Shown here: positions 1 to 64,000 of the stretch, piece after piece
How the letters are laid out: every line of letters begins with the position of its first letter
Numbering within the stretch: the stretch's first letter is position 1
Assembly (NCBI GenBank): GCA_015680685.1
Contig: MNCI01003377.1
Location: 764,708 to 828,707 of the forward strand
Direction: 5' to 3'
DNA: 64,000 nt
Origin: Gnetum montanum
Taxonomy: Eukaryota > Plantae > Gnetophyta
Made by a program: the position numbers and the translations under genes
The notes under the pieces: model-generated
Seen by the model: the letters and a program-made list of their open reading frames with translations, nothing else
Database searches by the model: none
Told to the model about the DNA's origin: nothing

Positions 1-429
1 CTAGTACTAGCTCATATAGGCAAAGTGATCTGGATCATTCATGATCCATAGGATAAGGAAGAATAGATGATGGTACTTATGAATGTCTTCCAACTTTTAG
101 AGATATTAATAGTAGTGGAAGGGTAATCTAGACCTCTAGTAGAGTAGGGATGTGATGAAGGATCCTTTATACCATAGGAGCCTTCACCTTCAAGCATGGT
201 ATGAAGACTTTATCTCATCTTCCTAGCAATTTGTGTCAAAGTGTCGAAATTATTTGTAAATTGCACCAATTTTGTATCCATGAAAATTAGAAGTCAAAAT
301 GGCACTTAAGAGTTATTTGGTTTTGTTTCTTATAGTTAGTTAGTTAATTCCATACTTCTCTAAATTTTCTAAGAAACTCGATTTCATTTTGTTCACTCAA
401 GGATGAGTTTTTAGTGAGTTGTGGGGATA

Positions 430-1303
430 TGATGAAGTGTTAATAAACTAGTTTCATCAACACATGCTTGCCAATCTAGCCCCATCGATGCATCCTAGGA
501 TGTGATGGCACATATGCATTGACATTGATCCTCCCAAAGCCTATGTAAGTACATACCCTAGCTACATTTATGGCACTATTGGTAATTCCCTTAGCTCAAC
601 TCTTGTAATTTTCTTTCATAGGACTTAGCAAAATTTTCCTCTAAGTGCTTGTAGCATGGATTGAACTAATTGTATAGAATTTTATTTAAGTGCAATATGT
701 ACTTGGACATAGTTTCATGAAAGGAAATAAAATTGAGGTTCCTTCTCTTCATTGTAGCACTTGGATTAGCTTAACTTTACTTTCAAGCATTTTACCTTAT
801 ATGCAGTTTGCTTTGTTGTACTTAAGCATTTAATATTTTATTTCATAAATAATGTTAGTATGATCACTTTGAGCATAATATACTAATTCTTGGTAATCCT
901 AGCAATGAATACTTAGTACGCCCAACAATAAACACTTAATAACCTAGAAATGCTAGTATATGTTTAAGATATGTATGGAAAGTGGAAACTGATGCTTCAC
1001 ATTTAGGATAGTTTGGTTATTAATTTGTTAAATTTTAATATGTCAATCACTTCATTCTTTAGTAATTTTTCAAATAAAAAGAATAAAATTATAAATATAA
1101 ATATCTTACACCTTGATCACACTTAGCCATATGTACGAAGTTAATATAAGTGATGATTAAAAAGATGATGACTAGTAACTGCATGTTTTTACTATCTAGG
1201 ACATAGGCCACTTAGGTAGAAGGCATCTATAGAATTTGACTAGATCATACATACATACTTGTGATTTATATGATTGTGTTTAGGAAATACCAATTTCTCA
1301 TCA
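430..1303 (+). repeat. 3' LTR (~870 bp) of an Athila-like element (family C) whose body lies left of the window
   Basis: Preceded by PPT-like ttgtggggata, the same as the PPT of the 42184-50918 element (reverse complement at ~43054-43066). Starts TGATGAA, ends CTCATCA, same length as the family C LTRs, and shares blocks such as cttggtaatcctag and a gatc..catac..cttgtgatt block with the LTR at 61766-62844. Confidence 0.7.
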
Positions 1304-2399
1304 CTATACTTTCCCTCTTTTCTATAGTGATGTAAGGATGAAGATGTTGGTCTAAGATAGTCCTCACATTCGCCTCTTTAATTTTTAAGTGTATCCTTTC
1401 CTACATTTTTTGTTGCTCCATGATGAGTTTTATATTTTTTTATCTTTTCCATGATCTATTTGATTATATAATTTAGATTAGAAAGGAAAGGAGGCTAATC
1501 ATTGGCTTGCTCATATTTTATCATGAACTTGAATGAAATACCTTTAAAAAATACATTTATAGCTCAAGTAGAAAGGTCCTTTTTGAGTAGTTTGTATGTA
1601 AATCTAAAATGGGGAATATGCATATAAGTAGCCCTATAAATGCTTCAGAAATTTCTTTTGTGATCTTTCTTTTGCTCAAAATTCTTCTAAATGTAATCCT
1701 AGAATAAGACATAAAATTTCTAGCATGAATGTAGTCAAGCATGTTTTTTTCATACTGTATTTGGCAAAATGTGTTGCAAAAGTTATTGCTAAAGAGGATA
1801 AGATTTTTTATTATACTTGATAGATTAGCTAACTACTTCAGCATAAAAATAGCATGCTTTGTGTATATAAAAGTTAGAATCAGTACTTCACAAAGTTAGC
1901 ATGCTTTGTGTATATAAAAGTTGCTTTTAGTACTTTAAGAATTTTAAGTAGATTTTAGACTTTGGACACACTTCGAAAATTTCCAGTAGTGAAGAAAAGA
2001 GTAACATAAACTAGTGATGATAACCATGAATCTTGATTTACATCAATCTAGTGTCCTAAAGCAACTTCTCTCCTTCCTCCACATAGGAGAGTCTTAAAGT
2101 AGTCTATTCTAGAGAAGGACTTTCACAAAGTAAAAATATCTAGGAAGCAAGATCTTGAGGTAGGTTTTTAAGCTCTATGCATGGAATTTTTCTTCTATCA
2201 TTTTCAAGCATAGATCACCTAGAAGTTAGCTAGCATCTAGAGAAATTCTATAACTAGATCAACCTTGAAGCCTTCCCCTCTATGGCTAAGAATCTAGAAT
2301 TCCTTGGATCCTTTGTGCCTAGATCTATACATTCTAAACTTTTATGTATGATTTAATATAAGTTTTATAGTATTTTGAACACTATTTGTCTTTACCTTT

Positions 2400-2647
2400 C
2401 CATCATTTTATTTCTTATTAAAAATATACTAGATCTAACAAGCCTGTTATGTTTATATGTGATTTTTTCATTTTCATATGTGTTGCATTCATTACCAAAC
2501 CTTAAGTCCTTAGGTGATTGAAAATATTATGCAAGATCATCTAAGGCACTCTAGGTCTACTTCTTAGGCCCATGTAGATCTAGGGTTGAATTTGTACTTC
2601 TACAAAGTACTTTGGTCCTCTAGCATCCAAATTGTTTCATTGTTATA
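2400..2647 (+). repeat. 3' end of the probable 5' LTR of family A copy A1
   Basis: aagtccttaggtgattg...catctaaggcactcta matches the LTR ends of A4 (minus strand near 24590-24630) and A3 (~40600-40640). Followed by a very degenerate PBS-like tggttctaaaagaag at 2654. Left boundary not resolved. Confidence 0.4.
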
Positions 2648-3120
2648 GTTTTTTGGTTCTAAAAGAAGCATCTTCAGTGTTTTTCTTACATTGCCATTAT
2701 GTTTTGTAACATTTAGCATAAATTCTTTGTCCTTTAATTTCTTTGTTTTTCCATTCCTCTTTACAATCCCTATTTATGTTGCTTTATTCCTAGTTTATAC
2801 TACATAGTATAAACCCCCAATTACACTCTCACACTACACCTTTGAAAATCCTTATTTTATGCTATCATCTCCTTTGTGGAAATTTTGCTATCCTCATGAA
2901 TATAGATCCCTAAAAATCATGCTACATAATATACACCACCTAAAACACATTGTATTATTTGTGTTCTAGTGATCACACTACTATAATTATGATATTACAA
3001 ATATGCTACTTGACTTTTCCAATTTATGTCATATATCATTTCTTGCTCATATTGTAACATTTGGTTTTTAGCTAGTGTATGATTTATTCTTCCTCTATTT
3101 TACCATATATCATCATTAAC

Positions 3121-5985
3121 ATGGCTAGCAAATAGAACTCTTTTCGTATTTATAATCCCAAAAACCATACCATTGTAGAACATTGTCATTTTCTTAGATG
3201 TTTAGTCCAAGATTCTTCCTTTTCAAACATCACTAAAGACTTCTACAATTTTGTCTCTACCAAAATAAAAGCTAGCCTATGTATCCTACACAAGAAGATT
3301 AACTCTAAATGCTAATATGAATTAATCCATAGGAATGGAAAAGAATATATTCCTTTCCCCATACAACAAGATTGAACTTATATATTTTTATGTTAACATG
3401 TTGATCAACTTATTGACATTGATGAGGAAGTTAGAGCTTATGAGGATGTTTTTCAAGAATAAAGTTATGGTGACATAGCTAATTTGAGTAGTTTCTTTGA
3501 GGTTGACACATAGATGGAGGAACCATTACAAGACACAGTCTCTAATGCTTTCTTGATTAACTTATCCCAAACATCCTTGGTCATTTCTCAAATTTCCCTT
3601 GTTCTATCAATTACATGAAGCAGTCGAAATATCACATATAAACACCAAATTCACCACTATATTCCCTATTCCTTAAGTAACAAACATGTTCTAGTCTCAT
3701 CCAATTTACCACCCCTAGCCTTCTTTCTCCATGCACCAACCTATTACAACTACAAGTATCATGTCTTTACAAAAATACACCCACCTACAAACATTATTCT
3801 CATTATTTAATATTTCCTTTGCTACACCTATGCATTCCATAACATCCATGCCTCAACTAGTCACCTAAAGAGTTTCCAGCTAGTCTATGTTAGCTATATT
3901 TTAACCCATTCAAATACCTTAAGGTTTGGACCAAGCTTTTCAAATGATACAAGATCTTTCTAAAGAACTATGAAAAGTTAAAGCAAGCATATCTCATGCT
4001 ATCAAAATAATGAACTTTTTTTTATGATGATCTCATCATTCTAATGTACCACAAATAACCTTTTCAACTAGAATTTCTATTTCAAATTTCACCAAGTATA
4101 ATGGTAAAGGAGACTTCAGTGCTCATCTAAACATAGTTTGATCCTGGTATCTCCTAGTACAGTCTTGGTCCCATATCATAGTACAGGTATTTCCTATGTC
4201 TCTCATAGGAAAATTCTTAGATTGATACCATTTGTTACCTAGGAATTTCATCAAATACATAGATGACCTAATCACCCAATTTGTTAATTACTTCAAGTAT
4301 AACTTGAAGTTAGATACCATGCAAGATCAACTCATGAGGGTGCGGAAAGGCCCTCTAAAGCTAGTCCAAAAGTTTATTGAAAGGAGGAATTTAACCCTAA
4401 ATGAAATTCATGAGCCTATCTTTGAGGTCCACTTACTAGAAATATTTAATGGGGAAATTAATGACTTTCTCAAGTTTAAGCCTTACAACTTAAATTTTCA
4501 CATAATTGATCAAGCTTTTCAATAGGTCGAAGACATTAAAGAAGTGGTGAAGGCTTGTAATGATTTGACCTACATAGCCTATAAGAGCTAACATGCTAAG
4601 AAAGATAAATACAAGGCTAAGAAAAAATCAACACATACAAGTGTGGCTACTATGGCTAAACACTATAAATAAGATGAGAAACCACAACATTAAACATCAT
4701 AGCCACAATCATCACACTTAACATCTTTTGTTTTCACTTAACCATTAGTATTCTCTACTTCAAGCCAAATGAGCTCTAAATTTGAATCAAAGACTTGTCT
4801 AAATATACTATGCCCATGAAACCCTTGGAACTCCTTGATCTATTACTTAAAAACAATCACATTCAACATAAGAAGTTATTAGAAAATGCTAGGAATATAT
4901 GCAACTATCTTTATGTAGCAATTAAAGATCCCATTGTGTTCATAAGAGATGATCCACTTCTACCTAAGTTTTTCCATTATCATCAAGTACCAAGTCACAA
5001 GATTGATTTTTTTCCTTGCCTTAAATAATGATTTACAAAAAATGATTGATAATGAAGATCTCATGTTAGATGAATCCAATCTAGTTAGGATCCAAAATTA
5101 GAATATGTAGGTGTTTGAGAATGCTTTAAATGTAGTCCATATATGATAGCAACATTTTTTGAAACAAATGAGTCTAATACACCTAAGAAATCTTTTGTAA
5201 TCTAAGGATTCCATGCTAATAAATCTCGATCCTAGGTATCACCGTCGAAACCTAAAGAAACCTCCATCATTAGAGTATAGCCTTAAGTTCCCATAAAACC
5301 TTTCATCATAAGGGTTTCACTAGAAAATTTTGTATAATTCCAACAAATGATGGTAGTTCCTCCAACTACCAAAGAATCTTTTGTTTTTTAGGTACCCCCA
5401 AACTATGCTACCACAACTAGGTAAAGTTCTCTCATTGTAGCTAACACACCTACTTCATCCCTAATGACTAGAAAATGTTCCTCATCATGAGCCCATAAGA
5501 AGCCTAATGAGACTAAATTGTCAGCCAAACTTGAGAATAACTATTAGGTGAGGGAGGAATAGAAGTAGATAGTTTTTCCTAAGCCCACATCTACATTGAC
5601 TATACTGATGAATCCATCATCCAAACCGACAACAAGAAGTTAAACAAAAGAGGCTCCTAAAATAAAAATCAACAAACAACCAAAGCAACCTATGCTAAAA
5701 CATGATCTAAAGATGATGAGCAAGATAGAGGAGGTAAAAGCTACCAAGAATGATAAGGTTCAAACCAATGAAAATGACTTCCTTATAGTCATAAAATAGG
5801 TCAAATAGTTACTAAAATAAAAGAATGCATTGTTGAGTCTCTACAATCTAGTCCTAACTTCTCAGATAAATTGTAGCACTTTAATTAAACTTTTATTTTC
5901 TATTATTGTAAATGAAGATATTCTTACGAAATAGAAAGTATTTTTTCTATCATCACATCAATTTCTAATCATAAAATGATAGAGT
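3121..5985 (+). pseudogene. gag: Degenerate gag of Ogre/Tat-like gypsy element A1, cut by insertion of element B
   Basis: Retrotransposon gag motif FTKYNGKGDFSAHL at ~4085-4130, plus ORF fragments 4232-4525 and 4795-5028. Collinear with 23129-24465/40729-41760 and with the minus-strand gag at 28500-29450 (e.g. LSLYNLVLTS vs LSLYDLVMTS). Many stops and frameshifts. Confidence 0.85.
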
Positions 5986-8900
5986 TGTTATAACAATTAG
6001 CCACTTTGATGGAACAACAATTTCTATGTTAGTCTACTAGCATTAAAGTAAAGCTCAACATACCTAAGGAATTGATTAATTTGAATGAATGGTAGAGTAA
6101 GAAGTATTACTATAATATTTCTTGGAATTTGCCATGGATAATGACGTAAGCTATGTTACAAATTAAACAAAATTAAGCCCTAAAATGAAGGAAAATTCCA
6201 AAGGAAATTGCTCACAAATATGCTAGAAATTTAAGAACTATTTTATTCACTTGATCGTCTTTTGAAGTAAGAGGATTTTAAGGCTTAGCATTCTACAATA
6301 ATGTTTTGGTCATTAATAGAGCAAGGCTTAATTTTCATTTATGGAAAACCAATCTCTCAATATGATCGAGCTAAGATTTAATGTATGGAATTTTTAGTAA
6401 AAAAATCCTAAGAGAAAATTTTGAAGAATTTTTAACAAAGATGTCATTTAAATTAAAGGATTCATGATGAAAATTTTGAGGAAAAGGGTTTTAAAGCTAT
6501 TCTTATTTGACAATTATAGAAGCTTGTTAAATTTCTAAATAGTTGGAGGATCTAGGGTTTCAAATTTAGAATCAATACCATGTAGGATAATTAAGTTAAG
6601 ATATTAAAGATAGGACTTACATGAGTTGAATTAGAACAAGCATGCACTCTATTTACTTGTCAGCTAAACTAGGATCAACAAAAATGTAATCACAGAACTT
6701 ATGAATTAATTTAATCTAAATGAGCATTGGAATAAATAAATGAGTGCTAGGGAAACCCTCATTTCAAGAAAAGGGGCTTGATTTGAATCTAAAAAGGGGT
6801 TGTTAAAGTATGATAACACATCAACTTGTATAGGAGAAAATTGTTTCTACAAAGATTATGAAAAATGGCTCTACCAAATAAGCTTTGCTATTATAAGAAG
6901 GTTACAAAGTTGGAAAATGACTCTATTTGAGAATATGCTTAATGGCTTTGCCATGTTAACTTTAGCTTATGTTAAAGGATACATAGATCCAAAAAGTAGT
7001 TCTACAAAATGGATCTATAGAAAAATCCCTTTTTGGTACCATGTTAGCTTCATTAACATGGAAAATACTCATAGGGCTTCAAAATTATTCTCCCACATCA
7101 TGTCATAAAAGAGGTTCATAGAGCTTTAAAGTGGTTCTATATAGCAGCTCTATCACATAAATTTTTAAGCCCTAGTTTGTATAACCAAATAGAGAGAAAA
7201 CAAATTAGTTCTATAAGCCATATGATCATTTTATAAAGAATGGCTAAGGATTCCAATAAGCCACATTAGCTTGTAGAAATAGTTCACAAGACGAAATTTA
7301 ATTCCATGAAAGAGTTTCATTTTAACTCTACCATGATAGCATCTACAAAGAGCAAGTTCTTAGAACAAAAACTAGCTCTATGAAGTAGTTCTATGAGCAA
7401 TATTAGCATCTACAACATAAGCTTCAACTAGAGAGCATCTTTCGTAGAGCCAAAAATTTATTCTATAGGTAAGCTTAGAAATGACTCTGTCATATTAGCT
7501 CATAGAGCAAGCTCATAGAATTGAAAAATGACTCTATAAAATGGTTCTTCCATGATAGACCATTATGTAATGCTAGATTTGTAGAGTTAAAAGGTGTTTC
7601 TACAAAGAAGTTCTACCACGTAAACTCCCTAGTTACTGCATCTTCCTAGAATAGAAATATGGATCTACTAAGTAATGTAAAAGTAGTTTATGAGAAACAT
7701 TTGCTGAATGGATTTTCCTGACCATGTCAACTCGATAAATCTACTTCACCATGTTAGCTCCTTAGTAAAAAAATCTATAGAGTTGGAAAAAAAACTCTAT
7801 AAACATAGAAAATGATTCTACAAGCTGACATTAGCATCGAGAGGCCTACAAAAGCTAGGTATAAAGTCACTTTTCCATGACAGCTATTTTGTAGAATGAG
7901 CTTGTAGAGCAAGAAAATGGTTCTATAAATAGCTCTAAAATAGTTCTCTGAGCCACATTAGCACCTACCACATTAGCGTCTACTACATCATCTCTTTAGT
8001 AGAAAAAATTTGAAAAACCTAAAGATGGTTCTACGAAATGATTTTATAAATAATGACTAAAGATTTTCACAAGCCATGTTAGATTAAATAGAGGTACATT
8101 AGGCTCACAAAAAGTTATGAGATCAAATTATGTACATGCACATTATACTTTTAATCTAACTCGGCAAACAAAGGCAAGGGAATATGATGCAGCATGCAGA
8201 GATGAAAATTAAATCTACAAAGAAGGAAAAAGATGGTTCTACATGCCATGTCAACGTCTGCCACATTAGCTTCATTTGTAGGAAAATCTTATAGAGCCTA
8301 AAAATGGTTCTACCAATAATCTCTGAAATGGTTTTATAAAGTTCTACCACATCAGCTCTAGGGATAGTTCATAAAGCTTAAAATGGATTTTACAATAGTT
8401 AAAAAAGAACGTGATATATCTTATAGAACTAAAATATGATTTTATGGAAAATCTCAACAATCATTGTTCCATGTCAACTCTTCTAAAGAAAAATCTATAG
8501 AACCAAAAAATGGCTCCACAAACAAGCTTAGAAATTGATTTTACATGTTGATGTTAGGATAATCTTTTAATGAAGTAGATCAAAGAAACCAAACCTCATG
8601 ACATGTAACAAGAACCAAGACAAAAAACCTATCTAAAATTAAGAGGATGGATTTCAAGCCATAAATCTATAAATGAATAGAGCCAAGAATCAAAATAGAG
8701 CTCAGTGTAGTGTAAAGTTGCCATTAAAGCTCAAAGTAGTGACTCTAAAGAAATAAGCCTTATTTGAAACATCGATAGAAAGGCGTTAAAATTTTTGATT
8801 TAGTAAGAGATAAAAGAAAATCATCACCTTAGTTTAGACAGGATTACATAAATATCATGATGATAATTACTAGTATCTTGAAGGAAATCACCAAAAAAAT

Positions 8901-10048
8901 CTTGAATTAAAATAAGTTTAGATCAACGCAAGAGCTACTTCAATAAAAATAACAAATTTCCTAACTAAAAGAATTTTGGGAGAAACAAACACTAAAGATG
9001 TCTTTAAATAAGCTTAATGACACTAAACTATATTTAATGAATCAAGCTATTAAGGTTTGTCTCAATTATGGAAGGTTACCTTAGTAGCTATTAATTAAAG
9101 AGCTCCAAATTTAGAGAATGAAGGAAAATTTACTAAGAAACCAAACAACTAACCAATAGCCTTAAATTATCTAAAGAGAAAATGTGGGATACAAAGCTTA
9201 AATTTTTAAAACTATTTTAATTTCCAATGGCTATTATACAAATCCTAGAGTAAAAGCTTAAAAAAGGGAGGATCTAGAGGCCTTGTCTAGAGAAAAAGGG
9301 GAGGAGGATTTAGAAGAAATCTTGTAATGATTGTTTCATGTAATGGAATTCTAAGTAGGTTCTATCTATCTCTTCTAGCTTTCATTTCTTAGCTAGCTTT
9401 TCTAATTAAATAGCTTTTCCTATTTTGCCTAGCTAAAGTATTGCATAGTTATGCATGAATGGATTGTTAGTTTTGGAATAGGCTATTTTCTCTATGATTA
9501 GAGGTTTAGATTATTTGTGTTATTCTAGTTAGATGGAATAACTTCAATAAGGATCAGTTCTTAATGATCTTAGCATAGAAATATTTTCATCTTTATATTT
9601 TGAACTTTTATGAATAATTTTATCTCCTTAATATCTTGCTTTATTTAGCAAAACTTTTGATCTAGCTTCGAGAAGTTAGCTAGTAGATAGCTTAAAATTT
9701 AAGCATGATGTTTTCTATAAAACTGCCCATTTGCTATATGTGTATATTGCAACATTCAAAGTTATACTTATAGGAGAGCTATTCAATTTCTTTATTTATG
9801 TTAAGATACAACTAGAAAAGATAGTCATCAAATACATATAAGGCAAACAATTCCATAAATAAATATTTTTATTTCATAAATAAATCTTTATTGTTATTTA
9901 CACTTAGTTATATTTAGCTCATTTATAAAAATAGAGGCTATTTAAAGGTATCCATGTGTTGGTGGTACCAGAGACTAGCAACCACCTAGAATGAGTTTAA
10001 CTAAAAGCTATTCCTTATGGCGGAGTCATTCTTGATTCTACCATAATA
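5986..10048 (+). repeat. 5' LTR of element B (~4.06 kb)
   Basis: tgttataacaattagccacttt matches tgttaaaataattagtcacttt at 16122 and stays collinear for over 3 kb. Ends a few bases before the PBS; terminal CA apparently decayed to TA. Confidence 0.85.
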
Positions 10049-10055
10049 GCTTAAT

Positions 10056-10071
10056 TGGCACTAGAAGAAGG
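10056..10071 (+). promoter_or_regulatory. Primer-binding site, tRNA-Asn type
   Basis: tggcactagaagaagg vs TGGCGCTAGAAGGAGG (complement of the plant tRNA-Asn 3' end), two G>A changes; lies just after the LTR. Confidence 0.75.
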
Positions 10072-10159
10072 ACTTATCTTGTTGATTTATATTAAAGATT
10101 TTTAGCTCATATTAAATTAAAATATGATATAAGAAATTTAAGTTAGTTATTTTGGCTCA

Positions 10160-11500
10160 TGTTTGGTTCCTCAGATAAATTAGAAGATTTCAAAAGTCCA
10201 ACAAGTACATTTGAACTTAAGACTAGAACTACATCAATAGAAACTAAAACCATAATTAGAAATTTAAGTAGTGAAATTAAGACATGACATACTAGAACAT
10301 CACCATTAGTTAAGGTCTTGTATTTCAAATGGAAAGCTAAATTAAAAATAGGATAATCAAGTGAAACTCATAGTTTCCAAATAATGACAAATTCACTTTT
10401 TGTTAACCCATTCCAACTATCCATACCTTTGATGTTCAATGCTTATTATGATATCCCTAAAACATCTTATAAGTATCTTCTAGAACCATATGCTCTTGGT
10501 AAAGCTTATTTAGTAGAGGAATATTAACATCCATTTGAGCTAGCTCTTGTTCATGCAAATATTTAACATCAAGATCAAGAATGCAAACTATTTATAGGTA
10601 ACCTTAAAGACATGACTCAAGTTGATATTTACAATTACCAAATAATAGTATCACTAGTTGGGATAATATGAAAGCCTTATTTATAGCTCAGTTTGATAAT
10701 CAAATTCAAAAACATTAGCTATATAGTGGCCTAGTTCAAATGAAGTAGAAAAATAAAGAATTAGTAATAGAATTCAACATAAAACTCCAAATATTTTGTA
10801 GTTTCTTTCAGAATCAATTCTGACCAAGTAATGAAATTTTAAGATATGCTTATGTAAATGTGATAGATCCTAAAATCTTAATTTGGTTATGAATAACTTC
10901 AAATGTTAATAATTTAGTAGACCTTTATAACAAAGCCTTATAATTGGAAAGACAATTAAATTTAATCCCTTATAATACACCCTTTTGTAAAAGAGCCTCA
11001 AAAAGAAATATTTCCTATCCAAAGTTTCACTTAACCCATGACACTACCTTCAATTAATATTTCTATAGAATTTCATAAATATAGAATTTTGAAAGAAATG
11101 TCAAAAAAAATTATCAAATGATAAAAGACTATGTCAAAAGTAAAAATTAAGGAATATAGAAAATTTAGATAAGATAAAAAAATTAGATATTTAGGATGAA
11201 TTTGAAAATTATAAATCAAGTAAAGCCTTAGATTATTTCAACATAATAGAATTTGTAGAGAAATTTCAAGAATTATCACACATAAGAGTATATTACATAG
11301 AAAAGGTCATCTATCAATGAGACATGTAAGAGTTTAGAATTAGGATACTTATCTAATAATAATTTCAATACTAATGAGAAACCTAAATATGACCTTAGGA
11401 GTAAAAAAGAGATCATGACAACATTTAGACCTCCAAATACAATATTGAAGCCTATCAAAAAATAGAAATAAAAAAAAAATCTCAACCTTATAAAGAAGAT
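10160..11500 (+). pseudogene. gag: Degenerate gag of element B
   Basis: Gag-like fragments (YDIPKT..., LPNNSITSWDNMKALFIAQF at ~10635-10695) between the PBS and protease; many stops. Confidence 0.65.
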
Positions 11501-11749
11501 CATGAAGATCCTCTCCCAAGAATGTTTAAGAATCTAAGATTTTATGGTGAAGGAAAGTATGGCATAATAGAAGACTTGAAAAGGATTGAAGCTAATATTA
11601 GTTTATATCAATTAATTCAAATGGAAGGATACTCTAAATGAAATTTAGAAGAAATTAAAAATAAGAAGAAAGTAGGTGATGTTGCTATGAACTATATTTA
11701 TAATAGTGATAAGTCTATTAGTAAACCACAAGTCATAGCTCACAAAGAT

Positions 11750-12690
11750 GCTCCTCCTTTCCTATTGACTCTCAAGTTGAAAGATAGAGATCTACATAAT
11801 TGTCTAGTTGATTCAAAAGCCACTTAAACATTAATTTCTTTGACAATATGCAATTAGCTAGAATTAAGACTAGAACAATTAGATAAGAAAATTGTTTAAT
11901 TTGACAAGAGGAGAGTCAAAATAGTAGGCCAATTATCAAACATGATACATCAATTAGCTTCAAATACGAGGATCAAAAGTAGAGTTATCATCTAAGTAGC
12001 TAATATTCTAGATTCTTATAGTTTATTGTTAATTAGAAGTTAAAGGTGAACTTTTTATGGATACATAGCTATAGATTATTCACATATGTGGTTGCCATGG
12101 AAAGGAGAACCAAATCAGATATATATATATAGTGATCCATTGATGATAAAGAATGTGACTTTAGATAAGAAAAATAAGAGAGTTAAATCTAGAAAGTTGA
12201 ATTAGGAGTTACCTCAATCCAAGAAATACAAATTATGCATTCTACATAATTGTCTAGTTGATTTAGAAGCCACTTAAACATTAATGCCTTTGAAAATATG
12301 CAATCAGCTGGAATTAAGACTAAAACAATTAGATAAGAAAATTGTTTAAGTTGACAAGAGGAGAGTCAAAATAGTAGGCCAATTATCAAACATGATACAT
12401 CAATTAGCTTCAAATACGAGGATCAAAGTAGAGTTATCATCTAAGTAGCTAATATTTTGGATTCTTATAATTTATTGTTAATTAGAAGTTAAAGCTGAAA
12501 TTTTTATGGATACATAGCTATGGATTATTCACATATGTGGTTGCCATGGAAAGGAGAACCAAATCAAATCTATACATATAGTGAGCCATTGATGATAAAG
12601 AATGTGACTTTAGAGCAGAAAAATAAGAGAGTTAAATCTAGAAAGTTGAATTAGGAGTTAGCTCAATCCAAGAAATACAAATTATGCATT
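11750..12690 (+). pseudogene. Aspartic protease domain of element B, tandemly duplicated (11791-12240 / 12241-12690)
   Basis: PPFLLTLKL..LHNCLVDSKAT (D-S-G type motif, decayed) ... VANILDSYSLLL ... DYSHMWLPWKG; the 450-bp unit is repeated with scattered substitutions. Confidence 0.85.
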
Positions 12691-12714
12691 CTAATGATTA
12701 ATCAAAACAATTCT

Positions 12715-12930
12715 AGTAGTTTTATTTTGACGAGGCTTGTAATTCTAAAGGATTAGGAATTAGTATTTTTCTAGTTAGAGTAGGACATCAAGTAGAATTA
12801 AAAGTTATACAATTAGATTTTCCTTGTACTAATAATAGAGCTAAATATGAAGATCTATGTATAGGGTTGAGAATGGCTCATGAAAAAGGAATTATGAAGT
12901 TAGAGATTAAAGAGGACTTTAAACTCATTT
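12715..12930 (+). pseudogene. Additional (archaeal-type) RNase H, upstream of the RT position
   Basis: YFDEACNSKGLGISI...LDFPCTNNRAKYEDLCIGLRMAHEKGIMKLEIKEDFKLI fits the aRH pattern FDG...F.CTNN.AEYE.L..GL..A...G...L.I.GDS.L. Confidence 0.85.
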
Positions 12931-12949
12931 CATTGAATTGAATCCATTC

Positions 12950-14820
12950 AAGTATAGAACATCCTATGAATAAAAATGTATTAAGATCTTTCTTTGAAAA
13001 AATAAACCTTGCTAAGAAATTTATTCTTAGATTTACAGAAATAATGAAACCTCTTCCACATATGTTAAAAAAGGATGTGGAAGTAAGGAAGACTAAAGAA
13101 ACACTTGAAGCTTTGGATCAAATTAAGGAAGTCATTTTAGAAGCTTTGTATATAGTGAAACCAAAATTAAGAGAAATTTTATGGTTATATGCTTTTTCTT
13201 TAACGGATTCATTGGTTGCAATATTAATAAAAAAAGATGAAATAGAAGAAAAGTCAATTAAATTTTTTGATTACCAATTAAAGGAAGCTAAGAGAAAATA
13301 CTTTGAATTAGAAAAAAAAGTGTTTGTCATGATTAAACATTTGTGGCATTTTAAGTATTATTTTTAAAATTCTCTAGTTTATATTATGATCATAAAACCA
13401 CTTGTAAGGCAATTTCTATCTCAAAATGAGATTGGACTAAAGAGAGCTAACTGGATAATTAAACTTCAATAATTTATGTTTGCTTTGGAAACTTTAAAAA
13501 TAATAAAGAATATGGGATTAGCTAGGATGATGGTAAAAAAATCAGCACTATCCCTTTTTGAAATCATGAATTGGTATGATGACATAGTAAAGTTTCTTAC
13601 TAGCAAGAGATTCCTAAGATGTTATCTTAAAGTAAGAAAAGAGATTTTATAATCAAAACCGATAAATACATATATAATTAGGGAACTCTATATAGGAAAG
13701 ATTTCATATGTATTTTATTGAAATCAATATTAAGTCAAAAGATTGAAGACATATTGAAACAATTCCATGATCATGAAGGCCTATATTACAAATCCCCTAG
13801 AACCATAATGCAACATATATTGAGATATGGTTTTTATTGGTCCACTATGTACAAGGATGTGAGAGATAAAATTTTAACCTATCATGAGTGTTAAATATAG
13901 AAACCAAAGCTAAAAGAATCTAATGCTTTGCTAAAACTAGTAATAATAGAAAACCCTTTTCAAAGGTCAAGATTGAATTTTATATGAGCAATTACTCCAT
14001 CTTAGGTAGGTCATAAGTTTCTTTTGACAACCACTAATTATTTTACTAAGGGTTTAGAGGCTAAAGTGAGAAGAAGAAGTACATCCTATGATGTAATTAA
14101 GTTTCTTAAATAATGCATTATGAATCGTTTTGGAATGCTAGAATCATTAGTGATTGATAATGGTACAACTTTCTAATTAGTTGAATTCATAAGGTGGCCT
14201 TCAGAGAAAATCCATTGTGCTCTATTCATCTTGAAACTACTATTTGCAAGGAAATGGTTTGGCCAAATCTACAAATAAAAAGCTAATCTCTTACATCAAG
14301 CATTCCATGGATAATAATGTGGAAAATTAACATGAACTATTGCAAGGAGCCCTATGAACTGATAAGATTAGAATAAAGAAATCTATTGGGACTACACCAT
14401 TCAACTTAGTTTATGAGTTTAATGCTTGAAGAACTAATATGTTCATGTCTTCAATAGTAGGATTTATGAAAAATTACAGCCTATTATTAGACAAGGAACA
14501 AGCTATGATGGCTTTATTATTGAAGAGGGAAGCTGAAATTCATGAAGCCCAAGATAAGCTCTTACATAAAGCAGCATTAATAGAGAGATAGTTTAATCAT
14601 TAAGTAGGATGGAAGGCATTTAGAAAAGGAGACCTGATTTTGTTGTGGAAAGTTAATAAGAAAGATAAAATAAATAAAATTTTACCTATGTGGATTGGGC
14701 CATCGATGATAAAGCATCAAGTGGCTGAAAATACTGTTAATATTGCTTCACTAGATGGAAAAGTGTTGGCTATTCATTTAATTCCCTTCATTTGAAGAAT
14801 TATTTTAGAGAACCACCCAC
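12950..14820 (+). pseudogene. pol: RT C-terminus, RNase H and integrase of element B (RT core deleted)
   Basis: ORF 12966-13367 (LRSFFEKINL..F....KPL..MLKKD; YFELEKKVF). Integrase motifs GFYWSTMYKDV, LTTTNYFTK..EA, DNGTTF, YLQGNGLAKSTNK, GTTPFNLVY and W.GP. Confidence 0.88.
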
Positions 14821-15310
14821 TTAAAGTAGCTCAAGAATGATCAACAAAATTGTAAATATGTACATAGTGTGTTGTAACTAATTAGTTGGATTTATGAAAC
14901 GTTATAGCTTATGATCAGACAAGGAACATGCTATGATGGCTTTATTATTGGAGGGAAGTTGAAATTCATGAAGCCCAAGACAAGCTCTTACATAAAGTAG
15001 CATTAATAAAGAGATAGTTTAATTATTAAGTAGGATGGAAGGAATTTAGAAAATAAGACTTGATTTTAATGTAGAAAGTTAAGAAGAAAAATAAAACAAA
15101 TAAAATTTTAGCTACATGGATTGGGCCATTGATGATTAAGCATCAAGTGGCTAAAAATACTTTTAATCTTGCTTCATTGGATGGACAAAGTGTTGAGATA
15201 TTTATTTAATGCCCTTCAGTTGAAGCATTTTTAGAGAAACACCCACTTAAAGTAGCTCAAGAATGACCAACCAAATTGTAAACATGTACATAGTGTATTG
15301 TAACTAATTT
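14455..15310 (+). repeat. ~428-bp tandem duplication of the integrase C-terminus and following spacer
   Basis: tagtaggatttatgaaa... at 14455 recurs as tagttggatttatgaaa... at 14883; both copies end ttgtaactaatt. Confidence 0.9.
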
Positions 15311-16121
15311 CTTAGGACTAGATAGGAAGGCTAAAGTCAAGCTATAAAATCCATAATTGTATAATGGCTAGAAAATCAAGATCCACTATAAGAAAAATAT
15401 TTTTTATAGATCCAAGAAGAGTCAAGATGAGAGCTAGACCTTTCATTTCATACCTATCTAAATGTTTCCTTGAACATGCACAAAGGATATTTTGTAGAGT
15501 TATCTCTTATGTGGTAGTCTATAATTATCCATTTAAGACATTTAAGACATAGATCTCTATCAAATTTTCCATACTAACAAGTAGCAAATTTATTCATATT
15601 TAAGAGTGGGTTAAATTTTTGGAGTGCTTAGATCTCTTACAAAGAGAGGGCATTAATAGAGAGAGTCCAAACTACGTTTTCAATTATGAGGATGTTTTGG
15701 TAAATCAGCCTAAAAATGACATTGAAGAAAATATTGGAAGTTTAGAAAAGGAATAAGAATAAGAAGAATAAGAAGAGCCCACAGAATATGCAAATTCTAA
15801 GAAACCCAAGGAAAGACAAGGATAAGGCAACAAAATGAAAGCCAATATACCTACTCAACTGATAATCGATATTGAGTATGATGAAGATTTAGAATGAAAA
15901 GTTCTAAAGAAAGTAGTAATTACTGTACAATGTTGTCTAGTTTCATTAGGTTAGCTTCAGTTAGCTTATTTTAATATTTTAGAATTGGGATTTTTTCATT
16001 CTTGATAAGCCTTAAGCTACAAGGATTTTTTCCAATAAAAACATTTGAACTTTTATTCAATTTATCTATGATTGTACATAAGCATTACAAAAAGAAAGTT
16101 GTTTTTGTTTGGGAAAATTGT

Positions 16122-19100
16122 TGTTAAAATAATTAGTCACTTTCATGGAACAAAAATTTTTATGTGTGTCCAATGCCATTAAAATAAATCTTGACATATC
16201 CAAGGGATCAATTAAGTTAAATGAAAGGTAGAGTAAGAAGTATTGTCATAAGATTTCTTGGAATTTGTAGTGGATAATGATCCAAGCTATATTACTAATT
16301 AGATGAAATTAAGCCCTAAATTGAAGGAAAATTTTAAAGGAAAGTGCTCATAGAAATGCTTGAGATTTAAGATTCATTTTATTGGCTTGATCCTCCTTTT
16401 AAGCAAAAGGATTTTAAGGCTTAGCAATCTACACTAATGCCTTATCCATTAATATAGGAAGGCTTAATTTTCATTTCTAAAGAGCAAAATCTCTTAGTAT
16501 GATTAAGCTAATCTTTAATGCATGGAATGTTTAGTTGAAAAATCCTAAGAGAAACTTTTGAAGAATTTTTAACAAAGATGCCACTTAAATTAAGGGCTTT
16601 GTAATCAATTTTTTTGAGGAAAAATGTTTTAAAGCTATTCCACTTTGACAATTATAGAAGCTTATTAAATTTATAGGTAGTTTGAATAACTAGGGTTTTG
16701 AATTTAGAATCAGCATAGTGTAGGATAATTGAGGTAAGACATTAAAGATAGGGCTTACATAAGTTAAATAGGAACAAACATACATTTTTTTACCTATTAG
16801 CTAAACTACGATTAATAGGAATGGAATCATAGAGCTTATGAATTAATTTCATCTAAATGGGAATTGGAACAAATAGTTGAGTGCTAAGGAAATTCTCATT
16901 TCAAGAAAATGAACTCGAGATGAATCCTTAAAGTGTGTTGACATATCAACTCATATAGGATAAAATTAGTTTGAGGAAGAATATGAAAGATGGCTTTGCC
17001 AAATTAGCTTTGCTAAGGTAGGAAGGTTGCAAAGTTGGAAAATGGCTCTATTTGAGAATACACTTCATGGCTCTACCATGATGGATTTAGCTTATGATAA
17101 AGGATTTGTAGAGTCAAAAAGTAGTTCTACAAAATGGCTCCATACGAAAATCTATTTTCAGTTTTCCCACATAAGCTTCATTAATATGACAAAGACTAAT
17201 AGTGATTAAAAATGTTCTACCACATCAACTCATAGAAGAGGTTTGTAGAGCTTTAAAGTGATTCTACAAAGAATCTCTGCCACTTAAGCTATTAAGTTTT
17301 ACTTCATAGAACTAACATCTAGTTCTATGAAGAGAGAAGAAAATTGATTCTACTAGCCATGTCATCATCTACGAAGTTAGATTTTAGAACTAGTTCATAA
17401 GGTAAAATTGAATTCTTTGAAAGAATTTCATTTTAACTCTATCACATTAGCATCTATGAAGAGTAAGTTCATAAAATGAAAGCTAGCTCTATGAACTGGT
17501 TCTATGAGCCACATTATCATGTAGTACATAAGCTTCAAAGAGAGAGAACCTTTCATAGAACTAGAATTTGTTTCTATAGGTGAGCTCAGAAATGGCTTTT
17601 CCACCTTAGCTCATAGAGGAAGCTCATAGAACTAAAAAATAGCTCTATGAAATGATTCTTCTAAGAAAGCTCTTGATGCGAAACTAGATTCATAGAGTTA
17701 AAAAGTGGTTCTTCAAAGAAGCTTTACCATGTAAATTCCCTAGTTAGTGTGTGTTTGTAGAATTAAAATATGGCTCTACTAAATAAAGAAAAAAGTAGTT
17801 ATATGAGCTAGCTCAACAGATTTGCCTCATCACATGAACTCCTCAATATAACAAATCTATAGAGCTAGAAAATAACTCTACAAACTTAGAAAATGATTCT
17901 ACAAGTTCACATTAGCATTGACGGATCTACAAAATCTAGTTGCAAAGTCAATTTGCCATGAAAGATCTTTTGTAAAATCAGCTCATAGACCAAGAAAATG
18001 ATTCTATAAAAATTCTCAACAGTAGTTCTACGAGTCACATTAGCATCCACCATGTCTACTCTTTAGTAGAATGAATTCAAAGAACCTAACCATGGTTCTA
18101 TAAAACAATTCTATAAACAATGGCTAAGGATCCCAATGAGCCATTTCAGATTAAATAGTGTTACATTTGTCCCACAAAAAGTTATGACCTCAAATTATGC
18201 ACATGCACATTATAACTTTAATCTAGCTTAGCAAATTGAAGGAAAGGAATATGATGTAGTACATAGAGTTAAAAATTAAATCTATAAAGAGGAGTAAAGA
18301 TGGTTCTAAATGCCACATCAACATCTACTACATTAGTTGTCTTTGTAGAATGAGCTTGTAAAGCCTAAAATGGTTCTACCAATAAGCTCCAAAATGGGTC
18401 TACAAAGTTCTACCACATTAGCTCTAAGGATAGTTCATAAAACTTAAAATAGGTTATACAATAGCCAAAGAATATGATATAGCTTATAGAACTAAAATCT
18501 TGTTCTATGAAAAAGCTTGATGATCATTCTTCCATGTCAGCTCTTCTAAAGAAAAAATCTATAGAACTAAAAAGAAGCTCTACAAACAAGCTCAAAAATG
18601 ATTCTACAAGCTAAATTTAGGATGATCTTTTAATGTAGTAGCTCAAAGAAATAAAATCTTACGACATGTTGCAAGAACAAAGCCAACTAGCCTATCTAAA
18701 ACCAAGAGTAGAGATTTCAAGTCATAAATCCATAAATGAATAGAGGCAAGAACCAAAATAGAGTTAAAAGTAGCATAAAGCTATCATTCAAGTTCAAAGC
18801 AAGAACTCCAAAGAAACAAACATTATTTGGAAGATGGATAGAAAGGAGTAGAAATTTTTGAGTTAGTTAGAGCTAAAATAAAATCATTATTTTAATTTAA
18901 ACAGGGTTACTTAAATACGATGATGATAGTTACTAGTATGATGAGGGAAATCATCAAAAATAAGCTTCAATTGAAACATGTTCAGTTCAACACAGAAGCT
19001 ACTTTAATAGAAATAACAAATTTCCTAACTAAAATAGTTTTGGGAGAAAAAAACATTGAAGACATCATTATAGAAGCTTAATGACACTAAAACATATTGA

Positions 19101-19348
19101 ATGAATCAAAATATTAAGATTCTTTTCAATTGTGAAAGGTTATCTCAATAATTGTCAATTGAAGAGCTCTAGATTCAAAGAATGATGAGAAACTTACCAA
19201 GAAACTTAATAACTATCCAATAGCCTTCAATTATTTGAAGAAAACATGTGGGATATGAATCTTAAATTTATATAATTTTTTTAACTGTTAGCGGTTATTA
19301 TATATATTTCAAACTAGAAGCTTAAAAAAGAGAGGATCTAGGGGCCTT
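16122..19348 (+). repeat. 3' LTR of element B (last ~760 bp missing)
   Basis: Collinear with 5986-9284; similarity stops abruptly after ggatctaggggcctt. Preceded by purine-rich gggaaaa. Confidence 0.88.
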
Positions 19349-22277
19349 TAAGTATCGAGGACTTAGAATAGGGGTTGAATAAGTTCTAGCTAATGAGACC
19401 CAATTTTTACACAATAGATGTACATGATTCCCCAGCTTGGATACATCTGCACTTGAAGGGTAGAATTCTTACACACATATAAACTTTGTTTCTTAAAAAT
19501 TTTCTTTTAAGGATACCATGACCTTTACAAAGTCTTGAGTTTCACTAGGGGTGTTTTCTTTCAAAAATACATCCAATCCCTTAGGGTCCCAATAATTTCA
19601 AAAGATGTCTTCTCTTAAGAAGCATATCCAATCCACCAAGGCTTACAAAAGGAGATAGAAAGATTAAGGAAGATTATGAACTAAGCTTCTGATTTTTTTA
19701 TTTTGGTTTAAAAAAAAAAAGCAATATAATAAATGATAAGAATAAAAAGTACAAAATATCTCAATTGATGTATAAAATTATTGCTTGATCACATAAATTA
19801 TGCTTACTTTTTCCAAAATGATATCACTATCTTTTATAGCTTTGTTAGTATCAAATGTTCACTGGAATTCATACAATGGCTAGAAATGTCTAGTTAAAAT
19901 GCCTTCCATAAGCTTGAGATGTCTTATTGGGTTTCTCCATGTTGTAGGTTAGACATCTTATTTATCCTAAGACATCTTGATCTTTTTAAGGGTGACTTCA
20001 CTCAGACATATTTCCTTAACTTGAGATGTCTACTTTTTTTTAGAGACATCTTACCTAATACCAAAGATTCTTAGCAAAGATGTCTTGAAGTAAAATGAGA
20101 TTTTTTGGTAATCTCCAAGATATCTTCTTTGAAACATTAACATCTTACATGTGAGTTTTTTTCGAATCCTTACAATTGCTTAGACCTACAAGATCTCACA
20201 AGCATACTTCCAAAAGACTCCATTTTTCAGAGTTTTGATAACCAAAAGGTCAACAATGGATTACTACAAGCACATACATACATATATAATTTGAAATATG
20301 TAATAAATTTTAAAAAATAAAATCCTATAATAGCAAGGATGGAAAGGAATGATGGGTTAAGATTAATAGTTACTCTTCCATTAGCAATGATTTCAAGAAC
20401 TAACAAGAATAAGTTACATCAAAAGTCTATCCATGTCTATCCATAACATGCATTCCATATGGTTTGTATTCACATAAAGGATGTTATAATATGAAAGATA
20501 GCTATAAAATCATTAATATTATATAATCACGCCATGTAAAAAAAGTCATGAGATCTCCACATAAAACAAAAGCTAAACACTAAGTTATATAACATAGATA
20601 CTAAATTTGCTATATATATAAATATTATGATCAAATTCTCCTCCTTTTTGGACAAAATCCAAAGGGGAGTCATCACCAACCTCTTAACTACTAACTTTAG
20701 TTTCATCATCAGAATCAGATGCATCATGAATAGGCCTGTATGTTTCTTCCTCCTCCTCATCATGATTGATATTAGAGGGGAGATCTACTAAATGTTATCA
20801 TAATATTCATCATCATCAAAGGTTATTGTAATTGATCCTCATCTAGGACAAAGCTTCACCTAAGACTAAGAGGATGGAGGAGGATTATCATGAGATGGAG
20901 CCTTCCTAGAAGATGATGGAGTAGCATTGTGTTGATAGCTTTTCTGAACAACTTGTTCTCAATGTGTTGCTGCACCAAAAATATTGCCCATGGCCTACTG
21001 ATCAAAGTTCTATGGTACATCATCACTTTTAAAAAATTTGGAGAGTCTTTTAGAAGACTTCCCCTACACAAATACATCTGGTGTTGATGCATCTGGTGTT
21101 ACAAATGGACTCTCCCTAGGCATGTGTTGGTGCTCTTGCTAGTTCTTCTAAATCTAAAGAATTTTTCAAATCATATGCTTGAAATTGCCTTGCTACAATA
21201 GAGTGTCTAGTAGGTTATATCTTTCCTTCACTATCTATTAGGTTCTATCTCTCCTTCACTATCTATCCAATGTGGAGTCATAATCTCCTTAAATTGAAGA
21301 CCACTAGGAGGAGGAGGAAGACCTATTGATCCAATTCTTTGGTGAAGGAAAAAAAGATTTCTCCTAATCTTTTCCATTATCCTATAAATGAAGCATTAAG
21401 ACCTTATTTAAGGAAGATCCTTTCCTAGTACTAATAGACTTGGACTACCTAAGTTAAGATGCTACTTGTGGTGAAGAAGATACCTATCTCATGCATGTCT
21501 AAGATGATGAAGGAGCTATGGATTTTACATGAGTTGTATTCTTCTTCTCAAAGTACTTAGCAAGATTCATTTTTTCTTTTAGAATGGGAAGATCTTGAAT
21601 GGAAACACTCACTTAACGTACAAGTAGACTAATAAGAAGAGGGTGTCTATAGATGCATTCTCAGTTAGTATTCCCAACATATCCTTGCAAATAGTATGCC
21701 CCAAATCTAATGGTTGTCTTATTAGTAAGTAATATAGGATAAATGCATATGGTGGTAGCAAATAATTATAACTTCCTCCTTTGACTATGATATTATACAT
21801 CATGCTAAGTGAAAGAGTAGAAGCATATTGAGACATATGATGTTTATAAACTTTACCAACTCTAGGAGAAATTAAGCTACCAAAAATTACATCAAAAAAT
21901 TCATCTTATGTGACAAGAATGATATCATTAGTGAAAATATCATCCATAGTATGAATAATAACCCTGTGAACATTAACACTAGAAACCCCAAGTAAAGCAT
22001 TGATAACTTGATGGGACACTTCAACAATAAGTCCCCAATCCATGGAAGTGAAAGGGAAGAGGAAAAACACAAACACAGGCAGGCGAAAGCTAGCTATGGT
22101 GGTGGGGTTTTCTCCAAGTGGAGTCATGATGGAAAATCCTAGGGTTATCTCTTGCTTTTGTTGCCTATTTGGTGGCTCTCCCAAATGCAATTTGAGGTAG
22201 AGTAGTAGGTAGATTTAATGGTTGGAGTTTGCACGCTTGTTAGAAGAGGTGTGCTTCTTGCAAGCACTTCTAGGCAT
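19349..22277 (-). mobile_element. 3' fragment of a copia/SIRE-like element: LTR ~19349-20255, PPT-like hairpin ~20635-20669, env-like ORF remnant ~20690-22277
   Basis: On the minus strand the LTR starts TGTTGAC, has a CTATAAAAG box (~19831-19839), palindromic AGACATCT/AGATGTCT repeats (19915-20130) and a terminal ATTCAACCCCT block resembling the SIRE ATTCACCCCCCT motif. No pol is visible, so the superfamily call is indirect. Confidence 0.5.
20690..22277 (-). pseudogene. env-like / 'putative plant transposon protein' (Transposase_32-like) ORF remnant
   Basis: GLIVEVSHQVINALLGV (ORF 21906-22190) and YNIIVKGGSYNYL...AFILYYLL..QPLDLGHTICKDM (ORF 21609-21836) follow the pattern of SIRE/Athila extra ORFs; low-complexity Pro/Ser/Asp tail toward 20700. 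Confidence 0.6.
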
Positions 22278-22883
22278 GGCTACACCAAAAGTTATTCCAT
22301 CAATGCTCATTTTGAGCTAAGTCATCATTTCATTCTATCATTTTATATTTCTACAACTAATCTATGGTCTCTGTGTTGTGGATTAAACATAGAACCCATT
22401 TTACTTTAGAACTCAAATTAATCCTATCCAAGTTGTTAGCTATTTCCTGCTTTAATTTCATGTTTTATTGATACACAAGCTTTATTGCTGAAAATTTAAA
22501 AAGAAAATAGTTGTCTTTCTGTCAAAATTATCTTGAACTACCTTTTATATTTCCTTGTTAAAATCATTAAACTTATGAGCATCTTTATACATCACAAAAT
22601 GTCATGTTGCCCTACCAACTGAGACTATTCTTGGGTTTCCATACCCATACTTGAGGTTCCCTAGGTGATAGTCTCCCTAAACAAGTTTTTTGAGTGTTGG
22701 TGTGTCCAAAATTTATGCATCAACACCTACAACTTTGAAATTTTATCTTTTAGTATTATTGTTGTAATCTATAGCATCATTGTATCATACACTAGAAAAA
22801 CCTAAAAATAAATAATTTTAAATTTTAAATTTTATAGTTGCAATTGCAATGTAGATGCTAGAATCCCTTCTTAATTTTCTAGC

Positions 22884-23055
22884 CTCATTGATGCTATAGC
22901 TCTCATTAACACTACAAAATGGTCATTAACATTACAATTGTCATTGGCACTACAAATGTCATGGATGCTATACAACTGTCATTGAGGCTGCAATTGTCAT
23001 TAATGCTGTAAGTATCATTGATGCTACACAACTCTCATTGATACTATAACATTCA
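22884..23055. repeat. Degenerate ~18-20 bp minisatellite (tcattgatgctacaactg-like, ~9 copies) just upstream of the A2 gag
   Basis: Repeated tcatt(g/a)(a/g)(t/c)(g/a)cta..aa units visible directly. Confidence 0.8.
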
Positions 23056-23128
23056 TACACTAAGCTTCATTAATACTTTATTAATGTCTTTTCATCAATC
23101 AACTATATTACCTCTCAACCTTACCTAC

Positions 23129-24465
23129 ATGGCACCAAACCAAGATGGAGCCTATGTGTATGACCGGAAAGCTTCATCCATCATTGAGTGTAGACAATCG
23201 CTTAGGAAAAGGGGAAAGAACCCAAACTTTGTTATGATTATTGAGAATTTTGATAACTTCCTCTATGCAAAAATATAGGCTAGGCTTCTAATACCACATT
23301 ATGAATCTAACACTAAGCATCAGTTTGAAACCATACACCAAAATGGAAAAGAATGCATCCCATTCCCTTGTGACAAGATCCTCCTTACTAACTTCTATGC
23401 ATACATCCTTATATAACTCATAGAAGTTGATGAGTGGAGTGAGGATATTAGCTTAGATGGATACCAAGAAGAGAAAGATAAATTTGAGGCTGAACTTGTG
23501 CGGATGTGTCAAGGTCTAGATCAAGCCTTCTAGATGATCCAAGACGTCACTATAGAGCTATGAAAGCTTAAAGCCTCTACTACTCATATGGTTAAGATAA
23601 TGAAATTCTACCAAGATGATCCTATTAGTCCTAATGTTCCCCAGATAACTCTTCCTATAGGCATTTCCATTTCCAAGTTCACCAAATACAATGATGAGGG
23701 TGATCCTAATGCACATCTCATTACCTTCTATTCTAAGTGCTTGTTGTTACAAGCTTGGCCTCCTACCATTATTCATGTATTCCCTATGTCCCTCATTGAA
23801 ACAGCTTTGGATTAGTACCGCGCATTACCTAGAGGATCCATTAGCTTACTAAAGGACTTAACTTCTCATTTTGTTAACTATTTCAGGTATAACTTGAAAC
23901 TCAATACGATCCTTGACCAGCTGATGAAGGTTAAGTAGGGGTCCCTTAAACCCATGCAGAAGTTCATACAATGATGGAATGATCTTCTCAATAAGATTCT
24001 TGAACCCATAGCCAAGACACATCTTCTTGCCATATTCAAGGAGGTGATTAATGATTTTATTAAGTCCAAAATTTATTAGTTAGATCCATGGTCCCTTAGC
24101 CAAGCTTTCGTAGAAACACAGAACATAGAGGATGTTGTTGAAGGAAATCATAATCCTACCTATGTAGCATACAAGAATCAACATACATGAATAAATAAAG
24201 ACAAAGGGAAGCAAAACCACATAGCTATAGCTATTGTAGCCTAAGAGGCCAAAACAACATAGGGGCCAAAAAAAATCAACTAAAGGCCCCTACTATCACC
24301 ACTCAAACCTAAATTTCTGAAGCATCTACATCTAGCCCACCTAGGGCTAACTTTTAGAAAAAGAATTGGTCAAAATATATGAAGTTGTCCTTGAAATCAT
24401 CTAAGCTTCTTGACCATTTACTAAACTTCAATGTTCACCACTAAACTTCTAAACTTCTTGGTGGT
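23129..24465 (+). pseudogene. gag: 5' part of gag of family A copy A2
   Basis: MAPNQDGAYVYD... aligns with the A1 start at 3121; contains SKFTKYNDEGDPNAHL...HVFPMSL. Breaks at the A4 LTR and resumes at 40729. Confidence 0.85.
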
Positions 24466-26188
24466 TGTACTGACCTAAATCGTCAGTGTAAGGCTAGAAA
24501 GGAAACAAACACCGAGAGATTGTCAGGCAGCCACAGTTGAACCTACCTTTGCCCAAGGGCAAGCTGGAAAAGTAAACGAAGGTAGAGTGCCTTGGATGGT
24601 TCACACGCAAATCAACCAAGGACTTCCCCAAGCGTAAGTTATGGCTAGCGTTGGGGTTATCGTAAATAGGATGTAAACGGAATGTAAACAATGATACGAA
24701 ATGTAAATAAAGCATACAGAATTATGAATAAAGAATAAACAAAGTTATATTTGTAAAACATAAATAGAACTAAATACTGTAAATGGGAGGCAATAATGAA
24801 ACTGTATTATTATTTTTTAAAAAAAAAATGTGCACCGGTCAAAGCGTAGTTCCACAAGTGTGAATGGCAAGTCAAACACCTAGCCCTGGAAAGATATGAC
24901 ACGATGATGCGACGATGCAATGGGATGAACGTGAGAAGAACTTGGAAGCCAATAATCAAATGTGCCGAGCACCCAAGGATTGCAAGTTCTGTCCTCCTTC
25001 AGAATTTCCAATCTCTCCAATCTTTTCCTCTTCCTCTCCCTTCTCTCTTGCTGCTTTTGCTTTGCTTCTCTTGCCTCCTTTAGTTTGTGTGAATTGATAG
25101 GGTATTTATAGGGTTTGGCTAGGGTTTTCTTTGACCAGGTTCAATGTATTTTACAATTTGTGGGTCATTCAAGCCCATAAAAAAATACAAGCCCTCAAGC
25201 AAATAAAAAAAAATTTAAAAAAATTTAAAAAAATTAGCTCCAACTCTGGCCCACTTGGNCAATGGGATGAACGTGAGAAGAACTTGGAAGCCAATAATTA
25301 GATGTGCCGAGCACCCAAGGATTGCAAGTTCTGTCCTCCTTCAGAATTTCCAATCTCTCCAATCTTTTCCTCTTCCTCTCCCTTCTCTCTTGCTGCTTTT
25401 GCTTTGCTTCTCTTGCCTCCTTTAGTTTGTGTGAATTGATAGGGTATTTATAGGGTTGGGCTAGGGTTTGGCTAGGGTTTTCTTTGACCAGGTTCAATGT
25501 ATTTTACAATTTGTGGGTCATTCAAGCCCATAAAAAAATACAAGCCCTCAAGCAAATAAAAAAAATTTAAAAAAATTTTAAAAAATTAGCTCCAACTCTG
25601 GCCCACTTGGAAAAATTATATTTCTTTTTTTCTTTTTTTTTTTGCTAAATATTTGGCTTAATTTTGCATGGGCTTTCATATCCCTTTACCATTTTATAGA
25701 TTTCTTGAAAAAGAAAATCAAGAAGGATTAACACTACCTCGCTTGTCTAGCATCCAGCGTGACTTGCAAAGTGACCTTCAAAACTTGCAATTTTGAGCTA
25801 AAATCTAGAATTTCTAAAGGCTGGGACCCATAGTTGTCAATAGTGGACCTTGAGGACGACTTACACCCTTGAAATCAAGTCATTTTGGCTCAGTTTTGGG
25901 GCTCTAAAAGTTGGTGACGCTGATCCTTACGCTGTGCAACGTCTGAAAAAGTAACCAAAGTGTACTTAGCCAAAACCAAACATTTTGAACCTGAAACTTT
26001 TAATTCTGGATGCTGGAAGTTGGTGCATTCGCTTGTGGGCCCAGGGGGACCTTGCCTATTGAATCATGGACCATTGGGGGTTGTTTCGGAGGCCTCCAAG
26101 TTTGGTCACGCTGTACTCATGTTGGGCAGCAGCATGACTTAGCTTGATTCTTATCTAAAAGTGTGAGGCCAAAATTAGTGGTGTTTCA
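24466..26188 (-). repeat. 3' LTR of A4 (inflated by a ~340-bp probable assembly duplication)
   Basis: Minus strand reads TGAAACAC...GTACA, with a CCTATAAATA box, and the PPT is adjacent at 26190-26202. Confidence 0.88.
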
Positions 26189-26189
26189 T

Positions 26190-26202
26190 TGGCCCCTCTT
26201 TG
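26190..26202 (-). promoter_or_regulatory. Polypurine tract of A4
   Basis: tggcccctctttg reads caaagaggggcca on the minus strand, directly before the LTR. Confidence 0.85.
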
Positions 26203-27384
26203 TTGACGTCTGGAGGAATCCACCCAAGAGGTGTTGACAAAGAAGAGCAAAACACCATGAGCAATAAAGCATCAAACATTAACCGTCGACCCTTGGCTGG
26301 GTGTCATCGCACCATTTTCAAAAGTACATGGGGTTGAGGGAATGTGGTTCAAGATGTAAGGGAATCAGTTGTAACCAGGGAAGCCAGGAGGTTAAGGGTT
26401 ATGATTGCTATCGGGATTGTGGGAGAGGAATGCTCTCTTGTGCACAATTCATGTCATTAGTCCTTTTCAATAGCCAGGATTTCAGTAGACTCGGAACCAA
26501 GACATAGGAGGTGCGTTCTTTGGAGAAACGGGACTCTTACAGAGTAATTGCGGGATCCATTGTAAACATCCAAAGCCACGCTATGATGTGTAACATGGTC
26601 TCTTTGAGACATGAGTGTAACCTCTCTTTTTTTCAAGACAATTGCCTTCTCGCCTGGGGCTTGTATGAGAATGGGCAATAGTCTTTTGTTTGTGATGTCA
26701 ACGGGGTCTTAAAGACCTTTTCCGTGCATTTTTCTCTTTGACCCTTTTTTTGTTCTTTTTTCTTTTCTTTTTCCTTTTTTTTTCTTTTTTTTGTTTTCTT
26801 TTTGTCTTTCTTTTTTTGGTTTTTTGAAAGAGCTTGTTTTTTTGTGCCGTGCTCATATTTGAGCAATTGCATTTTGCATCATGTACTATGTATTGTGTTT
26901 TGCATCATAACTTCTTAGAGAGCTACAGTGTGCAACAGTGTACCAAGAGTTTTGAGATGAGTGGAATGTATCAAGGGGGATGTAATCGAATAGGCTAAGG
27001 GGAGCATGATGGGGAAATAGGGGATGCATCGGGAGTCGAGAATGTACTTATGAACAAATTGATTAACCCAGTCACGTGCATCAGGAAAAACGTGATACCT
27101 TGTTGTCATGATGAAGTGCATCTATGTATGAACGCCTCAAGAGTGTCATCCTGCAAACACAACTCCAAGAAGACAAGAAAACCACAAATGAAACAATCAG
27201 CTAAACACTTTAAACAAGGAGATGGAGTCACCACGTGTAACTTTCAAAGCAAACAGAATCACGAACAACATCAGTTTCATTAGGCCCCATGGGATGAATC
27301 ATGCAACAAGTCTTTGTAGAACAAAAACAGCCAACTGCAACAACAGATCTTTTTCAATTTTTCCTGGTCATCAATGATGTCCCT

Positions 27385-27811
27385 AGTTTATAGTCTTAGC
27401 GGACTGTTGTGTATTAGTTTCACGTCATAACCCCTTGGACGGTGCCAGTTTAGTGTCGTAGCGGATGGTGCATTGCTAGTTTATAGTCATGGCGGACTAA
27501 AAAGAGGCAAACTAGTTTATAGTCTTAGCGGACTTTGGATGCTAGTTTCATGTCATGGTAGACGGATGTAGTAGTTTAGTGTCATACCAGACAGAACTCT
27601 TTGGTATCAGTTTCAAGTCATGATCCAGGACTATTCTGTGGTATCAGTTTTAAGTCATGATCCAGGACTATTCTGTGGTATCAGTTTTAAGTCATGATCC
27701 AGGACTGTTCTGTGGTATCAATTTTAAGTCATGATCCAGGACCGTTCTGTGGTATTCAGTTTTAAGTCATGATCCAGAACTATCTGTGCCAGTTTATAGT
27801 CATAGCGGACT
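27385..27811. repeat. Array of 13 AGTTT-N3-GTC-loop-GAC units at 29-38 bp spacing, including five near-identical 37-bp units (27603-27787)
   Basis: AGTTT anchors at 27385, 27416, 27447, 27478, 27514, 27544, 27573, 27609, 27646, 27683, 27720 (aattt), ~27758 and 27791. Confidence 0.9.
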
Positions 27812-28407
27812 AATGCTTACCTTGCTTGTGTAAAGTGTGATGCTGCATGCATGGTCATGCTACGTGCCTGTGAGATCCTACAAAAAAATCAACTAGGAAG
27901 AAAACAACATCAAGCGACACCTACCGTACATAGAGTTAGAATGTATGAATGAAAGAAAAGCAATGCAAAAAATGATAGTTTTAGGCCGTTCCAGGCCATA
28001 TGCTAGTTTAAGGCCTTTTCAGGCCATGTATTTTTATAGTTTTATGTTTTTTTTATTGTTTTTCAAATGCAATGTGTGAACTATGTTGAAAAATGTGTAA
28101 ACAAAGAAAAACACATGATCTAAGTGAGCGAGCAAAATGTAAACGCATAGGCTAGTGCAATGTAAACAAAAGTCAAAAATGCATGTCAGAGGAGTAGGTA
28201 GAAGGTAGGCAAGCATCAAGCACATTTTCAGCCAAGGGAGAGTNTAGCTTGTCGATGACGGAGTATAGGACTACGTTCGTTGCTGCACCATNNNNNNNNN
28301 NNNNNNNNNNNNNNNNNNNNNNNNNNNNNNNNNNNNNNNNNNNNNNNNNNNNNNNNNNNNNNNNNNNNNNNNNNNNNNNNNNNNNNNNNNNNNNNNNNNN
28401 NNNNNNN

Positions 28408-29450
28408 CTAGCTTGTCGATGACGGAGTATAGGACTACATTCGTTGTTGCACCATCGTCAACATGCACTCTGCGGATGATGCACTGCCCAACACGAATGA
28501 TAATGGATAGTGGAGCTGAAGTGACTTCCCCTCGTTTGGGGTTGACTTTAACTACATCATCACAAAAGGCTAAGGTTGTTGAACCTAATCCTTGTTGTGT
28601 CTGTTGCGAAATCGTTGCACTAATGGATTCTTCATTTGTGGGGATGTCCTCTGTAACAGGAATGGATGCTAACGTTTGAGCAAAGGCTTCGCGGTGAGTG
28701 GTTGAAGTCATGACCAGATCGTACAAACTCATTGTTGTGTTCTTCTATTTAGTGCTTGTTTTACTTGGGTTAGTGCAGCTATGAAGTCCTTGTCATTAGC
28801 TATTGTGTTGGTTTTAACTTCTTCCATGAAGCTTGAGAGATAAACCTCTCGGGAGGGGGACTTAGTCTTGGTTTGCTTGGGGGTAGGGGCCCCAGTGTTC
28901 AGTTGTTGTTTGCTAGTTGTGGCCTTTGCTTCAGTCATGGGAGTTGTGAGGTGCTTACATTCCCATTTGGTGGGCCTAGTCGGGTTGCTAGTGGGGTCAA
29001 CCCTTGGAGGAGGAGGGATTGAGATGTTGTCCACTATTGGGCTTTGGGTAGGTGAGGGGTCATCTCGTTGTGGTACTCTTATGATGAAAGGTTGCTTAGT
29101 GGTTTTTGTTGCTGCATCATGCCAATTTAACGTCTTAGCAGACGAATCATGCTAGTTTAACGTCTTAGCAGACGATGTCTGTGGAGCCTTGACCACAAAG
29201 GGTGTTGTGGGTGCCTGGGGTGGTACCTTGATAACAAAGGGAGGCCTCTTATTTGTGGAGGCTAGGGGAATCCTTACCTTACTGGGAGGCACATGGATCA
29301 CAAAAGGTTTTTGCACAGGTTTGGGCTTTCCACCTATGCTAATTGAGTTTATGACATAGGAGGCATCGTCTATGTTGGATTGACTTGCCGTGTCAATCAC
29401 TAGTTGGCCTTCTTCTATCATTCTCTGCAGGTCGTCTTGCAAGGCAAAGA
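28408..29450 (-). pseudogene. gag: C-terminal gag and aspartic protease of A4
   Basis: ORFs 29152-29502, 28729-29034 and 28271-28732; protease motif IIRRVHVDDGATTNVV; runs into the N gap at 28292-28407. Confidence 0.85.
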
Positions 29451-32099
29451 TTCTAATCACTATAGGCATTGATTTGCTAGGAAGCATGAACAAATCAAGC
29501 AAACATGCATCGAAGATCCTTTGCTAGATCTCCCTAGGTGCTTTGCTTGCCTACCACTCCTATGATGAGTCTATATCACCCTACTTGAGGATGATTTTCT
29601 ACTCCAAATAGCTTGAGGTGATCACAACAATAGTAGACTTATGTAGAAAACCTACAACCCAAAGCAAGTGATACATTAGCTTTCAACATAGGTAGGCCAT
29701 ACAAAAATAACAATAAAATAAAATTAAATTTATAATCACATAATTAAAACCAACCAACTAATTAAAACCAAAATAACCAAAAAGCAAAGTAACTAGAAAA
29801 TGTTGACCTCATCTAAACGATAAATCACTTACTAGGCTTGGGAAACACTAGGGTCTTAGAAACCAAGGTGCATGTATGCGTAACTCAAGAAGACCCCACC
29901 AAGAATGAGCAATTCTAGTAGTTAAACACCTATGGTAAACTTGAGAAAATTGTGAGGTATACATGCTAAAGTTATTCCTTAGTTTCTCCAACACCCAAAA
30001 TCTCATAACTTGGCCTTATGTAAATACTTCCAAGGCTATGTGTGTCATAGATAGACATTGATCACTTTTGATCAATCCTCCATTTTGTACTCTATACCTA
30101 CACCATGTGAACACAAAAATATTTAGAGCTAATGGCCTGACAAAAATAAGAAGAAAATGAAAACTTAGGATAGAGCTTACACTTGCAAAAGATAGTAGGT
30201 TCTAAGAGGATTTTGAAATAAACTATTGATCCAATGGCCTATCATTAGGGTTTTGTTAGCATTATACTAAGCATACTCAAGTATTTCCTAGATCTAGAAA
30301 ATCTTTCATACCCCTAGTGTAAATAAATCATCATCCTTCTCACCATCTACTTAAGTGTTGGGATCATCTACCATGAACTTTGTAATACAATTAGCAAATC
30401 CTGGTAGAAGTATGTCTACAAGAATGGTTGTAGTATTTTTGGTCAAGTTTGACCACATGATCACACTAAAGTTTTGAAGAAAGTATGTTAAGAACTCTTT
30501 TGTCCCAAGCCTAAACCATACACGACCATGGTCAAGAATCATGTTGGGACTTAAGTTGTTGTATGTGGATACACCCATGTAACACAAGATCCCAACCAGT
30601 TCAATGATGATCAAGATGGACTTCAAAAATTCCATGCATGATAAATAATATAGTCATTAAAAACATGATAACCATAGGCAAAATTTGATAACATTAAAGC
30701 TAAAACAAGTATAATGCCAACATTACTACACAAATTTGCATGAATATACACAAAATAATCAAACTCTTTAATTTTAACCATGACAAAAATCAAAATTGAC
30801 CTTGTTAACATTTTCATGAATAGTTAACATGAATATTCAAATAGTAAAACCTTTAGGCAAACAATTAACACAAAGCCAAGTATTGACCAAACTAGCAATC
30901 CAAATTTTAAATGAAATAAAAAAAACACATGATAATAAAAATACTCTTGGCTTGTATGCTAGGGATTAGAGGGATGTGGGAAGAATGATGACAAAAGATA
31001 CAACCTTTCTAGAGAAATCAAGCCTATACAATGCCATTTAAAACAGAATTCTACATCCCAAAACATTTCACAAGCTACCCAAAAACCTTGAACAATGTTA
31101 TAGGATTGCCAGAGTAGTTATAAAAAGCTTTTATAGTCATCTAAACAAACGTTTTAGTGCCCAGTGCCGTTAATACAACTGAAGAAGCCAAAACTCAAAG
31201 CCTAAGAACTACAACTAATGAAGGTAATTCCCATGGCTAGAAAAATTTGCAAAAAAATTCTAATAATTTATTTCTAGCTAAAAACACTAGGAGAAATTCT
31301 ATAAAAAAAAACTCAAATTACCTTTCAACACTATACCAGTAAGCTCAAAAAAATTAAATTATGAAAATGAATTACTTGGATTTTTTTTTCAAAAAAAAAA
31401 CTAATTTACAATGAAACAACTATAGCAAAACCTTTGGGAAAAATATAGAAAAAATTCAAAAAATTCCAAATTTTATGCAAAGCCCCTCTAAACTACCCTA
31501 AAAACCCCTAGGAGGTTGAGACATTATTAAAAAATGGCTCTAGAAAGATCAATTATATCAATTTTTAGGAGAAAAAACCATAGAAAAGACAAAAAACATT
31601 ATGCAGTGGGTCGTGGAAAAATTCATAGAAAATTAATGAAAACTCTAAAAATAGTGATTCCACCTCCATTCAATCATTAAAACTTGCAAAATAGCCTCAT
31701 GACTCCAAAATTGTAGAATCTACATCATAAATTTATTAAAAATTGACAAAGTTCAACTATTTTTTGGCAAAATTAGGGCAAAAAATGCATAAAATAGGCT
31801 TGAAAAATTTTAAATTTTCTTAGGAATAAGATCTAAAGCCAAAATATCATTTTAGATGTGACTGTATAGCTAGAATCCAACATTCAATGCAAGAAAAAAC
31901 CAAAAAATTCCATAGAGCATGCCTAAGCATTACAATTTAAAGAAAATTTGTAAAATAGGGTAAAAGATGAGTACCTGGCTATCCTGGCTAAACATCTCTC
32001 ACTTGTAGAAGGATTGAAAAGTTGGGAGATGATCTTCATAGCCTCGTCTAGATCCTCCAATGTGTGTTTTTTGCTTAATGATCCTTTTCCCTTCGACAT
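29451..32099 (-). pseudogene. Antisense multi-exon cargo gene of A3 (exons ~32099-31975, 30633-30181, 30097-29833, ~29700-29451 truncated) with an FCP1/NIF-like domain
   Basis: Exons match the A2 copy in size and peptide. Exon 2 reads ILIIIELVGILCY...VWFRLGTKEFLTYFLQNFSVIMWSN...YNANKTLMIGH...QNP. GTAAG donors at 30180 and 29832. Confidence 0.75.
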
Positions 32100-32719
32100 G
32101 TTGCAAAATGATAGCAAAATCCTCACTCCTATTGCAACTACGCTATCTTTGAAGTGGATGAGTGTGGAATATGCTTTGAAATTACTAGGTATTGAAACCT
32201 TGATTAGCTCAGCCTTATTTCCAAGCACTACCTCTATAAAAACCAGGCTCAAGTAGATTACATGTGCAACGTGTTAATGAACAAATCTCTCCTATACTTA
32301 TGCACTAATACTAGAGCCCTATGCACTTAGACATCTACTTCACCTATAGTGAACTCAGTGTCCACAAAAGGAAATACCCTATACACTAGGTTTGCATGAG
32401 GATTTTTCTTAGAAAGCCTCTTGACCTTGTGTGGGCCTCACAAGGCACTATCAAAATAAAATATAGAAAAATCACATACAGTGGGTTTTAAAAATTCAAC
32501 CTACCAATGTACTAGAAATTCATGCCTAGCAATACATGCAATCAATGAACCAGGCTATAGAGCTTCAACCATTACATAGAATAACACTAGCAGTTCCTCT
32601 TTGTCTTAAACTAATCAACAAAGCTTTATACCACCATAAAACTCGAGGTTCTTCTATAGAAAAGCTTCTAGGTGCCAAGAAACAAGCCAAAATGGCTAGG
32701 ATAAAGTTGTTTAAGGGTT

Positions 32720-34700
32720 CATGGACCCCATATGTTGACCAACATATTAGGGTGGGATGTAAGGTCCAAAATACCCATGTGAAACCTTAAAAAAACCCTA
32801 AATTAACAACCTAAACTTTAAACCCTAGTTGGAGACATCATCCTTGAAGCTTCAAAAAGACAACCCAAAACAGGCTTGAAACTAGTTAATTCTTAGCTTC
32901 TATGTTGGGCATATATAGCTTATACACTATTTAGCATATAGAGAATAGATGGAGGGCTTTTTACCAATCCCCCAGCTTAAAATGACCTAAAAATTAACTA
33001 GTGGAAGCCCAAAGGCCCAAAACACAAGATTAGCCTAAACTTTAACTAGTTTTTAGCCCTTGGAAGGGAAATTTGAGTCTCCTACATTAAAGGCATGGAG
33101 CCTATACATTGGCCAACATATAAGAAGTGTATGAGCTATCAATAATTCTTATTTACCTCCCCACAATGCCCACAAAGCCATATCTCAACATAAAAATGTA
33201 GACCCTAACTTGGAAACCTTGAGAAACAAAAAGGATGATCAAAAAGGCCTCATTAACTAAAATCTTGACCTTCTATGCTAAGGATGTACCTATCATATGC
33301 TATCCAACATATGGGCCAATGTTAGGCCAAGAACAATCCTTATCCCAATCTAAAATGGCCTCACAAGACATCAAAAAAGTCACCAAGTCCTAATTGTAGA
33401 CACTAGTGACTTCAAAGACCAAGAAACTAAGTTGAATAACCCTCAAAATCTGTTCATATTTAGTCCATACACTAGGCACCTAGAATTTATACACTAGCCA
33501 GTGTATACAAAAATTGGTAGGAATTTTTGACATGCTTTCGATGCCCAAATTACTCAAAATTTGAATGATGAAGCCTTTAGGCCTTGGACTAGGACATAAA
33601 TCAAAATTTGACCTCTTTGGAGTCCCTGAAAGTTAAATTTGGGACTCATATGCTAGTAGCCTAGGCTCCATATGCTGGCTAGCATATGTACAACATATGA
33701 TCTCAAGAAAAATTAATACTTAGCTATTTGTGGTATCAAAAGGACTACTTTTGACCTAGAAACCTTAGCATTGACACTGGTAGCCTTAGAACTTGAAAAA
33801 CCTAGACGAATGAGCCCAAAACTTACCAACACTTATGCTACATGCTAGGCACACATGCCTCATACATTGGCTAGAGTATCATATTGTGTGTGGAATATTT
33901 TGACAAGTTTTGAGCACTCAAATTTTCCTAAAAGTTAACCAATGAAGCCTAGGAGCCCTAAACTAGAAGCCAAATATAATTTGACCCTATTTGAGCCTAG
34001 AAAAAGTGATTTTTAATCCTTATATGTTGAGGCTTTAGGCTCCATACACTAGCCAGCATATAGGCCAGCATATGACCTCAAAAATAGGCCTTAGTTGACT
34101 CATTTTGACTTCAAAACAACTATTTCTAACACTAATACCTATGTTCTACCCTAGAAGTCCTATGTAGCAAAAATACCTACTTTAAAAACTCCATGAATCA
34201 AGTTTTGGATACCTATATGCTAGGACCCAAGCTCCATACACTCACTAGCATATGGACTAGTGTATGAAGATATTTAAGGCATTTTACTAGCTCGAATTGA
34301 CACCAGAATAGGCTTACCTTTCCTTGAGCCACTGTGCTAACATCCAAAGCCTATGAAAGCTAAAAAACAAGTTAATAAGAGCCCCCTTAAACTAAATTTT
34401 ATACTCTATACACTAGTAACCTAGGTTTCATACGTTGGCTAATGTATAGGCCAACATATGAGCCATAAAAGAACTTTATCCTAGCTCAAAACAACCTAAA
34501 AATGATCATACAAAGTACCTAAGTGATTCTATAGAGTCTAGAAGCTATCACATGAGGCTAGAAATGCTTGAAACTAAGTCGAGATCACCTAGAAACTACA
34601 TAGCTCAATCTCATAGATTAGGACACTAGTCCCATATGCTAGCTAGCATATGCGTCTAGTCTGTGAAGGTTTGTATAGGCAAAACTTAGGCCAAGCTTGT
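32720..34700. repeat. Degenerate ~190-bp tandem repeat (~11 units), each with a decayed palindrome CATA(C/T)GCTGGCCAGC(G/A)TATG
   Basis: Palindrome variants at ~32729, 32920, 33103, 33295, 33488, 33669, 33860, 34043, 34235, 34428 and 34633. Confidence 0.75.
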
Positions 34701-34964
34701 TAATTCTTAGCCCTAAAGGCTCCCACAAGCCCTATAATGACCCTGCCATGTCAAATAGACCACAACCATGGCTCACTAAGGCCTAAAACTAGTTGCATAA
34801 GATCTTAATTAACTAAGTTCCATCCTCCTTTATCTTGTTTAACTTTTTTTTACTATACTTTGGCCTTATTTGACCTTATTTTACTTTATCTTTATAATAT
34901 TTTACATTTTTTTAACAATTTTATCACACAAGTACCACTTAATGTACTTTTGGTTGATGTGCAA

Positions 34965-37900
34965 GACTAGGAATATGGATACATGGGTGCAATTTAGTTT
35001 ACCTCTATGCCTGAATGGACCATATGGTGATGTTCAGTAATCCATGGATCTTAGTTACCTATATCTTAAGCCTGATAGCCTATTCAAACATATAGCCTCT
35101 ATAGAAAAGCCTCTTGAATGGCTTTAGCACATAGTTAAAACCATTGATCTCAAGGCTAGTGACATTACTAAGAACTCTCTAACTGATGTTCTAGTCACAA
35201 TGCACAATGATGAGGAGAAAACATTGAAATTAAGTAACTCACTTGAATCATAGCAAGCTCGAAACATCACCAAGGTTCTTCAAAAAAACATTAAAGCCTT
35301 TTCTTACTCATATGAGGATATTCAAGGTCTTGAACCACATTTAGTTTAACATAACACTATACTCAACCCTAGTATCAAACTAGCAAGCAAAAAGTACACA
35401 AAATTAGACCAAACCTAGCCTTGGTAGTTCACGATGAGATCACAAAACTCTACCAATCTAGTTTCATCCAAGTTGACTACACTGATTGGGTATCTAACAT
35501 AGTGATGGTTCCCAAGAAAAATGGGAGCATATGTATTTACATCAATTTTAAGACCTAAATTAGGGAACTATCAAGGATGATTTCTCATTGCCTAGTATTG
35601 ACTAACTCATCAATACTATGGCTAGACATGCCTTATTATCCTTTATGGATGCATTTTGAAGATACAAACAAGTTAGAATCAATCTAGAACATCAATGTTA
35701 TAAGACCTTCATGATCCCTTCGGGAACATTTTTTATACCATGATGTTGTTCAATCTAAAAATGCAAGTGCCCTATCAATGAGGAATTACCTATATTTTCA
35801 ATGATTACATGCTAAGGCTACTTAATAATTATGTTGATGACATAGCAGTTAAGTCTAAAATAGCCAATGACCATGCACATGACCTTAACTTAGTACTTCA
35901 ACGATGTCTAAACTATAAACTTAGACTTAATCCTAAGAAGTTTGTCTTTGATATTAAAATTGGTAAGATGTTGGGTTTTATATTACATAAAGCAAGAATA
36001 CATGTCAATCTTAATAAGGTCAAATCCATAACCAACTTGGTAATACCTACTAATCTTAAGGAACTCAAGGGATTACAAGGTAGAATGCAATTTATCTATA
36101 GGTTCATCTCAAGACTTATGGATAAGCTACAACCCATGCAACACTTGCTTAAGAAGAGAGTTCACTATGAGTGAACTACCCAATGCTAAGAAGCCTTTGA
36201 CAATATCAAGTAAGAGTTTATCCAACTATCCACTATGTACCTGACACAAAACAATAAACAATTTTACATCTACCTCACAATCTCTGACATGTCCATAGCT
36301 TCTCTACTCTATCAAAAAGAAGATGATGGAGAAGAGCTACCTATATACTACTTGAGTAATGAATTGATAGCCTATGAGACTTTATACATGAAGGTCAAGA
36401 ATTATTGTCTAGCCCTAGTCTTCTCCTTGAAGAAGTGGAGACACTACCTTTTTAAGAGCCAAGTCAACATCATATGCAAGGACAACGTGTTAAGAGCCAT
36501 AATAATAAATGTTTATGAAAGTAGCCAAATAGGTCAATGAAAAGCCATGTTAGCCATGTTTGACTTGCATTATATTTTCCAAGTCTCAACCAAAGGTTAA
36601 GCTATGACTACATAACCCACAATTTTCCTAGTTGAAGACAATGCAGCCATCAAACCTGAGTTCCCTAATGAGCATTTTAACATTGTTAACAAGGTACCTA
36701 AGGGTTAAAAGGGTATCATGTACTTCAATAGAGCATCAACTATCCATGGGGCTAGTGTTTTTGCCATCTCAACATCACCTTCCAGTGTAATTCAATCTTT
36801 CTCTTACTATTTTCAATTTCCATGTACCAGCAAGATAGTGGAATATGAAGGGATAATCAAGGAAATGATGGGATCTCATAGCCAAGGGATCAAACACTTG
36901 ATGATAAAAGGTGATTCACAACTAGCAATGAACAAAGTAATTGAGTTTTATGCATGCAAAGCTAAATATTTACAACTGTATTGTGAGAAACTAATGCAAC
37001 AATTTACAAATGTTGGCATTCAACAAATATTGTAAACTAAAAATACCTAAGTTGATGTCATTTAAAGCTTTGTCCTAAGTATGACATTAGATATCTTAAG
37101 TGAATTATCTTTTTTAATATAAAACTATGTTATTTTCATCACACAAAACACTGAAGGTACTTCCATAGCAACTATTAATAATGTTCCTCAAAATGAATGG
37201 TATGATGATATTAATTTTTACCTAATTCACAATGAATCTCCATAGAAATCAATTACTTCTCAAAAGGGCATTGTATGTAAAAGATCAAAATGATATGTCA
37301 TTGTAGCTTATAACAAATTATGTCAAAGTTTCTATGATTTCATATTATTAGTGTGCTTGGGAAAAACTGCAACTCTAATAATCCTGAGCAAGTTCACAAA
37401 GATATATCTGGGGAACATATAGAACTTAGAGCCATGACTCAAAAGGTTAGAGCATTAGGGTATTACTAGTTCTATATTAAAAGTGACTACCTACAAAAGG
37501 TTAAGACTTATGATACCTTTTAACAATCCAAAGATTTAATGCACATGCCACCAACCAAGTTGCACACTACTCAGATAACCTAGCCATTCCAATGATGGGG
37601 AATTAACATCATTAGAACTATAATACCTAAGTCTTCTTCAAGGCATAGCTTTATCATCACCACAACCGAATATTTTACAAAGTGGATTTGAAGCTATTCC
37701 TCTAAGGAAAATAATGTCTCAACAATTCTATAAATTTATATTAGATAACATAGTGTCTCAATTTGGCATAGCCATAACTATGGTCACAGATAATGAACCA
37801 TAGTTTAGTGGCCAAGAAAAGCAAGCATTCTTGTTAACAACTAGACATTAAGCATTCATTTTTGTCACCATATTATCCTCAAGCCAATGGACAAGCTGAG

Positions 37901-38440
37901 GCTAGCAACAAGTTCATCATAAACTTTCTTAAAAAATGCTAAATGTTAACATGGATAAGTGGCATGAATGGCTTAAACATGGACTGTGGACCTATAGAAC
38001 AACCTTTCAAATTGTAATTGGTGCCACTCCATATAGCCTGGTCTATGGATTTGAAGTTTACTTGCTTCTTAAATTGCAAGTTTCATCACTAAGAGTAGCT
38101 CTATCTAACTCCATCAATGATGAAAAAAATGAGGAGTTGCGTCTCATTGACCTCGATTCAGTGGATGAGCAATGAATAAAGATGTTGGTTCACATCAAAT
38201 GATATCAAGAGAGGCAGAAACAACATCATCATCAAAATCCAAACAAATGAAAAATAAAGGAACAAGACCTTGTCCTTAAAGTCATTCATGAACATGTAAA
38301 TAAGTCCTCAATCAATTGGGAGGGGCCTTTCTTGGTTCTCAAAGCCTATCATAATAGGGCATTCAGATTGGTAGACATGAATTCAAATTAATTGGTCAAC
38401 ATAATCAATTATTTCTATCTAAAATCATATTATATCTAAT
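34965..38440 (+). pseudogene. pol: pol of A3: RT, RNase H, additional RNase H, integrase
   Basis: WVSNIVMVPKKNG, KDDFSLP, LSFMDAF, YVDDIAVKS (ORF 35809-36174); RH in ORF 36235-36540; aRH in ORF 36718-37035 (MIKGDSQL); integrase [34 protein letters not shown]. Confidence 0.93.
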
Positions 38441-39567
38441 GCTAACCTATTTTTCTATAGCCCTTATTTTTCTTTGTTTGTAGATATTAATGGATGATTA
38501 GCATCAATGATCTTTGAAGCCTATAATTAGTGAGCCTGTGTAGCCTCTCATTCTTTCTTTTTAGTATGATAGATGAACTACAAACTTTGTATGAGTCTGT
38601 AGGACAAAAGACAAGTTTCTCTTATTAAATGGTGGCCTATAGTTTGTTGGTCATCTCATGTGGCCTTGTGCAATGTATTACAACATGTACTCATTGACTT
38701 GTTTTCTTATCCTCTTAGATTCATGCTTGTAGTTTAAAACCTAAAGTCATCATGAAGGTGCAACTCATCATAGTTTCAAGTTACCATGTGATCTTGATGC
38801 ATGAGACTTGATGAGCTTGTCTTGTCATCCTAAGAGTGCTTATCTTGCATCACTCCCATTACCCATCTTGAGCCATAACCCTGTAGCCAAATTACAACCT
38901 TTCTTTACCCTAAACAACAATAAAAACCTATGTTTGATATTCATGCACTATGGCCACATGACATCTTCTTTGTCATGCCTCATCACCAAGTTCGTTGAAT
39001 GTAATACATCTCATTCAATGATAAAATAAAACAAAATTCGACCTTGACAATGAAACCCAATGAAGGTTTCACCCCAAAAAAACAAAAAAAAAATAGACAA
39101 AAAAGGAGAAGCAAATTGCCAGAGATGCTAAAAGGCCAATAAAGCCTAAAACTCAAATTAATGGATCCAAACAAATAAAGGGAGGAGCCTAAAGATCAAG
39201 AAAATCCAAAGTGAATTTCTAGTTCCTCTAAGGCATCATCGAGTAACTAATAGTTTAAGCACAAAGCATGAATATCTCTTCCATTAGCAAGTGTGTCACT
39301 ACCACATCATACCCATAATTTCAACATTTGAAATTTTTGTTAACCCATGTGACCATATCCTAATAACCAATATAGCCTTCATCTCATCTCAAAATTTATA
39401 ACATTCTATTGTAATCTTATTTCACCATCATAAGCACTCTTTGGCATGGTTCAGTAGCTACAAAATCAACCATAGAGAGAAAGCATTAGTGATGAAACTT
39501 TGGTAGTGTTTTTTATTCTCTGTTGATATCTCCTAAGTCAATCCTCAAAACAACAAAGAGGGACCAA

Positions 39568-40728
39568 TGAAACAACCCAAAGAAAATTCATGTTATAGCC
39601 TACAACCAAAATTCATTGTAATTTTATGGAAAAATAATGGTAGATACAATTACCTTATTTTTTTAAAAAAATCTAGCATTGTAACCTTATATTACTAGGA
39701 TTTAAGGTAGTGTTTTTAATGTAAAATACAAGATTTGCAACTCACATGTAGATCTCATACATCCTAACTTATGAAACTAAAAAATGCTTCATAAGTTATA
39801 AATGCCTTATCTTCTAGGTTGTGGAGCCTACAAATTTCATGTACCTTGGCATGTAGGGGTTAAAAATGCTTTGCAAGCCACAAAATTCAGCATTTCAACC
39901 TATACATTGGCTATTATAGTTCCATACATTGGACAACCTATAAAGCCAACATATAGGGTTTGGATCTTAAGCCCATATGTTAGGCATCCCTACCCCATGC
40001 TAGGCAGTGTATGAAGGTAGCTTATAAAAATAAAAAATTATCAAAATTTTCTCATACACTACTCAGAGATATCCTGCACATGCTAGAATTTGTTAGAAAT
40101 ATACCATTAATCATAATAGAATTAGCAACAAAAAATTATGGTCCCAATGGTCTAATTAAACCAAAGATTAGAATCTATTTAGGACTTTTGGAAAACTTAC
40201 ATTCAGCTGAACATTAAGACTTTCAAAGCTATGTACATTTACCAAGAGTTAGCAATCATTTCATTCCTAGCATAGATTGTAGCTACAAAGGAAACTAGTA
40301 GCCAACAAAGTTCAAGGTGTAGACTGTACAAGGTGCTCGAGAGTATATCGAACTGCAAAACACATCTTGTCAATAGTATTGAATCATAAGAATTCCTTCT
40401 AAACTCTTGAACATTAAATTTTAAGGCTTGTATTCTCTAAACATTGGTTTCATAGATTTTTATCATTTTAGTAAAATTTTGTAGTTTTATTTGTTTTCCA
40501 TACTTTGTTTCATATTTCTTTATACTCAAATTTGGTGTTTCAACTACAATTTCATACATTTTAAAACTTTTTCTATATATATTAGTAACAGATCATTAAA
40601 TCCTTGGCTGATCATCAAAACCATTCAAGGCACTTTAGATCCTTTTCTCAAGGCTTGTGGATTTGAAGATAAAATTGTTCTAATCTAAAATTTTCATTTT
40701 TCCAACACCAAATTTTTTAGGTGCTACA
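39568..40728 (+). repeat. 3' LTR of A3 (~1.16 kb), PPT at 39554-39567
   Basis: caaagagggaccaa|TGAAACA ... ttaggtgctACA; the 3' end is homologous to the A4 LTR end, and gag coding sequence resumes immediately after. Confidence 0.8.
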
Positions 40729-42183
40729 ACCATAGCTACAAAAGATGATCCACTGATGTCTAGTTACTTCAAGCTAGATCAATTTTATCATTATCATCAA
40801 CTTTCTATCCATGATACTAATTTTTTCTTGGTCTTGAAAGATAATCTTCAAAAGATGATAGATATTGGGAAACTGGTCCTACATGTATTTAATCCTATTA
40901 GGTCCTAGAACTAGTCCATGCAAGTGTATAAGAACCCCTTAAATGCTAGCAATGACCAATATACTATAGTCACATCCAATGATCATAACAAGCCTAAACT
41001 TGCCAAGGAGTCATTTCTAGTTTAGGTACCTCCTCTTAACAATCAAACTTCAACTTCTACAAGTCCAAGAGTTCTTCTTATTATAAGGATACCACCACCT
41101 ACACCTCTCAAAGAACCATTCATCATTAGAGCTTCTCCTCCCTCTTCTAATAAACTTATAGCCAATGTTGACTAATGTCCTCCTATAGTATTCAATGAAT
41201 TCATATCTTCCCTACCAAAAAACAAAAGGTCTCTAGTAATTCAACAAAAACTGTCAACTCTTAAGCCTAAGGCTAAAAATATTAGGCAACCAAAAGTTTA
41301 GAAGGAAGTAGATCCACTGAAGCCTACTCCAATTTCTGCTATACCAATGAATCCTACTGCTCACTCTACATCAACTAGCCAACTTAAGAAAAATAATCAC
41401 AAATAAGTGAAAGGCAAAGAGCCAAAGCAAAAAATTTTAAAACATGAAGTTAAAATACTAGGCAAGATGAAAGAGGTTAAAGCTAGTAAAATAGAAAAAT
41501 CATCTACCAATAATAAGGACTTCTTCACTATCATGAAACAAGTTAAGTTGTTGAAAGAAAAGAATAGCTCTTTGAGCTTGTATGACTTAGTCATGACCTT
41601 CTCTACTTACTATGCAACCTTAGTCAAAATGTTGATCTCAATTACTGTAAGTGAGGATATCCTTATCAATGAAAAGTCTATCCACTCAATGATAGTATAA
41701 CCTCCACTTAAGGAAGAAATGAAGTTAACTACTTTGATATTTCATGATAGTGAAGTGAAGACTAACCCGCATAGTTATGAAGTGTTGTGAGACTTCCTTT
41801 TCATAACCATTAGGGTTTTCCAATACAAGGTGCACTAGGTACATGTTGATGATAGAATGACTACAAACATAATCCCCTACCCATTTTTGAACATTTAGGC
41901 TTGGTTGAGAACATTCAAGATACCTCCACTTCTATACTTTAATTCCTTAATGAATCATATGTAGCCATGAAAGGGTTAATCTCATTAAACTTTGTAGCTA
42001 AGGAATAATTCCCTACATCTATTGATTTTCTAGTTATTTAAGAGACATCAGGCTTTAACTTAATCTTAGGAAGACCATGATTAACCAAGTTACATGTAGT
42101 TTCCTCCCTAATCCATCAAGAGATTCACCTACCTTAAGAAGAAGGTGAAATCATTATTCATAGAGATAGCAGAGCCTCCTTGT
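40729..42183 (+). pseudogene. gag: 3' part of A2 gag plus protease (continues at 50919-51219)
   Basis: DDPL...YHYHQ..H...LKDNLQKMID; ORF 41407-41700; protease VHVDDRMTTN (~41840) and FNLILGRP.L (~42060). The frame RASL|SVNNVDIEQE is restored across the family C insertion. Confidence 0.85.
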
Positions 42184-43053
42184 TGATGAGCGATAAGGTA
42201 CCCCTATGCTTAACCATACGAATCACAAGTGTTCACACATGATCTAGTAAAATTCCATGGATGGGACTAGTTGTGGCATCCAGATTACTATGCTTTGACC
42301 ATAGTTCACTATCTTCCCACTTGGACTAGTGGTAGGTTTTTCATGTATGGTTTAGTCCAAAGTGAGGCACATGATGTTATCTAATTTTTATGCTACTCCT
42401 AATGATGATAAAGAGATAAATTAATTAATCTAATGGGCAATGAAAAATAAGATCTAAACTAGCCTATGGCAATGAGTATTTGTACTTAATCATTCGTACA
42501 TGTCTCACCTTCGTGAGACTACTTTTGGGATTGCCAAGTGTATGTCACTAATTATGACAAATGATACACTTCTAAATTACCAAGTATCTACACCTAAAAC
42601 ATTTGATATTAAGATGTACACATTCTACTTAATAACAGGAATAGTAAATAACAATAAATGGAAACAATTAACTCAAGAAAGTAGTAAATAATTAAAGCAA
42701 TAATAATCTAAGTGGATGCTGCAATGATGAAAGTAATCTCAATCTTTATTGCCAGTCATGTAACATGTCCAAGTACATCACACTTGAATAAAGGTTTTGT
42801 ACAATTACAAACATCACACTGTAGGCATGCACTAGAAATAATAGACTTTAAAGAGAAGAAACTATAAACTATCTACTTGACTCTCTACTTCCTTATCTCA
42901 TCTAAGTACCCCCAACATCATATTTATAGGTAGCATCCACATGAGGTAACGTCAAGTACATGACATCACTTATTGTCTCCGATGTTAGGTACACAACATC
43001 AAGGCTTTGACATCATGTATCCAATGTCAAGGCCACTGTATGATGATTCATCA
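42184..43053 (-). repeat. 3' LTR (870 bp) of the family C element
   Basis: Direct repeat of 50050-50918. Confidence 0.95.
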
Positions 43054-43259
43054 TATCCCCACAAATGAATGAAAACTCATCCTCAAGTTAAATAAAATGA
43101 GGAACAAGTTCTTTACAAAATGTTGGGAGGTATGGGATTATTAACTAACTCAAAAAATGAACAAAATAATTGACTATTTGTAGGCCACAATGGTGTAGTA
43201 CAAAATTGGGACACATTATTACAAAAAATAAAAAACAAAATAAGATTTGGAAGCTCATG

Positions 43260-45985
43260 TGGTGCTCAAAGGTGCTGCCTCTTCCATCAGTTACTTCCCT
43301 TTGTCGCTAGGCTACTGAAATTTGTAATGATTGAGCAAGGCCTACAATTTTTCTTCTTTTGTCTATGGGTCATGCATCATCTAGGCTACTATGTCAATGT
43401 GTGCTAATGCTGGTACATCCAAAGGACATGGCAGTTGTGGAAACATTTGATTTTCCTTTACACACCATGCTGCAAACTGCTATCATTCTTACTTGAAAGC
43501 CCTAGCTTTGTCCCTTAGCTCATGATAATCTATCAATCTATGAGCTAGGTTCGAGGCTACATATTTTTGTCCTTAACAATTGGCTTTAACCATCCCTAAC
43601 TCTGATTTTTCCACCTGTAACTTTTGCAAAGCATTTTTTCAATTTGCAAACTCTTTTTCATACAGTGCATAGGTGGTTGCCACTTGTTTCTCCAACTCAC
43701 TTTAGGGATGACCTACTGTTAACATGGCAAGGTTGGCATATCTAAGGTTAGTCAATGCCATGTATTCCTTTAAATCCTCTATTTTCAGGTCTTTATTTTT
43801 GACTTCTGCTTGCTAGGCCATGGCATAGCTGTCCAAGATGCCCTGCCACTCAAACTTCTACATTGACAAGGAGTTGATGTGGGCCTTAGCCATCTTGATT
43901 TCCTTGTACATGCCAACTTGGTCACAGAAGTGTTCTTTCAATTTTTCATGCTTTTTGGCTTTATTTTTCCATGTGCTAATCTCAATTGTTAACTTTTGGC
44001 AAATAGCATGTACCTCCTCCATAGAGAGGTTTCTATTCTCCCAAGCCAATGTATTCATATTTTGGTTGATCCACACTAGTTGTTTTCGCAACTAGTGGAC
44101 ACTTTCTTCTAAGATGTTTTTCTTTTTTTCCATAGTGGTTAACTAGGAATTCTCTATAGTGAGCTACTTATTTTTCTCTTAGATGGTAGTCAATGCCTTT
44201 TTATACACATGAGATTATGCATCTGCAATAGGGGCATTCCAAACCACCATCTCCTTCTCTTGCTCCATAGTTGCTTTCTCCTTTGCTAACTTAGTGAGCT
44301 CCTTTGTCCTGAATTACTTCAATTGCTCTAATGCAACAAAACATGCAAGATCTCATCATTCTACTTATAGGGTAGTCAGCTCTTCTTGTAATCTTCATAT
44401 CTCATCTTTTGCATGTTTTTCCTTGACCTCTACCATGATTGACTTTCCTTTGATGGTGATGAGATCTTATTGTGCTATAGTGACATCATTGGGAATGTTA
44501 AATAGAGTAGTCATCACTTGATCCATTTGTAGCAAGTGATCAAGCATGTCCTCATGCACTACAGGAGTCATTGAGATCTCGACCAGCATTTGTTCATCTT
44601 TAGTTCCTACTAGATCTATCAAGGGTACAACAGGCTCATTGAATGACTCTTTTGATATGATGAGTGATTACCTCTACTACACCTACTGCATCCTCATGTT
44701 GTAGAACCATAATTATGGCACCTTCTCCAATTTCCAATGTGACTTCAAAGGATGCAGTGTTCCCAAAAATTTGGTGTAACCATTGGGATCCTTCTCCTCC
44801 TACTCCTCCTAATTGTATTGAGATCGTCCCTCTCATTGGATTAGCTGATACAGTGGGTCGTACAACATTGTCCATGAATCAAAAGAGATTGGCCTTGTCC
44901 CTACTTTCCCAGTTGACTATTTCAATGATCCTCTGTAAGTGGCTCATTGAAGGCCTATAATCTTGCAGTGGTGGAAAAGCTTGTGCTTGTGGATGCTGTT
45001 CAAACTCTTTTTGTGTCTCTATTTGGGGTGTAGCCTCCTTCTCTACTTCTTTCTCTTCACTAGAATCTTTTCTCAATGCTGCCATTTTAAAGAGTTCTAC
45101 AAAGGAGGCATGTTGGGCCTTCCTAAGGATATCATTGGTATATTCCAATATTTTCACACACTTGCATAGCTTTCTAATTAAGCAAGGAAATAGAAGTGTT
45201 GGTCTCCTTGACTTCATTTCCATGAACTGCCATTGGATTTCTATGAAGTAATACTAGGGAAGGTTGGCTACACATTTCTCCATCAGAATGGCACTTCCCC
45301 TAGCCACATAAGTGGAGATTTGATTAATCCCTTTCATGGAAAATAGGTCATATGTCCCAATATTAAAGTAGGCTTTCTCACCTATAGTCATTTCATTGTA
45401 TAATTTTTCTTTTTTGTCATACATCCACCTCAGCCATAGTTCTTTTGTTTCGAGGTTGGATCTAGTCAACAGTGAGCAACCTTAGCCACTTCATTGGATA
45501 GGTTGAGAGCTGTAGTAATGTCTTTGACTGAATAAGAGATGATCACCTCATAAATGTTAATAGTAATACCCTCATCTTTATTATGCCATAATTGATGGAC
45601 TTTGACCAAGTACCATTCACCATTTTCAGACAAGATAGGCCATAATCAAGATGCTTTGACTTGTGTCTACACCACTTCTAAAGTAAACTCCATGAATGGA
45701 CTAAAGTTCATTTTCATAATGACTAAAGCTAGTGTTAATTTTTTCAAGGTGATAGTAAGGAAATTAGGGGGAAATGTGAGATGTTGTTCCTATTCGAGGG
45801 TCGATACATCTATCACCTCATCTTGGGCTAATTATGCAATAGCATGGGCCTCTTGATGAATACCGAAGGACTGAGCCTCCTACTCAACATGTTCCTCATG
45901 TTCTCCTTGCTTACTACAGCCACCATGTGGATGCTTAGCGACTCTCTAGGAAGGTCTACCCTTAGCACCTCTTTTTAGGGTCATC
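43260..45985 (-). pseudogene. Athila-type env-like ORF2 remnant (Transposase_32-like domain followed by a long coiled coil)
   Basis: PTLLFPCLIRKLCK (ORF 44879-45223) is the L.FP.LI..LC motif of Athila ORF2; E/K/L/Q-rich heptad region at ~43500-44400 (ORF 43858-44091). Confidence 0.7.
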
Positions 45986-47599
45986 TATAGTCAAGAAAAA
46001 CCAATTCTAGCCAAAGTTATGTTTGTTATTATTAATCAACTTATACCTTACTCATAACCTTAGTTCATTAAGCTCATAATGCATACAATTGCAAGGTTAA
46101 GAAAATTTCAAGAAAAATCCCTCAAAAAGTGTCTATCTCTTTTTACAACCCTCGCCACTACTTTCCTTTTTCATTATATGTGGCTTACAATAATGGTTAT
46201 GGGCTCGTGGATTAGAAAATTTGGACTTTTGGCATTATTGTTAGTGATTTTTCATTATAATTCCTAACATTTTCAACATTCTTACCCTTATAATACCTTT
46301 TGGGTGATAGCAAACTTCAGCAAATAAGTGCAAGTTTTGCATACACGCACCCCCATGACAAAGTTGAACACTCTGGGTTTAGATATATTCAAATAGCTTG
46401 AAAATTGGAGCATTAAAGAGCTAGATATTGCACATGGAATATAGAGGCATAGAGCTCTAAGTCACGATAAAACTTTTCAACAACTTCCCTAGTAGCAAAT
46501 GAGAAAAATGAAGTTCAAGGTTACATTATTGATATGGTTACAAAAATGGCATTAAAGGGGTTGAATGCGACGTATACTTGTGAAAAAAAACACACATGTG
46601 AAAACCACCGAAGTGAGATAATAGCTCTATGTTACACAAAACCATAAGTTATGAGCATCCAGATAACAAGATCAAATGAACCATAAAAGGGATTGTAGAA
46701 ATTGGAACATGAGGTGTCATACATGGTCACAATGAAACCACGTACCCAAGATTTAAACCAAGTCCAAACCACATTGCAGTGACATCACATTTTTTCATCC
46801 CATCAGTGGACAACTATAAGACTATCAAAGTCGTGAGGAGTAACATCACTTGGCATTTTGTCCAAGGAATGAGTGGTATTATGGCAAAATTATTGGTTTT
46901 TTATATGGAAGTTCTGAGAAGTTGCCAACCTTTAAGCATCGATACATGTCTTTTTAGTGGAACCCACAAAAGTTTATTCAACATCATTATAAGTTTCCCT
47001 TACTCCCATTTTTCATTAGATCTACAAGGATATGGTTACAACCTCAGCAACATGATAGAACATACAGAAGTAGCCAAAGAGAATCCACAATCCCCTTGAT
47101 GTCACACCCTTTACATTCTACCTTAGTTCTGCACTCTTCTGTCTAGACACAATGATTATAGATTTATTATTACATTGAATGATGGAAAATATTACCATTA
47201 TGACCAAAGCAAGAACCTCTTATTAATGAAATGGATGGGTGGATGGTGTGGTTGTAATGTCCGAATAATTAGTCCCTTCTAATTCGACAACATAGAGAAA
47301 ACCTCATCCTAATGGGCAACATGATCAATAGTGAGATTACATAACAAGGAAAGTTAAAACCACAACTAGAAAAAAGTAGAAGAAAAAGGAAAAATTGGAT
47401 CAAGAAATAGGAAAATGATAAAAAATTATAAAACAAAAAGATGAAAAACACCTTAAAATCATAAAGGTTAGAATGGGGGGTAACCCCCACATCTAAACAT
47501 TTGGTCATGACTAGGATTAATAAGTGGATGAATAGGATCCATACATGTATGAAACATTGGGAACCTTTCATACCCCAGCCACTAGGTGTCATCTATTGG

Positions 47600-49923
47600 T
47601 GGTGTGGTGGCTGGATAGAAAAATTATTGGTTACACACTTGATTGTTATATGTATGGTGGGTTAGGATATGAGGCATGTTAACATTATGGATGACTAGCC
47701 TAGGAGTGCACCCTTGATCATGAGATGGTATGCATGGATTCATTTGGCTTCTCACATTTTTAGATTCATTAGTTGGATGTGGAATTGGAGTACAGATAGA
47801 TGGTGGCCCTTGTGTATGGTTACAGGACATTAGTTGAGATGAGAAAGGTGGTGCACCAGATTGACATTGTGTTGGCTCAGATGATGTGTTGGGTCCATGT
47901 GTGGTTTTCCTTAACTTACGACCTTTCCTTTAGAAGGAACATTTCTAGCATTATGGTTGGGACCCACTTGTGTTAGCATGTCTTTGCACATTTGCAAAAC
48001 AAGTGACACTTATTCTTTGATATTATGGTGCTAAACCTTCTTGAGTTACTGGCAATGGCATTGGAGGAGGTGAATTATGAAAATATTGAGGGTAAGTTGG
48101 ATGGTAAGAGGTACTAGATGGTGATCCTTTAGGGGATTTCATGTATTGATGGTACTTGGGAGAGTGGTAGTGGTGATTTGAAGTGGAGGATGCTAAACTA
48201 GTTGGAGAAATAGGGTGTTGAACATAATATCCATGCATTTTTGATAGATATAGCTGATTTGGTGATGGCTTCCCCCACAGCTATGGTTGATGACCATATT
48301 AAGGCTAGTGATAAGTCCCCCTATGGTAGTACAATCGGTTTTGGAACTATCCATAATTACCTCATGGGAGAGGAAGTCTCCCAAGCATGTGCTTTTGCCT
48401 AAATTTTAGATTTAAGACACTTGCCCAATACTCCTATAGATGCAACTATATGGGACATTGGCCCTTTGAATAATCATATACGTAGATGTTGCATCCATTA
48501 TCTTCATTTGTGGTTGAGTCTATAGCCTTACTTTCATCAGCCCCTTTTTTTCCTACCGAAAAGTATTCCTGATTGTTTCTTAGTTCTATGTCCTCTATTT
48601 ATTATGTTCTCTTGGCATGTGTTGCATGATCTTCTCTATGATCTTCTCAATAAGATTTGTAACATTTTAATTTATCCATTTGGACATCCTATTAAACTTT
48701 GCTTCTAGATCATCAATAGACTTCTTTATTGGCAAAGTTTGTTGTGAAATCACCCTATCGAGAGTAGTCTCATTCTCGTTACCATAAATTTGGACCTCCT
48801 TCAATTGAAGAATTAGGTCCCATTAATATTTCTCAACATTCTTCCATTTGCATATCTCTCCTTCTTCTTTTGCCACACATACTATTAGCTCTTTGATTTG
48901 ATGGGCTTGAAGCTCATATAATTGCCCTGGGGCATACATCCCAAGGGTTGCCCTTGTTTTATTACAAAGTCCATCTATGATGTGGAAAATTTACCTTTCC
49001 TTGGAGAAACCATGGCATGGGCATCTATTTAATAAAGCATAATATCTATCTAAGGCCATGTCCAAGGGTTCATGTTATTCTTTTTTCCACTCTTGGATTT
49101 TTCTCCTTAGATTAGACACTCTTGCATAAGTTTGGTATTTCTCATTGAATAGTTCCATCATTATAGACCATCGATAGATTGAATTTGGTTTCAACAATCT
49201 ATACCATAATTTGGCTCTATCAATTAGTATCCTAGGAAAGAGCTTAAGCTCTTTCCATCCACTTTCAATGTTGTAAAAATCACAGGCATCATGGAAGGCT
49301 TGTAAATGATGTTGTGGATCTAAATCATAGCCTAAAGCATATTTAGGAATATTATTCATGTCAAGCTTGGGTAAATGGCTCTTTTTGGGATGCCTACAAG
49401 ATATCTTAATAGCCTTTGTAATATGCATTAGGCTCTTAGTGGACAACAAGGATTCACTGTTATCAAACAAACTGTGAGGAAAATTCCTATGTTCATGGTG
49501 ACTTCTTTGACTTTTCCCATGGGTTCAATTCCAGTTTTTAGTTTGACCCTTTAGTGGAGCTCCATCTCTATACCTAAGTTCATCTTTGCTAGAACTAGAC
49601 ATTGAAGGGGAAGAGGAAGATGAGGAACTAGAGGAATTTTCATGGCTTCTATGGTGTTCTTCAAGGTCCTTTGATTTATCATTTCTTGGTTTTGAGGAGG
49701 TCTTAGGCCTTGAGGCCTTCCCTAGTCCAGGACCTACATCATCTTCTCCAAGATTGTCTACCTTAGATGAATGTAGTCTTTGAGCATTGTCAAGGTGGTC
49801 ATGATTATAACAAACCCCTACATAAGGTTGATCACTCCAATCTTCTTCATCATATATCTCGTTATTTCTCCAATGAATGTGTTTACTATACAGTGCATAG
49901 TCACTTCCATGTGAGAGAGACAT
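47600..49923 (-). pseudogene. gag: gag of the family C element with Ser-rich N-terminus and Pro/His-rich C-terminus
   Basis: DPQHHLQAFHDAC...LKLFPRILIDRAKLWYRLLKPNSIYRW..MMELFNEKY (ORF 49075-49470) is a Retrotrans_gag pattern. Confidence 0.88.
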
Positions 49924-50030
49924 TGCTCTTGACTTATGGTATGTATGAGCTAAGAGTTTCTGAAAGATATATTGTTAATACCTTGTATAGAGATCATGTA
50001 TAATATAACTAATTTAGATAACTAGCACCA

Positions 50031-50048
50031 TCCCCAACAAGAGTGCCA
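50031..50048 (-). promoter_or_regulatory. PBS, probably a decayed tRNA-Asp type
   Basis: Minus strand tggcactcttgttgggga vs TGGCGCCGTTGCCGGGGA, differences mostly C>T/G>A; 1 nt from the LTR. Confidence 0.6.
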
Positions 50049-50049
50049 A

Positions 50050-50918
50050 TGATGAGTAGTGAGGTACCCCTATGCTCAACCATACGAATCATAAGCATTC
50101 ATGCATGATCTGATCGAATTCTATGGACGGGACTAGTTGTGGCATCTAGATTGCTATGCTTTGATCATAATTCACTATCTTCCCACTTGGACTAGTGGTA
50201 GCTTTGTCACGTATGGTTTAGTCCAAAGTGAGGCATATGGTGTTATCTAATTTCTATGTTACTTTTGATGATGATAAAAAGATAAATTAATTAATCTAAT
50301 GGATGATGGAAAATAAGATCTAAACTAGCCTATGGCAATGAGTATTTGCACTTAATCATCTGTACATGTCTTGGACTTTGTAAGACTACTTCTGGGACTG
50401 CCAAGTGTACATCACTAGTTATGCCAAATGATACACTTCTAGATTACCAAGTATCTACATTTACATGTTCATGATTAAGGCGTACACATTCCTCTTAATA
50501 ATAGGAATAGTAAATAACAATAAATGGAAATAATTAACTAAAGAAAGTAGTAAATAATTAAAGAAACAATAATCTAAGTGGATGCTACAATGATGGAAGT
50601 AATCTTAATCTTTATTTCCATTCATGTAATATGTCCAAGTATGTCACACTTGAACAAAGGTGTCATACGATTACAAACATCACATTGTGGGCATGCATTG
50701 GAAATAATAGACTTTAAAGAGAAGAAACTGAAAATTATCTACTTAACTCTCTACTTCCTTGTCTCATCTAAGTACCCCAGCACCATATTTAGAGGTAGCA
50801 TCCAGATGAGGCAACATTGGGTACACGACGTTGCTTATTGTCTCCAACGTTGAGTATGTGACATTGGGGCTTCAACATTGTGTATCTAACATCGGGGCCA
50901 CTGTATGATGATTCATCA
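50050..50918 (-). repeat. 5' LTR (869 bp) of the family C element
   Basis: Direct repeat of 42184-43053. Confidence 0.95.
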
Positions 50919-51669
50919 CTTGTCAGTCAATAATGTTGACATAGAACAAGAATCTAGAATGAAGTTTCAAGAAGAAACTCCCATAGGGAAAATGAAGCCA
51001 AAAACTATAATGAAATCAACCAATCCAAATCCAAAAACATTGGAGCCACAAACAAACCTTGGGAAGAGCTCCCATTTAGCATTGTTACTAAAGGAAATGG
51101 GGAATACAAAATCATGCAACATAAGCCTTATAGATTTCCTAATCTATCAAAGATTAGGAAGCAACTACACAATTAAAATGTTACATGTCTTTCCTTGTAC
51201 ATACAATATGTCCATTTAAATTAATAGCATTCTTTACAATTTTAATTTGCATGCTTACATCTTACCTTATAATTTACACTTTATTACATCATGTTTGCAT
51301 TAATTCATAACTTATGTTTATTTTTTATGCTTGCATAAAAATACAAAAAAAAACATAAAAACCCATATATATATATATATATATATATTGACCAAGAGTA
51401 GCATTAGGTGAAAACCAAAATGTGATAGAAGTACAGCCAAAATCATAGCAATAGCCATAGTCACACTGTGTGATAAATAACAAAACATTATAAAACATAT
51501 AGCTGCTAAAAACATGATAGCCAATAAAATAGCAATGGTCATATAACCATAACAACATCATGAAAAAATATGACAAGTCCATCACCATCATTGCCTAGGA
51601 CCTATAGGTAATAAAACATGCAAGCATTAGTAACCATAGTGACCAAAACATAGCCATAAAATAATAAAA

Positions 51670-54600
51670 CAAAATCTTTAAAAATCTTGAAATATTCAAG
51701 AGCAATAGCTTCAAAAGTGAATTTTGAGAGACCAATCTCCAACCTACGAAGAAATTCCTCTTCGCTCATGTTGACCCAATCAATATCTTCTAAGTCAAAT
51801 CTTGGTAAGATTTTTCCCTTCTCCACATCAATCCACTTAGGCAGAGCATGGGAAAAAGTAGTTGTATAAGTCTTCCTAGATAAGATTATGATCTAAGAAG
51901 TGGAAGAATCAATAATGATAACTGACTCTTTAAACCTACTAAAAATACCTTCCACACCTATGCCTTGCATAAACAACTCATATGTACAGTGCACCATAGC
52001 CTCCTCATGTCAACATTTCATATAATTTTTCTTCTCCATTTTGTAGAGCCTCTTATGAGCTTTCTACTTCTTTTTCCACTCTAGCACCTAGGCACAAAAT
52101 TTCTGCCACTGCTATGTCCTGCAAACCATCATCTCTAACTACATGTCTTTCTCTAAGCTACTATTGGATAGAGCAATCTTCCTTTAGATGGCTTTCTAGT
52201 AGTGATACCACTCAATATCATTTGTGCATAAGGAATCCCTATTAGCTACATGAGCTTCCATGAATTCTTTTCAATCTCTAAGGCTTCTAACTTCATCTAT
52301 TAGCTTCTTGTTTTATTTTTCCAACATCACAATGTGTTCCCACAAAAACTTGTTAGAATGTTGTAACTCCTAAAATTTTTCTATGCATAATGTAGTACAT
52401 TTTGTATCCCCCTCATATAATTTCTATGAAACATTCTCTACATCAAATGTTAGCATAGAAAACTTATCAAACTCGATTTCCTATGAAAAATTCCATCTAA
52501 TCTTAGAAACTTTCACAACCAAAAATAGAAATAGCCAAAAAACAAAAAAAAATAGAAAATTATTATAAAACCATGAAAACATAAAGTTATCAAAACATGA
52601 AAACACAAAAGATATACAAACTAAAAATTTAAAACAAAAATATTTTCACTTTTCTAACTAATATTAGGAGCTAGCTATTATAGCCTATCAACCATTTCAT
52701 TTGCTATTTCTCTCATGCAATTCATCTTGTCTAGTGCTTCTGTCCAAGGGTTAGAGAAGAATGTGGAAGTTTCTAGAGAAGGTTCATGCCCTGTAGTAGC
52801 CACAACAAATTAAAATCACCCATATTTATGAAATGAATAAAACTTAAAAAAACATAATGCACAAAAAAATTTTAACATAACTAAAACTTACTAGGAAGAT
52901 ATGAGATACACCAATCAAAGGGTTGCTTTCTAAAGATAAATCATCTAAGATGGAATGTAAGACATCTTGTGCTTTTTCTTTGTGTCATTTCTCTTCTTGC
53001 ATAATAGCCCTAGCTACCAACTCTTGCTTTTTCACTGCAACAAATCTAAAGCTAAAAAAAAAAAAATCGTAAACATTTTTATAAATAAAACATAATAAAA
53101 AATTAATGTTAAAATAAAAAAATTAAAATTAAATATATATATATATATATATACATATCATCAACTTGACTAGGCTTGTTGAACCAAAACATCAGTTTCC
53201 TAGGTGCCTACTAGTTAGTAGCTATGACATTTTCTTCAACTCCTTTTCTTTTTATCCTTTCCTTAGCAACACCATCTAATTCTACATGTGACCTTTTGGT
53301 CCTTTCTACCTTGCCACATGTAGAATGGGGCTTAATTTCCATGCTATCATGGAAATAATCACATAAATCACTAACATTCTTAGTGGTAATAGATAGTGAT
53401 TCACCTACATCCTCCACAAGTGGGCCTTGGGCATGCATTAAGTGAGCAATATGCTTAGACCAAGGCTTGAAAAGTTGGAAAACATCACGTGCTACCCACT
53501 TTCCATCTTTCTTGATTACCAAAAAATTTGCAAACCTTCTAAGATATACACTAAAAAATATAAAATGCATATGATACACTAAATTGAATTTGTTATGAAG
53601 TTTTTGTACTTCATCCATTAGACCCGTAACCAACAAAGTGACCCAATCAAACCTAGTACCATCTATCAACATATTTCTCATAGCCCAAGCTTATGGTACT
53701 CCTATGGTATTCTTCTGTAATAATAGCATGGAAAAAACTCTAGAGCAGAACAGAGGATATAACTCATTCACCTCCTTAATATTACAATTATTAAAAAATA
53801 ATATTATACCAAGAGGCAATTTGAGCCAAGCCTCCATATCCTCTCCATCTTTCCTTTCTCTAATGGCCACCTTAACCCCATTAGCTGGTACACTGAAGAA
53901 ATTATTAAACATTTTCTCATCAATACTTAAAACTACAAGAAAACCATAAACCCAAGTCAATAATTTTTTAACTCCCTCATCGAAAGAATCAAAGATATTT
54001 AACATCTCAGCCTATGGCATAGATGGACTAGGGAATAGAAACAAATCAAGAAGGACTATGTTCATTATTCTTTACTGCATATATGAGAAGGCTTCATTTG
54101 ATAACCATTCTTGTGCTTTGTCTACTTCATCCTACTTGAGAAGAATCTTTCCCTCAATACAACCAAAAGTTACCATGGTGATTGTAGACTCATGCACAAA
54201 ATCTATAACATATGACATAGTTAGCCTATTATCCTATTAAATAGCAACCAAACTAATGTATCCCATAGTAAATCATAAAACTAAAAAAAATGTTAAAATA
54301 TAAACCATGGAAACATGAGAATAAATTTCACTTACTTGACTTGGGCAAAGCTAAAACCTTGGGTTAAATTAATCTACAAGCTGCTAAATCTTGAAGATGC
54401 CAAATTTTATGTCTATGTTTGATAGTCATACATTTTTGGTTCACTTGGAAATATTGCATCCAATACGTAGCAAACTCTGCATCAAAATGTTTAAGCACTT
54501 GTACTCTAATGTTATCTCCTTATTTGAATTCCTCCAAGGTTATGCAGACTAAGCATAAGGTCTAGTCATTTGACACCAATCCTCCACTATGCACCTTAAA

Positions 54601-56587
54601 CCTACAATTTAAAATTTAAAATTAGTCAAGAAAATAGCATTAAAATTAAAAAAAACATGTGGAGTTAAGACAAAATTTATCCTTTCAACATGTGGACATT
54701 TCCAAGAGGACTTTGCAATAGAGTGATTATTCTATGATCCAACATTAAGGTGTTCTTTGCATTGTACTAGGAATAAATGGGCATTTCCCATATATGAAAT
54801 AATTGCTGAATCTCTACATAGTACGAATTTTTGTTTTGCTCTAGTTTCATCTAGGTCTAAGGATCATCGATCATGTTGCAGAGGATGTAATTGGAAGATC
54901 CTACCACAAGAGTCTTTGTGATCACAGCTACAACATCTATGGCCAAGTTTGACCACATTATCATACTGAAATGCTATAGTAAGTATATTAGGAACTCTCT
55001 AGCACTAGGCCTAAACCATGCATGGGTTTGCTCATTAATGGTCATATCAAGAATTAAACTATTATGGGAAGCCATTGCAGTATAGCACAAAATGCCTACC
55101 ATTTCCTCAACAACCAAAATGGGTTTTAGCATAGCCTTGCACATAGCCAAAATATGCAACCATTAAATCATTAAACCTTTAAAATCACAAGCAAAAAATA
55201 AAAAAAAAACTATCCTCAAGAGTGGTAGCATTAACATAGAAACATAAACTTAAAAATAGCCAAGCATATCAGCATAGCTACAACTACAATTTAAGTCAAA
55301 ATTAGGCCTTTACACATCTCACTTACACAACAATGTCAGATTTGATATTTGGACAGATATTTGACATAGAAAAAATTTAGTTTGATACGTTGTTAATTAA
55401 TTAACATGAAAACAAGATATTTAACACTTTGAAAATCCAAGTTTAACATTTTTTCAAACAATTCACATGTATAACATCAAATAAGCATTTTTACAAATAG
55501 GTGATACTAAACCAAATTTTCACAAAAATAGGTGGCTAAGATTGATAGTGCTAGAGCTTGGTGAGTAGAAAATTTCCAAAAGACATGGCTTAAGAGCTAT
55601 AACAATGCCAAACACTACATATGTGAAAAGAATAAGTTAAAAAACATAAAATTTTTTGATTCTAGAAGCCCATACGTTGTCATTCTTCCATAGAAAAAAA
55701 TTCCAAAGTACCCTGTATGTTGTCCTATTAATCTAGGGAGGGTTATATGTTGCTCTAATAAGGCTAAGTCATTCACACACTAACAACAAGACTAGTTAAA
55801 ACCCATAATACTTAATCAAAGCCCCAAGCACTCAAACATTGTTAAAGTGGACTAGAAAAAAATTCAAAACCTTGTTTTCAAGCAAGCAATTGACCAATGC
55901 AAGTCCCAAGGCTAGAAAAAATATCTTAAAAATCTTTTAAAATTATTTTAAACCATAAATCTAGTTAACATTGCTAGAACAACCCAAATTAACCACAATG
56001 CTACACTTACAAGTGTAAGAAAGCCCCAAATTTTACAAAAATTGACTGAAAAAAACCCTATTTTGTAGGTGATTGACTATAGAAAAAATCAAAAAAAATT
56101 ATAAAAAATACAAACATGCCCTGGAACCCTTCAAAATTGCATCTACCCTACCCATAGCTCAAGGATGCTAATCATATGTGGTCAAAACCCCACCAATGTT
56201 GTTAATCTAGCTTAGAAATACTTACAAATGTTAAAAAAAACAAACCTATGAACAAAACACTACATATTGGGCCAAGAAAAATTTAAATCTTTACCATCAA
56301 AAATCTAAAAAATCTAATTTCATTCTTATGATGGCTAAAAAGCCCTAGACAGTTAATCTATATAGTCAAAATTTAAAAATTCTATCACAAATAGGCCAAA
56401 AAAATTCAAAACATAGCCAATCCAAGTTGGAAAACAAAGGAAAATGCAAAGAAAATTGGTACCTAGAAGTCAATGACAAATATATTTCTCCTATAGATGG
56501 ATTGGATAGCCTTGATACAATCCTCATAGCCTCCTCTACTTCTTTTAGTCCTAGATTTTGGCTTGCTGATCCATTCCTTTTCACCAT
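51670..56587 (-). pseudogene. Antisense ~7-exon cargo gene of A2: FCP1/NIF-like domain, plant-transposon-like domain, coiled coil (~950-1000 aa if reconstructed)
   Basis: Predicted exons 56587-56463, 55136-54681, 54601-54336, 54233-53155, 53045-52892, ~52800-52650, 52369-~51670, separated by T-rich introns, several with GTAAG/TAG ends. ORFs 54974-55159, 53691-54005, 53211-53681 and 51602-51826 fall within the exons. Confidence 0.75.
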
Positions 56588-58047
56588 AGTTGCTAGATCT
56601 TAGAAGCTCTACCTCTAACTGCCATAAAGAGAAGCCCAAGATTCCTGGGTTTTCTTGAACTCATTAATAATAGGAGGTAGGGAAGGTCATATTTTCTTGC
56701 ATTTGCTATGTAATGGAGTTCTATAATCCTAGTCTAGCTCTCACACACTACACCAATAAAATAAAAAATGTGATTAAGCTCATACATTGGGTTTTGAGGG
56801 TAAAATATTCTTTCTAGCTCCTACATGCTATGTATGGATTCCAAAAAAACCAAGGGCTACCCCAAATACACTAGGGATGGAAAATAAAAAATGAAATTAG
56901 ATTCATACATTGGTTTTTGTTGGAAGATTTGATTATTCTTGTCCACCTACTACTAACATGATCAATTTTGGTGATATGTGTGCCCCATAGATCATGAGCA
57001 GAAATACCTAGGATTCCACATGCTAGGACTATAAAATTTAATATGAAATTTATTTCATACACTTCCATATGTTGGAAAATAAATTCTTTATTATCCCATA
57101 CATTGTCCATCGAGCTCCCACACATTGCCATATGCACCCCATACAACCTAGGAAAATTCACCAAGGGTTTCACATGCTATGGATGTGAAATTAACTAAGA
57201 AATTAATCCCATGCACTACATTCTAGGATGAAATTGACATCTAGAGCTTCATACGCTATCAAACTAGTCAAACAAGATGATAGGTAGGCCCCATAATTCT
57301 AGAACCTAGACATCAAGTGTTAAACATGTTGGACATGTGAAATTAACAATGAAATTAGCTTGTATACACTATCAAGCCTAAACCCAAAGTTCACATGCTA
57401 CCTAAACTAGCCAAATACAAGATCATGTGGGTCCCATAGCTCCCTACCTAAGGTACCAAGAGTTAAAAATGTCGTAGTAGCTTGTTTGATAGCTTGTTTC
57501 AGATAAACAAGTTATCAACCTAGTTAATATTGATCATACGCTATCTAGAATGGCCAAACAAGCTATGAACACATCTCACATTGTCCATATGATATCATAC
57601 AAGCCTAGAGAAGCTAATAACCTAGTCAACAATGCCCACAAACTATCATACCAAGCCAAACATGCTATCAACCTAGCCTAGGGCACATCCAAGCTATCCA
57701 AATGGGACACACACACTATCAACCTAACCCAAGGTGATCACATGCTACCCCACTAGGCCACACATGCTATTAATATGACCCAAGATGTTCAAACACTATT
57801 ACACTAGCTCATACACAATAGGAATAAGAATATTTATCCTTTTGCAGCTTGCTTGACCTAAAAACCCATTATTTTATTCATTTATAGCTTGTTTTCATTG
57901 ACTTTTAGCTTATGTTGACCATATAATGATTTTAAAAAATCAATAGTATCATTTATTCATTAATTTTACACTATTTTACCTTGTTTTAGCCTCATTTGAC
58001 ATATTTGACCATACAAATGTCATTTAATATGTTTTTGTTGATGTACA

Positions 58048-60913
58048 AGATCAAACTATAAATACATGAGAACAATTCAACTTACCCTTAGGCCTAAATG
58101 GACACTCTGGTTATGTCAACTAATCAATTAACCTTGAATGCCTAGAGCTCAAGCTTGAAAGCCTATTTGACCACATAGCCTCATTAGAGAAGTCCTTAGA
58201 ATGGCCTGATTATATAGTCAAAACCCTTAACTTAGAGACCGTAGACATTACAAAAAATTATCTAGTTGAAGTTCCCATTACACCCCATAATGATGAGAAA
58301 ACACTAAAACTATGTTGAAAATCTAATGGTAAAGTCTAAGATAGCCAATGACCATGCACAAGATTAAACTTAGTCTTTCAACATTATCTTAAGTATAAAC
58401 TTCAACTCAACCCCAAGAAGTATGTCTTTGGCGTTAAAATTGGAAAAATTAATGGTTTTGTATTCTCTGATGAAGGAAGACAAGTTGATCTTGATAAGGT
58501 TAAGACCATAATCAATATGTTGGTACCTAGCAACCTTAAGGAATTATGTGGCTTATAAGTTATATTGTAATTTATTTGTAGGTTATCTCAAGGCTTACAC
58601 ACAAGCTACAAATCATGCAACACTTGACCAAGAAAGGAGTTCACTATGAGTGGACAAACAAGTGACAAAAATCCTTTGATAGTATTAAGCAAGATTTAGC
58701 CTAGTTTTCGACTATGTATCCTCCTTAGAAATATAAATCATTTTACATCTACCTTACAATATCTAATATATCCATAGCCTCTTTGATCTATCAAAAACAA
58801 GGGGATGGAGTAGAGATGCTCATTTACTACTTGAGCTATGCCTTGGTAGCCTATGAGACTCAATACATCAAAGTCAAAAAACATTGCCTAGCCTTCATCT
58901 CTCCTTGAAGAAGTGAAGGCACTAGCTCTTTAAGAGTCAAATTAATATCATATGTAGGGACAACGTATTGAGATCCATCATGACAAACATCTAAGATAGT
59001 AGTTGAATAGCTTGATGGAAATCCATAATAGCCAAGTTATACTTACACTATATATCCCATGAAATAACAAAGGTTAATCCATAGCCACACAACACACCAC
59101 TCTCCAATTGAAGATAACATGACCATAGATCCTAAATTTCCTGTTGAACATGTCAACATTGTCAACAATGGACCCAAAGGCTATAAGGCCATTATGCACT
59201 TTGATAGAGCTTCCACTACATATGGAGCTACTGCTTCTATCATCATTACACTTCCTTATAGTGAAATGCAATCTTTTTCCTATCATTTTAAGTTCTTGTG
59301 TAACAACAATGTGGCAAAATATGAAGGGTTAATCAAAGGGTTGATAATAGCTCATAACCAAGAATTTACATGCTTGATTATAAAAGGTAATTATTAATTA
59401 GTGGTTAACCAATTAACTAAAGTGTATACTTGCAAAGAAAAATACTTACAACCATACTATGACTTATCCAAAACACTCTTGCAATAGTTTATAGATGTTA
59501 ACATTTAACACATTCCCCAAGTCAAGAACATGCTAGCTGATGCCATTACTATCTTAACCCTAAGTGTGATTCTTGATGTGTTTAGTAAGTTTCCTTCCAT
59601 GACAAAAAACTATGCTTATTCCATCATGTAAAACACTAAAATAATTCCATAGCAGCCATAGATAACATTCTTTACCACAAATGGTATGATGACATCAAGT
59701 TTTATCTCATGCATGGTGAGCCTTCACAAAACTTAAATGCTTCTTAAAAGGACACCATACATAAATGATCAAAACAATATGTCATTGTAGTCAATAACAC
59801 ATTATGTTAAAGGTTCTACGATGGTGTAATTTTAGTATGCTTAAGTAAAGAAAAAGTCTATTTAGTGTTAGAATAGATACACAATGATAGATGTGGATGA
59901 CATATTGGACCTAGAGCTATGGCTGCTAAAATTAGATGCCTAGGATACTATCATTCCTATATGGAAAGTGATTGCCTACAGAAGGTAAAAGCTTGTGATA
60001 CTTATCAAAGGCACAACAACCTCATGCATGTACCACCAACTGAGTTACACGCCATGTAGATTACATGATCATTTTAATGATGGAAAATTGATATAATTGA
60101 ACCAATAACTCCTATATCCTATATAGGGTATAGCTTAATCATCACTACAACTAAGTATTTTACAAAGTGGGTTGAAGATATTTCTTTGAGAAAAACAATA
60201 GCACAAGTCTATAAATTCATCCTAGATAACATAGTATATCACTTTGACCTACCCCTAATCATTGTTACAAATAATAAACCTCAATTTAGTAGCCAAGAAA
60301 TGCAAGCCCTTTTTCAATACATTAAGCACTCTATTTCATCACCTTACTACCCATAAGAAAATGTCCAAGCTAAAACTAGTAACAAGATCATCATCAACCT
60401 CCCAAAGAAAGTACTAAGCAATGGTAAATGTAGATGGCATGAATAAATCTTTTATGTACTTTGGGCCTATAGGACAATATTTCAAACTATAACAAGTGCC
60501 ACACCATATGGCCTAGTTTATGGATCTAAAGCTATTTTGCCTCTTGAATTATAGGTTCCATCCTTGAGGGTATCTCTGTCTAATTACATTAATGATAAGC
60601 ATAATAATGAGCTATTTATCATTGACCTAGATTTAATGAAAGAGCAACAAATGCAACTACTTTCTTACATTGAACAATACTAATAAAAGAAAAAATAGCA
60701 TTAACAGCATAATGAAAACTAGTGGAAAGTCAAGGAAGAAGAACTTATACTTAATATTATTTGTGAACAGGTGCACAAATTCTCAGCCAATTGGAAAATA
60801 TCTTTCCTGGTCACCAAATCCTATGGAAATGGAGCTTTTAAATTGGCAAACATGGATGGAAATGAATTATCTAATCTAGTTAACCATTCCTATCTCAAAC
60901 TTTATTATATCTA
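58048..60913 (+). pseudogene. pol: pol of A2 (~600 bp of RT deleted at ~58310), RH, aRH, integrase
   Basis: Collinear with 34965-38440; aRH in ORF 59119-59397 (MHFDRAS...FLCNNNVAKYEGLI); integrase YFTKWVE and ATPYGLVYG. Confidence 0.9.
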
Positions 60914-61765
60914 ACGTTGACCTATATTCCTGTAGCCTTTGTTTACCTTTGTTCATAGGTTTGGACAAATGATTGACATTGATAACTCTAGTAGCCTACA
61001 ACAAGTGAGCTACATGACCTCCTATCTCCTTGGCATCTCAAAACAATGCAAAATTTGTGTAAATCTTCAAAGCAAGACATAGAGTTCTCATGTTCTATTG
61101 ATTATATCTCATGATGGCCTATATTTTTCTGTTCTCTCATGTAACTTCATGTAACCTCTTGTAATCGCATGTATTCTTTCACTTATTCTCCTATCCTCTT
61201 AGAATTTTTTTTGCAAGATGATCTTGGAGTCATCACAAAGGTATGACTCATCACAACATTGAGTTACCACATGATTTCAACACATGATATTTGACTAGCT
61301 TGTTCAAACTTACCAAAAATGTTAACCTAACATCATTTCCATTACCACTTCTGAGTCATAGCCCTATAATCAAACTTTAACCCTCCTTTCTTTGCTAACA
61401 AAAGAAACCTATGTTTAACATTCATGCATCATGGCCATGTGATATTCTTGACATGCTCAATCATCATGTTTGCTAAATTTATAGACTCTTCATTCAACAA
61501 TAAAACAAAAACATTCAGCCTTACAATGAAACCTAATGAAGGTTTCACTCACAAAAAAAGTTGTGAAAATTCCAAAAAATCCAAGACATCAATGTAGCTT
61601 AAAGTTAAATAAATCAATGGCTCAAAAATAAGAAGAAAAAGAGATAAGTGGTAAAAATGCCCAAAAATAAAGTTTTGGTTTCTCTAGACATCATCAAGTA
61701 ACTAGAAGTTCAAGCATGAAGCATGAAGACCTCATCAACTAGTTTACATGTTACTATGACATAAC

Positions 61766-64000
61766 TAATGAATCATCAGTTGGCTAGGATATCTGACAAA
61801 AAGTTAATTTCTAGTCAACTAAGATATCTTAGCCCTAATCTATTAGCCCTGATATCTTGCCTTTGATATCTTAGCTCCAATATCTTGGCTTCAATATCTT
61901 AGCCCTGATATCTTGGCCCTAATATCTTGGCTCTGATATCTTGGCTTTGATCTCTTGACTCCAATATCTTAGCCCTAATATCTTAGCTTTGATATCTTAG
62001 CCCTGATATCTTAGCTCCTATATCTTAGCTCCAATATCAGATCACATTCTAGGTTATTAGATATCTAATATCAAGGGATGTGTGCTAGCCTATAAATATA
62101 ACACTTGGGCACATGATTTGGACATAAGTAAGTTAATAGAGTAGCTGAACTCTTGTAATTTTATTTCATAGTCTTAGAGAATAGTTAGTGAGTGCCTGTA
62201 TTATGGATTTGAGTCAATTTTATAGTGTCTTATTCAAGTGGTAATGTACCTAGACACATTCCATGAATGATAATAAGATTGAGATTAATTCTTATTCATT
62301 ACGGCACTTTAACTTAGATTATATTTACTTTCCATTCAATTTAATTTTCATGTACTTAGTTAATATTTACATTTCCATGCATATTAATAAATTGGTGGAA
62401 TAAGCACAACCAATTTCAAGCATAAACACATATTCCCTTGGTAACCCTAGTAGCATTATTATTCGGTTCACCCAATAGCATAGTGCTTGGTAATCCTAGT
62501 AGTGGATACATGGGTTTAGGATGTGCATGACAAGGGGGAAAAATACACATCGCATGTAGGCTAGTTTAGAATTTACTTTCTATTGTTAATTAGCTTAATT
62601 AATTAATCTCTTTATTATCATTAAGAGTAGCTTAGGGTCATACAACATCAAGAATCATATGCACCACTCTAAACTAAACCATACATGACAAAGCTACCAC
62701 TAGTCCAAGTGGGAAGATAGTTAACTATAGTCAAGGCATAAAAATTTAGATGCACAACTAGTCCCATCCATGAAATTTGACTGGATCGTGCATGAAGGCT
62801 TGTAATTCGTATGGTTAGGCATATGGGTACCTTGTCGCTCATGATTGGCACTATTTTTAGGGATGGTTCTAGTTTTCTAGATTAGTTCCATTATACACAA
62901 TCATTGTAAAGGTATTAATGATCTATCTCTTAGAAAATATTCATATTTTAAGTCATACACATTATCAGGTAAAATCATTTCCTCTTCACGTAGGACCGAG
63001 ATTACATCACATGATGAAAGGACTCATAGTAGAAATAATAAGATCTATAGTAAAGAAAATTGGAGTGAAAAACCTCAAGCAAGGGTTTCCTATGCTCATT
63101 TAGACCCTTACTACACTCAAGGACTAGGTTCACCTAAGTTAAAAAATCCTAGAGGACATGGAGTAAGTCCTAGATCAAGGAGGGCCTTAAGGCCTAGGAC
63201 CTCCTCAAAACCTAAAAAAGATAAATCAAGGGACCATGGAAAACACTATAGAATCCATGGTGATTATTCTAGTTCCTCATCTTCCTCTTCCTCTTCAACA
63301 TCTAGTTCAAATGAAGATGAACATAGGTATAGAGATAGAGCTTCACTATGGCGTCAAGATAAAGATAGAAATTAAAACCAAGGGAAAAATCAAAGAAATT
63401 AAAGTGAACATAGACAATATCATCATAATTAGACAAAAAATATAGATTATCACCATGATGTGTCTAGTACAGATGAACCCTTGTTGGCTACTAGGGGCCT
63501 AACATAGATTAGGGAGGCAATTCAAATACCCCAAAGGCATCAAAGGGATAGTCACATCAAATGGCTTGACATGAACAACATTCCTAAATTTAGGGAAGGC
63601 TATAATTCTGATCTACAACATCACTTACAAGCCTTCCATGATGCCTATGCCTTGCAAAATATCAAAAATAAGTTGCAAAAGCTTAAGCTCTTCCCTAGGA
63701 CACTAATAGATGAAGATGAAAGTTGGTATAGATCATTGGAACCAAGTTCCATCCACCAGTGGTCCACAATGCTACTTTTTAATGAAAAATAATAGACCTA
63801 TGTGAGAGTGTCCAACCTAAGAAAAAAATCCAAGAGTGGAAGCAAGAAAATCATGAACCCTTGGATGTGGCCTTGGATAGATACTATTCACTACTACATA
63901 GATGTCCCAACCATGATTTCTCTCAAAAAGAACAACTTTTCCACATCATAGATGGGCTCTATAATGAAACAAGGGAGACCCTTGGGATTTATGCCCAAGG
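61766..64000 (+). mobile_element. 5' part of a second family C element inserted in the A2 3' UTR: LTR 61766-62844, PBS 62846-62863, gag from ~62950 to the window end
   Basis: t(a)atgaatcatc start matches the family C LTR start; U5 is homologous to 42184-42450 (reverse complement); gag ORF 63571-63792 matches ORF 49075-49470. Confidence 0.88.
61822..62040. repeat. 14-bp minisatellite (gatatcttagccct-like, ~15 copies) in the LTR U3
   Basis: Directly visible; lies just upstream of a cctataaata TATA-like box at ~62089. Confidence 0.9.

Follow-up and report, generated by a model that had tools for sequence, protein, structure and literature searches.

Two copies of an antisense gene in a nest of retrotransposons

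The analysed window, 64,000 nucleotides of a Gnetum montanum contig (MNCI01003377.1, positions 764,708 to 828,707), is a nest of decayed plant LTR retrotransposons with GC content of 26-42%. CpG dinucleotides reach 0.04-0.22 of expectation in the window, except for a younger block at 24-30 kb. Two of the decayed elements carry, on the minus strand, copies of one intron-bearing gene, designated A3 and A2.

Exon 1 of A3 (32099-31975, 125 nt) begins with ATG and ends at a GT donor in phase 2. It is followed by intron 1 (30634..31974, 1341 nt, 45% T on the minus strand), whose acceptor is decayed, and by exon 2 (30633-30181, 453 nt), which contains five stops and a NIF/FCP1-type HAD domain. Intron 2 (30098..30180, 83 nt) and intron 3 (29652..29832, 181 nt), both bounded by GT..AG, enclose exon 3 (30097-29833, 265 nt). 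Exon 4 is present as a 5' fragment (29452..29651); the gene is cut within it at 29451, and the sequence across this junction is the gag C-terminus of a younger, same-strand element. The corresponding exons of A2, also on the minus strand, are exon 1 (56587-56463, 125 nt), exon 2 (55136-54681, 456 nt, four stops, HAD-IIID/UBLCP1-like domain), exon 3 (54601-54336, 266 nt) and exon 4 (53155..54202, 1048 nt, without family match). A2 extends past the part common to A3 and comprises at least seven exons from 56587 to 51691, with lengths summing to 2923 nt. Its predicted exons 5 (52912..53051), 6 (52693..52790) and 7 (51691..52480, coiled-coil-like) are present in this copy only, with borders chosen partly by phase, and a short eighth exon may start near 51600. 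The frame given by summed exon lengths is the one with fewest stops in all seven exons of A2 and in three of four exons of A3. All nine introns are T-rich on the minus strand (44-62% T versus 22-33% in exons).

The initial annotation had presented this exon-intron structure as a conserved trait, and its observation was confirmed on both copies: exon sizes (A3/A2) of 125/125, 453/456 and 265/266 nt, intron 2 lengths of 83 nt in A3 and 79 nt in A2, phase 2 of the first intron in both copies, and aligned peptides, located at 32060 and near 56540, were all found. The HAD domain, the exons after those it listed and the location between protease and RT go beyond that annotation. The exon 2 sizes rest on borders placed by homology, because the flanking splice sites are decayed, and those of exon 3 are not frame-equivalent, A2 continuing in frame into exon 4 and A3 being one base off. 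GT/AG is conserved at nine of the 12 splice sites of introns 1-3; the three decayed sites are the intron-1 acceptors of A3 and A2 and the intron-2 donor of A2. That peptides align while introns do not was true in part: exons are far more alike, but introns are not wholly unalignable and keep weak similarity. Alignment z-scores against shuffles are 11.5, 19.0, 8.9 and 10.6 for exons 1-4 versus 5.3, 3.8 and 2.1 for introns 1-3, and intron 1 requires 503 gap columns versus 0-25 for the exons. Raw percent identity was dropped as a discriminator of exons and introns, as gaps introduced by the aligner inflate the shuffled controls. Amino-acid identities between A3 and A2 are 17/41, 58/150, 29/85 and 28/66 aligned codons for exons 1 to 4.

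The A3 gene lies 2.86 kb upstream of the equivalent pol (34945..39310, plus strand), which is decayed and comprises RT, RH, additional RNase H (aRH, RVT_3) and INT. The spacer between the antisense ATG and pol (32100..34944) is predicted to contain an antisense promoter, with a T-rich plus-strand tract at 34800-34950. The 5' half of the A3 element, including its protease side, is lost and replaced by a minus-strand fragment of the younger element (24480..29451, left border approximate). This fragment is CpG-richer and high-copy, and includes the gag C-terminus, truncated protease and tandem repeats. Summed contig depth in its gag-end bin was 85,137 in run X1 versus 528 in run X7, suggesting a recent lineage-specific burst.

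The A2 element retains the gag C-terminus and most of the protease (40740..42183, plus strand); the protease gave no Pfam hit and was recognised by eye and by similarity to other copies. It is split by a nested minus-strand LTR element (42184..50918) with LTRs 86% alike and a perfect 5-bp target duplication, beyond which the last part of the gag-protease frame, read by eye, extends from 50919 to about 51190 (plus strand). The A2 pol (58028..61765, plus strand) again comprises RT, RH, aRH and INT. With the nested insertion removed, the order is gag, protease, antisense gene, 1.46-kb spacer and RT-RH-aRH-INT. The gag of the A2 element (23100-24480 and 40740) is apparently split by the nest at 24.5-40.7 kb, with about 13 codons missing by eye; this gap is consistent with a deletion in which the 5' half of the A3 element was lost as well.

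Both elements have RT, RH and INT in this order together with the aRH characteristic of the Ty3/gypsy Tat clade (RVT_1 35782-36171, RT_RNaseH 36214-36537, RVT_3 36709-37032, rve 60081-60353), and the two pols are collinear. Location of aRH between RH and INT corresponds to the Ogre/Retand subclade. This order does not fix the subclade, because gnetophyte, Ginkgo and conifer II Tat clusters have it as well (PMC13468544). In both elements the gene lies upstream of RT at an equivalent site and with the same orientation, although their pol DNA has diverged to 68-74% identity; the linkage of gene and pol is demonstrated for these two copies, related contigs being too short to reveal it. Directly before the pol frame, both elements have a T-rich tract and a shared acceptor-like motif, to which a start codon at the fourth codon of the frame is a possible alternative; no donor site of a sense-strand intron was found after the protease. 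None of six candidate flanks could be assigned as an LTR pair to the A3 or A2 element, both being cut by nested insertions. Protein search with RT-RH found no relatives, and locus scans of viral contigs, metagenomes and phages were blank.

Further elements are present in the window. The nested element at 42184-50918 is complete, with gag at 49.1-49.5 kb and, at 43.5-45.8 kb, ORFs of weak Transposase_32-like and coiled-coil character; the open stretches scanned gave no pol hit. It is probably Athila-like, judging from a primer-site motif, and a plus-strand relative starts near 61750-64000. Another Tat-like element (3121-15309, gag at 3.1-5.9 kb) has aRH (12723-12926) before the RT thumb/RH and no detected RT core, and its protease and 3.3-kb spacer are repeated at 16120-19348 (77%); it contains no trace or homologue of the antisense gene. 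A minus-strand Transposase_32-like remnant (21420-22298, E=0.0012) has no relationship to the A2/A3 gene. At 11791-12693, 14455-15309, 24917-25610 and 28244-28450 there are tandem duplications of 340-450 bp whose copies are 88-95% alike. One of them spans a single N and one gap is flanked by duplicated sequence; some may be assembly artefacts.

Selection, decay and related copies

Both window copies are dead; they are pseudogenes with 11 and 9 stops over 339 aligned codons. The initial annotation had read the protein-level conservation between them as purifying selection, and the codon comparison bears this out. Over 326 sense codon pairs, dN is 0.475, dS 1.52 and dN/dS 0.31 (bootstrap 0.17-0.47, with 1 reached in 0 of 2000 resamples), an estimate obtained from two copies with near-saturated dS (pS 0.65). 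A similar dN/dS of 0.33 was obtained for six pol blocks. Shifted frames give 0.93 and 1.35 and frames of the opposite strand 0.78, 0.48 and 1.33, where 0.48 belongs to the frame sharing codon position 2. Coding by this plus-strand shadow frame was rejected, since it contains 15 and 13 stops versus 11 and 9, reaches a BLOSUM sum of 443 versus 671 for the gene frame and encodes no domain.

When only transversions are counted, 21 of 72 four-fold sites differ versus 88 of 597 zero-fold sites (p=0.004), with a ratio of 0.51 for gene and pol alike. The signal likewise persists when CG/CHG-prone sites are left out of the two-copy comparison, a check proposed in the initial annotation: 29/45 four-fold versus 143/393 zero-fold sites differ (p=0.0004). 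Exon 3 alone gives no signal of selection outside such sites (ratio 1.07). Selective conservation of the gene at the protein level is thus supported by the aligned codons.

Stop density is the same in the gene (20/678 codons) and in pol (51/1692; p=1.0), the result to be expected of a gene that was still intact at the insertion of each element. Fourteen of the 20 stops in the gene are TAG, which matches methylation-driven decay; both copies would have decayed after insertion through methylation-driven C-to-T change. At four-fold sites the gene shows more transversions than pol (21/72 versus 31/187, p=0.037, the pol blocks being chosen best hits). This higher divergence of the gene does not fit simple co-descent.

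DNA contigs of three sequencing runs (X1, X6 and X7) were compared with the window at 80% likeness. X6 and X7 come from other organisms and hold 5% and 1% of the words of 29400-36500; as they also match, the family is common to three organisms. The contigs pile up on exons far above introns and spacer, in agreement with the family trait claimed for the gene. Median bin depths of exon and non-exon DNA are 360/85 and 120/30 in A2 (10 exon and 11 non-exon bins, nine mixed bins left out) and 469/59 and 152/14 in A3 (four exon and 16 non-exon bins, three left out, seven pol bins excluded). Exons are accordingly 4-11 times deeper than non-exon DNA, contig depth not being equal to copy number. Up to 49 distinct variant contigs cover a single exon position, versus mostly 1-12 in intron 1. 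Since diverged contigs run across exon-intron borders, other DNA copies retain the introns, and among the joints listed (15 of 390 and 15 of 376) none removes an intron. A contig with a depth of 395 is similar to parts of A3 exons 2-3 (30098-30645), a hint that the gene is present in a young high-copy subfamily whose copies have collapsed.

A relative of exon 7 is transcribed. Run X11 covers, of the A2 gene, mainly part of this exon: most of 52 oligo-dT reads fall on 51994-52285, 45 being less than 90% identical and seven 90-95% identical. Their loose ends agree at 98-100%, so they represent one source transcript, and they extend the exon-7 frame without stop (by eye, in an unstranded library). 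Reads of run X8 on A2 were set aside as mostly poly(A) artefacts. A3 exons have almost no depth in the oligo-dT runs X11 and X12, and no RNA run is listed as containing 29400-36500. No read joins two exons in runs X8, X11 and X12 (2-26% of each read), the window copies being dead.

We propose, with a probability of about 0.7, that A3 represents a disrupted copy of an antisense gene maintained by selection and situated between protease and RT of Tat elements, likely a spliced accessory gene of the element itself. The gene could instead be cargo of a different transposable element (a DNA transposon or a Helitron whose accessory gene contained introns) that landed in the ancestral Tat protease-RT spacer, so that selection would date from that other element. 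DNA-mediated capture usually gives intron-rich genes. The excess of four-fold divergence over pol would also agree with such an origin, as would the fact that most related copies are not tied to pol. Against it stand the identical position and orientation in two diverged elements, the stop density equal to that of pol, close relatives that also span the spacer before RT, and the lack of any transposase family hit within the intervals (136 open stretches scanned). We consider this origin unlikely.

The HAD domain and the remaining exons

Exon 2 belongs to the NIF-type domain family of FCP1/SCP/UBLCP1 HAD phosphatases. It matches Pfam NIF weakly in both copies (A3 E=0.0039, A2 E=0.019), and exon 2 of A2 matches TIGR02245 (HAD-IIID) with E=3.1e-8 and a score of 33 versus a cut-off of 192; values below curated cut-offs are expected of decayed copies. 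Exon 2 of A3 had no NCBIfam hit. Comparison of exon 2 with UBLCP1 (PDB 3shq) gives E=0.0029 over profile positions 37-144, and all 30 ESM Atlas hits with exon 2 carry NIF. Protein searches with exon 2, alone and as a two-copy alignment, found no relatives. AlphaFold2 models have mean pLDDT of 34.7 and 35.8 and are unusable for judging the HAD Rossmann-like fold.

Exons 3 and 4 have no family match, with no Pfam hit at E<=1 for exon 4 or for exon 3 in the right frame. ESM Atlas returned for exon 4 only a 0.88 unnamed cluster, and the one representative hit to its end, an unrelated 1715-aa repeat protein, was discarded. A Transposase_32-like nature of exon 4 is unsupported, as it does not match the Transposase_32-like ORFs of the window. 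Exon 7 shows a weak coiled-coil match (JAKMIP_CC3, E=0.0018). Domains known from Tat extra ORFs (PMD, Transposase_28, Transposase_32, ATHILA ORF-1) are not matched by the gene, and no ubiquitin-like domain was detected in it.

Derivation of exon 2 from a host phosphatase family brings up another origin, in which a single antisense capture of a host gene, introns included, was followed by passive carriage, the selection having been inherited from two host paralogues or from the donor. Capture of gene fragments by transposable elements is common in large plant genomes (PMC13477047), and one transcribed relative exists. Passive carriage is opposed by the bias of the A3-A2 differences themselves to synonymous sites, by the excess of exons over introns that many copies from three organisms show, and by the failure to find a host protein matching the other exons. 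It appears to us decidedly improbable.

In HAD phosphatases of this type, the first aspartate of the DxDx(T/V) motif is the nucleophile (PMC7281111). Neither copy has any Asp in residues 1-20 of exon 2, and both show E-[LM]-V-G-I-L at the expected catalytic slot, placed by eye from the consensus motif. The HMMER matches begin after this slot. The domain is therefore predicted from its residues to be catalytically inactive. That the gene is a real accessory gene with an active HAD domain, or with a role mainly as antisense RNA, the missing aspartates reflecting decay or misalignment, is very improbable. In its favour are the heavy decay of the two copies, the placing of the motif by eye and the antisense RNA role that has been proposed for Tat extra ORFs (PMC7264820). 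Against it, Glu and Val are common to both slots, Asp codons cannot yield Glu or Val by C-to-T or G-to-A change, and protein-level selection opposes an RNA-only role.

A candidate accessory gene of Tat elements

As an accessory gene of the Tat element, the gene would likely encode a predicted inactive FCP1/UBLCP1-type phosphatase fold, an additional domain of no recognised family and a predicted coiled coil, judging from the exons. Starting from the established position, orientation, exon homology, domain family, selection and many related copies, we suggest a promoter, a sense-strand intron and a decoy role, with strength falling in that order. Pol II would transcribe the gene from a promoter of its own, located in the 1.5-2.9 kb spacer before RT, and the transcript would then be spliced. 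Only sense genomic RNA is reverse-transcribed. Because this RNA is the opposite strand, the antisense introns are invisible to the spliceosome in it and are kept; six or more introns would in this way survive every round of retrotransposition. With less confidence, the 6.9-kb protease-RT interval may act as an Ogre-type intron of the sense RNA, whose removal would leave the gag-pol message without the gene, while the unspliced genome would retain it. The most uncertain point is the function of the dead HAD fold, which might serve as a phospho-Ser/Thr binding module or a decoy for the Pol II CTD or proteasome substrates and so promote element expression in trans. Taken jointly, these steps would give an Ogre-type intron grown to about 7 kb and housing a pseudophosphatase-decoy gene of about 1,000 codons and seven or eight antisense exons, whose product binds phosphorylated Pol II CTD or proteasome subunits and lifts host control, with a living member still transcribed; we offer this complete picture tentatively and hold it doubtful.

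Published extra ORFs of Tat elements sit either 5' of gag or 3' of pol and contain PMD, coiled-coil or Transposase_28 domains (PMC4408406, PMC11963269, PMC6317226, PMC7264820). The present gene resembles the antisense ones among them (Retand TRP28 ORFs, maize Grande gene23, RIRE2, and the PMD and PMD-coiled-coil ORFs of lineages III-V) in being an antisense accessory gene of a Tat element conserved across copies; Grande gene23 has a reported promoter of its own, and some Tat extra ORFs contain a coiled coil (PMC7264820, PMC11963269, PMC4408406). Unlike these plain ORFs located 3' of pol or 5' of gag, it is located in the interval from protease to RT, contains six introns or more and encodes a HAD domain, with no match to PMD, Transposase_28 or Transposase_32. 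With Ogre the elements share the RT-RH-aRH-INT order, a non-coding interval that parts gag-protease from pol, and the T-rich tract before pol. The interval of Ogre, however, averages 274 bp (PMC6317226), whereas here it measures about 6.9 kb and holds a whole gene, its sense splicing being putative. Orchid Tat/Gypsy elements with a captured AlkB m6A demethylase ORF provide a parallel, since there too a Tat-family element has fixed a host enzyme fold, which its subfamilies retain (PMC9289625); the orchid ORF keeps its catalytic residues, whereas here the phosphatase fold is predicted to be inactive and is part of a multi-exon antisense gene. UBLCP1/HAD-IIID and FCP1/SCP (NIF) phosphatases match the gene over about 110 residues; it differs from them by absence of DxDx(T/V), absence of a detectable ubiquitin-like domain and joining to unrelated exons.

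In the literature searched, which covers subscription journals only to a small extent, we found neither an antisense gene with introns in the protease-RT interval nor a retrotransposon with a NIF domain. The REXdb table of extra-ORF domains, which shows only domains found in five or more elements, contains neither HAD nor NIF, and extra ORFs, introns, antisense genes and phosphatases are absent from the accessible part of the 2026 Tat survey (PMC13468544). Plant LTR retrotransposons are generally said to lack introns except for Ogre and EVADE (PMC12786077). The antisense position between protease and RT, the seven-exon form of A2 and the HAD domain were not found described.

Extra ORFs are already a known theme of Tat elements, and the gene presented here is a further form of Tat accessory gene. 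The origin of Tat antisense ORFs has been called unknown for lack of homologues (PMC7264820). Because this gene combines a recognisable host-derived domain with many introns, it gives a handle on their origin and function.
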